A DNA stretch of 64,000 nt from Anthoceros angustus (taxonomy: Eukaryota; Plantae; Anthocerotophyta), in assembly GCA_010909165.1 (NCBI GenBank), contig MU008168.1, positions 682,001 to 746,000 of the forward strand, given 5' to 3'. This document shows, piece by piece, positions 1-64,000 of the stretch (the first letter of the stretch is position 1; each line of letters begins with the position of its first letter). The notes beneath the pieces are model-generated. The model made no database searches. It was given only the letters and a program-made list of their open reading frames with translations, and was not told where the DNA came from. Position numbers and translations under genes: made by a program.

Positions 1-3000
1 GTGAAGCATATGCAGAGAAAGCGATTTCCCTACATTCAGCTTCCTCATGTACTTGCTCCAGTGTGTACCTATCACCATACTTATCCACCAGCGCTTTGAT
101 TAGCTGAAAGTGAAAGAGTGGGTCTCCTTCCAAGGCTGTTAGGAATTTCTCTGCCTCGTGGTCCGTTAGCATCCCTGTGCCCTCACATAGCTTCTGCAAT
201 CTACGGAATGCCATCTGCACGGTTTCTCCCTTCTTCCTAGCGAAGGATGCCAGCTCCGCAATTTTCTCCGGGGTCTTCAATGGAAAAGCTTTCTCCAAAA
301 TGCCCATGAATTCTTCCACGAGGTTGGCATACTTGGAAACATGCAACTCATCGGGTATGCCCAGTGGCTGCTATCCTTTCATCGGTGTGAGAGTCACAGC
401 TGTTGGAGGTGGCACTGTTGGTGCCACAGTGTTTACAACAATGGCCTGCTGATGGGCCTGAATGGCTGCAGCTTGGCGTTGTAAGCCAACTGAAGAGCCT
501 CCTGGAACCTTGGATTAGGCATGGACACCGTGGCTGTGAGCTCAGCCTGATGCAGCTCATAAAGGTCCAGAGCTTCATTTGTCAGATAACTTGAAAGCTG
601 CTCGAACATGTACAAATGATTGTATGCTCTAGCATGCTTGAATTTTACCCGACTGATGACAGCATTGAGGTGCAATTTGAAATCCCGCAAAGTCTATGTC
701 CCTGGTCTCCCGGAGAATCTCTCCTGCTTGTAGGTGCTCCTCCCTCCATGGATCCAGTATCCGAATCCTCAGAGAGGTCTGCTCGACCTTGAGACCCTAA
801 CCTCGCAGTTGTGACTACATAACAATTGAAACCAGCTCCTTGGCTTCCTAGAGGAACTGTGGGGGTAGTTGTGGCTATTCAGTCCACAAACGGAGACCAA
901 CTCTCAATCTCTGGCTGCTGCTGGTCTTCAGCACTTAGCCTAGCTTGATGGTCCTCTTGGACCTCTTCCTCCGAAGGCAAACGCCGCTGACGTGCAGCTC
1001 CCCTCCTCCACGCTCGTCCACACTCCGGTGTAACCCTAGCAAGGATGTTCCTCGATCGTAGACGATACCATGGGCTGCCTTCAGGCTCCTCGGGTTGCAT
1101 AACCCATGCAGCAACTCACACACAAACGACCGATTTTAAGCAAGAGGTGGCATGCAAGCACACCTGTTAGAGAACCCTAGATGCCTCCCCAGCACAAAAT
1201 GGAAAGTACAACTGCTTTGATCATGCTGCAGCACCTACAGTCCCCTATGTCTGCCCTAGGATTGAGAAACACAGCATAGCAAAACTCCAGCTCACATGCA
1301 AGATTGCGGCTGCGGCCCGCTCACTCGCGATGCAGTTGAAAATCAAAGCAAATGCAAGAGCAAAACCGCTGTCCGAAACTTTCAAACGCAATCAGTCCTT
1401 GGAAAGGGATCCAAATTGGACACAAAGACTTGCCTTGTCAAGGCGAGCAATTTAGTATAAGAATCAATGGCAATGACTGACCACGCTGGCGCTATGAGCC
1501 ACGGAAGGTTGGAAACCCCAAACTTGTTGGGTCGGCGTTCTTGTGGTGAGAGAGGTCCTCGACCTTGAGACCCTAACCTCGCGGTTGTGACTACATAACA
1601 ATTGAAACCAGCTCCTTGGCTTCCTAGAGGAACAGGGGTAGTTGTGGCTGTCCAGTCCACAAACGGAGACCAACTCTCAATCTCACAGGCTGCTGGTCTT
1701 GACACTTAGCCTAGCTTGATGGTCCTCTTGGACCTCTTCCTCCCAAGGCAAGCGCCCGGCGAGCTCCTCCACCTCCACGCTCGTCCACACTCGGTGTAAC
1801 CCTAGCAAGGATGTTCCTCGATCGTAGACGATACCATGGTCGCCTTGGGCTCCTCGGGTTGCATAACCCATGCGAACTCACACACAACGACTGATTTTAA
1901 GCAGGTGGCATGCAAGCACATTAGAGAACCCTAGATGCCTCCCGGCCAAAATGGAAAGTACAAGCTTTGATCATCATGCGGCACCAGTCCCCTATATGCC
2001 CTGGGTTGAAACACAGCATAGCAAAACTCCAGCTCACATGCAAGATTGCGGCTGCGGCCCGCTCACTCGCGATGCAGTTGAAAATCAAAGCAAATGCGGC
2101 AAGAGCAAAACCTACCATCCGAAACTTTCAAACGCAATCAGTCCTTGGAAAGGGATCCAAATTGGACACAAAGACTTGCCTTGTCAAGGCGAGCAATTTG
2201 GTATAAGAATCAATGGCACATGCTGGTAGCTAGAGCCTGGAAGGTTGGAAACCCCAAACTTGTTGGGTCGTTGCATGGTGGCGGGCAGGGAGGTGGTGCC
2301 TTGTTGTGGGTGCGTGTACCTCCTCTAAGCCATCGACTCAGATCTTGCGATTAGTCATCGTGACATGAAATCGCTCACGTCAGGTTTCTAGAGTCGTGGG
2401 AACAACTTGTTGATGGGCTGCCTACACGGTGCAGCTTGGAGTCGGGTAAATTGCACTGGCACGGGACACGTAAACATCAATCCTTGCAACCCTTGAGCCC
2501 AAATCGGCTGGAAACGAAGCACTTGAGTTTCTAAGATAGCTGCAGGCACTCTCCCTTGGCGCGACTTCGACGACTAGCTGCCTCCATCTCCATCTCCAGG
2601 GTTTAGCGTGGCAACCATGGCTGGCATCAGCGATTCTGGTGCGGGCTTGCCTCTCTAAGTCATGATCATTCGGTTGGGCTCACACTCTTGATGTGAGACC
2701 ACGGGTTTCAATAGGGCAGCTGCAAGCATGCCCTGATTCGCGTCCTCTAGTTGTCGTTTGGTGTTTACTAATTACCGTTTAGCGTTCAATAATTGTCGGC
2801 ATTTAAACGGTATTATCCTAAACTAATCCTTCGAGAACTTCGCCATGGCACATCCCTCCGCTACCCACCCCGGAGGGTTGAGGATCATATGCTCACTGAC
2901 GGAATACTGAGTAGGGTCAATGACAACCACATCTTCAACCAAAACCCAGTCTCTCTGTGCCAAAAAGGGTCCATCAGGAAACCCGTTAGGCAAAGTATAA

Positions 3001-3985
3001 GGCGCTCCTTATAAAGAAAGAAGCCTCCTTGTTGCGCAAAAACATGATGTCGTGAGCAGTCATGTATAGCAATGCACTGCCCGAGACGGAGCAAGGTGGG
3101 TCCCAAGTCGTCGAGGGCGCCCTCTGTACCAAGCCTCGAGAGAGGTGCACTCGACCTTGAGACCCTAACCTCGCGGTTGTGACTACATAACAATTGAAAC
3201 CAGCTCCTTGGCTTCCTAGAGGCCTGTGGTAGTTGTGGTGGCTATTCGGTCCACAAGCGGAGACCAACTCTCAATCTCTGGCTGCTGCTGGTCTTCAGGA
3301 CTTAGCCTAGCTTGATGGTCCTCTTGGACCTCTTCCTCCGAAAACAACGTGACGTGCGGCTCCCTCCTCCACGCTCGTCCACACTCCGGTGTAACCCTAG
3401 CAAGGATGTTCCTCGATCGTAGACGATACCATGGTCGCCTTGGGCTCCTCGGGTTGCATAACCCATGCAGACAACTCACACACAACGAGATTTTAAGCAA
3501 GAGGTGGCATGCAAGCACACTTAGAGAACCCTAGATGCCTCCCGGCCAAAATGGAAAGTACAAGCTTTGATCATCTGCGGCACCTCTGGGTCCCTATGTG
3601 CCCTAGGTTGAGAAACACAGCATAGCAAAACTCCAGCTCACATGCAAGATTGCGGCTGCGGCCCGCTCACTCGCGATGCAGTTGAAAATCAAAGCAAATG
3701 CGGCAAACAAAACCCCGTCCGAAACTTTCAAACGCAATCAGTCCTTGGAAAGGGATCCAAATTGGACACAAAGACTTGCCTTGTCAAGGCGAGCAATTTA
3801 GTATAAGAATCAATGTCGGCATGCATGGCTATAGCCACGGAAGGTTGGAAACCCCAAACTTGTTGGGTCGGCGTTCAGTGGCGAGACGAGGGAGGTGGTG
3901 CCTTGTTGTGGGTGCGTAGCCACCTCCTCTAAGCCAGTCTCGGATCTTGCGGTTAGTCGTGAGTGACATGAAATCGCTCACGTGC
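1..3985 (-). mobile_element. 5' region and gag of a Ty3/Gypsy-like element related to the 43664-60511 family; runs off the left edge; 5' part locally triplicated
   Basis: Minus-strand peptides LRDFKLHLNAVISRVKFKH, SKYANLVEEFMGILEKAFPLKTPEK and ALVDKYGDRYTLEQVHEEAE (1-790) match gag of the right-hand element (LRDFRLRVNEAISRVKFKH, KYANLEEFMKILEKAFPLKTPEK). The putative start TGACGTGA at 2382 (minus; degraded copy ~3985) equals the start at 43664. Confidence 0.8.
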
Positions 3986-4740
3986 GGGTTTCTAGGAGTC
4001 GTGGGAACAACTTGTTGATGGGCTGCCTACACGAGGCGGCTTGGGTCGGGTAAATTGCACTGGCTGGGACGGCATCAATCCTTGCAACCCTTGAGCCCAA
4101 ATAGAAAACAAACACTTGAGTTTCTAAGATAGCTGAGCACTCTCCTTATGCGACTTGACCCGACTAGCTGCCTCCATCTCCATCTCCGAGGGTTTAGCGT
4201 GGCAACCATGGGCGGCATCGGCGATTACAGTGCGGGCTTGCCTCTCTAAGTCATGATCATTGGTTGGGCTCACACTCTTGATGTGAGACCACACGGGTTT
4301 CAATAGGCAGCAAGCATGCCACGATTCGCGTCCTCTGGTTGTCGTTTGGTGTTTACTAATTACCGTTTAGCGTTCAATAATTGTCGGCATTTAAACGGTA
4401 TTATCCTAAACTAATCCTTCGAGAACTTCGCCATGGCACATCCCTCCGCTACCCCGGAGGGGATCATATGCTCAGCAGAATCTTGAGTAGGGTCAATGAC
4501 AACCACATCTTCAACCAAAACCCAGTCTCTCTGTGCCAAAAAAGGGTCCGCCCGAAGGAAAACCCCGTTAGGCAAAGTATAAGGGCGCTCCTTATAAAGA
4601 AAGAAGCCTCCCTTGTTAGCCAGCAAAAACATGATGTCGTGAACAGCGTCATGTATAGCAATGCACTGCCCGCCCAAGGGACAGCGAGCAAGGTGGGTCC
4701 CCGAGTCGTCGAGGGGCGCCCTACAGCTGCAAGCCTGGAG
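784..4740. repeat. Imperfect tandem segmental repeat: units 784-1557, 1558-3149, 3150-~4740
   Basis: The block ctcgaccttgagaccctaacctcgc...ccagctccttggcttcctagagg recurs at ~784, ~1558 and ~3150. The block TTGTCGGCATTTAAACGG recurs at 2793 and 4381. Confidence 0.9.
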
Positions 4741-5328
4741 AGAGCAGGCCAAAGGTTGGACCAGGCCCAGGCGAAACCTCATCGCGTAGAAAAAGAGGCT
4801 GGTGCGATTTGAAAACCATGGATGCAAGGCCGAGCAAGAAGCCATGAACCTGCTTGCTTACATGAGCAAGAGCGGAGATGGGCACGAGCCGCCCTGGGGA
4901 TGGACATGTCCCAAAGAAGGGCCACCTGCGCCTGCCGATATTGCTTCTCTAGGAGGGACGCTTGAAGCCTGTGGAATCCGACCTCGGTGAGCGAAGAAAA
5001 TGAAGGTAAGGCAACCCTAGCCTCTATGGATAGGGAACCTCTAGCCAAACGGAGGAACACCTGCAGGGGAAAAACGCCTTCCTCCACTTTCACGACAAAG
5101 GACTCCAAAATGCGAGAATCCCTAATGACACAGCGAGAGACCAGGATGGGAGCAGAGAGGGCCCAACTCCCAAGGAAAGCTGTCAACGCAGAGGCTTCCG
5201 TAGCCTAAAGACCAGTGCCCCCAAATGTAACAGAGAGGGACACCTGTCGCCTGGCCAAGTCCCCACCAGCGCACTCGAAGATACCTAGGCCAATAATATC
5301 GGCCAGCTCCTGCATAACCTGCTTGTCA
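3986..5328 (-). mobile_element. 3' half of a CRE-like non-LTR retrotransposon ORF (post-RT region, CCHC knuckle, restriction-like endonuclease)
   Basis: Minus-strand motifs: FDKQ..GIFECAGGDLARRQVSL, AFLGSWAL, RAHLRSCSCKQAGSWLLARP, AMRFRLGL, CSCRAPLDDSGTHLARC..HDAVHD (knuckle) and RADPFLAQRDWVLVEDVVVIDPT (REL-type R-x-D...D-V). Clade assignment is from remembered motifs. Confidence 0.75.
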
Positions 5329-8300
5329 AAATGCCATGCAGAAGCGTCTTGCATCAAGCAGATGAAGAATGATAAACAATCAACTAAGGTTTAGGTTCAT
5401 AGATGGGCTTTTAAAGGGTTACGAAGGGTTGTGTCCTTTCGCTAGCCTGCTAGTTAACTAACTACATTTAAAGCTAAGGCCTAGTTAGACTAATCAACGT
5501 GGTACAGAACCAACGTGGTCTGCTTGTTCTTCTAACTCTCCCTCTCGGTTTGCGGGTTCTTTGTTATCTAAGAGCTCCATGTAAACAAAAGGAGATCACT
5601 CTTGTTGTAGTCAAGCTTCTAGCCTTTCTCAATTCGGCTATCACCTAGAGTCATTGAGCGCCTGGTGAGCACAGTGTCTGACAACTCGTGGAGAAGAACA
5701 CCACTCTTGTGACCAAAAAAGAGTAAGCTTTCTGCAACGACTTACAACTCCTCGTGACGGAACAAAAACGGATAGCCCCACCAAATGAGCGAGCTAAATC
5801 GTACAGCATCGTACAGTATCTACAGTCTACCATTCCAATGACCACTTTTCTGAGAAAGCCACATAATCATATTCATCACCGATTGCCAACAACTCCACTC
5901 AGCTGCTTCAAGATTGTAACCCTCTGGAAGTGTAAGTAGAACTCCCTCTGCAGTAGATAATGCATGTCTTGAGGAGGTAGTGAAGTCGGCTTGTTGAACT
6001 CCTTTTTTCTATTCCATAGGTGCCTTGGGAACGCCATGTACCGCACCAACGTGTGAGGCACCATGATTTTGATAGCAAGTTCACTGGTACTCCTCGCCAT
6101 GGCTTGCTCCTCTTCCCCCTCTCGAGCGTAAACTATGAACATAGGAATCGCTTGAGGTGAAGAAGCCAATTATAAAGAGCAGTGCAACTAGCATCCAGAA
6201 CATGGAAGTGTGAGAAGAGCATCGCCACGGTACGATCTCCCTCTAAATGGACCATCTATCAAGATCGATGCCACTAGATTAGTGAGGCAACAACTGTAAG
6301 AACAGATCTGCCCACGAAATGTACAAGGCATAACGTGGACGACCGCATGCAAGATCGGGTAGAGCGCATAATCTCCGGCGAAATCAAGCGGGCGTGCGTC
6401 TTGCAAGACTTGTCGTCTGAAGGCGATATCTTTCGCCATGATGTGAACATGTATGCGTATTTCACATTGTGCACTTACGACGCCAAAAGCAATTAGTGAT
6501 CACGTAGATAGAAACCACCAAACACACGGTTAGAGCACGGTCGGGCTGATCTAAATCTTGGGTCTTGGCCTTGGAGACGGCGGCATTCTCCATCCTTGGC
6601 TCTGGCGGGCCTCACCGGCTGTTTCTTCCGACACTCTCTCTCCCAATGGCCAGGTATCTGGCACCAATGACATGTCCCCTCTCGCTTAGGAGACTTGGAA
6701 GAACCCGAAGATCCCTGAGAGCTCCTTTTCTTATTCTGTTGTGACCTACCGTTGGTCACGAACATGACCCTTTCTCCCCCGTGTTGAGATGTGCCAGCAT
6801 TGAACCTAGCGGCCTCCTCTTGAAGGAGAGCTCGGACCCATGCATCTATAGATGGTTGATTGGTTCCTTGAGCATTGAGGGTTGGTTTCAAGCTAGTACC
6901 TTCGACAATCGGGAGAAGATCCCGAGTGTTCAAGGCACACTTCATTCGACGTGACCATACCGCAAACTTCGTACCATCAAAGCGATCCTTCTTCTTGAAG
7001 TCAGTGTTGACATTTGTAATGAAAAATGTAGGTGTCAAAGGTTGAGAAGCCATCCTTAAGAGATTTCACTCAAGAGCAAACGGTCGAGATGTTGTGACAC
7101 TTCGACCAGATCACACGTTAGAGAGAAATACGTCTTCAAAGATTAGCGAAACAATTTGCAGATACCAGTGTCGATCTTGCAGACTTGGACCTGCGCACAA
7201 GAACTGGTTTTGCTCTGCAGCCCACTTTTGGTCTTGCAGACTTGAACCTCCAGTGCACATAGCTCGTTGTAATTATCTTCAGTCAGGAAGAAGGATTAAT
7301 TTCCCTGATATTGTAGGTTTCTCTTCACATGTGAAGAGCAATGTGCCTTGAAATTACAGCAGAGCCTGTGTCAACTTGCTGGAAGCGAGATTTCCACGGG
7401 CCTTAATTCAAGGCAAGATAAGTGAAATTATCAAAAGATGTTTTGTAAAAACATTATTATGAAGGCGAATGGTTTATTTAGGGAAGGGGAGTTTTGAAAC
7501 GTCGCGTTGTTTCGGGCGGCACCGTTTCGAGGTGCCCCTCCTCCTCCCCCTTACCAACTTGTCTCCGTTGGGATGGGTATGGAATCTGACCACCTCGGTG
7601 CCATTTCCTCAAGAGATTTTAACCATCTGCCACCACAAGAGGAGCTCCACTACTACGCGAGCCTAGAGCTTCTATGCCAGGCCGTCGCGCTCTCAAAATA
7701 TTGAAAGATTGCATGAGAAAGGAGCACGAAAGTAGCACCTCGCGAAATTGCAGGTTGGAAATTGAAGGCGTTGTAAGGAAAGGGAAGGCGGGATCTGGGC
7801 CAAACTCCTCCTTGAGAGGCCGCGCCCCCTACACGCGTGCAGATTGGGGGAAATTGAGCCAGTTTAGGGATACTATGATCAATCGAGCTCCAATCCCCCT
7901 CTTCCCCAATCAAGCTCCAATCAGCAATTTCTAGTGAGTTGAGGCACCTAGATCTTAGCAGAGGAAGGGCGCCCCGTGGCGCGACCAGCCCGGCCTGAAA
8001 TCGCTGAGCAGAATCAGGCGCCTCGATCGGTGTGCCCAAAGATCCTCCTTCTTCTTCTCCATGAGAATGTATATCACAAAACCGTGTCTGCATATCTTCA
8101 TAATAGGGCTTGTAAGGGTCAATGCAACGACTCCATCAGATCTCCGCCAATAAATGGCCATGGGTCGGATCGATCGGGATGGGTTACGGACACTAGATGA
8201 TTTTCTTTGGATTTTCCAATTGCACATCCGTTTCTATAGTTTAAAGTTCCTAAATTAGGCTAGTTCGTAACTACCTAAGAGGAAGAATCAGAATAAGCAA

Positions 8301-11300
8301 ACTTTCTTTTCTATTAGATTTGCTTTCTTGTTCTTAGTGCATATTTTATGCATCTTAGAGGTTCTATAAAAGTTTTTTTTTTTTTTTTTGGGTTAAACGA
8401 GATACACATCTAGAGCTCTTGCAGCCCGTCGTGCTCTCTAGAAACTCTTCTTTCGAAATGTAGAATATTCACAACCACCTAAGACTCATATCTTGAATTC
8501 TTAAAACCCTCAATGATCTTGTGAAGTGAATTTTCTTCCATATTTTCTAATGATTTCTAAGAACGTAGTCTAGGACCATTGGAGCCCATCATACTCTTGA
8601 AACACTACAAATCTAATATGATATATATCTACTTTGCTCTTTATCAGCGAAGCAAAGAGATAGCAAGTCCATGGGGATCATTGCTCGATACCAAGTTAGA
8701 AATGCCATGCGGAAGCGTCTTGCATCAAGCAAATGCTTTACTAAGAATGAGAAACAATCAACTAAGGTTTAGGTTCATAGATGGGCTTTTAAAGGGTTAC
8801 GAAGGGTTGTGTCCTTTCGCTAGCCTGCTAGTTAACTAACTACATTTAAAGCTAAGGCCTAGTTAGACTAATCAACGTGGTACAGAACCAACGTGGTCTG
8901 CTTGTTCTTCTAACTCTCCCTCTCAGACACGTTGCGGGTTGCTGTTATCTAAGAGCTCCATGTAAACAAAAGGAGATCACTCTTGTTGTAGTCAAGCTTC
9001 TAGCCTTTCTCAATTCGGCTATCACCTAGAGTCGGTCGAACTGCCTCGCGGTGAGCCTGTAGTGTACAGCAACTCGTGGAGAAGAACACCACTCTTGTGA
9101 CCAAAAAAGAGTAAGCTTTCTGCAACGACTTACAACTCCTCGTGACGGAACAAAAACGGATAGCCCCACCAAATGAGCGAGCTAAATCACGTAAATCGGT
9201 ATCTACAGTCTACCATTCCAATGACCACTTTTCTGAGAAAGCCACATAATCATATTCATCACCGATTGCCAACAACTCCACTCAGCTGCTTCAAGATTGT
9301 AACCCTCTGGAAGTGTAAGTAGAACTCCCTCTGCAGCAGAGATAATCTGCATGTCTTCAGAGGTAGTGAAGTCGGCTTGTTGAACTCCTTTTTTCTATTC
9401 CATAGGTGCCTTGGGAACGCCATGTACCGCACCAACGTAACGGGGCACCATGATTTTGATAGCAAGTTCACTGGTACTCCTCGCCATGGCTTGCTCCTCT
9501 TCCCCCTCTCGAGCGTAAACTATGAACATAGGAATCGCTTGAGGTGAAGAAGCCAATTATAAAGAGCGTTGCAACTAGCATCCGAACATGGAAGTGTGAG
9601 AAGAGCATCGCGATGCGATCTCCTCTAAATGGACCATCTATCAAGATCGATGCCACTAGATTAGTGAGGCAACAAGCTGTAGACGGTCACCTTGCAATGT
9701 ACAAGGCATAACGTGGACGACCGCATGCAAGATCGGGTAGAGCAGACAATCTCCCTGGCCGAAATCAAGCGGAACGTGTCGTCTTGCAAGACTTGTCGTA
9801 CGAAGACGATATCTTTCGCCATGATGTGAACATGTGTCTGTGGCTACAGTTGTGCACTTACGACGCAAAAGCAATTAGTCACAGATCCTGTAGATAGAAA
9901 CCACCAAACACACAGTTAGAGCACGAGGTCGGGCTGATCTAGGTACTGGGTCTTGGCCTTGGAGACGACGGCAGCATTCTCCATCCTTGGCTCCTGGCGG
10001 GCCTCACTAGCCTGTTTCTTCCGACACTCTCTCCCAATGGCGGTCGCGCAATGACATGTCCTCTCGCTTAGGAGACTTGGAAGAACCCGAAGATCCCGAG
10101 CTCCTTTTCTTATTACATTGTGACCTCTGGTGGTCACGAACATGACCCTTTCTCCCGTGTTGAGATGTGCATTGAACCCTGGCGGCCTCCTCTTGAAGGA
10201 GGCTCGGACCCATGCATCTATAGATGGTTGATTGGTTCCTTGAGCATTGAGGGTTGGTTTCAAGCTAGTACCTTCGACAATCGGGAGAAGATCCCGAGTG
10301 TTCAAGGCACACTTCATTCGACGTGACCATACCGCAAACTTCGTACCATCAAAGCGATCCTTCTTCTTGAAGTCAGTGTTGACATTTGTAATGAAAAATG
10401 TAGGTGTCAAAGGTTGAGAAGCCATCCTTAAGAGATTTCACTCAAGAGCAAACGGTCGAGATGTTGTGACACTTCGACCAGATCACACGTTAGAGAGAAA
10501 TACGTCTTCAAAGATTAGCGAAACAATTTGCAGATACCAGTGTCGATCTTGCAGACTTGGACACCACTGTGGTTGCTTTCGCAGCCACTTTTGGTCTTGC
10601 GGACTTGAACCTCCAGTGCACATAGCTCGTTGTAATTATCTTGATCGGGAAGAAGGATTAATTTCCACGATATTGTAGGTTTCTCTTCACATGTGAAGAG
10701 CAATGTGCCTGAAATTACAGCGAGCTGTCAACTTCTTTGGGCGAGATTTCCACGGGCCTTAATTCAAGGCAAGATAAGTGAAATTATCAAAAGATGTTTT
10801 GTAAAAACATTATTATGAAGGCGAATGGTTTATTTAGGAAGGGAGTTTTGAAGCGTCGCGTTGTTTGGCGGCACCGTTTCGAGGTGCCCTCCTCCCTTAC
10901 CAACTTGTCTCCGTTGGATGGGTATGGAATCGACCACCTCGGTGCCATTTCCTCAAGAGATTTTAACCATCCGCCACCACAAGAGGAGCTCCACTACTAC
11001 GCGAGCCTAGAGCTTCTATGCCGGTAGTCGGCGCTCTCAAAATATTGAAAGATTGCATGAGAAAGGAGCACAGTAGCACCTCATGAGTGCAGTTGGAAAT
11101 TGAAGGCGTTGTAAGGAAAGGGAAGGCGGGATCGGGCCAAACTCCTCCTTGAGGCCGCGCCCCTGGCGACGTGCAGTTGGGGAAATTGAGCAGTTTAGGG
11201 ATACTATGATCAATCGAGCTCCAATCCCCCTCTTCCCCAATCAAGCTCCAATCAGCAATTTCTAGTGAGTTGAGGCACCTAGATCTTAGCAGAGGAAGGG

Positions 11301-12271
11301 CGCCCCGTAGGCGCGACCAGCCCTGGCCTGAAATCGCTCTGAACGGGGCATCGGCGCCTCCGATCGGTGTGCCCAAAGATCCTCCTTCTTCTTCTCCATG
11401 AGAATGTATATCACAAAACCGTGTCTGCATATCTTCATAATAGGGCTTGTAAGGGTCAATGCAACTGACTCCATCAGATCTCCGCCAATAAATGGCCATG
11501 GGTCGGATCAGTACTGGGATGGGTTACCAGACACTAGATGATTTTGCTGGATTTTCCAATTGCACATCCCGTTTCTATAGTTTAAAGTTCCTAAATTAGG
11601 CTAGTTCGTGTAACTACCTAAGAGGAAGAATCAGAATAAGCAAACTTTCTTTTCTATTAGATTTGCTTTCTTGTTCTTAGTGCATATTTTATGCATCTTA
11701 GAGGTTCTATAAAAGTTTTTTTTTTTTTTTTTGGGTTAAACGAGATACACATCTAGAGCTCTTGCAGCCGTCGTGCTCTCTAGAAACTCTTCTTTCGAAA
11801 TGTAGAATATTCACAACCACCTAAGACTCATATCTTGAATTCTTAAAAACCCTCAATGATCTTGTGAAGTGAATTTTCTTCCATATTTTCTAATGATTTC
11901 TAAGAACGTAGTCTAGGACCATTGGAGCCCATCATACTCTTCAGAAACACTACAAATCTAATATGATATGCTATCTACTTTGCTCTTTATCAACAGAAGC
12001 AAAGAAGAGATAGCAAGCAAGTCCATGGGGGATCATTGCTCTGATACCAAGTTAGAAATGCCATGCGGAAGCGTCTTGCATCAAGCAAATGCTTTACTAA
12101 GAATGAGAAACAATCAACTAAGGTTTAGGTTCATAGGTGGGCTTTTAAAGGGTTACGAAGGGTTGTGTCCTTTCGCTAGCCTGCTAGTTAACTAACTACA
12201 TTTAAAGCTAAGGCCTAGTTAGACTAACCAATGTGGTACAGAACCAACGTGGTCTGCCTTTTCTTCTAACT
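5329..12271 (-). mobile_element. Tandem dimer (LTR-int-LTR-int-LTR) of a ~3.4 kb non-autonomous Ty1/Copia-like element carrying gag only
   Basis: Three copies of a 222-bp LTR (5329-5537 truncated, 8694-8915, 12050-12271). Met-i PBS TGGTATCAGAGC on minus at 12038-12049 and ~8682-8693. Purine tract GAGAGGGAG before the downstream LTRs. Gag ORFs at 6493-7053 and 9916-10425. Confidence 0.85.
6493..7053 (-). CDS. Copia-type gag, internally shortened, with CCHC zinc knuckle (second copy 9916-10425, frameshifted)
   Basis: KKDRFDGTKFAVWSRRMKCAL (typical Copia gag N-terminus) and CHWCQIPGHWEREC (C-x2-C-x4-H-x4-C). Confidence 0.8.
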   Translation of the reverse strand: MASQPLTPTFFITNVNTDFKKKDRFDGTKFAVWSRRMKCALNTRDLLPIVEGTSLKPTLNAQGTNQPSIDAWVRALLQEEAARFNAGTSQHGGERVMFVTNGRSQQNKKRSSQGSSGSSKSPKREGTCHWCQIPGHWERECRKKQPVRPARAKDGECRRLQGQDPRFRSARPCSNRVFGGFYLRDH

Positions 12272-12575
12272 CTAATGTCTGGCGCAATGGGGTCACCCGA
12301 CGTCAGATGCAGGGCATGAAGGACGCTAATAGCCTCCTCTAAAGTTGGCGCCACTGGCTCCGATCGGAGAGCCCGAGCAGCTCGATCATACTTCTCAGCA
12401 CGACCAAGCAAAAGACATCGCTTAAGACGCCCCTTCCCAGGGTCCGGACAAACACCATCCACCTTAACGGAGTCTAACCGAGACCTCGCTGCACGCCCAC
12501 ACTCTTCTTGTAGAGCCTCCCAATCTCCGGCCGGAAGCAGGCGGAGGCGGAGGTGATCTCGATGACTTGAAAACT

Positions 12576-12629
12576 GCTGGCGTTGTTTCTTTTTCCTTTT
12601 GTACCACGGGAAAAAGAAACAACGCCAGC
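12576..12629. repeat. Perfect 21-bp inverted repeat with 12-nt loop
   Basis: gctggcgttgtttctttttcc (12576-12596) and ggaaaaagaaacaacgccagc (12609-12629). Confidence 0.95.
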
Positions 12630-13102
12630 TGAAGGATCTTGCGCGAGATGCTCCAAGGGTAGCCGATAGGCAAGACAGATGTTATTTTGAAGGCGCCTGG
12701 GGAGACATCGAAACAGACGAGATCAAGAAAAACGGGTTTCGTAGAGAGCCAAAAGGTTATTAGCTTGTCTATGAAGCCACTACTAGGACCCCGAAAGAGG
12801 CTCAGAGTGAGAATATGGGCTTGGAGTCAGGGGAGCAACGACAGAAGAAGAATCCAGCCGCAATGGAGCCTCCCACGTTGTCCGGTTGAAGTCCTTGTGA
12901 ACTAAGCCGATGTGGTTCCTAACCTCCCGAGCTCTGAAAAATTTTCCACAGACAAGGCAAAGAGTATCTCGGGCGGAGGTCGAAAAAGGCCCCATGGTAG
13001 AGAATACCCTAAAAGAGAACACCTTGGCACCACCGTACCCGGCAAGTGGTGGGCCCTACCGGTCCTTGTCCCTATGGTGAAGCCGCCACTTGACCTCTCC
13101 TT

Positions 13103-13203
13103 GTGGAGGGCCCCACCCGACGTGTCCTTGTCGTGGGCCCCCACCTGACTGTTCCTGTGGTGGGCCCCATTAGACCTGTCCCTGTGGAGGGCCCCACCTG
13201 ACC
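13103..13203. repeat. 27-bp minisatellite, ~4 copies
   Basis: gtggagggccccacccgacgtgtcctt-like units; the minus strand encodes repeated VGP(S/T)T peptides. Confidence 0.85.
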
Positions 13204-13461
13204 TATGGACGCCCCGCACGCTTGGCCCAACTCCGCCGCGTGACCCCGGCCTGTGCCTCCATGCGGCCCTACTCCGCTGCACAGCCGGCCCACCGCGCGG
13301 CCGCGCCTGTGAGCGGCCCTACTTTTCCATGCGGCTGAGGGCCATCGCACTCCCGAGGCCAACGCTGCTGGGCCCTAAGCTGCTGCACGGACCGACCCTA
13401 GGCCGCCGTGCGGCCGGCCCGCCAGCCGCTCATCAGATTTCCTTGCGTTGATCGCGGAATC

Positions 13462-13550
13462 CTGAAACACCAATTGATGAATTGAACCACTGAAACACCA
13501 CTTGATGAACTGAACTACTAGAACACCATTTGATAATTGAACTACTGAAA
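13462..13550. repeat. 28-bp tandem repeat, ~3 copies, at the presumed CRE 5' end
   Basis: ctgaaacacca.ttgatgaa.tgaac.a starts at 13462, 13490 and 13518. Confidence 0.9.
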
Positions 13551-14376
13551 TTGGCAGCCCATAAAGGTCTGTAGTAGGTGGAAACTAGACGGCATGTTGG
13601 ATGGAAAAGCTAATGGTGAGGGCTAGAGGAGCTGGGCGTGGCGATCGCGAGCAGCATGAGCGCGGTGACAGACTCTCTCCCGGGAAAGGTAGTCCTGGTA
13701 GCGGGAGAGTCCTCCGGGCTGGGCATAGCTTTCTACCAGAGCTTGGCAGCGAATGGGTTCGACGTGGTGTGCGCTGCTCGCAAGGCCGAGCGACTGCAAT
13801 CCCTGTGATATGAGCTGAACCGGCGGGCGGAGGAGGACAAGACGGGCCTGAGCAGGAGAGCGGCCATTGTAGAGTTGGATATGACCGGCAGCGAGGCCGC
13901 CATCCCCGAGGCAGTTGCTCAGGCTTGGAGCAAGTTCGGGCAAATCGATGTACTAGTGAACAACGCCGGCATGTGAGGCACCATGGCTGGGCTGCTGGAA
14001 GCGGACTCGAGCGAGTGGGACACAATCATGGCCACCAACGCCAAGAGAACCATGCTCATTGTTAACGCTATGAGGAGGCTGATGCAAGACCTGCCCTTCG
14101 CCTCCAAGGCCCCGCGCTCCATCATCAACATCTCTTCCGTGGCTGCCCTGCCCAGGGAAAAGGCCATGGGAAGCCTCATCTACGCCAGCTCCAAAGGGGC
14201 GGTGCATGAAATGACTGAGGTCCGGAACTCAAAACCCTAATTTCATGCTTGTTGAGTTCGTGAACTCGAAACCCTAATTCCATGCTCGTATTGGCTGCTA
14301 CGTGCATAAACTGTTTCTTCATCTGATAATGGAACGCATAGGCAATGGCCCAGGAGCTAGGGATGTACAACATAAG

Positions 14377-14565
14377 AAGAAGAAGAAAAAGAATTTTATT
14401 TAAGTCCACTAAGGACAGATTTCCATCATGGGACTTGGTAGTTAACAACTTGTACCATGGTATGCCTAAGCTACTTGCACTAAGGGCATCCATTCCCTTT
14501 AGGCACCCCATCTAAGTACCGATCCAAGTGCAGGATGCTTAATAACCATGTTCTTATAAATGTAC
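14377..14565 (-). mobile_element. Short ~200-bp dispersed repeat with AATAAA and a (TTC)n tail, inserted antisense in SDR exon 2
   Basis: Homologous to 17814-18012, 18060-18200, 18420-18633 and 23440-23625. ATAAG is duplicated at 14372-14376 and 15218-15222. Confidence 0.7.
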
Positions 14566-15210
14566 ACACAATACACAATAAGTCAGGGAGAAAATTGAAG
14601 TAAACGCCATCTTTAACACCAGACATTTCTGACACCTTTCTTTGTTTCCTTTGGAATTTGCTTCTTCATCCACATATATCCCTCTTTAAATTCTCCTATA
14701 TACTGATGTATATAAGATAGTATACAACATATTTCATGCTTGTATAGGAGGGAATATCTGAGCACATGACCACACGCACATGAAGGCACATCTGAGGCGA
14801 AGCGCGGGTTAGAAGACAAGGCCGGATCTCATACAGACAATGATCTATGGCTTCTTAATCGCAAGATGGAGGCGCACTCCCTTCTATATCTAGAAGCCAT
14901 AGATTAGAAGGGAGTGCGCCTCCATCTTGCGATTAAGAAGCCATAGATCATTGTCTGTATGAGATCCGGCCTCTTTTCTCTAATCCGCTTGTCAGCTCAT
15001 GTGTGGTCGCATGGCCTGTGATATTCCTCCTATACAAGCATGAAATATGTTGTATACTATCTTATATACATCGGTATATAGGAGAATTTAAAGAGGGATA
15101 TATATGGATGAAGAAGCAAATTCCAAAGGAAATAAGAAAGGTGTCGGAAATGTCTGGTGGTAAAGATGGCGTTTCCTTCAATTTTCTCTCTGGCTTATTG
15201 TGTATTGTGT
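14566..15210. mobile_element. ~645-bp foldback / MITE-like near-perfect inverted repeat
   Basis: Left arm 14566-14886 is the reverse complement of 14905-15210. The inner ~67 bp are perfect (ggccggatctcatacagac...cccttcta / tagaaggg...gagatccggcc) around an 18-nt loop. Confidence 0.9.
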
Positions 15211-15959
15211 GGCCACTATAAGGATCAACGCTGTAGCGCCTGGTCTCTTCCGGTCCGAAATCACCGAGGGTTTGTACCACAAGAACTGGCTGCCCAAAGT
15301 AGCCGCCAAGATAGTGCCCCTCATACGGTACCGGTGGGGACAGACTGACCCGGAGCTCACCTCGCTCATTCTCTACCTTGGCAGCGATGCCTCTGCCTAT
15401 GTCACAGGTGTTTTCGTTGTGCACGGTGCCACCACTATTCCTGGCCATCTCTTCTCCTCGCTCTAGCTCTCTCATGAATCTGCTCACTCACTGCTGCCTA
15501 TGACCCACCACCAGCTATGTGAAGGACAGCCAGGTCATCATTCGCCGGAGGGCGGATGGACGGACCACATACATATATACCAAGCCATGGAACATGTGCA
15601 CATTCCCATATGCTCTCCCGAGTGATAAACCTAATTCGAAGCGTGCACCACGCGGCACATTCCGCACGATTTTCAAGAGTCTCCTCATAACGTGTGCCTG
15701 CATACGTGCATAACCGTGATAAGAAATGGAGGGACGTGGAGATTGTATCCAAAAAACGATATGGGAAATCCCAGCTACGAGAGAAAGGGTGAGCAACCCT
15801 CATGAAGGACCCTGGGCCAAGGGGGACTAGCCTCCACAATTGCTCATCTTGAAATTACCTACTGCTTCGGGAATTTCATGGTCCGAGATATGAAAATGCC
15901 TACCTAATATCGAGGCCAAAGATGCTGCATCCCTTGCGCTTGCCGCCGTCCTACACATC

Positions 15960-17700
15960 ATGTACAAAGCCATGGACACGTTACAGAAAGCACCAACCTT
16001 ACATTCTTCCGCTTCTCTCTCAAGTTGCTCGGACTCCAGCTGTACGTTCTCCAGCATTTCCACTTCCAAAGCAAGAGCCTTCTTAGCACTCTCGTTCGCT
16101 AGCTTGAGCCCATCCGCAGCTTCTTTCTCCTCCGCTGCCTTGTCCAGAAGGCCATGCAACATAGCCTTGATCTGGCCCAAAAACAGCGGAATACACATTA
16201 CAGGCACCACACAAGACGTTCAATCAAGTAACATCTGCAGGCCAACCAAGATGGTAAAGCTAAGGTATCTTGAAAACCATTTTCTTGTGGAAAAAGGTCA
16301 CCTGACGGATGTTGTGAGCAGCGTTCGTCTTTTCTTCAGTGACCTGAAGAAGGCGTGCCTGAAGCTCACGTGCCTCTGTTGCGAGCACTGCTTTCTCTCG
16401 AAGACTTCTCCGTGATGCTATCACAATAAGGGTTAGAGATTAAGAACTGCTGCTATGAGCAAAACGCGAGAGTCAGGAGTCTACAACATCACCTCTGAAA
16501 GGAAACCATGCCAAGATACTTGATTGTGAAGTAAATAACTCACAATCTCATTTTATGAAGAGCAATTGCCGTTTGATCTCTAACCTCCTTTGCCTTGGCA
16601 AGCATCTCCGCCCCTGCATTCGCAGCATCAACCTTGGCCTGTCTTGCAGCTGCTTCTGCCCTCTCAACTTCATGCCGCAAAGCACAAATCTCTGCAAGGG
16701 CCCCAATCAAATCATCCTGCACGCAGAAAAGAGCACCAGCATCAATTAGAACTCTACGGGATGAATGCTCTCTAAAGCAAACCATCCAACCACAGAGTGC
16801 TAATGTAAGTAGCCATTACCAGCCCGTGCACACAGGCAAGTAGCGAATTACCTTATCATTTGCTTGCTGCACCTTCTGATCCAGAACTTCAATTGTTGGT
16901 GCTTGAGAGGCCGAGCACTGCATGCTTCCCCACATTGCAGGTTCTGATGGCAAAGTACCTTGAATGTCAGAGTAGACAGAGCTGTAGTTTTCATCCCTAG
17001 TAAGCTGTGAGCCAACAAAGTCATCGGACTCAGAGGAGTCACCCTTGATGTCAATGTTCCCAGAATCGTGTCTCCCAGCATCCTCAAATGAGGAACTGTC
17101 AAGTCTGGCAGACTCGTCATCGTTTTCACGATGAACTTCTAGATCACTGAACGAATCATCTTCAGAGTATGCCTCCTCATCATCACTCTGCCCTGGGGAA
17201 GAATAACAGGCCTCCTCATCATCACTCTGCTCTGGGGAAGAATAACAGGCCTCCTCAACATCACTCTGCTCTGGGAAAGAATGACAGGCCTCCTCAACAT
17301 CACTCTGCCCTGGCCCTACGCAGGAAGGGGAGGAGAGGTTTCTTCCCAGTATTTCATGTGACAAAACGTTACCAGTGTTCTTCGTGGAATTTTCATAGGC
17401 ACCTGCTATTACCAGGTTCTTTTCAAGGTGACTGACGTTCTCCGCAGACAATTCAAGACGTCTCATGTTCTCCACGGTCTCCACAGACAAGTCATTGGCT
17501 GTACAGCGAGGTTCAATACGATCTGACCAAGAAGAGCAGGAACCTTCTAAGTTGCCCCAAGTATTGGAAACATAGGTAGTCAGGATAGCTTCAGGTGTCG
17601 GCTTTTCCTGCGTTACTTGCTCAATGATCGGCTGGTCAAGACGGTGACCAACGCCCTGCTGCACATCAGCCAAAAACCGGGTAGGTCACTAACCAATACA
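15960..17700 (-). pseudogene. Partial tandem duplicate (middle exons) of the CUE/coiled-coil gene at 18883-21930
   Basis: Near-identical to ~19680-21415 (MADVQQGVGHRLDQ..., DDLIGALAEICALRHEV..., QIKAMLHGLLDKAAEEK...). It lacks the CUE exons and the 3' exons. Confidence 0.8.
17165..17312. repeat. 39-bp coding repeat x4 (QSDxEEACYSSPE); also at 20881-21030
   Basis: cctcctcatcatcactctgc.ctggggaagaataacagg units. Confidence 0.9.
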
Positions 17701-17781
17701 AGAAAGGGGGAGATCACCCCATTCTTGCGAGAGTGGTAAGCTTGTCGCCCCATTCTTACGATAGTGGTAAGCCTTGGCCAC

Positions 17782-18640
17782 GTTCTTATAAATGTGTGTC
17801 CAAATGGCTTAGGCCAAATGGACACACATTTATAAGAACATGGTTGTTAAGCATCCTGCGCTTGGATCGGTACTTAGATGGGGTGCCTAAAGGGAATGGA
17901 TGCCCTTGGTGCAAGTAGCTTAGGCATACTATGGTATAAGTTGTTAAGTACCAAGTCCCATGATAGAAATCCGTCCTTAGTGGACTTAAATAAAATTTTT
18001 CTTCTTCTTCTTGGCATAGGCCTTGACGAACTTGGAGAAATCCTTACCATGGCCCCATGGATCGGTACTTAGATGGGGTGCCTAAAGGGAATGGATGCCC
18101 TTGGTACAAGTAGCTTAGGCATACTATGGTATAAGTTGTTAAGTACCAAGTCCCATGATAGAAATCCGTCCTTAGTGGACTTAAATAAAATTTTTCTTCT
18201 TCTTCTTGGCATAGGCCTTGACGAACTTGGAGAAATCCTTACCATGGCCCCATGAGTGAGTCTCGATGGCAAGGGGATGAAGGCGTGGCCCTCCTGCATG
18301 GGGGAATTTATATTACAGTCCACTTGGACGGATTTTCTTGTCATGGAACTCGGTACTGAACAACTTGTACCATAGTGGGATTTTCCTGTCATGGAACTTG
18401 GAACTTGGTACTGAACAACAACTTGTACTATAGTGTGCCTAAGCTACTTGCACCAAGGACATCCATTCCCTTTAGGCACCCCATCTAAGGACCAAATAGC
18501 TTGTGCCATGGTGTGTCTAAGCTACTTGCACCAAGGGCATCCACTCCCTTTAAGAACCCCATCTAAGTATCGATCAAAGCGCATAATGCTTAATAATGAT
18601 GTTCTTATAATTGTGTGTCCATTTGGCGTAAGCATTTAAA
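17782..18640. repeat. Cluster of direct and inverted copies of the (TTC)n-tailed short repeat, including a ~194-bp tandem duplication and a 21-bp hairpin
   Basis: 17866-18059 repeats at 18060-18253. IR gttcttataaatgtgtgtcca / tggacacacatttataagaac at 17782-17839. Opposite-orientation copy at 18420-18633. Confidence 0.85.
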
Positions 18641-18882
18641 GGTGTTGATCATTCACCAAGCCATTAGTCTGTGAATCGAGATTCAAACCACGATGGAGCC
18701 ATTAGTCCGTGAGGGTTTTAAAGATAAACTTTCGAATTGTTCACCAAAGCAGCAAAACAGAGTTCCGAAAAAAGATTGAGGAATATATCCCCTAGAACCG
18801 GCTTCAGGGGATGCCCGTACCTCCGGTGAAAATTGGGACACTTCTACGCTTTTGATACCCGATATTCACCCACCAATGATAT

Positions 18883-21800
18883 TTACAACCAAGTGGCTCT
18901 AGTGGCCACATCCCATCGGTGGACCACCTGCCAATTCTCATCTTCCCGCGAACTCGCCTCGTTACCACGATCGCCGAGCAGATTTGACGGCAAACTCACA
19001 TACTCGCTTCCTGTGCTCAAGGTAGTCCCTTCCTGACCGTTAGCACTCTCTGGCGTCTGCGAGTTCTCAGCTGGACCTCCACGAGGGCTGCTGCTCATTA
19101 ACTCCGTGCCAACAGCTCCCTCGGTACGTCCCGCCATGTTTGTGTGTGTTTTCTCGTGATCTAGCCAGTTGTGCAGCTCATTACCTGATTCTGCTGCTGT
19201 TGCTGTCGACCAACGGACACTGCTCGCAGACGTCTGAACTAGAGGAGTTTCAGCTGGCTCCTCAGAAGCATGCTCCACACCAGTCATCTGCACACCATGA
19301 TTGGTAGATGACTTGCTTGAAGTGGAGAGCCTGCCTCCTTGAGTGGACCTTACCGACATGCTCGCTTGCGTTACGTACCCACTACTAGCCGAGAGCGTTA
19401 AATCCTCCACCTGACGTTTCACAACTTCCACATCCTCACAAAGGATGGCCACTTCCCCTCTGGCAAGGCAAGACAATCCACGCACGTTGAGCAACTACAT
19501 AGAGTATTCCTACAGGCTACAATTTCCCAGTGAATGAAGCATGCCAGAAAGACTTACTGAAGGGAATCAACCACGCTCCCACTCTCGATAAGAAATTCAC
19601 GAAGCTGCAGGGCCACCAAGCACAGGGCTCATCAAGATGCTGTCCATTTTGTTCAATACTAAAGAAAAAAGGTAATCACCAACAGAAAGCACCAACCTTC
19701 CTACATTCTTCCGCTTCTCTCTCAAGTTGCTCGGACTCCAGCTGTACGTTCTCCAGCATTTCCACTTCCAAAGCAAGAGCCTTCTTAGCCGCACTCTCGT
19801 TCGCTAGCTTGAGCCCATCCGCAGCTTCTTTCTCCTCCGCTGCCTTGTCCAGAAGGCCATGCAACATAGCCTTGATCTGGCCCAAAAAACAGCGGAATAC
19901 ACATTACAGGCACCACACAAGACGTTCAATCAAGTAACATCTGCAGGCCAACCAAGATGGTAAAGCTAAGGTATCTTGAAAACCATTTTCTTGTGGAAAA
20001 AAGGTCACCTGACGGATGTTGTGAGCAGCGTTCGTCTTTTCTTCAGTGACCTGAAGAAGGCGTGCCTGAAGCTCACGTGCCTCTGTTGCGAGCACTGCTT
20101 TCTCTCCGAAGACTTCTCCGTGATGCTATCACAATAAGGGTTAGAGATTAAGAACTGCTGCTATGAGCAAAAACGCGCAGGGAGTCAGGAGTCTACAACA
20201 TCACCTCTGAAAGGAAACCATGCCAAGATACTTGATTGTGAAGTAAATAACTCACAATCTCATTTGCTTGAAGAGCAATTGCCGTTTGATCTCTAACCTC
20301 CTTTGCCTTGGCAAGCATCTCCGCCCCTGCATTCGCAGCATCAACCTTGGCCTGTCTTGCAGCTGCTTCTGCCCTCTCAACTTCATGCCGCAAAGCACAA
20401 ATCTCTGCAAGGGCCCCAATCAAATCATCCTGCACGCAGAAAAGAGCACCAGCATCAATTAGAACTCTACGGGATGAATGCTCTCTAAAGCAAACCATCC
20501 AACCACAGAGTGCTAATGTAAGTAGCCATTACCAGCCCGTGCACACAGGCAAGTAGCGAATTACCTTATCATTTCTTGCTTGCTGCACCTTCTGATCCAG
20601 AACTTCAATTGTTGGTGCTTGAGAGGCCGAGCACTGCATGCTTCCCCACATTGCAGGTTCTGATGGCAAAGTACCTTGAATGTCAGAGTAGACAGAGCTG
20701 TAGTTTTCATCCCTAGTAAGCTGTGAGCCAACAAAGTCATCGGACTCAGAGGAGTCACCCTTGATGTCAATGTTCCCAGAATCGTGTCTCCCAGCATCCT
20801 CAAATGAGGAACTGTCAAGTCTGGCAGACTCGTCATCGTTTTCACGATGAACTTCTAGATCACTGAACGAATCATCTTCAGAGTATGCCTCCTCATCATC
20901 ACTCTGCCCTGGGGAAGAATAACAGGCCTCCTCATCATCACTCTGCTCTGGGGAAGAATAACAGGCCTCCTCAACATCACTCTGCTCTGGGAAAGAATGA
21001 CAGGCCTCCTCAACATCACTCTGCCCTGGCCCCTACGCAGGAAGGAGGAGAGGTTTCTTCCCAGTATTTCATGTGACAAAACGTTACCAGTGTTCTTCGT
21101 GGAATTTTCATAGGCACCTGCTATTACCAGGTTCTTTTCAAGGTGACTGACGTTCTCCGCAGACAATTCAAGACGTCTCATGTTCTCCACGGTCTCCACA
21201 GACAAGTCATTGGCTGTACAGCGAGGTTCAATACGATCTGACCAAGAAGAGCAGGAACCTTCTAAGTTGCCCCAAGTATTGGAAACATAGGTAGTCAGGA
21301 TAGCTTCAGGTGTCGGCTTTTCCTGCGTTACTTGCTCAATGATCGGCTGGTCAAGACGGTGACCAACGCCCTGCTGCACATCAGCCAAAAACCGGGTAGG
21401 TCACTAACCAATACAAGGTTATTGTAGGATTATCAAACGGATGCCGTCCTTAGTCTGTTCACCTTCTACAAAAAAGAACATGGCCCAACTTCTCCCAGGG
21501 CACTAAAGTGGCAGTGTGAAAGGGTTTGTAACAACGAGAAGCAGAAACGCACTTGAGTTGGATAACTTCCTGTTTGCTCGACGGCAATCCCACGGCTCAC
21601 TTCTGTAAGAGATGATAAGGGCGTGGGCCCATTTCGCTCTGGCAGCACTTCATTGAGAATGGATTCAACACAGGCAGCCATATCGGACCCATGCTCAAGT
21701 ATGGTCGCGTTGATTATACGGTAATCCACCTGCCCCGGCCACAGAAGAGCTCAACAACCTCCGTGCTAAGCTCAACATTCCAACCCACAGGACCTCCTAT

Positions 21801-21930
21801 CCAAGTCAGCAATTTTCCCGTTCTCTGAACCCTAAGCAAAACAAAGCTTCCTCTGACAAATAGAACCAAAGCTACCTGAGGGAACATCTCGCAAAGAGGT
21901 CGGAACACCGCCCGCCGAGCAGATACCCTC
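18883..21930 (-). CDS. Plant CUE-domain plus coiled-coil protein (ELKS/CAST-annotated plant family), multi-exon; start codon not located
   Basis: N-terminal AVFRPLCEMFPQ|VDYRIINATILEHGSDMAACVESILNEVL is CUE-like. Coiled-coil exons follow, then LRELLIESGSVVDSLQ..GEVAILCEDV. GT-AG introns. Confidence 0.7.
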
Positions 21931-23439
21931 CGGAACCACTCACTGTGCACAAAACAACTCCACCACGATGAGCGCCAATTGCAACAGCAGCAAAACCAGC
22001 GAATTCCATGCTGAATTTCCAAATTCACCACTCTCCCACCCAGAAAACAACCACAGGCTGCCTCCAGCGCGTCAGAAAGAGCAAGACGGCAGTGCACACA
22101 TGCAAGGGTCGAATTCCTGTGACCTTGACCTGCGACGCTGCAATTCGACCTACAACAAGACCAGACCTTCTACACCCAATACACAAGGCAGAGAGACGGA
22201 CCTGTGGTCGTCCTCCAGGACCATCTCTTGTTGGTCAGCCATATTGCGCAAACAACTTCTAACGACGAGGGCGAGAGAGTGTCGCACCCAGGCGCAGATC
22301 CCTGAGAGCAAGCCACTTCAGCGTAGTCGTGGAGATCACGGTCCGCTCTCTGGCGTAATTGGAGAGTAATCTCCTATCTGCATGCTCCTCTTATGAGCTC
22401 CGTGGGAGCCTACACTGAGTATGAGCCGGCAAAAGTCGGGACCCCTTTATGGTTCCGACCATTTCTGGCCTCTCCCTTATTAACAGGTGGCTAAATCTCT
22501 ATATGTACAGTTCTTTCCTCATCTGATCGCGGGCTGGGGTTGCTGGGAGATACAGACTAGAATAGACTCATTCTTCATCTTCCACTCGTGCACGCTGCGG
22601 TTTGCAGCGGGATGATGTGTTGTGGGCTCTCTTCAGCTAGCCCCTTCTCCCAGTACTCGTACTCGGGTGGCCTCCCCCTCAACTCTGTGTCGTCCCTACC
22701 CTGGTTTTCTTCCTTTCCCCTCTCGGCCTCTTTCCCCTCTATCGGCTTCTGTCCACCATTCCACACCAGCTCACTGCGCCCCCCACTCCCCCACACAACA
22801 AACCTTCCCTACACACCAGCATAGCAGATCGACCTAACCCACCACTCGCCACCACCATGATCCCTGGTTCACTGGCGAGTATGCACGCAAACAGGGAGTT
22901 CAGTTCGTGGGACCGATACCCCCTCTCCACCTCCTTGGTTCTTCGAGACATCCCCGCAACATCTTCACACAATACTTGCCTCTGTTGGCAGTCGGGGACT
23001 AGCTTTGACGAGGTGCTTGTAATTGACTAGCGATGCATGCCTGGGTCGTCTATTTGTGCCAAATGGGGGGCTGCCACCCTGAGTGCAGGTGCACGAGTGC
23101 ACTACTTGCGACTGAGAGAGCAAACCTGCATCCAAACCATGTTAGGGGAACTAGGCCGCTATCCCTTCAACTCTTCACCTATCAGCACTGAAGCAAACTA
23201 CAGTTCGTGACTTCCGTTCAGCAAGCTGCGATCCTGCTCGAGGCACATATTCTGGCATGCCAGCGAGCAATGTCCCACAAGCGAGACTCCATTTCTGGGC
23301 ATCGGCATTGGGTGTCAATTTATAACATCCCGCAGCATTCTGATATCACAACCCGAGCAGCAATACCTCGTCATCACCTCGAGTCCGCAAGCTCTCCCGA
23401 CATAGTAAACGAAAACCGATCGGAGACTCCAGTCCAAAT

Positions 23440-23625
23440 AGCTTACGCCAAATGGACACACATTTATAAGTGCGTTGTGATTAAGCATCCTGAGCTTAGA
23501 TCGTTACTTAGATGGGGTGCCTAAAGGGAGTGGATGCCCTTGGTGCAAGTAGCTTAGGCACACCATGGTATAAGTTGTTAAGTATCAAGTAATGGACTTA
23601 AATAAAATTCTTCTTTTCTTCTTCT
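23440..23625 (+). mobile_element. Copy of the (TTC)n-tailed short repeat
   Basis: gcttacgccaaatggacacacatttataag...ggacttaaataaaattcttcttttcttcttct. Confidence 0.75.
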
Positions 23626-25330
23626 TTGGACAATATATCCAATTCCGCCGAAAGTTTTCTACTTGTTTCGAAACATATCTTTTATCCCCGAACATGTTGG
23701 TTTTTTTAATAAAATTTAAAAGATCAAAATTCTTTTTATGAAGACCATTTTTTTCGTTGAGACACTGTTTGATAGTTTGCCATGACGGTTCTTTAAAATG
23801 CACCCACAACACGTGCACGAGCAAATATAAAGTACAAGCATATTTGCTATCTTGACCAACATCAAGGTGAACAACTTGGCAGCGCCCATGTCAAAAGTCA
23901 TCCGCGGCAGATGCCACTCCCACGCCGCACACAAACACTTCCTTATGCACTATCTAGCAATATAACAAACACAATTTGTCAACAGTGAACTACAAACTAT
24001 ACTACCGTACCCCAAGGGGTGATTCGGCTTTAATTAATTAAAATTAATAGAAGTTGAAAATTCAGAAATTACTATACTTAAAACGCCGAATGTATAAAAA
24101 TTTACGAGTTTAAGATGCCGCAAACAAGGAAAAGGTAAGGAGCAGGCTGGCGGGGTTTGGGAGACCGAGTAGGTCTGATCGAGATCAGGATCGCCCGGGA
24201 ACACACGGATCCCGTTCTCGATCAGGCCTCACTCATAGTAGGCGCCTGCAGGAGAGCTACGAGCCCATCCATGGTGTGCTAGAGGGGCGAGGCGGCCTGC
24301 ATGGTCATGGGAGGCGGTGGGGCCGAGGAGGCGGTGGGGATGCAAGAGGCGTGATTGAGGCGGCAGGCTGCAGCAGGTGAGGCCGTAGCAGCTGAGGTGG
24401 CTGAGGCAGCTACAGTGATGAGCCGATGGTGCACTACCTTTTGCTCGACTTAGAAAACTAGGGCTTGTTTGAAAAGCTAGAGGTTATTTAGAAAACTAGG
24501 GTTTGTGTGGAAAATTAGGGCCTGTTTAGGGGAGGTCTATACATATCTATTAGTTATGTATAGATATCTATGTATCCTAATAAATGTTGAAATTTGATAA
24601 AATTATTTTAAATAGATTTTGAAAATATAAATATTTATTTTGAACCTTATTTATTTTTAAAAAATAATTATTTCGGCATAACCTTGTTGAACCACCCTTC
24701 GGAGTACGGTAGCTTTGTTCTGCAAAGATTGATCTGTTAACGTCAAATTCTATGTTAATGTCACTGCGGGCATTTGGTCCTGCGTCACCATGTCGGTTTC
24801 CATACTAGCATGGGGAATGGGTGTTTAGAGTAATATGGAGAGTGGCTATTGCCGCATTGAGTTCAGGGTCTATATGCCGTGTGGGTGTGGGTTGACCCGC
24901 GTTGGCTTTAGGATTTATCGCACGCTTCGCGCGGGCTAGGCGATAATTAACTAACTTGACAGTGGTGATATGGTTAACAAGGAAGTCCCCCAACCGAGAA
25001 CTGATCCGCCAAGACGTCGTTTAATCCAGAGTTTCGGTAGAATCCGGTGTGTCAATCCTACATTGATAGTTTATATGCAGCCATTGCGGAAACGGACAGG
25101 TTGGGGACAAAAATGAAACATAAGTAAAATATTAATAATAAAAATATTTTATTTCATCTGAATAACGGAAAGATGAACTGGAAAGGAGGCGGTCATCCAC
25201 CATTGGAAAGGCCGTGCTTCCGTGAATCGGAATTCCTTTTTTCTCAGATTTTTGAGGCATCTATGCGAACACGAAAATTGAAGGAGTGGCGCATACGAAT
25301 TACCGAAAAAATAGGTCGGAACACCCCCGG

Positions 25331-28121
25331 TCATTTTGAGGTTAAGCTCTTTAGCCATTCTGGGGTTAAAAGACTAAAGACGGTGATACGGTTATGCTTG
25401 TGGAGCCTCCGAAGCAACAAAAATCTGTTAGCTTGTTCCAGAGTTTTTATAACTTGTTGCTCAAACTCACTTCCTGAGCCTAAGATATGGGCGGCACATA
25501 CGGCTTTCCACAGCACCAACTCTAAACTACCTGCACAAAAATTCCAATGGCCGATGTCACTTCCGAATGAAATACTGTCTCTCCATAGACAACCACAACG
25601 CCAAGCCATTTACTCACCATGTTTGTGGTCCCTTGATGTGAAATTGTTCCTGAAATGTTTCCTTCCCCACCATGTACTTCTGTCACTCCAGATTACTTGA
25701 ACATGTTTGAGAATGTTGGCCTTCTCTAGCTCCTTTGAGACTTTTAACTTGTGTGCATGTTCAGGTTCAACTTTGACATTTGGAGACGGTGCTTTTGCAT
25801 TCTTCAACGTCTGGTTGCTTTCCCCATCTTGAAGCACATACTTCCTAACAGCTTTGAAGCACCCCGCAAGCTTATCCCAGACACTGACACTACCTGGTTC
25901 TACATCCAGATGAGTTGCGATAGCCTCCATAAGTGACAGTGTGTCGAAAAACCCTGTTCCATGACCAACACGATCACTCTTCAACATGTCAACCTTCACA
26001 ACACGATTTCTCACCATATGTAGAAAGATCAGGGAAACCTTTGAGCCATGTACACACCACATTTGTGCAGCATCATCAGTGCTTCAAGAGATGGGACAGA
26101 GGAAGGGTTGATCTTAAGGACTTCTCTGTGACAGCGAGCTAGCACCAAGTTGTCTCTAGGAGTGAGCTCCTCCAGAAGCAACACTTTCAAGCTGGGAAAA
26201 AAACGGTAGGATGAGTGCTCACTTACAGGCAGACTCCGTAAGCATGCAGAAATACGTTATATTGTGTATTGCTTCCTGAACATACCTGATTGGTAAGATG
26301 TGGTTGCGAGCTGCTATGCAGCACTTATTGATCACATACATTGCATCGTTTACATTGCCTACAGCAAGCAACAGCTGCCAATTGCAGACCTTTCTTTTTG
26401 AGAGATGTTCAGAAGCTGAATCTTATGTTAACGCGATGAGCAGAAGATAGGGGAGCAATAGGAAATCCCAAGGAGTACCGGGTGAAGCAAACCTGAGTGA
26501 GTGGAATTAGAACCTCAGTCATAGAAGGGTCCAGGATTAGAGCCTGTTGCAGATGCTTCACTGCACCTGCATGTGCTTCCCTAGTTGCACTACTATCCAA
26601 GGGAATGAGATAGTATGGATTACCCTCCCTCTCCGGTAAGCACAAAGGAAAGAGTCTCCTGTCCAGATCTGGTGCAAGTTACAACAAACTGGTCAAAAGC
26701 TTGAATAAACCAAACCATGCGCATGCCACAACATGTCAGTCACAAAAGAATTTATAAGCATTTCCTCCCCTACATCCACACACAGACCTGGATGCCACCT
26801 AACAGGTCCTGAACTCCAAGGGCCCTGCTTCTTGATCTCATCTCCTTCACCTTCATCTTCTTCAAACAGTCGTGGAAGACTGCCATACGCTGGCCCCCTA
26901 GGAGACTTCACATCTTCCATACCATTCCGAAGAGGTCTAGTATCAGCAGTGGCCACATCCGCAGTGCCATCCATCTGTGCTGCTGCCTCTTGCTGAAGGC
27001 CGTCCATCATCTGGAGGTCTCCACCGAACCCAGCAGTCTCACCAACACCCTCCATCGGGGAACTGACTCCATTCTCAGAGACGTGCCTAGGTTTGAAAGT
27101 TTCAAACTTCTTCACATCCTCCGATGCCTTTGCATACCAGAGGTGATGAAGGTTGAGGCCATACCAGAAATTCATCAATGGATCATCTCGATACGGAGGA
27201 ATATCGACCAACCTGAAAGCAACGGCTAATCTCAGACAACCTAGCACCAACAACCCATCACATGCTAACGCCATACTGCATGCAGACCGCATGATTAAAG
27301 CATCCGTCTAGATACCCTCTCAGCTCATTGTAACAGCCATCATAATCCTTCTGCCGCATGAGGTACATGGCAAGCTCAAGTTGCACCGCGACTCGCAATT
27401 TCTGCACACATGAGCCACCAACTCTCAGTCCAAAACATAAACTCACGGTAGGTGATGTGGAACCTCCTGAGCTGAACACACCAAAACAGTCACCTACAGC
27501 AGGCATCTTCCTTCGAAGCAACATTTTGAACAGCTTCTTAATCGAGGCAAAGACTTCTTCGTCCGCCTCATCGCCCTCACCTCGCCTTAGGACTTCCATC
27601 GCAGCCTGGGATACAATTCACCAACCTCAGAACCCCCTTCCATGGCTGTTCTTGCAAGCAGCAACAAGGGAGCCGGGTTCTAGAGAGTAGTCCCCTACCC
27701 AGTAGTCAGCCACAGCGCGATGTTCCAGGTCATCCACGCCACTGGGAGCGGCTAAAAGCACGCCCACCACCCCGGCAGCTTGCCTCCACCTATGCTCACT
27801 CAGCAGCGCAGCCAACTCTGCTCGCAGCTTTCGCCTGTGGATGGTTTTGAGGTGATCGGTCACCAGGTCCTTGCCGTGCGTTTGGGACCAATTCCTCTTC
27901 TTGGATTTCACTCCCTTGCCCTTCGGGACCGCCAGCCGAGCTGCCTTGTCCAACAATTCCTTCTCCTTAGCCGAGAGTACCTTCTTGTTCTCCTGGCCCA
28001 ATTCTGTAGCCGGACCCAATTCGTCCGCCTTCATTTCTGGGCCAGTGTCTTGCTCCAAAACATGGCTCCGGTCTTCCTCCATTGACTCCTTTTCCTCTTC
28101 CTCGTCGTTGTTTGTCGTCAT
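25331..28121 (-). CDS. Probable plant RNA polymerase I TBP-associated factor subunit A (TAF1A)-like protein, multi-exon
   Basis: Spliced ORF: MTTNNDEEEEK...AALLSEHRWRQAAGVVGVLL...PPYRDDPLMNFWYGL...AVKHLQQALILDP...LMEAIATHLDVEPGSVSVWDKLAGCF...DRSTWWGRKHF...KAVCAAHILG. The gene is clear; the family call is from memory. Confidence 0.55.
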
Positions 28122-28795
28122 CGTGTTCTTCACCCATCGACGCCGCCTCTCACGAGACGCACAAATGGTAACTTTGTGAAGCAGGTATGCTTGAGTATGC
28201 ACTCCCTAGTGCTATAACTACATGATGGCTGGTATTTATTGCATATATAGCGAAGTATATTAAAAACAATTGTCGAAGATCTTGGAAACGAGGCGATCTT
28301 CGCCGATATCTCCCCACGTACTTGGCTCACCTACCCCAAGAGCAACCAGGATTTGAAGGAACAACAAGTACCTCAGAGCTCCAAACTTGTTCTATAAGGC
28401 ATTGGCAAAAGCTGTGCGCATGGATGCAACCTGCGCAGAGTCCGGGACAGGGTAAGTGGCGCTAGCAGCTGAGGGAAGCGAATACAGAGCTGGAAATTCA
28501 GAGGATGGATGTGTAGCGAGAGCAGAGTCGGAGTGGAGCGAAACCAAGAAGGCCTGAAGCCAGTAGGCTGCGTTGACATAATCTGTCACATTTGTGTCGA
28601 GTGCTGGTCAGTATTAGGGGCAAATCAATGCATATTGAAATCCACGAGGAGAGATCAAGGTAGACAAGGACGGCAGAACGCTCACAACCAGCGTAGCATG
28701 AAGGGGCCCTAGCGACGTTAACCCTGGACCTTTTTTGGCCTGTTTTCCCTTAATAACTGTTATTTTTTAATATTTAATTGAAAACAATTCTTCTA

Positions 28796-31265
28796 TGTCA
28801 GTAAAAGCCTTGAGAGGCATGCAGCGCTGGATCTAGTTTAGTAAGTTATAAGTAGTGGTGGTAAGACTTAGCTTAGAGCTTAAGAAAGATAGTCTGGTTT
28901 AGGCAATTACTTTGGGAATGATGTAAGCCTCCCTATAAAAGGAGATAGGCTAGCCTCTATGGTTTAGGCAATTACTTTGGGAATGATGTAAGCCTCCCTA
29001 TAAAAGGAGATGAGGCTAGCCCTAGAGGAGATTATCCTGTGATTCTAGTATTGCGAGCTACACTCATGAGGATAGGACTAAGGTGCCTAAAGGCTTTGGG
29101 AGCCTAGAGTGTGAGCATGTCTAGAAGGATCCTAGCATTGGGAGCTACACTCTTGTGAGGATAGGACTGGGGTGCCTACAGGCCTTGGGAGCCTAGAGTG
29201 TGAGCGTACTAGAGGAGAGCTGTTTGAGGAGGAGATCCAGGGCAGAGAGGTAAGCTCCTAGCTTAGGCAAAGATGGAGAGCTCTCTCTGATTTCTCATGT
29301 ATTCTTGTTGACTCTTGCCGGAATAAAAGCGTGACAAGCGTCTTGCATGAGTTGCCCTGTGGAAGGGGCCATGAGCTTGAGGGGCCTAATGCTAGTGTCT
29401 GGTAATGTTTTTGCCGCTAACTTCATGTCTACCCCACCTCGGTGGAAAGGGGGTGTTACTTGTGGTATCAGAGCTCAAGGTTGAAGCATCTTTTAGCTAG
29501 GGCGCTAGCTGGAGATGGCCAATCTTGAAGAGCCAGGCAGAGCAAAGAAAGTATGGTGGAAGAAAGAAAAGGCTCCTGTGTTGGAGACCGCAGTGGATGA
29601 GCCTCAGATGGAGCCACTAATCCTTGGAACGGTAGAGGCAGATACCTCTGAGCCGAAGACTATCACCATGCTACAAAAGGAGCTTCAAAATCCTTTGAGG
29701 AGAATGGAAGCTCTGGAGCAACAAGTACAAGGAAAGAGAAAGCTCGACGAAGCAGAAAAGGATGATGAACATCTCCGATAGATGATGAACAACTCTGGAT
29801 AGAATTCAAATGACAAAACATCAAACGCTGCAAGAGGCTATTGCAGCTGCAAATGCGATACCTGACACAAGTCGTGCCAAGGAAGCACCATGGTCTTTTA
29901 GAGGAAGGTATCTAAGATCTTTTCATGGAAGATCGAGAGGTAGAGGAAGATTTCATCCACTCTAGACCTAAGATAATATTATGGTCATCCATACCTACAA
30001 CTATGAAACTCACATATCTTTCCCACGCTTCTATTTACAACTTTACTCTATGCAATTCACCCAAGAAATGCAGAGTTCTTTTAGCTTGCTTGATTCCATG
30101 TGGCGCGGAAGGAGTTATAAAATTGTGGGTGGCGGCAGAGTCCAAAAATCACTCTACTTCTAAGCCATTCATCTTCCCACGTATATACGTAAGGGCTCCA
30201 CCTTCCCTTAAAATAGTGTCATTCTTGACACTAGAGGACTCATCACATGCTGTCACAACAACATGTGGCCATTGGCATCATTTTTAGGCTTTTGCAGAAA
30301 GCTCTTGAATCCTAAGTCCTAGAGCTTGAGGATTGGCGGCTATCACATTCAATTGGGAATTCCTAGCATGCGAACAATCTTTTGCAAAATGTCCCTGCTC
30401 TCCACAACTGAAGCACATACCAAATTGAGGGCTTGTCGTCCTTTGGCTTCCATGGCCACGACCTCTATTGGCTCCTCTGCTTCTTCCTCTGCCTCTACGA
30501 ACATTTTCATTTGTTTCACAATTTCCAATGTTGATGGCGTGTAGATGTGAAGTCCCGCACTATTGAGATATTGAAGAATGGAAAGCACAAGGTCATTTGT
30601 GCTAATCTTAGTCAAAAGCTTAATATGTGCTCAATGCAATTGATTTCAATTCCTGCTAGAAGAGAGCTCAAGCAAGACATAAGACAGAAGAAAAAGCTTT
30701 ATCTAGTTGTGCTCCAGGGATTAGAGGATGGTCTTGGGGAAGAATCCTCCAAAAAGAAAGACATCCCGAAGGGAATACAGGCTGTCTTGGATGATTTGAA
30801 GGATTTGATGCCCGATGAACTGCCACCTTTACCGTCTCGCAGAGTAGTAGTCCATGAGATCAAATTGAGGCCAAGGAGTATGCCTCCATCAAGAGCACCA
30901 TATAGATCATTGCAAGATGAGCTGCAGGAACTCAAGCGACAACTATCCAACTTGTTGGCAAAGAAATACATCAGAATCTCTAATCTCCTTTTGGTGCACT
31001 GCTATTTTTCACACGCAAGAAGAATGAAGGACTAAGGATTTCTAGATTACAGAGCTCTGAATCAAATTACAGTTAAGAATGCATATCCTTTGCCAAGAAT
31101 GAATATGTTTCACAGGTTGAAGGGTACCAAGTATTTCACCAAGCTAGATCTGATGGCGGGGTACTATAAGATTAGAATCGCAAAGGGACATGAGTATTAA
31201 ACAGCATGTAGGACAAGATATGGGGCTTTTGAATTTTTAGTCATGCCATTTAGACTTACTAATGC
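28796..31265 (+). mobile_element. Truncated, degenerate Ty3/Gypsy element (5' LTR, PBS, gag, protease, RT N-half)
   Basis: LTR with two internal tandem duplications ends ggggtgttac; PBS TGGTATCAGAGC at 29463-29474; RT motifs HEIKLRP..PPSRAPYR, LDYRALNQITVKNAYPLPR, YFTKLDL..GY, YGAFEFLVMPF. Left boundary approximate. Confidence 0.8.
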
Positions 31266-31349
31266 ATATGTTTGTTGTTTACTGCGCAGAATTTTTAGTC
31301 ATGCCATTTGGACTTACTAATGCATATGTTTGTTGTTTACTGCGCAGAA

Positions 31350-33640
31350 AATACAAGCAACAATAATGGCTCCATTCATTAAGGAAAGTCAAGAAGTAAA
31401 TGGCTCCTCCAAATGAGCTAGTGGACATGGGTCCACATATATGCTTATGGACCACTTCAAAGAAGCTAGTAGCCTTAGTAGTTGTGGGTCATTGTAAGGC
31501 TTCTACGCCAACTTGCCTACTTGACAATTCTTGCAAAACATGGGATCAGTAACTCTAAAAGTTAAACCATCTTTGTAAAGTTAGGGCTTACGAACTAATT
31601 GTCAGAGATATATGATGCCAGGATGGCACAGTCTGGAGTTCTAAAGAAGAGTTTTGTCCACATTTGGACAGGCATCAGCAATCAAACTGCGAGCTTCTGA
31701 AGACACGACCTCAAACTTATATAGGTCGATACATACTCTTTCTTCAAGTATCATGGAGGAATTGTTAGCTGGAGTCACTAGGCACCCAGCTGGTGTGAAC
31801 ATCACTTGCAGTTCATGATCTGATATCAACTTGCGTATAGATAACAAGTTTTTGGTCATGCTAGGTACATGCAACACACTTTGAAGACAAATGTCTCTTC
31901 CACCTATGAGGGGTAGCAATACTTCTCCCAAGCTTGCTATTGCTAAACTACTATCGCCTCCAAGTAGGACGAATTGGCCAGTTGACACCGCACTGTAAGT
32001 TATGAACTTCAGACTCTCGATTGGCATATATGATTAGCAGCTCCGGAGTCGAGGAACCACATATGACTATTAGCTTGTATTAAGGATAGGCAAATTGCCA
32101 AAATGGTTGGTGGCTTAACATTCTATGGGTTGCTTGTTTGGCCACGAGTCACCATATGTGACTCACCACTAGAAGGTGCATCGCGTCTGGGTTCACCTGG
32201 GCGCTTTTTTCTACACTCATTTTCATGGTGCCTAAGTATGCAACACCAATGACAAGTCTCATTGGCCTTTCGTTGAGCTTGAGGAAAGGACGGTGAAGTA
32301 TAGGGTCTCGTAGATTGAAAAGGTGGCCTATAAGAGCCAGCTCGACCTCTTCCACGTTCCCTAGAGGTAAGAGTTAAAAAAATTTTGTGGTAGTGCACGC
32401 CCTATGGCTATTCTGCTTAACTCTTCTTCAAGCAGCGCTCCCACAATTTCTGAAAGTATAATTGTTGCCTGCTACTGTACTCTGCATAACTTGCTTGATA
32501 ACTGAATTTTGGGAGCTTACAAGTGCTTGATAACTTGGCAAAAAAGAAGTCAGGAGCACCATTGCTGCTTGCACCTCCGTCACGTCTGTTCCACAAGAAG
32601 ATAACCTAGCTCTCAAGGTACCAAACTTGTGGATATGGTGCTCTATAATGTCCAAACCCTTCATACGCAAAGCATAGAATAATCTGGTGGCATTAATCAG
32701 AGACATAGAGTCCTGAGTTGCAAACAAGTCTCCAAAAACTTTCCAGCCTGCTGCAATAGTTTTCTACCCGTAGGTATGTTGAATCATATTCTTGTCAGCG
32801 TAGATAGAAGAATGCTTTTGGCCCGTTTATCTTGTTTTGTCCAAGGTGCTATCTAATAGCCTGTAGCTCCAGTTCGTAGATGGGCTATTGTACCATTGAT
32901 GATATCCATAAGGTCATGTTCCTAAAAAATAGCTGTCATTCTCATTTCCAATATTGGGTAATTGGTCCCATTCAAGTGATCCCTGTCTTTGATATTAATC
33001 TTAGTTATGTTGTTAATGATTGTGCTGGTGGTTGGAGCCGCTGGATTACCACCACTGCCTGACATGTTGTTTTGTGGTGATACTACAGGGTTCAATGTAG
33101 TGTGACGACAAGCCTGTCCAGGAAATCTATGGGGAGGTTGAATAAAATTAAAGAGTTTGGGAGTCTTCGAATTCCCCTAACATGGTGGAGATTGCCATGG
33201 AGCTGTCAGAACTTGGTGACATGAGATGCCACCTTGCCTCCCTCTCTCATGCGTAGGCCATAGAACTCTTGTCTGACGGCACATAAGGTAAGTACATTGC
33301 TGACATTATAGGTCGCTGATAGTTGATTCCAGATAACTGATGCCTCTTTTAGGAACTCAACGTCTGGTACCAGATCTCCATCATTTGCCAGAGTCCCATC
33401 TACCACAGTCCAAACACCTCGAGCAACCAAGGTGGACTTCATGCGCACTCGCCATACTTGGTATTTCGTCTCGTTGAAACGATCCTTCTCCTTCAGTTTT
33501 GAGGTGAATATTGCTCCAACTGGTGTGGAGGTCTCCCCTGTACCACCTGACGTGTTGACTGAGTTTTGGATAGTTAAGGAACTAAATTGTGCTATCAATT
33601 GATTCAGTGATACGTATGACATACAGATCTAGATTGACAT
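31350..33640 (-). mobile_element. Degenerate Ty1/Copia fragments (gag start, UBN2-like gag, zinc knuckle, protease region)
   Basis: KEKDRFNETKYQVWRVRMKSTL (33206-33622); FYALRM..IEHHIHKF..LRARL (32428-32727); CHWCCILRHHENEC; LQSVLHVPSMTKNLLSIRKL (31641-32027). Confidence 0.8.
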
Positions 33641-34101
33641 AGGGTATATAGGTGGGGGTAGTTGCTAGGCGACACTCAAGTGGGGTACATGTTGATGCGT
33701 GCTACCCTAGTTGTGCTCCGCCTCAATAATTACCTTTACAAACATAGCCAATAGTTTTTACGAAACGACATGGGAGGACAAAGAGGTAAGGTGTCATTTC
33801 ATTAATTGTCACGGTTCATTGTTGAAGACCTAACGGTCACTCATGTTTGTTGAGGCAGATGTGAAGGGACACGGCCATTGGCAGAAGGCAAATCCAGGGT
33901 GCCCGATTGGCACTCCGCAGTGTGGTGGATGTCAGCCGACGCCACTCTTCGCATCTCCTCGACTCCCAATTGCGCAGCGGAATCAGAAGAGTGAGGCGCC
34001 CCCAGCACGCCGAGTTGGGAGTGGGGGCGCCATTGAATCCTGCAAACTAACGTCCATTTTCTGTAGCAAATCCACAATATACAAGAGGTTGTGCTGAATA
34101 G

Positions 34102-34913
34102 TCAAATCCCTTCTGTGAATTGTAGCTTGAAAACGGATGTATTGTTCTTCAATTCTCTGATGAAGAACTCTGTCGTTGCGCAGGGTGTTGTCGGATGCAG
34201 CTCTGGCTCGCGAGAAGATGGAGATTGGTGATTCGGTGATTCTGAAGAGGTCGGGTGTTGAAGCAGAGCACTCTCTACTCGCCTTGTGGCATTTCTTCTC
34301 AGGAGTAGATTGTACTTGTCTACCGCTTTCCTAGCAACTTTTTCAATTCGAATTCTCTGTTTAGAATCCCAGTTTGAATTTGATTGTCTACCTCTCTTGG
34401 AAAACAATCTATTCGCCAAATCTTTGTCTCTCTATCGTGCTTGCTCACGAATAGCCCATTGCTGATAATTCGAGCAATTGCTCTTACGACCACGGGAGCA
34501 GCGACCTCCTCGTCCTCTTTTGCAATTACAAAAATGGGGTCTGGTGGCCCGTCCTCCACGTTCGTAGGATGCAGGGCTATTCGATGGGGGCATGGCTCAC
34601 CATCCGATCATAGAGCGATTAGGTTCTGATACCATATTTTGATTTGGGAGAGCGAGGAGCAAACATACAAGAAACTCTTATATGCAGGAATAGAAAAAAG
34701 AATGAATGAATGTAAAAAATGTATAGTAATGTGCCTTTTATACTTATGTTTATAACGCGTCACTCAACCCTAAACAGTTGTTGCTTAACTAGGGGTCTGC
34801 TTTATATTCAACATGTATGAGGAGCAGACAAAATACCGAACGGCTGCATGCACTCCAGCTATGAGGAGCAGACAAAATACCGAACGGCTGCATGCACTCC
34901 AGCTCTGATACCA
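34102..34913 (-). mobile_element. LTR-element remnants with two Met-i PBS motifs and a 44-bp tandem duplication
   Basis: Minus TGGTATCAGAAC at 34623-34634, followed by an ORF (MEDGPPDP...); TGGTATCAGAGC at 34902-34913; 34817-34860 equals 34861-34904. Confidence 0.6.
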
Positions 34914-35845
34914 TAATGATGTATGAGCATTCCACCATAGATTATTGGCAAGATGCCGAGGCACACGCCGAGAGCACGCACACGCAACGATGCTCGAAAA
35001 ACATTATTGTTATAAATCACACAAATATGAAAAAGGGGGTATTGTGTGTAACCATTTTTATGACCTAACGTTTAATCATAGTGAGTTAGGTATGAAACTA
35101 GTTCTCATCCAATATGTTAGTTATCTCCACAGTTGTAAGAGTCTTAAGGCATGTGAAATATAAATAAGATATATAATTACTTAATAAATTATATAATACA
35201 TTGACTTATATATACTTATATACATATCGTGGGGGCTAGTCCCTCTAGCATGGTGCCCTTCGTTGGGTTTTTCCCCTTTTGTTTTTGGGGTGGATCGGTA
35301 TTTCCCATCTCTTATTTATAATAAAGTCTTCTTTTCTCTCTTATATACATAATATGATGTAAATTGTAAAAGTCCCGAGTTGAGCCCAAACAAGGCATGG
35401 ATGTGTGAAGGTGTCAAACCCATAAGAAGCATAGCCTGGAGGGAAGAGCTCGTGAGTACACGCTTCTCCAACCAGTATCCAGCCCGTTGGTTGCTCCAGG
35501 AGGTGACGTGTCCTATTCAAGAATCTAGGTTTATTGGTAGATAGTTATGCCCAGTTGGACAATGTTTAAAGGTAGAGATAAATAACATGAATAAGTTTTA
35601 AAAACCGAACTCCCCACCACGTACATATATGGGAAAGAATTTTGGTGCTTGCAAGTCGCGAGCAGCACAATTTGCATGTCGGATGTTGTCTCCATCGAAA
35701 AGGAGAGCAAGAACGCTAATATTCGTCGCAGCATTCCAGAACGCGTGAGTTACGAACAGTGTTCTTCGATGGTCCAGGTTTAATCCGGGGGCCATTCCGT
35801 GACGGCAGCCGTGATCCCTGTCGCCGGTTGGAATGACCTGCTGTT

Positions 35846-37875
35846 TCAACTCTGATCTGCATCAAAGATCGAGGGAGCCTGAATGCATGCACTTCTGACT
35901 GGCACAGCACTGTCACCTGCTTTGCATAAGATGAGAGAACTTACACATATCTCTGTTCCCGTCCGTTCTGCACTTCGGGTCGTGAAACCCGCTGTACCCG
36001 GCCTTGGTGCGGGACTGGAAGGCTCGTAGGCAGTCCTGGGTAAAGCTCGTGAAGGGCTCATGCTCACCTGTTGGCAGAGGCCTTGCGTCAATTCTGTCTG
36101 ACCATCCTGAACTGAGCCCTCCATGAATTTCCATGGGCACTGCTTACCTGAAGCCAAGGATGAGCCAGGGCTTGCTTGGCAGTCAGCCTTGTATCAGGGT
36201 CAACGCACAAGAGCTGCTGCACCATGTCCTTGGCTGCACACGCAATGCCATTAGCACTCGAGGCGTCATGCAAATAGCAGGTAGCCATGGTGCTTGGGAG
36301 TGTTGAAGTCAGCATACCACTCTGAGATATGCTGTGCCAAACTGGGCTTTTGAAAGAGTATAGTCCTTTTCTGATCTTCTCAAACATGACAACCTCATTC
36401 TTGTCTTGAAATGGGGAAAATCCGCTCAGTAAGATGTAGAGAATGACTCCCACACTCCTGTTTCACCAACTTTACTTCAAAGCACATCTATGACATGCAT
36501 CACCAATGGCCGGTGCCACTTTTTTCAGAACAGGTCACATACCATAAGTCTGCTGCAGCAGTGTAGAATGTGCCTTTATTCTCCCCGGCTGCTAACACCT
36601 CTGGGGCTGCAAATAGCACTCTTTGCTGTCATACACATCCACAGTCTAGGCACTTGTCATGCTGATATCTGCGCAGCAATGCTTCAACTTACCGACATAT
36701 TGAGGAGACCCACACATCGTACACAGCCCCTCTCCTCCAGAAAAAATTTTAGAAAGGCCGAAATCGGCAATCTTGATGGCTGCATTCTCATCCTCCGATT
36801 CCAGTAGAAGATTCTCAAGCTGTGAGCTTAATGAGTACCGGCACAAACTGTTAAGCATATGGTTCAACAAAATGCATCTCCAAAAACCGTTAGCATGCCT
36901 GGAAACAGAGGCATACCTTCAAGTCCCGGTGAACGACGCCGACGGAGTGCAGGTACGCGACACCTTCAAGAATCTGAGTGATAGCTCGAGCAGCATTTCG
37001 CTCTGAAAAGCGCCCCCTCCTCAACACACGATCCAGGAGCTCACCTCCAGTGACTCTGTGCCCCCAATGATACACAAAGTTGAGAAGAAAATACCCTCCA
37101 GCTTTTCTGGTCAGCAAGAACCTAAAGCAAAGAGCTGCTACCTTCCAAACTCACAGATCAGTAACGAGATACACTGCTTTCTTTGTCAAAAACCATTCTC
37201 TCAGGCCTAAACAATTGCGATGATGGATCTGACGGGTGTTCAGAAACGGATGGACGCAAGCCAGTCAGGCGGATATCAAAGCAATCGCACACAACCACAG
37301 TGGTTGTGACTCGGAGCCATGCGATGCCAACATTCTGGCACCAACGATGTATACCTTCTCCATCACTTGAATCTCCCTCTCAAAGCTGGCCCCGTCCTTG
37401 GGAGCATACTTCCTCCTGTCAATGATTTTGACGGCGACTCCCTCCCCCGTCAACAAGTTTTCTCCTAGCTTCACCTCAGAGAACCCTGCGCATGATACGT
37501 CACCGGATGAACGAAAGCCGGGGGTGCTGAATGCGTGAAAACCAGAGCGCAGTCTCAAATTCCACCTCCCACGCCTATGGTCCGCCCAATCCTGTAGGTC
37601 TTGGAGAAGAGGCTGGCAGTGGTTTTCTTGGTGTAGCCATACTTGTCGCTGGTCCAGGCGACCGGCGGTGCCGGCGCTTTTAAGCAATTGGCTGTCGAGC
37701 TCTTGGACCTCTGCGGAACAGCGGCTATGGCTGTGGTCTTGGTGCGCTTGTCCCTGGATGGCAGGATGGACAGCGTGAAGAACTCCGCGGATCTGCACAG
37801 CAGTGCATTGAGGAAGCTGGACCCTTGCGATTGCCTCTCCTTGTCCTCGGTGTTTGGAGCAAAACACGATGCCAT
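35846..37875 (-). CDS. CAMK-group Ser/Thr protein kinase (CaMKI-like), multi-exon
   Basis: [11 protein letters not shown]|[27 protein letters not shown]|[65 protein letters not shown]. The 3' end is approximate. Confidence 0.9.
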
Positions 37876-38389
37876 TGCAGCCTGGGGAGTGCAAATGCGG
37901 ACTAAGCCATGCCACTCCGCAGGAAGCTAACCGGCAGCAATCGTTTGCACATTCTCCACAATCGCCTCCATCTTTCCCGCGGAGATGCACGATGCTAGGC
38001 CGCCTGAGTCTGTCAGCTGAAGGGGCCGTACCATGCAGCGGTTACTGCGATGACGTGACCCTTTAACTTTGTCCTCCAACTACAGTACGTATCGGCACCA
38101 TATTACAGAAGGCAGAAAACCCCGCTTTCTTGTCCAGTGGATCAGGTACAGAAGCGTGAAAGTCATTGTACCCACATGCGCAAATGCAGGAGTTTAATGC
38201 ACTGTGTCAATCGCGTCTTGCCTCCTGTGCACTTTACATACATTCTACATGCAACCTTCCACGGATGGCATTCGTGCTACATTGTAGCTTCCCGGGTGGC
38301 ACAATTCAGACTGTTCCCCTCTTCAGCTGTACGGAAAGGCGTTACGAGCTTGCCCTCGGAAACTCACTTGGCACCAGTTTGCTGGAGCG

Positions 38390-39702
38390 ATGGAGGCAAG
38401 CAAGCCGGAGATGGAAGCTTTGTGTCAAGCTCTGCAACGCCTCCTCACGCAGCTTCGGATCAAGATTCGGGCTTCAGCTCGGCAGCGCTTAGCTTTTGGT
38501 GTGTGCTTTGGAGCTCTCATCTGTGTTTTTTTGTTTGTGAAGGAAGGGTTTGGAATTGATCTGATGTGTCTTGTCGCTGGGAAGCTAGATATGGTGGTGC
38601 TCTGCTCGGGGCTGAGGCCTGCGGTCATGGTGGACTATGCTGGGCCGGTTCTGCGGTTGGTGGAGCAGCTACCTGAGCTGCTCTCTCTTCTTTCGTTGGT
38701 GAGCATCAGTGCTTCGACATCGGGCCTTGTGGTTTGAAGATGGCTACAATTGTGATCGAACCTAGGGCACAGGAATGCAGAGTCGTGACGGGCTTGCGGC
38801 TGCTGCACTTTGTGGACTGTGTATACCTCATCCACGTTGCTAACCTTTGGAGGTACTTGGAGTACACGTCAAAGCCTGGCAGTCTGCCGGACTTTGTGAT
38901 TCTGACCAAAAATTCGGCCAGGGTAAGAGTGGTTGCAGTTGGAATAGTCTTTTGTGCGTGATGTATTGGAAATGTATTTACACCGTGCAGGATTGCACGC
39001 AGGTGGCTTCAGCTGCCGAGAGAGCAGACATTTTGTTGACCTGTCAAGGCCTGAAAGCTGAGATTTTCAGATCTGTGCTCTTCTCAACCGAGACTACCAA
39101 GGTGTCAGATCTACCCTGCACTGAAGCATCTAAGTGCGAAGATGATGGAAGGGCCAACAGCCCTGGTGAAGTGCTTATTGACCTTCACGACAAGGAGTTC
39201 GACGTCCTGTTGCCCACGGCCAATGGGTGGCTTCTGGCGTATCCCATTGTTTACACCTTCAGCAAGGAGGAAGCATCCGAGGCTGGACGTCGCCTGGCGA
39301 TGACGGATTTATATCTGTATCGTGTATCACTCGTGAGGTGGGTCCATACTACCCCTATTTAATTTCTTTCCTGCCAAAAGTTTCCAGCTCGTGTTGATCG
39401 ACAGATTTGTGCATTCAGCTGTGTGCCTGCACTGACTCCATCAAGTGGGGATCTTCTTCGGTATAGCTCTGATCCTTCCGGTTTCCCTTTTGGCGGTGCT
39501 GATGAGTGTATTCGCTACCCAGAGTGCTAACCAGTATCGCATTGGCAGCTTCAGCGTACCCAGGAGTCTCAGCCCTCTGGCCGAGAATGAATCATGGGTT
39601 TCCAGGTTTTTGGAGTTTAGCCTAGGTTCACCACATCCTGAGATTTGGAGGAATTTGCAAGTAGATGTGGTACTACCTCCCACTCAAGGGGTGGTCTTAT
39701 GA
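38390..39702 (+). CDS. UPF0739/DUF4504 (C1orf74-like) family protein, multi-exon
   Basis: DMVVLCSGLRPAVMVDY, VLIDL..LPTANGWLLAYPIVY, FSVPRSLS. Confidence 0.65.
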
Positions 39703-39913
39703 AAAAGAGGATTTGCTTTCTAGAGCCTCGGACGCAGACAGACGAGCCTGCATCACCTCGAAGCCCTTGCTCAGATTCTTGTGACTGGGGCATACAGAAT
39801 AATTCACTAATTCGAAAATCTCCAGGATTCTATACACCGCAGCTCTGCACGGAGAGTCTGGCCACAAGGAGTTCACAAGACGACGATATCACCACTTCCC
39901 AGCAACCCTAAGA

Positions 39914-42283
<2,370 letters not shown>

Positions 42284-43489
42284 TCCAGCCCCCGCAAAGC
42301 TCCCTCACAACCCATTGGGCAGAGTCCATTTCTGCTGCTTCTTCTCTGCGCCTCCATCGAGCCGCACGTGCTCCTAGATGCTCCCAACCTGTTCGCGGAA
42401 AACTGGGTTGTCCGGAGAGAATAAAAAAGGCTTCGCTTTTGAGGGACTCAATCGCGCCTCACCCCTCTGGCCTGCAGATTCCCAATCCGCGACTTGTATA
42501 GTGCACTGGAAAACGTGCCTCGAGATGCCAGGGGCTGAGGCCCGAAATTCCACATTTGCGCAGCATCTCTACCTGGATAAAGCGCTGGGGGAAGTGAATT
42601 AGCAAGTGGGCAGCTTTCAAGCTGTCCATTGTATTTCACGAAAGTGAGAGACACTGGAGTGGTCGTTGTGATTCATGACTCGGTTTGGAGAACAAACGAC
42701 GTGGCAATCCTCACACCGGGAAACGTCCTCACAAAAAATGGGGCTCATCGGAGTTCCTATGCTGATCAAAAGATTTCAAGGGCAGCGGGCGTATGTGGGC
42801 GTGGTGGGCACTAATTTGATTTATTTTTCATTTATTTACTCCCATCAATTTTGGGAACTTGATGAATCCATCTTTGCGTGAAGCGCATGATGAGACATTT
42901 TCAAACCTGCATCTTCCTATACTTTTGGTGAATTTTCTATTGAGATAAAACAAACAAGAATATTAAATATTACTTCAAATTGAGGATGTAAAAAGTTTTC
43001 CTCTCCGGGTTCTCCATAGTGTGAGGAGTGAATGGTTGTCACTTCGAAAGAATACAAACATCTTTCCTTCTTTATATACATGTGGCACTAGATGTTGAGC
43101 ACTTCAAGGTTTAGTTCATTTGAATGAACATTGCTTATAGGTTCGAAAAAAGGTTCCAAAAAGAAGATGGTTTCAAGGAGCAAAGGCCCTGAGTCGAACT
43201 CCTTGAAAAATCAAAATGTAGGCTTGCACCTTATAAAACATTGTTTCTTAGGTTCTAAACACACACATCATAAAAAACTATTGTCAGTTAGGGCTGCATC
43301 ATAAAGAAACATTGTATGTTAGGTTTCGAATACACTAAACAATAACTCTGGTTTCGAAATTTGTCGAACGCCAAATGCCGAACGTTAAGCTCTTATCGCC
43401 GAATGCCAGATATGAAATTAACGCTAATCAATCATTTAACCAAATATTAATTTATCAAAGTCTTGTGCCAAAGTTTCTACTATGCAAGG

Positions 43490-43663
43490 AGATATAAAGC
43501 TAGTGGGGCTACCTCTAGACTCCTATTTCATTGCGTTCTTTCGGCAGCGGGTGTCCATTACCCTCATAAGGACATTTGCATCAATTGCTATCTTACGGAC
43601 AATAGCGAGTGCTGGAGATGCATCCTCAACTAGTTCAATAATATGGAAGTCATTAAATCTCCC
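43490..43663 (+). mobile_element. 3'-terminal fragment of a CRE-like element (host of the Gypsy array; resumes at 60512)
   Basis: YFIAFFRQRVSITL..ASIAILRTIASAG resembles the RQRVSxxLQRxQAxAI end motif of REL-type non-LTR elements. Confidence 0.55.
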
Positions 43664-44999
43664 TGACGTGAAACTGATGCTAGGAACTAACTCTTAGAAG
43701 CTAGGGCTTAGCAAGTAGGTTTTGTTAGCTTAGTTTAATCAGTTGGTACTGATAATTACTAAAATGCCCTTGAACAGGAAAGTCGGAAATAACCCGCAAA
43801 ATGGCCAAGCTTGGGCCAGTCTCCCTCTCACACGGTGGGAGAAAGCGAACATGATCACTCCAATCCAAGAGATGCCGCACCAAGAGTGTGGTGCTCATCT
43901 ATCTTGACGACGCAAGGTGGTTGCAAGGCGGTTGCGGAGCACAAGACCAAGGCGGCGGTGGAAGGCGATTGTCGAAGTCCCTAGGAGGAACGCTAGAACA
44001 CACGCAATTTTGTTGTTGTAATTTCTAGGTCAGAATGCAAAGACCTGTATGCGCTGCTCAAAGATTGTGGCAATGTGTGTAATGTGCGTGTTCATGGGAC
44101 TTATCAGCTCTAGGCAGCCCGTGTAGGGCAGCCCTTTAATTTTCTCGAATCGAAGTGAGCATCGGCACATGTGAGCCCGGTGCATGTCTACAACCGCTTC
44201 GAGAAGCATTCAACTTGATTCTGCCTTGGCCTGGAGCATGAGGAGTCTGCACTTACGGCTCAGCTTGACCCGCCACTATGGGCTTGACGTGGTGCATTTT
44301 GCTAGGGTTTCGTGCATGGTCGATTGCCGCAGGACTTGTTGGGTTTTACGGCTCAAGGGTGCTGGGCGGGATTTTCCAGGCCAGCTGTGTGCCCCGGCCG
44401 CACAACTCAAGGCCCTCTCATAATTTTTGAGTCCTCCCATGTCTCAACCGCAAGTTTCCACGGCCGTCCGTAGAGCTCATAGCGATCGCCACACGAGTCG
44501 GCTGCTTTCAATTTGCATACCATCTTGTTTGCCTCGTTGAGACGAATCCGTTGGTATCATTTTTGTCTACTTTCGAGTGAGAAACAGTGGACTGAATGCC
44601 TGGGAGAAGTTGATCACTAAGGTTTTAGTTGGGGAATTTGGCTATGTGCAGCCAACACTTCTCTTCTGGGTAGGTGCTGGGTCTTGTACAGACGAGCACG
44701 AGGAGTGAGTCGCTGAACAGGCTGAGGATTCTCGTGTGAGTGAGGCATCATCGAAAAGCTTGAGGTCAGGGAGGATCGAGTTGCGGCATTGGCGTGTTCG
44801 GTGTTTGTGTTTCACACCGATTCCGCTAAGGTTTTCCCTCTGCGGTGACAATTGATGCTGGCTTCCTTGACTCACGCGTCGATTACATGGGGCATGCCAC
44901 CGGTGAAGAGGGAGATAGCCCACTACCGCTTATGAACGAGGGACGCGCCTGTGGTTTCGTGAGAAGGAGAAGGGCACCACGTCACAAGATTTGTCCTTA

Positions 45000-47900
45000 G
45001 AGGACCTACAGTAATGTGAGCCCGGACAAGGATCCTTTGCACCACGTTAGGGTTAGCTGGTCCCCACTTACACCTTGTGCGGTGACTGATAAGGAGGAGC
45101 AGGGGCCAGCAGGGGTGGGAGTGCACCGGAGGGCTGGGATTAGGCCTTTCCTCGTGGCTCGCTCCCGTGCATTTATCACGAAGACCAGGCAAGAGGACCG
45201 TCTGGTGATTCGACACGATGGAAGGAGGGCCAAATGGCGGTGAGAAATTCTCGGCAGAGAACACAATCGTTGAGGGATTTTAGGCTGCGAGTCAATGAGG
45301 CAATTAGTAGGGTCAAGTTCAAACATGTGATAACCACCTCTACATGTTCGAACAGCTATCGATACATGGTCGATGAGGCCTGGATTTGTATGAAGCCCAC
45401 CAAGCGGAGTGACCTCAACCACGGCCGTCCAATCCATTATTCCAAGGGCACTGCAGATGGCCTACAATGCCAAGTGGCGGGCCGGTGACCCACCAGCAGC
45501 CATATCTGCAGTATCGCCGCCATTTGCCGCCACCCACCGTGATGCCTCTCACGGCTCTGAGAGGACAATACCACGCAGGGATTGATGAATTCATACACAC
45601 CCCAAATATGCCAACCTGTGGAAGAGTTCATGAAGATCCTCGAGAAGGCTTTTCCACTCAAGACTCCAGAAGATTGGAGCAAGCTTGCACGCCGGAAAGG
45701 GAGACCCAGATGTGTTTCCGTGAGGCTGCAAAAGCTGCGAGATGGGACCTGCATGCTCACGGACCAAGAAGCTGGAGAAATTCCTCACCTTGAGGGTGAT
45801 CACCGTTTCATTTCCAGTTGTCCTCACTTGTGGATAAGTATGGCGATGCCTATACTTTGCAGCAGTACATGAGGAAGCGGAGAAGAAAGAGATTGCTTAC
45901 TCCGTCTTCTCCTCCAAGCATTCCAAGGCCTTCCACCATTATCAAGGCATGTTTTCAAGCAAGTCTGCGCCTCGGGGAACTTCTTCAAGGACTACACCTA
46001 AGCCACCCAATGAGCAACAGCAGAAGTGATCGAGCTATGCCACCATGTGCAACCATTGTGGCGATCCGAGCACATCTCACCGAATTGCAAGTGCCCAAGG
46101 CCTCTTTGCACTCATTGTCAAAAGAATGGTCATGTGAGCACCGTGTGCTTTCAACTTCACCCGAGAGGAGATACCAAGTCGGCATCACCGGAGATGCTAC
46201 TAGCATCAAGACAGAGCAACTCCGCACTGGGGACTCTAAGAGCAAGCAATGAGGAGAAAGCGAAGCAAAGAACGCGACAAGATGACGCCGAGGCCACGGG
46301 TCGCCTTGGCAGCAGTGGGCACGCTTACAACCAGCCTCGAAAGCTGGTGGAGCTAAGCTCAGCGGTCGCAGAGCCGGTTCTGGCGAAATGGAGAAGATTA
46401 TGGACACCCACATGAGGTGTTGATGAGCTGGTTGCCTCGAGCTAAGGGAAGATGTGCCACCTACATGGGTTGGGCATGCCATTAATCTTGCCCCTGACAT
46501 CGTGTTAGCAAATGCAGGCCCATCACTGGCGAGGAGCAAGGGCAATGCCTCAATCCTTTATGCCTCACACTGAACCGCCATCCCATTACGCGGTGATACA
46601 TCTTCACTCCGGGTGACACAGAGCCAATGCAGAGAGATGAGGCAGCCCTCGCTTTAGGGCAATTGTACATGATGCCCCTTTGGTCACACATGAGCAGCTG
46701 GCAGCACGGTTGTTGCAAGCACCATTAATGTCCTTGCAGGACATGGGCATGACCAGGGAACGTCTCCAGCAACTGGTGCAGACACAGGAAGTCACAGCCG
46801 TTGCTCATGTGCCGGGAGATTTGGTAGTCAGGTCTGGGGGGGGACTTGTTCCTTTCCCCGGATCACCGTTAGTAAATTCAGGCTGGGAGCCTGGTGGACA
46901 GCTTCCATTGCAAATGACCTGCATGACTGAATTTCCAACAGGGCTGCTGGAGCATCCACGCATCCAGCCTACCAACAGGCTGCGAATGCGAGTGAGTAAC
47001 GCAGTGGTAGACAACCGAGAGGGACGGGTCATCACAACGGCACCTGTGGTGGTGTTGCTGGACATCGGCGCCAGCCTCATTATAAACAGTCGGCAAGACG
47101 GCTTGGTTTGCGGTGAGAAGCACTCAAATCCCCATGGAACATCCGCACTGTGGAGCCCGTGTGTGGCGAGACTTGAACTGTGCACATCACATTGAATCCA
47201 GCTCATCGGATGCCATGACCATGTCTCTGCCGTGCTTGGTGACCACGGCCACAAACTACGACCGCTAGGGCGAGTTTCTTTTCCCACCGCGAGGGAGTGG
47301 ATAATTGACTGAGCAGCCTTCATACCGACCGGCGAGGAGGACGGCAGCACATATTCCCTTGACTTGCACGGCAGGCCACGAGATCGCCACGTTAGTGGTG
47401 TGCCATGCTAGCAAGGAGCCCGTCTGCAATGTGAAGCTAGTCCAAGATGCTAACCGAGCGGATGCACAATCTTGAAGTCGATGACGCCATTCCGCCCCAT
47501 GGATCTCACGGCTTGCAACATGCCCTTGCACAACTCGATCATCCAGCAGTGCTCACGCTAGTAAAGAGATGTAAGAGACAGAGGCAGTGATGCACTTGTT
47601 GGATTCAGTGTTAACCAGCCCACTCAAGATCGAGGCCGGATCACAATGTGATTACATGGGCGCCATCGTCTGACGACGGTGGTAGAACTCTTTTGGGGAT
47701 CTGCATCGGGCCGGAGGCTCTCTTGATGATCGATCGTCATACACACGTATGACAATGATGTCACAAAGACGCCGCGTCGCAGTTCGTGCAAGGGCATGAG
47801 CGTTTTCCACAGCGCCTTGGAGGCCTATCACGGTGCTTTCCGCTCTACCGCAGGATGTCCGTTACATTCAAGAAGGCCACATTCGCCTTGGGAAATGTGG

Positions 47901-50900
47901 ATATGGTGATTGCCGGTTGGGAATGCTGTGGGTTCTCCCAAGCCGGGCATGGAGCTGGTCTACAAGATGCTGTGGCTGTTCGTGGATCTACATCAGTCCT
48001 CACATGGGCTCAAGAATACAACCCGCGTGTGCTTACCTCCTTGAGAATACACCGCGCACATTGACAGAGCACATGTGCAACAGGACATGGGCGTGGTTCA
48101 AGATTATGCCGGGCCTCCCATCCTGTTAGATGCGCCTGGTGGGCGCGCTTTGCTCACCGAGGAATTATGGACCAACTTGGTCCCCGCCCCGCTTGCAGAC
48201 TGCGCGTGGCACACAGGACCCGTCCTTGCAGCTTCAACTGTGCCGGAGGATCATCACCAGCCAGCTTGTTACCGCCATGAGCGCGCCTTGGTTCAAAACC
48301 AACACACTGCCTCGGCAGACCGCCCACGCCGTTAGCTTTCCGTTCATTCGCTTACGGTGAGGGGAGGGCCCCGCATTGAACACCAACACGCAGCGGTGGG
48401 AGGAACCCACCGGCCGGAGGAACGCATTATGGGCTTTCACCCCATTCTGCCAGCCCTACTTACACCAACAAGAAGCGTGCTCTAGGCGAGCCATGGATGT
48501 TCACGCACTCACGTGGTTAGTGAGTCTGTGCTTGGCTTTTCACCTCCACGCTGTGCCATGGTACTGTGCCCATCGCCAAGATGTGTCCATGACGCAGTTC
48601 ATCTCCCTTTTCACGGATATGCATACATGCCTTCGGCCGGATGCGGGGTGGAGCAGTCCGGTGGCGCCCTGTGTGCTTTTTCCGCCTCCAGCCACCAGAG
48701 AGCGCTTAGATGATCCAGTCCCGCAAAGCCTAAGCTAAATGCCGAGACTTTCCGTGGCGCATGGGGATGGGACGGATGGGCGTAAGACACGCATCCACAC
48801 TCTCTGCTCAAGTATCGATCGCTTTTTACCATGAAGGACCTCAAGCGCGCAATGTGATCAGACGGATCAACGACGGTGAGCCCATCTACCGCCACAAAGT
48901 TGAGCAAGGCGGAGTGGGAGATGGTCGATGCTAGGTGTCGTGAGCTTCTTGAAGGTGGCTTATCCGGCTATCCAAAGTATTATGTCAAAAGAATCGTCAT
49001 GCCGCTTAAAGAAGGATGCCAAGGGTCGTGGACGGAGAACGGATGTGTGGGGACTATCGTCCCATCAATGCCACCGCGCAGGATCGGTACCCAATGCCGA
49101 AGGGAGGAGATATTTGACATTGGGCGCCTCTTCTTCTCTACTTTGGACCTTGACGGGGTTTTAACCATTGCGTAAGAGGACATCAAGAAGACCGCGCTTC
49201 ACGGGTCCCAACAGTGTGGAATGGCTGGTGATGCCATTCGGTTCAAGAACGCACCCGTCACTTTTCGCGGGTGATGGATCCGTTTTACCGGATGTGCCAA
49301 CTTGTTGTGCTATATCGACGACGTGGTTCACAAGATCGCTTTGAGGATCACCGGCACACTTAGAGGAGCTGTTCCGTAGGCTAAGGAAGGCGAGCTCACA
49401 TGTCACCCGTCAAATGTGAATTTGGAATGAACACGGTGGCATATTTAGGTCAGAATCGTGCCTAACGGGTGATGCCCCACTCAAGGTACAGCTATCCCGC
49501 AGTGAAGGAGCCCACCAACGTGTCGCCTTGCGTGCCTTTCTTGGGTTATGCAACTATTAGGTTTACATTAATTTCAGCCATAAACCCTTGAATGACATGT
49601 TGAGGAAAGACGTGGAATGGGCATGGATGAGTTGGCGCAGCAAGCTTTTGACATGTTGAAGGAGCAATTGACCAGGTCACCGTCATGGCTAGGCCGATTT
49701 TAGCAAGCCATTTGTGTTACACACCGATTGAGCCGCTCGGGACTTGGGGGTGCTTGCACAAGAGGATGAGCAGGCAAGGAGCGTGATCGCTTATGCCTCG
49801 AGGAGTAATAACCGAGCGGAGGCCAGCAGCTATGAGGGGAGTGCCTCGCTCGTTTTGCTACTTCCGCCCATATTTGTATGGTCAGCTTGTTAGTGATCGA
49901 TCACCATTGAAATGGCGATGACTAACACAAATTGGGAAGTCGTCGGGCCATGATACTTCAAGATTATGACTTCCTTGTGGAGCACAGAGTGACACACCAA
50001 AATGCGACATGCTATCTAGAAATCCGGACGGTGCAGTGATGTCACCGAGGCTAGGCGGACCATGAGGAGGAGATTGGTGCGATGTCATGCTGGCGCATTT
50101 TGTTGCCATGACCGCCTTGGATGATTGTGTTTTGCTCACCTAATGCAAAGGACATTTGGGAAGATGTGAATGCTCTTCAAGATTGGTGCACTAAGTATGG
50201 ACGAGGCTGACCCACTGAAAGAAGCAGGTGGTCAATAAAGACTATGGCGTGATGGCTACATGATTCGCAAGTCGGGCAATGGTGTCGAGCGCTTGGTGCC
50301 ACCACCGTGATAGGGTCGACACGTCGTGCACGACGACATGGTCACTTTGGTGAAGCGGACTTACACTCACACCTCATTTTTATTGGTATGGGATGCACAA
50401 CCAAAAGTAGAATGTGGCTCTGTGAGCCTTGTGACCGAGTCAAGGCCTCCTTTACTATGCAGCACCCGGTTCTCCACCCTCTGCCCATCATGGGCTTGTT
50501 CTTTCGCTGATCCTGCGACCTCATTGGAGAATTGACTAGGACGCCGAGAGGCAATGTCTACATACTTGTCATGATGGAGCATTTCTCCAAATGGGTGGAG
50601 GTTGTGGCTCTATCAGATAAGTCCTCAAGCACGCCCTGCATTTTTGCACACGTGCTTAGCCGGCCGGTGCCGAGTGCACCGACTGTGGCTGAGTTTAGAG
50701 GGAATTTCGTGACCTTTTAGATGTTGCGCTTATCGATCACAAAAGCGGACTAGGGACCATCCTCGTGCTGATGGTGAAAGGATGGTCCCACCATCAATGA
50801 GAAAGTTATGCTTGCGCTGGAAAGGAGGATTGGGACCTCATGCCGCCTACATCGCTATGGGCTACCGCATGAGTAAACATGCACCTTGGCACACTTCTCC

Positions 50901-51516
50901 CTTACTTGCTTTTGGTCGTGAGCCCGCGAGTACAATAGCTAAGAAGATGCAGGAGGTGGCAGCCTTGATGATCCCGCCACACATGGGCTCGAGTGATTGG
51001 GGAGCGGCAGTATTTCGGCAGTGTTATGCCAATGGCTATGGCCAACCTCAACATAGCTCAAGACCGGATTCCTTACGGTATGCGCATACCCGCAGTGGGT
51101 CATTCAGGCCCAAGCTGAAGAAATTCCAGATTGGGGATTTCGTATACTTGCAAAGGCAAACTGTGGACACCTTGGACGCTGCTAGCAGCAGACATGTGCT
51201 GAGGGTGCGAGAAGTTAGGCCCAATGGAGTGCTGATTTTGCAGGGCTCAGATGGTAGGACTATTGCAGACCATACCAAGAACTGTGCGCCCTGCCACTTA
51301 CCTAATTTGGACCCCACAGTGATAACAACAGCCTGGATTCCACCGGCAGACTACCCGTGCCAGGTTTGTGGGAGGACAGATGATGAGGAGCTTATGCTTC
51401 TCTGTGACGGATGCAATGGGGGTTTTCATTTGTTTTGCCTTACCCCTCCGCTGCAGGCTGTTCCTGAGCAACTCTGGTATTGTGCAAAGTGTGCTGGAAA
51501 TGCTGTTCAGGGATGA
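45000..51516 (+). CDS. gag-pol polyprotein, frameshifted in this assembly: gag, 2x CCHC, PR, C5-MTase, RT, RNase H, IN, PHD
   Basis: CTHCQKNGHVSTVC (~46105); VLLDIGA (~47055); MTase motifs 47680-48530; CGDYRP, FSTLDL, VMPFG.KNAP, YIDD (49040-49325); GHFG..RT...CEPC, CDLIGELTRTPRGNVYILVMMEHFSKWVE (50330-50610); PHD 51358-51492. The start is approximate. Confidence 0.85.
47680..48530 (+). CDS. C5 DNA cytosine methyltransferase domain within pol (copy 1)
   Basis: Motif I VELF.GIC.G (~47682); motif III LPQDVRYI (~47845); motif IV VDMVIAGWECCGFSQAG (47896-47945); motif VI AYLLENT (~48031-48051); motif VIII AHR.RNYWTNL (~48150); motif IX EEPT..ERIMGF (~48400); motif X LG.AMDVHALTWL (~48483). Order is canonical. 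Confidence 0.85.
51358..51492 (+). CDS. PHD finger at the integrase C-terminus
   Basis: CQVCGRTDDEELMLLCDGCNGGFHLFCLTPPLQAVPEQLWYCAKC (C4-H-C3), in frame with integrase in ORF 50782-51516. Confidence 0.95.
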
Positions 51517-53199
51517 CTGTTTGGATTTTACAGTCCATGTGATGTTGGCTGGGTGTGATGGAATTGTGTGGACCTTTTTGTTTGCTAGACGCACCCAGGC
51601 TTTCCATTGTGAATGCGGCTGCTGCAGGAGTTCTAGGATTCTTGCTGGCCTCATTCTTGGTTCCATGTGGCATTTGTTTCAGCACGTTGCAGATGCCTTG
51701 TTTCTTTCTTTTTCATTGTTTCGCCCGTCCATCACCGGGGTAGCATAGGTAGAATTTTAGCACTTTTCTTTTGTTTGGCCTCGACAGAGGCCCTCTTTTC
51801 CCTTGCACAAGGCCGGTGAAAACCAGAAGAAGTGTGAGCAAGCTGTTGGTTTACCGACAAATGATGAAGACGCACGATACCGACGTGAAACTGACTAGGA
51901 ACTAACTCTTAGAAGCTAGGGCTTAGCAAGTAGGTTTTGTTAGCTTAGTTTAATCAGTTGGTATGATAATTACTAAAATGCCCTTAAACAGAAAGTCGGA
52001 AATAACCCGCAAAATGGCCAAGCTTGGGCCAGTCTCCCTCTCACACGCGTGGGAGAAAGCGCATGATCACTCCAATCCAAGAGGATGCCGGCACCAAGAG
52101 TGGTGCTCATCGTATCACGACGCAAGGTGGTTGCAAGGCGGTTGGAGCACAAGACCAAGGCGGCGTGGAAGGCGCTTGTCAAGTCCCTAGGAGGAACGCT
52201 AGTGAACACACGCAATTTTGTTGTTGTCGAATTTCTAGGTCAGAATGCAAAGACTTGTGTGTATGCGCTGCCGCATTGTGGCAATGTGTGTAATGTGCGT
52301 GTTCATGGGACTTATCATAGGCGTGTAGGGCAGCCCTTTAATTTTCTCGAATCAAGTGAGCATCAAGACATGTGAGCGCCGCATGTCTATTTCACAACCG
52401 CCCGAGAAGCATTCAACTTGATTCTGCCTTGGCCTGGAGCATGGAGGAGTCTGCACTTACGGCTCAGCTTGACCCCAGCCTATGGGCTTGACGTGGTGCA
52501 TTTTGCTAGGGTTTCGTGCATGGTCGATTGCCGCAGGACTTGTTGGGTTTTACGGCTCAAGGGGTGCGGGTGGGATTTTCCAGGCCAGTGCCCGCTGGCC
52601 GCACAACTCAAGGCCCTCTCATAATTTTTGAGTCCTCCCATGTCTCAACCGCAGCAAGTTTCCACGGCCGTCCAGAGCTCATAGCGATCGCCACACGAGT
52701 CGGTTGCTTTCAATTTGCATACCATCTTGTTTGCCTCTGAGACGAATCCGTTGGTATCATTTTTGTCTACTTTCGAGTGAGAAACAGGGACTGAATGCCT
52801 GGGAGAAGTTGATCACTAAGGGTTTTAGTTGGGGAATTTGGCTATGTGCAGCCAACACTTCTCTTGCTGCGGGTAGGTGCTGGGTCTTGTAAAGCACGAG
52901 CACGAGGGAGTCGCTGAACAGGCTGAGGATTCTCGCGGTGAGGCATCGGCAAAAGCTTGAGGAGGATCCGAGTTGCGCAAGATTGGCGCGGTGTTTGTGT
53001 TTCACCGATTCTCGCAGCTAAGGTTTTCCTCCGCAGACAATTGATGCTGGCTTCCTTGACTCATCGGCCGATTACATGGGGCATGCCACCGGTGAAGAGG
53101 GAGATAGCCCACTGCATCGCTTGACCAGGGACGTGCCGCCCAGGTTTTCGTGAGAAGGAGAAGGGCACCACGGCACAGATTTGTCCTTAGAGGACCTAC

Positions 53200-56100
53200 A
53201 GTACAGAGAGCCGGACAAGGATCCTTTGCACTGTTAGGGTTAGCGGTCCCCACTTACACCTTGTGCAGTGACTGATAAGGAGGAGCAGGGGCCAGTGGGG
53301 TGGGAGTGCACCGGAGGGTCGGGATTAGGCCTTTCCTCGGGCTCGCATTTATCATGTAAGACCCAAGAGGACCGTCTGGTGATTCGACACGATGGAAGGA
53401 GGGCCAAATGGCTGAAATTCTCGGCAGCCAGAACACAATCGTTGAGGGATTTTAGGCTGAGTCAATGAGGCAATTAGTAGGGTCAAGTTCAAACATGGGC
53501 GCGATAACCACCTCTACATGTTCGAACAACTATCGATACATGGTCGATGAGGCCTGGATTTGTATCACCAAGCGTGACCTCAACTACGGCCGCCTCCAAT
53601 CCATTATTCCAAGGGCACCGCAGATGGCTCTGCCAAGCTGGGGCGTGGCGACCCCACCGAGCCATATCCGCAGCATCGCCGCCATTTGCCGCCCACCGTG
53701 ACCTCCTCACGGCCACAGAGAGGACAACACCACGAGGGATTGATGAATTCATACACACCCCCAAATATGCCAACCTGGAAGAGTTCATGAAGATCCTCGA
53801 GAAGGCTTTTCCACTCAAGACTCCCGAGAAGATTGCCGGCAAGCTTTGCACGCCGGAAAGGGAGACAGGATGTTTCCGTAGGCTGCAAAAGCTGCGAGAT
53901 GGGACCTGCATGCTCTGCACCAAGAAGCGGAGAAATTCCTCACACCCTTGAGGGTGATCACCGTTTCATTTCCACCGTTGTCCTCACTTGTGGATAAGTA
54001 TGGCCTATACTTTTTGCAGGTACATGAGGAAGCGGAGAAGAAAGAGATTGCTTACTGCCTTCTCCTCCAAGCATTCCAAGGCCTTCCACCATTATCAAGG
54101 CATGTTTTCAAGCAAGCCGCCTCGGGGAACTTCTTCAAGGACTACACCTAAGCCACCAAGGAGCAAGCAGTGATCGCACCGCTACAATCACCATGTGCAA
54201 CCATTGTGGCCCCGAGCACCGACTGCAAGTGCACCGGCCTCTTTGCACTCATTGTCAAAAGAATGGTCATGTGAGCACCGTGTGCTTTCAACTTCACCCC
54301 GAGAGGAGATAGAAGTCGGCATCACCGGAGATGCTACTAGCATCAAGACAGGAGCAACTCGCACTGGGGACTCTAAGAGCAAGCAATGAGGAGAAAGCGA
54401 AGCCAAGGTTGAAACGCGACAAGATGACGCCGCCGGAGGCCACGGTGGCCGCCTTGGTGTGGCACGCCGCCACAACCAGCTGGTGGAGCTAAGCCCGCAT
54501 GGGTCAGGTTCTGATGAAACAATGGAGAAGATTATGGACACCCACATGAGGTGTTGATGTAGCTCTGCCTCGTGACAAGCTAAGGGAAGATGTGCCGCCT
54601 ACATGGGTTGGGCATGCCATTAATCTTGGCGGGACATCGTGTTAGCAAATGCAGGCCCATCACTGCAGGGAGCAAGGGCAGCAATGCCTCAATCCTTTAT
54701 GCCCCTTACACTGAACCGCCATCCCATTAGGGGATACATCTTCACTCCGGTGAAGACAGAGCCAATGCAGAGAGATGAGGCAGCCTTTAGGGCAATTGTA
54801 CATGATGCCCCTTTGGTCACACATGAGCAGGCAAAGACGGTTGTTGCAGCACCATTAATGTCCTTGCAGGACATGGGCATGACCAGGAACGCTCCAAAGA
54901 ATCACGGAACGTGGAAGTCGTTGCTCATGTGCCGAGATTTGGTAGTCGTCCGGGGACTTGTTCCTTTCCGGATCACCGTTAGTAAGCCGGGAGCCCGTGG
55001 ATGCTTCCATTGCAAATGACCGCATGATCGAATTTCCAATGGTGCGGAGCATCCACGCATCCAAAATTACCAACAGCCGCGAATGCGAGTGAGTAACGCA
55101 GGGTAGACAACCGAGAGGGACGGGTCATCACAACTACTGCACCTGTGGTGTGGATACGGGCGCACGGCCATTATAGGCAGTCAAGACGGCTTGGTTTGCG
55201 TGGAGAAGCACTTGAAATCCCCATGGAACATCCGCACCTGGGGCTGGAGCCTGTGTGGCGAGACTCGTGCACATCACATTGAATCCAGCTCATCGGATGC
55301 CATGACCATGTCTCTGCGTGCTTGGTGACCACGGCCACAAACTACGACCGCTAGATGAGTTTCTTTTCCCACCGGGCGAGGAGTGGATAATTGACGAGCA
55401 GCCTTCTATCGGCTGACCGGCAGCAGGAGGAGCCTAGCACATATTCCCTTGACTTGCAGGTGGCCACAGATCACACGTTAGTGGCCATGCTAGCAAGGAG
55501 CCCGTCCTGCTGGAAGCTAGTCCAAGATGCTAACCAGCAAGATGCACAATCTTGAAGCGATGACGCCATTCCCATCCATGGATCTCACAGCTTGCAACAT
55601 GCCCTTGCACAACCCGATCATCCAGAAAGTGCTCACGCTACTGAAAGATGTAAGAGATGAAAAGCAGTGATGCACTGTTGGATTCAGTGTTAACCACCCA
55701 CTCAAGATCGAAAGGCCGGATCACAATGTGATTACATGGGCGCCATCGTTCGGACACGACGGTAGAACTCTTTGGCGGGATCTGCATCGGGCCGAGGCTC
55801 TCTTGATGATCGATCGTCATGCCGATACGTGTGTGTGATGTCACAAAGACGCCAGTGTGAGTTCAGCCGCGGGCGCATGAGCGTTTTCCACAAAGAATCG
55901 CCTTGGAGGCCTATCATGCTTTCACCGCCTACCGCAGGATGTCCACATTCAAGAAGGCCACATTGCCTTGGGAAATGTGGATATGGTGATTGCCGGCCGG
56001 AATGCTGTGGGTTCTCCTGCCGGGCATGGAGTGGTCTACAAGATGCACGCTGTGGTCATTTCTACATCAGTCCTCACATGGGCTCAATACAACCCGCTGT

Positions 56101-59100
56101 GCTTACCTCCTTGAGAATACACCGGCGCAATTGACACAGAGCACATGTGCAACAGACATGGATTATGCCGGGCCTCCCATCCCGTTAGATGCGGCCTGTG
56201 GGCGCTTTGCTCACCGAGGAATTATCGACCAACTTGGTCCTCGCGCCGGCTTGCGTGGCACACACGGACCCGCCCTTGCAGCTTCAATCAGGCCGGAGGA
56301 TCATCACCAGCCAGGCTTGTTACCGCCTGAGCGTGCGCCTTGGTTCAAAACCAACACAGCGACCTCGGCGAGACTACGCCTGTTAGTTAGCTTTCGAGTT
56401 CATTCGCCTAGGGGACAGGTGCTGTTGAACACCAACACGCAGGAGGAACCCACGGGCCGGAGGAACGCATTATGGGCTTTCACCCCCAGCCTCTACTACA
56501 TACACAACAGAAGCGGTTTCTAGGCGAGAGCCATGGATGTTCACGCACTCACGTGGTTAGTGAGTTTTTCACCCACGCCCGCTGGCAGCCATGGTACCAG
56601 CCCATCCAGATGTGTCCAATGACGCAGCTTCATCTCCCTTTTCCGGATATGCATACATGCCTTCGGCCGGATGGGGGTGGAGCAGTCCGGTGGCGCCCCT
56701 GTGCTTTTTCGCCTCCACCACCAGAGAGCGCTTAGATGATCCAGTCCCGCAAAGCCTAAGCTAAATGCCGAGACTTTCCTGGCGCATGGGGATGGACAGA
56801 TGGGCGTAAGACACGCATCCACACTCTCGCTCAAGTATCGGGGCTTTGCCTTTACCATGAAGGACCTCCGCAATGTGATCAGATTGGATCAACTCGACCA
56901 GAAGTGAGCCCATCTACCGGCGCCGCTACAGTTGAGCAAGACGGAGGGGAGATGGTCGATGCTAGGTGTCGTGAGCTTCTTGAAGGTGGCTTATCCGGCT
57001 ATCCAAAGAATATTATGCGCGCAAAGAATCGTCATGCCAAGAAGGATGCCAAGGGTGGACGGAGAACGGATGTGGGGACTATCGTCCCATCAATGCCGTC
57101 ACAGCAGGATCGGTACCCAATGCCGACCGGAGGAGATATTTGTGACATTGGGCTCTGTCTTCTTCTCTACTTTGGACCTTCGATGGTTTTAACCAGATTC
57201 CGCGTAAGAGGACATCAAGAAGACCGCGTTCACGGGTCCCAACATGGAATGGCTGGTGATGCCATTCGGTTCAAGAACGCACCCGCACTTTTCGGATGGA
57301 TCCGGTTTTAGGATGTGCCAACTTGTTGTGCTATATCGACCGGGTTCACAAGACGCCTTTGAGGATCACCGGCACACTTAGAGGAGCTGTTCCGTAGGCT
57401 AAGGAAGGCAGAGCTCACATGTCACCCGTCCAAATGTGAATTTGGAATGAACGGTGGCATATTTAGGTCACGTAATCGTGCCTAACGGGTGATGCCCACT
57501 CACCAAGGTACAGCTATCCCAGTGAAGGAGCCCACCAACGCGTCGCCCGTGCCTTTCTTGGGTTATGCAACTATTATAGGTTTACATTAATTTCAGCCAA
57601 TTGTAAACCCTTGAATGACATGTTGAGGAAAGACGTGGAATGGGCATGGATGAGTTGGCGCAGCAAGCTTTTGACATGTTGAAGGAGCAATTGACCAGGT
57701 CATGGCATGGCTAGGCGATTTTAGCAAGCCATTTGTGTTACACACCGATTGAGTCTGCGGGACTTGGGCGGTGCTTGCACAAGAGGATGAGCAGGCAAGG
57801 AGCGCGTGATCGCTTATGCCTCGAGGAGTAATAACCGAGCGGAGGCCACCATGCAGCCTATGAGGGGAGTGCCTCGCTGTTTGGGCCGTTGCCACTTCCG
57901 CCCATATTTGTATGGTGGTCAGCTGTTAGTGATCGATCATCGCCCATTGAAATGGCTGATGACTAACACAAAATTGAGTGGGTCGGCTCACGGGCCATGA
58001 TACTTCAAGATTATGACTTCCTTGTGGAGCACAGCCGAGTGACACACCAAAATGACATGCTATCTAGAAATCCGGACAGACCGCAGTGATGTCACCGAGG
58101 CAAAGGACCATGAGGAGGAGATTGGTGCGATGTCATGTCGCCTTCTTGTTGCCATGACCGCCTTGGATGATTGTTTGTCGCTCAAATTTAATGCAAAGGA
58201 CATTTGGGAAGATGTGAATGCTCTTGATTTGCGGACAGTATGGGCGAGGCCTGGACCCGGTGGAAAGAACAGCAGTGCAGCGTCAAAAAAGACTGGCGTG
58301 ATGGCTACATGATTCGCAAGTCGGGCAATGGTGTCGAGCGCTTGGTGCCACCACCGTGATAGGGGTCGACTGACACGCCGGGTGCACGACATGGTCACTT
58401 TGGTGTGAAGCGGACTTACCGCTCACACCTCATTTTTATTGGTATGGGATGCACAACCAAAGTGCGAATGTGGGCTCCGTGAGCCTTGTGACCGAGTCAA
58501 GGCCTCCTTTACTATGCAAAGACCTTCTCCACCCTCGCCCATCATGGGCTTGTTCTTTCAGTCCTGCGACCTCATTGGAGAATTGACTAGGACGCCGAGA
58601 GGCAATGTCTACATACTTGTCATGATGGAGCATTTCTCCAAATGGGTGGAGGTTGTGGCTCTATCGATAAGTCCTCAAGCACGCCCTGCATTTTTGCACA
58701 CGTGCTTAGCGGTAGCTGTGCCGAGTGCCCCGACCCACTGTGGCTCGAGTTTAGAGGGAATTTCGTGACCTTTTAGATGTTGCGCTTATCGATCACAGGC
58801 GGACTAGCGGGACCATCCTCGGTGATGGCTGGGAAAGGATGGTCCGACCATCAAAAAGTGAGAAAGTTATGCTTGCGTGGAAAGGAGGATTGGGACCTCA
58901 TGCGCCCTACATCGCTATGGGCTACCGCATGAGTAAACATGCACCTTGGCACACTTCTCCTTACTTGCTTTTGGTCGTGAGCCGGTCGAGTACAATAGCT
59001 AAGAAGATGCAGGAGGAGGTTGATGATCCCGCCACATGGGCTCGAGTGATTGGGGAGCGGGGCATGCTATTTCGGAGTTATGCCAATGGCTATGGCCAAC

Positions 59101-59520
59101 CTCAACATAGCTCAAGACCGGATTCCTTACGGTATGACACCACATGGTCATTCAGCCCAAGTCAAGAAATTCCAGATTGGGGATTTCGATACTTGCAAAG
59201 GCAAACTGGACACCTTGACATGCCAGCGCAGACATGTCGAGGGTGCGAAGTTAGGCCCAATGGAGTGCTGATTTTGCGGGGCTCGGATGGTAGGACTATT
59301 GCACCATACCAAGAACCGTGCCCGCCACTTACCTAATTTGGACCCCATGATAACAACAGCTGGATTCCACCGCACTACCCGCGTTTGTGGGAGGATGATG
59401 AGGAGCTTATGCTTCTCGTGGATGCAATGGGGTTTTCATTTGTTTTGCCTTACCCCTCCGCCGCAGTCGCTCGAGCAACTCGTATTGTGCAAAGTGTGCT
59501 GGAAATGCTGTGGATGACTG
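53200..59520 (+). CDS. Second gag-pol copy (frameshifted), with C5-MTase at ~55760-56560 and PHD remnant at ~59375-59510
   Basis: Colinear with copy 1: VELFGGICIG at 55762, DMVIAG..EC.GFS ~55980, AYLLENT ~56101, AMDVHALTWL ~56530. Confidence 0.85.
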
Positions 59521-60511
59521 TTTGGATTTTACCATGTGATGTTTACGGTGTGATGGAATTGTGTGGACCTTTTGTTTTGCTAGACGCACCAGCTTTCCAT
59601 TGTGAATGCGGCTGCAGGAGTTCTAGGATTCTTGCTGGCCTCATTCTTGGTTCCATGTGGCATTTGTTTCAAAGACGCTGATGCCTTGTTTCTTTCTTTT
59701 TCCGATTGTTTCCGCCCGTCCATCACCGGGGTAGCATAGGTAGAATTTTAGCACTTTTCTTTTGTTTGGCCTCGACAGCCCTCTTTTCCCTTGCAGTGAA
59801 GGCGGGTGAAAACCAGAAGAAGTGTGAGCAAGTCGGGTTTTCATACCGACAAATGATGAAGACGCACCGACGTGAAACGATGCTAGGAACTAACTCTTAG
59901 AAGCTAGGGCTTAGCAAGTAGGTTTTGTTAGCTTAGTTTAATCTTGGTACCGATAATTACTAAAATGCCCTTAAACAGAAAGTCGGAAATAACCCAAAAT
60001 GGCCAAGCTTGGGCGGTCTCCCTCTCACACGTGGGAGAAAGCATATGATCACTCCAATCCAAGAGGATGCCGGCACCAAGAGTGTGGTGCCCACTGCATC
60101 ACGACGCAAGGTGGTTGCAAGGCGGTTATGAGCACAAGACCAAGGCGGCGGTGGAAGGCGATTGTCGAAGTCCCTAGGAGGAACGCTAGTGAACACACGC
60201 AATTTTGTTGTTGTCAATTTCTAGGTCAGAATGCAAAGACTGTGTGTGTATGTCGCCAAGATTGTGGCAATGTGTGTAATGTGCGTGTTCGCGGGACTTA
60301 TCACTCTAGGCACGTGTAGGGCAGCCCTTTAATTTTCTCGGGAGTGAGCATCGACATGTGAGCATGTCTGGGGTAGAATTTTAGCACTTTTCTTTTGTTT
60401 GGCCGGACAGAGTCTTTTCCCTTGCAGCTGAAGGCCGGGTGAAAACCAGGAAGAAGTGTGAGCAAGCTGCTGGTTTTGCGCTGCGCTGACAGCTGATGAA
60501 GACGCACGACA

Positions 60512-60650
60512 TCCCTAGTTAGTAGATGCGTTCACCCATCTCCTCTTTCTTAGAGTGCTGGAGATGCATCCTCAACTAGTTCAATAATATGGAAGTCATT
60601 AAATCTCCCTAGTTAGTAGATGCGTTCACCCATCTCCTCTTTCTTAAATA
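60512..60650. repeat. ~97-bp tandem duplication of the target region, containing an uninterrupted empty site
   Basis: 60553-60648 reads gagtgctggagatgcatcc...cattaaatcTCCCTagttagtagatgcg..., i.e. left flank (43607-43664) joined to right flank (60512-60552). Confidence 0.9.
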
Positions 60651-60679
60651 AAAACTTACTCTAGTTACTACTTAGCTAA

Positions 60680-61560
60680 GTAATCTTGGAAGCCGCCACT
60701 GTAGCTGCCTCTCCCTTGGAATCTTAGCCGCAGGAGCTTGGCTGTTGGCTCGTCTATGCATAAAAGGATTTCACATCACACCTATAATTACTACACTTAT
60801 GTGCTTCTGCCTGGGCTTGGTTCCGCCAGTGGCTTCCTCACTTCTTACCTCTGAGCGGAGAGAGGCTCTCTTGGGCCTTGGAATGAAAGGGTCCAAAAGG
60901 ATATATGGACTGGAAAGCCTAGTTGAATTAGATGTCGAGCAAGGATGCCTGCAACTCCATGAAATTGCCGGTGAGGAAAGTCATGAAAGAAGGGATGAGC
61001 TTCCTTGCATCCGTTGATAACAAGTCCCTAGCTTGGCTCAGGGACACGAGAAGAGGGAGAGTTCGCTCATCAACTCCTGACATAAAGTCCTTCAAAAAGG
61101 GCTCGTTGTGTAGCAAGAAACGGGAGGCCAGAGCAAAGGCAGACAAAACCTAGCTGCCCCAAAACGCTGCAGGCAAGGATTTCTTCATGAAAACCAGACC
61201 TGTTCCGTCATAAGCCATAGGCAAGGATGCTTGCTGACATATCATATTGTCAGGTAGATACTCAAAAGCCTATGGGCCTGGGATGTCTCCCAAGACATCC
61301 ATGGTCTTCTTGTTGAACTCCTTTAGGCATGAGAGAAGAACCAGAGAAGAAGGCAATGTGCGGATAAGGTAACATGGGCGTTTGGCAAAGCATGAGGAGA
61401 GAATGCCAAAAGGCACCTACAGATGCTCCAAAAATGTTAAATTAGTGTCACATGTCATGAGAGGGTACAGCAAGCTTTCCAAAATAATCAAAAACTCGTT
61501 CTACATCCAACACCAGTGCATGCTTGATAGAATAGGCTACATGAAAGAGCATGATCACAA
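60680..61560 (-). mobile_element. Degenerate CRE-like RT / post-RT fragment
   Basis: VPFG, CFAKRPCYLIRTLPSS, QQASLPM, PAAFWGS*, LASRFL...ARDLLS...LQASLLD; homologous to 4900-5330. Confidence 0.65.
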
Positions 61561-62990
61561 AGCTAACCAATACAAGAACGTACGTCAAGAGAACCACATA
61601 CTTCCTAACATGCGAAGTAGATTTCAGCGTCGCCTATGGAGAGAAAATTACATCCAAAATTACGGTCAGAGTTATTAACATGTGCATAGTATTCTTTTTA
61701 TTAAATACATCAGCATATTTTTTTTTTCTTCTATCCAGTCATTCATGATCAGTAGGCTCACAACCAAATACTTGATAAAAACAATTGCTCCGGCTGTATG
61801 CCATAACTACTGCTTCTTACTGCCCCAATTGTAGGCCCAAAACCCTTTTTGGGTTCCCTGTCCGACCTGGAAATGGTGAATTCCGAAGGCCATGGAGTGG
61901 CCGTGGGAAGCTCGGCTTCCACCCCGGCCCAGAACTCTAAAGCTATGCACTATGACTCCTAGATGTTACAATGACCATACCGCTCGTTGTCATGCAAACG
62001 CCAATGCGCCCCGCTCGCTTCATTCTCCTCCGATTTCAAGATTCTCCTACTGGTAGATCATCCCCAATTCAACACCATAGCACTACTATTGAAAGATCTC
62101 TTCTTGTGGTGGTAGCTGGAGTGAGATCTACCCTTCACGTATTATTATCCTTTGCACATCGAACAATATTTCGCATAAGACTTCTCCATTTAGTCAACTT
62201 AGTTGATTAATTTATTTACAATCATAATTATATTTTTCTTTGCACTCTTCAACCACTCTCTAAAGGTGACAATGTACGTTCACAATTGTTGCTCCTTGTT
62301 GAAATATTTAAAGTAATTTCTTAAAATTAATCTCAATAAAATGATGTATCTTTGATGATCCAATTTCACGCCTAGATACCGAGTAGGTCTCTTCACTCCA
62401 TGGTGTTATAGCATTCAAAAGAAAGGTATGACCATAAGATTCAAGGTGTCTAACTCACCATGCCCGTGGTGGGTTAGAGAGCTTGAAAATCTAACTCAAT
62501 TAACTTTATAACTTATATCTAAAGTAATTTCTTACGGAGTTTAGAATTGTCTTTGAGGTTCCAAACTCACTAAAGAATTATTCTGCATTAAGTTAGTAAG
62601 TTAATTGGGAGGAATTGAGGCACATACTTACTCTAAAAGAAAATATAGAGATATGGAAGGAAGTTTGGTTTTGTTCAAGTCAATTATCAATCATTCTACA
62701 AAGAAATAATCCACCACTATCGACACTATGGTAAAGAAATTAGACAGGCTAAGACACTATGGTAAAGAAATTATACAGCCTAAAACATGTTGAAGATGAC
62801 ACTGCTAAAGGTTGTTGCATCGGTAAGACAAGGTTATAATTTGAATCCACACAATCCTCCGCAAACCACTGGAATGCCTCCAAACTCAAAGGGAGATTGA
62901 TATTAGTACTTACCTTAATGAAGATTTTATTGAAGAACCGGAGCTTTGTGCATAGATGAACAATACATCATTAAAAAAAACTAGTTGCCA

Positions 62991-63200
62991 AAACGCCAAA
63001 CCCTAAATGCCACACTGCAAGCTGCAAACGCCAAACGCCAAACGCCAAACGCCAAACGCCAAACGCCAAACGCCAAAGCCCAAACATTGAATCCAAACCC
63101 CAAACATTAAATCGAAACCCCAAACGCCAAACCCCAAAGCCCAAACATTAAATCCAAACCCCAAACATTAAATCGAAACCCCAAAAGCCAAACACCAAAT
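62991..63200. repeat. Degenerate heptamer array (AAACGCC)7 plus AAACCCC/AAAGCCC variants
   Basis: Seven perfect AAACGCC units at 63026-63074, followed by aaaccccaaacattaaatc repeats. Confidence 0.9.
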
Positions 63201-64000
63201 ACCAACAACATACCAAACATTAAATACAAAATTAATACTAATAATTACTTAATTGATATAGATTCTTAGAATAACTATGCTAGTTACTTATATTGAATAA
63301 TAAATATCTAGAATCATTAGTATTCATCAATCATTAAACTAAACTTTAAATTAGTGTCACATGGCATGATAGCTTGCAGCCTTCCCAAGGAAGCAGTGTA
63401 AGCATGCCCAACCTAATAGCTTCCAGCTTTCTAAAGGAGTGTGAAAGCATGTCTAACCGACTCGAGTGTTTGTGATCTTTACATGATAGTGAGTGCAACC
63501 TATTACATGAGCACTAATCAAAGCTTAAAAGCATATAATATTCTATATGATATGAAAACTTACGCGATAAAAGACAACATACATCAACGAACATAAAATT
63601 ACTCAAAATTTTGATTTCTACTAGTATCATGTTTAAGAAACCTCACAAAATACAAAAATAGCCCTTTTTCAAAAATCATGGTGTGAGGAAGGTTACGGCC
63701 TTGTAGATGGAGTTCATTCTTAGCTAGACATTGTAAAGAAAGTTGTCGCTACTCGTGATTACGACGATAAAACCAACAATACTGTAGTTGATAGTAGTAA
63801 GCGCGAATCCAGAGCAGCAGTAACACGAAGTGGACATGGAGCCCAGTCAATTGACAAATTATGTGGAGGATTCATTTCACATAGCATAGGAGCGAAGAAG
63901 GACCTAGAATTTTATTAAGTGATGATGTCGCCTTGGTCAACTAGCTAGTTTGAAGGATATGAATATAGTACCTAACATTGAAGTCCAATCACCTAGATTG

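What the first reader, a model, noticed from the sequence alone, without database searches (positions are those of the whole stretch)
47680..48530. Gypsy-like retrotransposon carrying a C5 DNA cytosine methyltransferase between protease and RT
Seen: the ~1.8 kb gap between protease and RT holds C5-MTase motifs I, III, IV, VI, VIII, IX and X in canonical order, in both copies. Known: Gypsy pol normally has no such domain. From memory, cytosine-MTase capture by retrotransposons is reported in dinoflagellates and charophyte algae; I know of no characterised land-plant case. The DIRS 'MT' domain is an adenine methylase and differs. Inference: the enzyme would be packaged with pol and could methylate nascent cDNA before integration, as self-marking, host-mimicry or evasion.
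Basis: partly seen in the sequence, partly recalled or inferred. Interest (0 to 1): 0.95.

Follow-up and report, generated by a model that had tools for sequence, protein, structure and literature searches.

The report
Gypsy retrotransposon carrying DNMT3-like methyltransferase
The stretch really is a DNMT3-type cytosine DNA methyltransferase domain built into the pol gene of a Gypsy-type retrotransposon. This extends a kind described so far only in the alga Klebsormidium to bryophyte land plants, but both copies here read as broken in a very noisy assembly.

Summary
Both copies (47642-48658 and 55692-56562) carry C5-methyltransferase motifs I, IV, VI, VIII, IX and X in canonical order. I did not check motif III.

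- **Statistical support:** frameshift-aware alignment to a natural relative scores 382 and 214, against 41±5 for shuffles.
- **Integral, not inserted:** elements in Sphagnum, Calypogeia fissa and metagenomes have the domain at the same place. There it shares one reading frame with protease and with RT.
- **Type:** a profile of the family and a predicted fold both match DNMT3A/B/C first.
- **Element:** protease-DNMT-RT-RNaseH-integrase-PHD, with split direct repeats (A-I-B-A-I-B-A-B), TG..CA ends and a 4-5 bp target duplication.
- **Closest known:** KnitGypsy-Dnmt3 of Klebsormidium nitens (de Mendoza 2018). I found no paper on a land-plant case.
- **Wider clade:** related green-algal elements place the same DNMT between RNase H and integrase.
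- **Caveat:** frames break about every 50-60 bp. Indels rival substitutions in every repeat of the window and cluster at CG/CWG, so much of the damage may be assembly error.
- **Function:** methylation of the element's own cDNA remains the published, untested hypothesis.

First readers of this scan flagged the same family on many other pieces of this genome.

The parts
43660..43664 (.). Left target-site duplication, TCCCT (or TCCC if the element starts with TG)
   Evidence: the same letters stand at 60512-60516. An uninterrupted 'empty site' version lies at about 60596-60616.
43665..44176 (+). Terminal repeat A1
   Evidence: 90.6% identical to A3 and aligned with A2.
46956..47149 (+). Aspartic protease, copy 1 (LLDIGAS motif)
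   Evidence: frameshift-aware alignment to the L001 protease ORF scores 81, against a null of 44±5 (maximum 61).
47642..48658 (+). DNMT3-like C5 cytosine methyltransferase domain, copy 1 (motifs I-X; 18-19 frameshifts, 0-2 stops as assembled)
48804..49429 (+). Reverse transcriptase, copy 1
49511..50180 (+). RNase H, copy 1
50340..51067 (+). DDE integrase (H2C2 zinc finger and core), copy 1
   Evidence: colinear with the Integrase_H2C2/rve parts of P0059 and P0133.
51115..51495 (+). Integrase C-terminal extension with PHD finger (finger about 51358-51492), copy 1; part of the only long intact ORF, 50713-51513
   Evidence: PF00628, E 1e-12; 65% identical to the L001 PHD ORF.
51748..51877 (+). 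Repeat B1
51882..52377 (+). Repeat A2
55692..56562 (+). DNMT3-like domain, copy 2 (11-15 frameshifts, 0-1 stop as assembled)
56818..57449 (+). Reverse transcriptase, copy 2
57548..58225 (+). RNase H, copy 2
58858..59500 (+). Integrase C-terminal part and PHD region, copy 2
59739..59867 (+). Repeat B2
59869..60363 (+). Repeat A3
60372..60511 (+). Repeat B3, the right end of the element (ends ...CA)
60512..60516 (.). Right target-site duplication, TCCCT

Best explanation
**Shown.** Window 43665-60511 is one insertion of a Ty3/Gypsy-type retroelement.
- Its pol reads protease - DNMT3-like C5 methyltransferase - RT - RNase H - DDE integrase - PHD finger.
- It has split direct repeats instead of plain LTRs. 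Here they form a head-to-tail dimer, A-I-B-A-I-B-A-B, with TG..CA ends and a 4-5 bp target duplication.
- The flagged stretch is the methyltransferase domain of the first unit. The second unit has it at 55692-56562.
- The domain is an integral, inherited part of pol in a lineage that includes elements of mosses (Sphagnum) and liverworts (Calypogeia).
- It is homologous to the DNMT of a larger green-algal Gypsy-PHD clade, where the domain lies between RNase H and integrase.
- Across that whole clade several catalytic features are invariant: the motif IV cysteine, the Glu-Asn of motif VI and the His-Arg of motif VIII (the second Arg of RxR is near-invariant). The proline normally preceding the cysteine is usually Glu.

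**Inferred.** In intact family members the domain is made as part of Gag-Pol. It travels with RT and integrase. It methylates the element's own double-stranded cDNA, or DNA at the integration site, de novo. The PHD finger tethers integrase to a histone-tail state.

**State of this locus.** As assembled, both units are frame-broken about every 50-60 bp. Much of that is probably long-read error at methylated cytosines, so whether the units are alive or dead cannot be read from this sequence.
For: - **Homology:** (scores 382/214 and 183/135 against 41±5; six motifs in order in both copies; direct PF00145 hit on motif IV).
- **Same position in relatives:**
  - L001 reads PR-DNMT-RT-RH-PHD.
  - P0181 has PR and DNMT in one ORF; the P0175 ORF, which carries the DNMT, runs on into RT N-terminal sequence (sequence read).
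  - L005 has a 533-aa DNMT ORF followed by a 1033-aa RT-RH-INT-PHD ORF.
  - Calypogeia fissa GCA_965154635.1 reads PR-DNMT-RT-RH-INT-PHD.
- **DNMT3 type:**
  - family profile against PDB gives DNMT3A 7e-19, DNMT3B 1e-15, DRM 4e-10, M.HhaI 3e-7.
  - a model with pLDDT 86 has DNMT3A/B/C as all 50 listed matches, TM by target about 0.8.
- **Conserved catalytic residues:**
- **Clade membership:** (window copies group with Sphagnum-like and Calypogeia sequences, SH-aLRT 98).
- **Element structure and TSD:**
- **Gypsy order and integrase:**
- **Assembly noise:**
  - gap-open/mismatch ratio is 0.25 to 3.7, and 0.6 or more in all pairs but the most diverged one.
  - the same ratio is about 0-0.3 (mostly under 0.1) in the Calypogeia assembly.
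  - indels lie near CG in 37% of cases against 20% background, and near CWG in 33% against 15%.
  - independent contigs differ from the window by more gaps than substitutions.
Against: - No window piece reaches Pfam's gathering score on its own (14.3 bits against 22).
- As assembled, no DNMT reading frame longer than about 30-60 residues survives.
- About a third of the frameshifts lie at the same place in both units. These could be real lesions inherited from a dead ancestor.
- No RNA run holds the stretch.
- The one assay of the closest known domain (KnitGypsy-Dnmt3 in yeast) showed no methylation, which its authors called inconclusive.
- The Pro-to-Glu change before the catalytic Cys might impair catalysis.
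- I obtained no Klebsormidium sequence, so relatedness to KnitGypsy-Dnmt3 rests on shared architecture only.
Confidence: 0.85

Rival explanations
1. The DNMT-like domain is real but no longer methylates DNA. It is kept in pol for another role, such as nucleic-acid binding, m5C on RNA, or a structural spacer.
For: - In most members motif IV reads GWECQ, not the usual Pro-Cys.
- KnitGypsy-Dnmt3 gave no methylation in yeast.
- De Mendoza et al. note that motif X is poorly conserved in the K. nitens copies.
Against: - The catalytic Cys, the Glu-Asn of motif VI, the His-Arg of motif VIII (second Arg near-invariant) and motif I are conserved across sequences only 31-36% identical. That pattern is expected of an active enzyme.
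- One member keeps the canonical Pro-Cys.
- The predicted fold superposes on DNMT3A over the whole domain.
Confidence: 0.25
2. The two units are true dead relics. The frame breaks are real mutations, and the dimer arose by duplication of an already defective element.
For: - 16 of 43 pol frameshifts and 5 of 18 DNMT frameshifts coincide within 3 nt between units, above chance.
- Several stop codons are present.
- Substitution divergence between the units is about 5-7%.
Against: - Indels are about as frequent as substitutions in nearly every repeat pair of the window (ratio 0.6-3.7 in all pairs but the most diverged one, 0.25). One pair has 3 mismatches and 11 gaps. This does not look like natural decay.
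- The indels cluster at CG/CWG.
- Shared positions could be systematic basecalling errors in the same sequence context.
- Another follow-up in this scan reports the same error pattern elsewhere in the genome.
Confidence: 0.4
3. The segment is a secondary insertion, or a host DNMT3 fragment captured only by this copy.
For: None beyond the unusual position in pol.
Against: - It lies at the same position and in frame with its neighbours in Sphagnum-like, Calypogeia and metagenomic relatives.
- No repeats or target duplication bracket the segment.
- Both units carry it.
Confidence: 0.02
4. This is a DIRS-type tyrosine-recombinase element whose 'MT' domain is the usual adenine methylase, or the motifs are a chance resemblance.
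For: Split direct repeats of the A-I-B-A-B kind are typical of DIRS/PAT elements (figure legends quoted).
Against: - The element has a DDE integrase with an H2C2 finger and a target-site duplication with TG..CA ends.
- The matches are to PF00145 and DNMT3, not to an adenine methylase.
- Alignment scores lie far outside the shuffle range.
Confidence: 0.02

Closest known systems
KnitGypsy-Dnmt3 of Klebsormidium nitens (de Mendoza et al. 2018, Nat Commun 9:1341, PMC5890265)
   Same: - A Gypsy-type pol with an unrearranged Dnmt3-like domain inside the polyprotein.
- Repeats arranged as in DIRS (A-coding-B-A-B) while the domains are Gypsy-like.
- A streptophyte host.
- The same proposed role: methylating retrotranscribed DNA.
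   Different: - The host here groups with bryophytes, not a charophyte alga. The 2018 survey included no hornwort, liverwort or Sphagnum.
- A PHD finger follows integrase. The paper's text never mentions one.
- The domain order of the K. nitens element is given only in a figure I could not read, and I obtained no K. nitens sequence. Common descent is therefore untested.
- This locus is a two-unit dimer.
Green-algal Gypsy-DNMT-PHD polyproteins found here (Haematococcus lacustris KAJ9527864.1, Monoraphidium neglectum MNEG_11595, many metagenomic contigs)
   Same: - Homologous DNMT domain (local HMM E 1e-80 to 1e-118).
- Homologous integrase-PHD part (37-45% identical).
   Different: The DNMT lies between RNase H and integrase, not between protease and RT. 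I found no publication describing them.
SymbioDIRS-Dnmt3 of Symbiodinium (same 2018 paper)
   Same: - Dnmt3-type domain in Pol.
- A-I-B-A-B repeats.
- For these, de novo CG methylation was shown in yeast.
   Different: They are DIRS elements with a tyrosine recombinase, in dinoflagellates, and their RT is unrelated.
Host DNMT3 (animals, Physcomitrium DNMT3) and plant DRM
   Same: The catalytic fold and motif order are those of DNMT3. The best sequence and fold matches are DNMT3A/B/C.
   Different: - No PWWP or ADD domains.
- Embedded in a retrotransposon polyprotein.
- Glu instead of Pro before the catalytic Cys.
- Not circularly permuted as DRM is.
Chromoviruses (Gypsy elements with a chromodomain after integrase) and EpiLTRs (bioRxiv 10.64898/2026.05.21.726589)
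   Same: A chromatin-reader module is fused to the integrase C-terminus, and the retroelement carries epigenetic writer domains.
   Different:
- The EpiLTR DNMT is sister to DNMT4, sits at the 3' end of pol and accompanies an adenine methylase.

Membership tests
C5 DNA methyltransferase (PF00145) | Conserved motifs I, IV, VI, VIII, IX and X in canonical order | tested here: met
   all six located in order in both copies.
C5 DNA methyltransferase (PF00145) | Catalytic Cys in motif IV (normally Pro-Cys) and Glu of motif VI (ENV) | tested here: met
   GWECCGFS / GRECCGFS and LLENTP. The Cys and Glu are present. The preceding Pro is Glu, as in most of the family.
C5 DNA methyltransferase (PF00145) | Pfam score above the gathering threshold | tested here: inconclusive
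   The best window piece scores 14.3 bits against a cut-off of 22, because the frame is fragmented. Relatives 45-49% identical to the window score 32-37 bits.
DNMT3 subfamily | Catalytic domain closest to DNMT3 and not permuted as in DRM | tested here: met
   (on natural relatives and the family profile); motif order.
DNMT3 subfamily | Host-gene architecture (PWWP/ADD N-terminal readers, multi-exon gene) | tested here: not met
   The domain lies inside pol between protease and RT. It is DNMT3-like, not a host DNMT3 orthologue.
Ty3/Gypsy LTR retrotransposon | pol order PR-RT-RH-INT with DDE integrase (H2C2 + rve) | tested here: met
Ty3/Gypsy LTR retrotransposon | Short target-site duplication and TG..CA ends | tested here: met
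   TCCC(T) on both sides, with an empty-site copy nearby.
Ty3/Gypsy LTR retrotransposon | Two identical long terminal repeats flanking the internal region | tested here: not met
   the repeats are split, A-I-B-A-I-B-A-B.
KnitGypsy-Dnmt3 | Gypsy domains plus Dnmt3 in Pol plus DIRS-like A-I-B-A-B repeats | tested here: met
   Here there is one extra A-I-B unit.
KnitGypsy-Dnmt3 | Sequence relatedness to the K. nitens copies | not tested
   No K. nitens protein appeared or 50 (length and word filters apply), and the paper's supplements held no sequences.
DIRS retrotransposon | Tyrosine recombinase, no target duplication | tested here: not met
   DDE integrase and a TSD.

The most novel reading that the evidence does not exclude
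Gypsy-DNMT3-PHD elements are not a one-off capture in Klebsormidium. They form an old clade spread across green algae and bryophytes. Within it the methyltransferase has moved inside pol (PR-DNMT-RT against RH-DNMT-INT). Some land-plant members are still active and write 5mC on their own cDNA or at PHD-chosen integration sites.
Probability: 0.35. Interest if true: 0.7.

Novelty: new member of a known kind. Interest (0 to 1): 0.5.

Why it matters
Cytosine methylation is the host's main weapon against transposons, so a transposon that carries its own de novo methyltransferase is a paradox. It has been described only in dinoflagellates and one charophyte alga.

This work adds three things:
- The same kind of element sits in named land plants (Sphagnum, Calypogeia) and in this bryophyte-like genome.
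- It always carries a PHD reader.
- It has relatives in chlorophytes with the domain at another place in pol.

Together these suggest an old and widespread association, and not an isolated capture in one lineage. They also offer experimentally tractable bryophyte hosts in which to test what the enzyme does.

This locus adds little beyond membership, because its sequence is too noisy to judge integrity.

Tried and rejected
- **Pfam on stop-free pieces:** pieces of both copies gave one weak hit. Pieces covering other parts of the element, the gag-side region included, gave only the PHD finger.
- **Plain tblastn:** the L001 DNMT ORF found nothing in the window at E 0.01, because of the frame breaks. 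I therefore wrote a frameshift-aware aligner.
- **Sequencing runs:** The look-up of sequencing runs gave one coded DNA run with 6% of the words and no RNA run.
- **Reads on the locus:** Read laying put contigs only on RT and integrase stretches and none on the DNMT. The locus could not be checked base by base, and nothing can be said about expression.
- **Organism:** Rfam found nothing in the window. The look-up of the 'src' protein P0388 found nothing. The Atlas search of the DUF4504 ORF gave no useful taxa. I did not identify the organism. 'Probable hornwort' comes only from other follow-ups of this scan.
- **Klebsormidium sequences:** none surfaced in three homology searches and the representative search, so there is no tree with KnitGypsy-Dnmt3 or host DNMT3/DRM.
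- **Readings considered and rejected:** chance motifs, a secondary insertion, and a DIRS adenine-methylase element (see the rival explanations).
- **Not done:** I built no consensus of the two copies.
Full report
**Structure of the locus**

A self-comparison of the window shows that 43665-52377 aligns with 51882-60363 at 86.6%. A roughly 500-bp block occurs three times. A finer search adds a 130-bp block, also present three times.

- A1 is 43665-44176, B1 is 51748-51877 and A2 is 51882-52377.
- B2 is 59739-59867, A3 is 59869-60363 and B3 is 60372-60511.
- The layout is therefore A-I-B-A-I-B-A-B: split direct repeats with two internal units.
- The outer ends read TG...CA. They are flanked by TCCC(T) on both sides.
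- An uninterrupted copy of the target lies about 90 bp further right.
- So the whole block is one integrase-type insertion, or an insertion later duplicated internally.

**The methyltransferase observation**

Translating stop-free pieces gave one weak PF00145 hit on motif IV in copy 1 (E 0.028) and none in copy 2. The frame changes about every 50 bp, which explains the weak result.

I looked for intact relatives through the only long ORF, 50713-51513 (integrase C-terminus plus a PHD finger).
- The representative search found hundreds of related Gypsy polyproteins.
- One short hit led to metagenomic contig L001. Its gene order is protease, a 400-aa PF00145 ORF, RT, RNase H and PHD.

A frameshift-aware protein-to-DNA alignment that I wrote gave these scores:

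| Query | Copy 1 | Copy 2 |
|---|---|---|
| L001 DNMT ORF | 183 | 135 |
| P0177, a better-preserved relative | 382 (143/315 identical) | 214 (112/230 identical) |

The null was measured with the L001 query. It was 41±5 (maximum 70) in 250 DNA and protein shuffles. The opposite strand and the reversed protein gave 39-45.

Protease lies upstream and RT downstream.

**Is the domain integral to the element?**

Yes. The evidence comes from natural relatives.
- P0181 holds protease and DNMT in one ORF.
- The P0175 ORF, which carries the DNMT, runs on into RT N-terminal sequence.
- L005 has a 533-aa DNMT ORF directly followed by a 1033-aa RT-RH-INT-PHD ORF.
- The Calypogeia fissa assembly GCA_965154635.1 has PR-DNMT-RT-RH-INT-PHD at L006:7164-15397.
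- Named hits also include Sphagnum magellanicum and S. troendelagicum.
- On a DNMT tree the two window copies were read through with X at each break. They group with the Sphagnum-like and Calypogeia sequences (SH-aLRT 98).

**What type of methyltransferase?**

- A 14-sequence family alignment used as a profile hits DNMT3A at 7e-19, DNMT3B at 1e-15, plant DRM at 4e-10 and M.HhaI at 3e-7. DNMT1 does not appear at E 0.01.
- An AlphaFold model of the Sphagnum-like domain (pLDDT 86, pTM 0.88) has DNMT3A/B/C as all 50 listed matches, with TM about 0.8 by target.
- The motif order is not permuted, unlike DRM.
- Several catalytic features are invariant across sequences only 31-36% identical: the catalytic Cys, the Glu-Asn of motif VI and the His-Arg of motif VIII (the second Arg of RxR is near-invariant). 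The residue before the Cys is usually Glu, not Pro.

**A wider clade**

A local HMM shows that most of the long integrase-PHD polyproteins carry this same DNMT (E 1e-80 to 1e-118). These include sequences from Haematococcus lacustris; a Monoraphidium neglectum polyprotein surfaced in the later DNMT-region search.

In the members checked, the domain lies between RNase H and integrase. So the domain has changed place within pol during the history of this clade. An unrooted tree cannot say which order is older.

**Comparison with what is known**

De Mendoza et al. 2018 describe KnitGypsy-Dnmt3 in Klebsormidium nitens.
- It has a Dnmt3 in the Pol of a Gypsy element whose repeats are arranged as in DIRS. 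That is the same combination seen here.
- Their survey included no hornwort, liverwort or Sphagnum.
- Their yeast assay of the K. nitens domain was negative but inconclusive.
- They proposed methylation of retrotranscribed cDNA.

A 2025 paper and a 2026 preprint from the same field still list only 'streptophytes (Gypsy-DNMT3)'. Searches for a bryophyte or hornwort report found none in the library.

I could not obtain a K. nitens sequence, so common descent with KnitGypsy-Dnmt3 is untested.

**State of the copies**

As assembled, the DNMT has 18-19 frameshifts in copy 1 and 11-15 in copy 2. The RT-to-PHD part has 43 in each.

I do not read this as plain decay, for four reasons.
- In the window's repeat pairs the gap-open/mismatch ratio is 0.25 to 3.7, and 0.6 or more in all pairs but the most diverged one. 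One pair has 3 mismatches and 11 gaps. In the Calypogeia assembly the same ratio is about 0 to 0.3, mostly under 0.1.
- Between the two units, 292 gap events accompany 555 substitutions. The transition/transversion ratio is only 1.2.
- Indels lie near CG in 37% of cases against a 20% background, and near CWG in 33% against 15%.
- Independent contigs of run X1 differ from the window by more gaps than substitutions.

This fits long-read basecalling error at methylated cytosines, as another follow-up of this scan reported for this genome.

Against that, about a third of the frameshifts coincide between the two units. They may be inherited lesions or systematic errors. The integrity of the locus is therefore undecided.

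**Organism**

I did not identify it. The element's closest relatives are bryophyte sequences. Other follow-ups of this scan call the genome a probable hornwort (unchecked by me). First readers flagged the same family on many other pieces of this genome.

**Verdict**

This is a real, integral DNMT3-like domain in a Gypsy-type element. It is a new land-plant member of a kind known from Klebsormidium. Two wider observations are worth following up: the clade-wide PHD finger and the change in the domain's position within pol. The enzymatic role remains a hypothesis.

Noticed in passing
whole window; e.g. 15983-17702 vs 19682-21417, 5329-8917 vs 8700-12273, 43665-52377 vs 51882-60363: Nearly every repeat pair differs by about as many gap openings as mismatches (ratio 0.25-3.7; 0.6 or more in all but one pair). 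Indels are enriched at CG and CWG. This looks like long-read error at methylated cytosines, so frameshifts in repeats of this assembly should not be read as decay.
   Followed up: partly
window 43607-43664, 60512-60646: The host sequence on both sides of the insertion is repeated at 100% identity (58 bp and 41 bp). The right flank therefore holds an intact 'empty site' copy next to the filled site. This is either a real 94-bp duplication or a filled and an empty allele joined by the assembler.
   Followed up: partly
proteins P0016, P0133, P0059, P0488 and others: A large, apparently undescribed clade of green-algal Gypsy polyproteins (Haematococcus, Monoraphidium, many metagenomes) reads RT-RNaseH-DNMT3-like-integrase-PHD. 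The homologous DNMT is at a different place in pol than in the bryophyte elements.
   Followed up: partly
window 51358-51492 and 59161-59500: A PHD finger follows integrase in both units and throughout the clade. It sits where chromoviruses carry a chromodomain. Its histone specificity was not examined.
   Followed up: no
window 36-336 (minus strand): A fragment 72% identical to the gag-side region 45602-45881 of the element, in reverse orientation. It also matches an upstream ORF of L001 (98-286). It is probably the edge of another family member.
   Followed up: no
window 764-4744 and 5329-12273: Tandem repeats of about 0.8 kb units, and a 3.4-kb tandem duplication holding a Copia-type gag ORF (DUF4219, 6493-7053).
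   Followed up: no
window 38847-39362 (+): An ORF with a DUF4504 match (E 2e-11). It was the only non-transposon Pfam match among the ORFs of 170 aa or more that I scanned.
   Followed up: no
L006 (Calypogeia fissa) 4388-6419 minus strand and 10195-12350: The liverwort element has a second, inverted partial copy beside it. A 99.6%-identical repeat is nested inside its RT.
   Followed up: no
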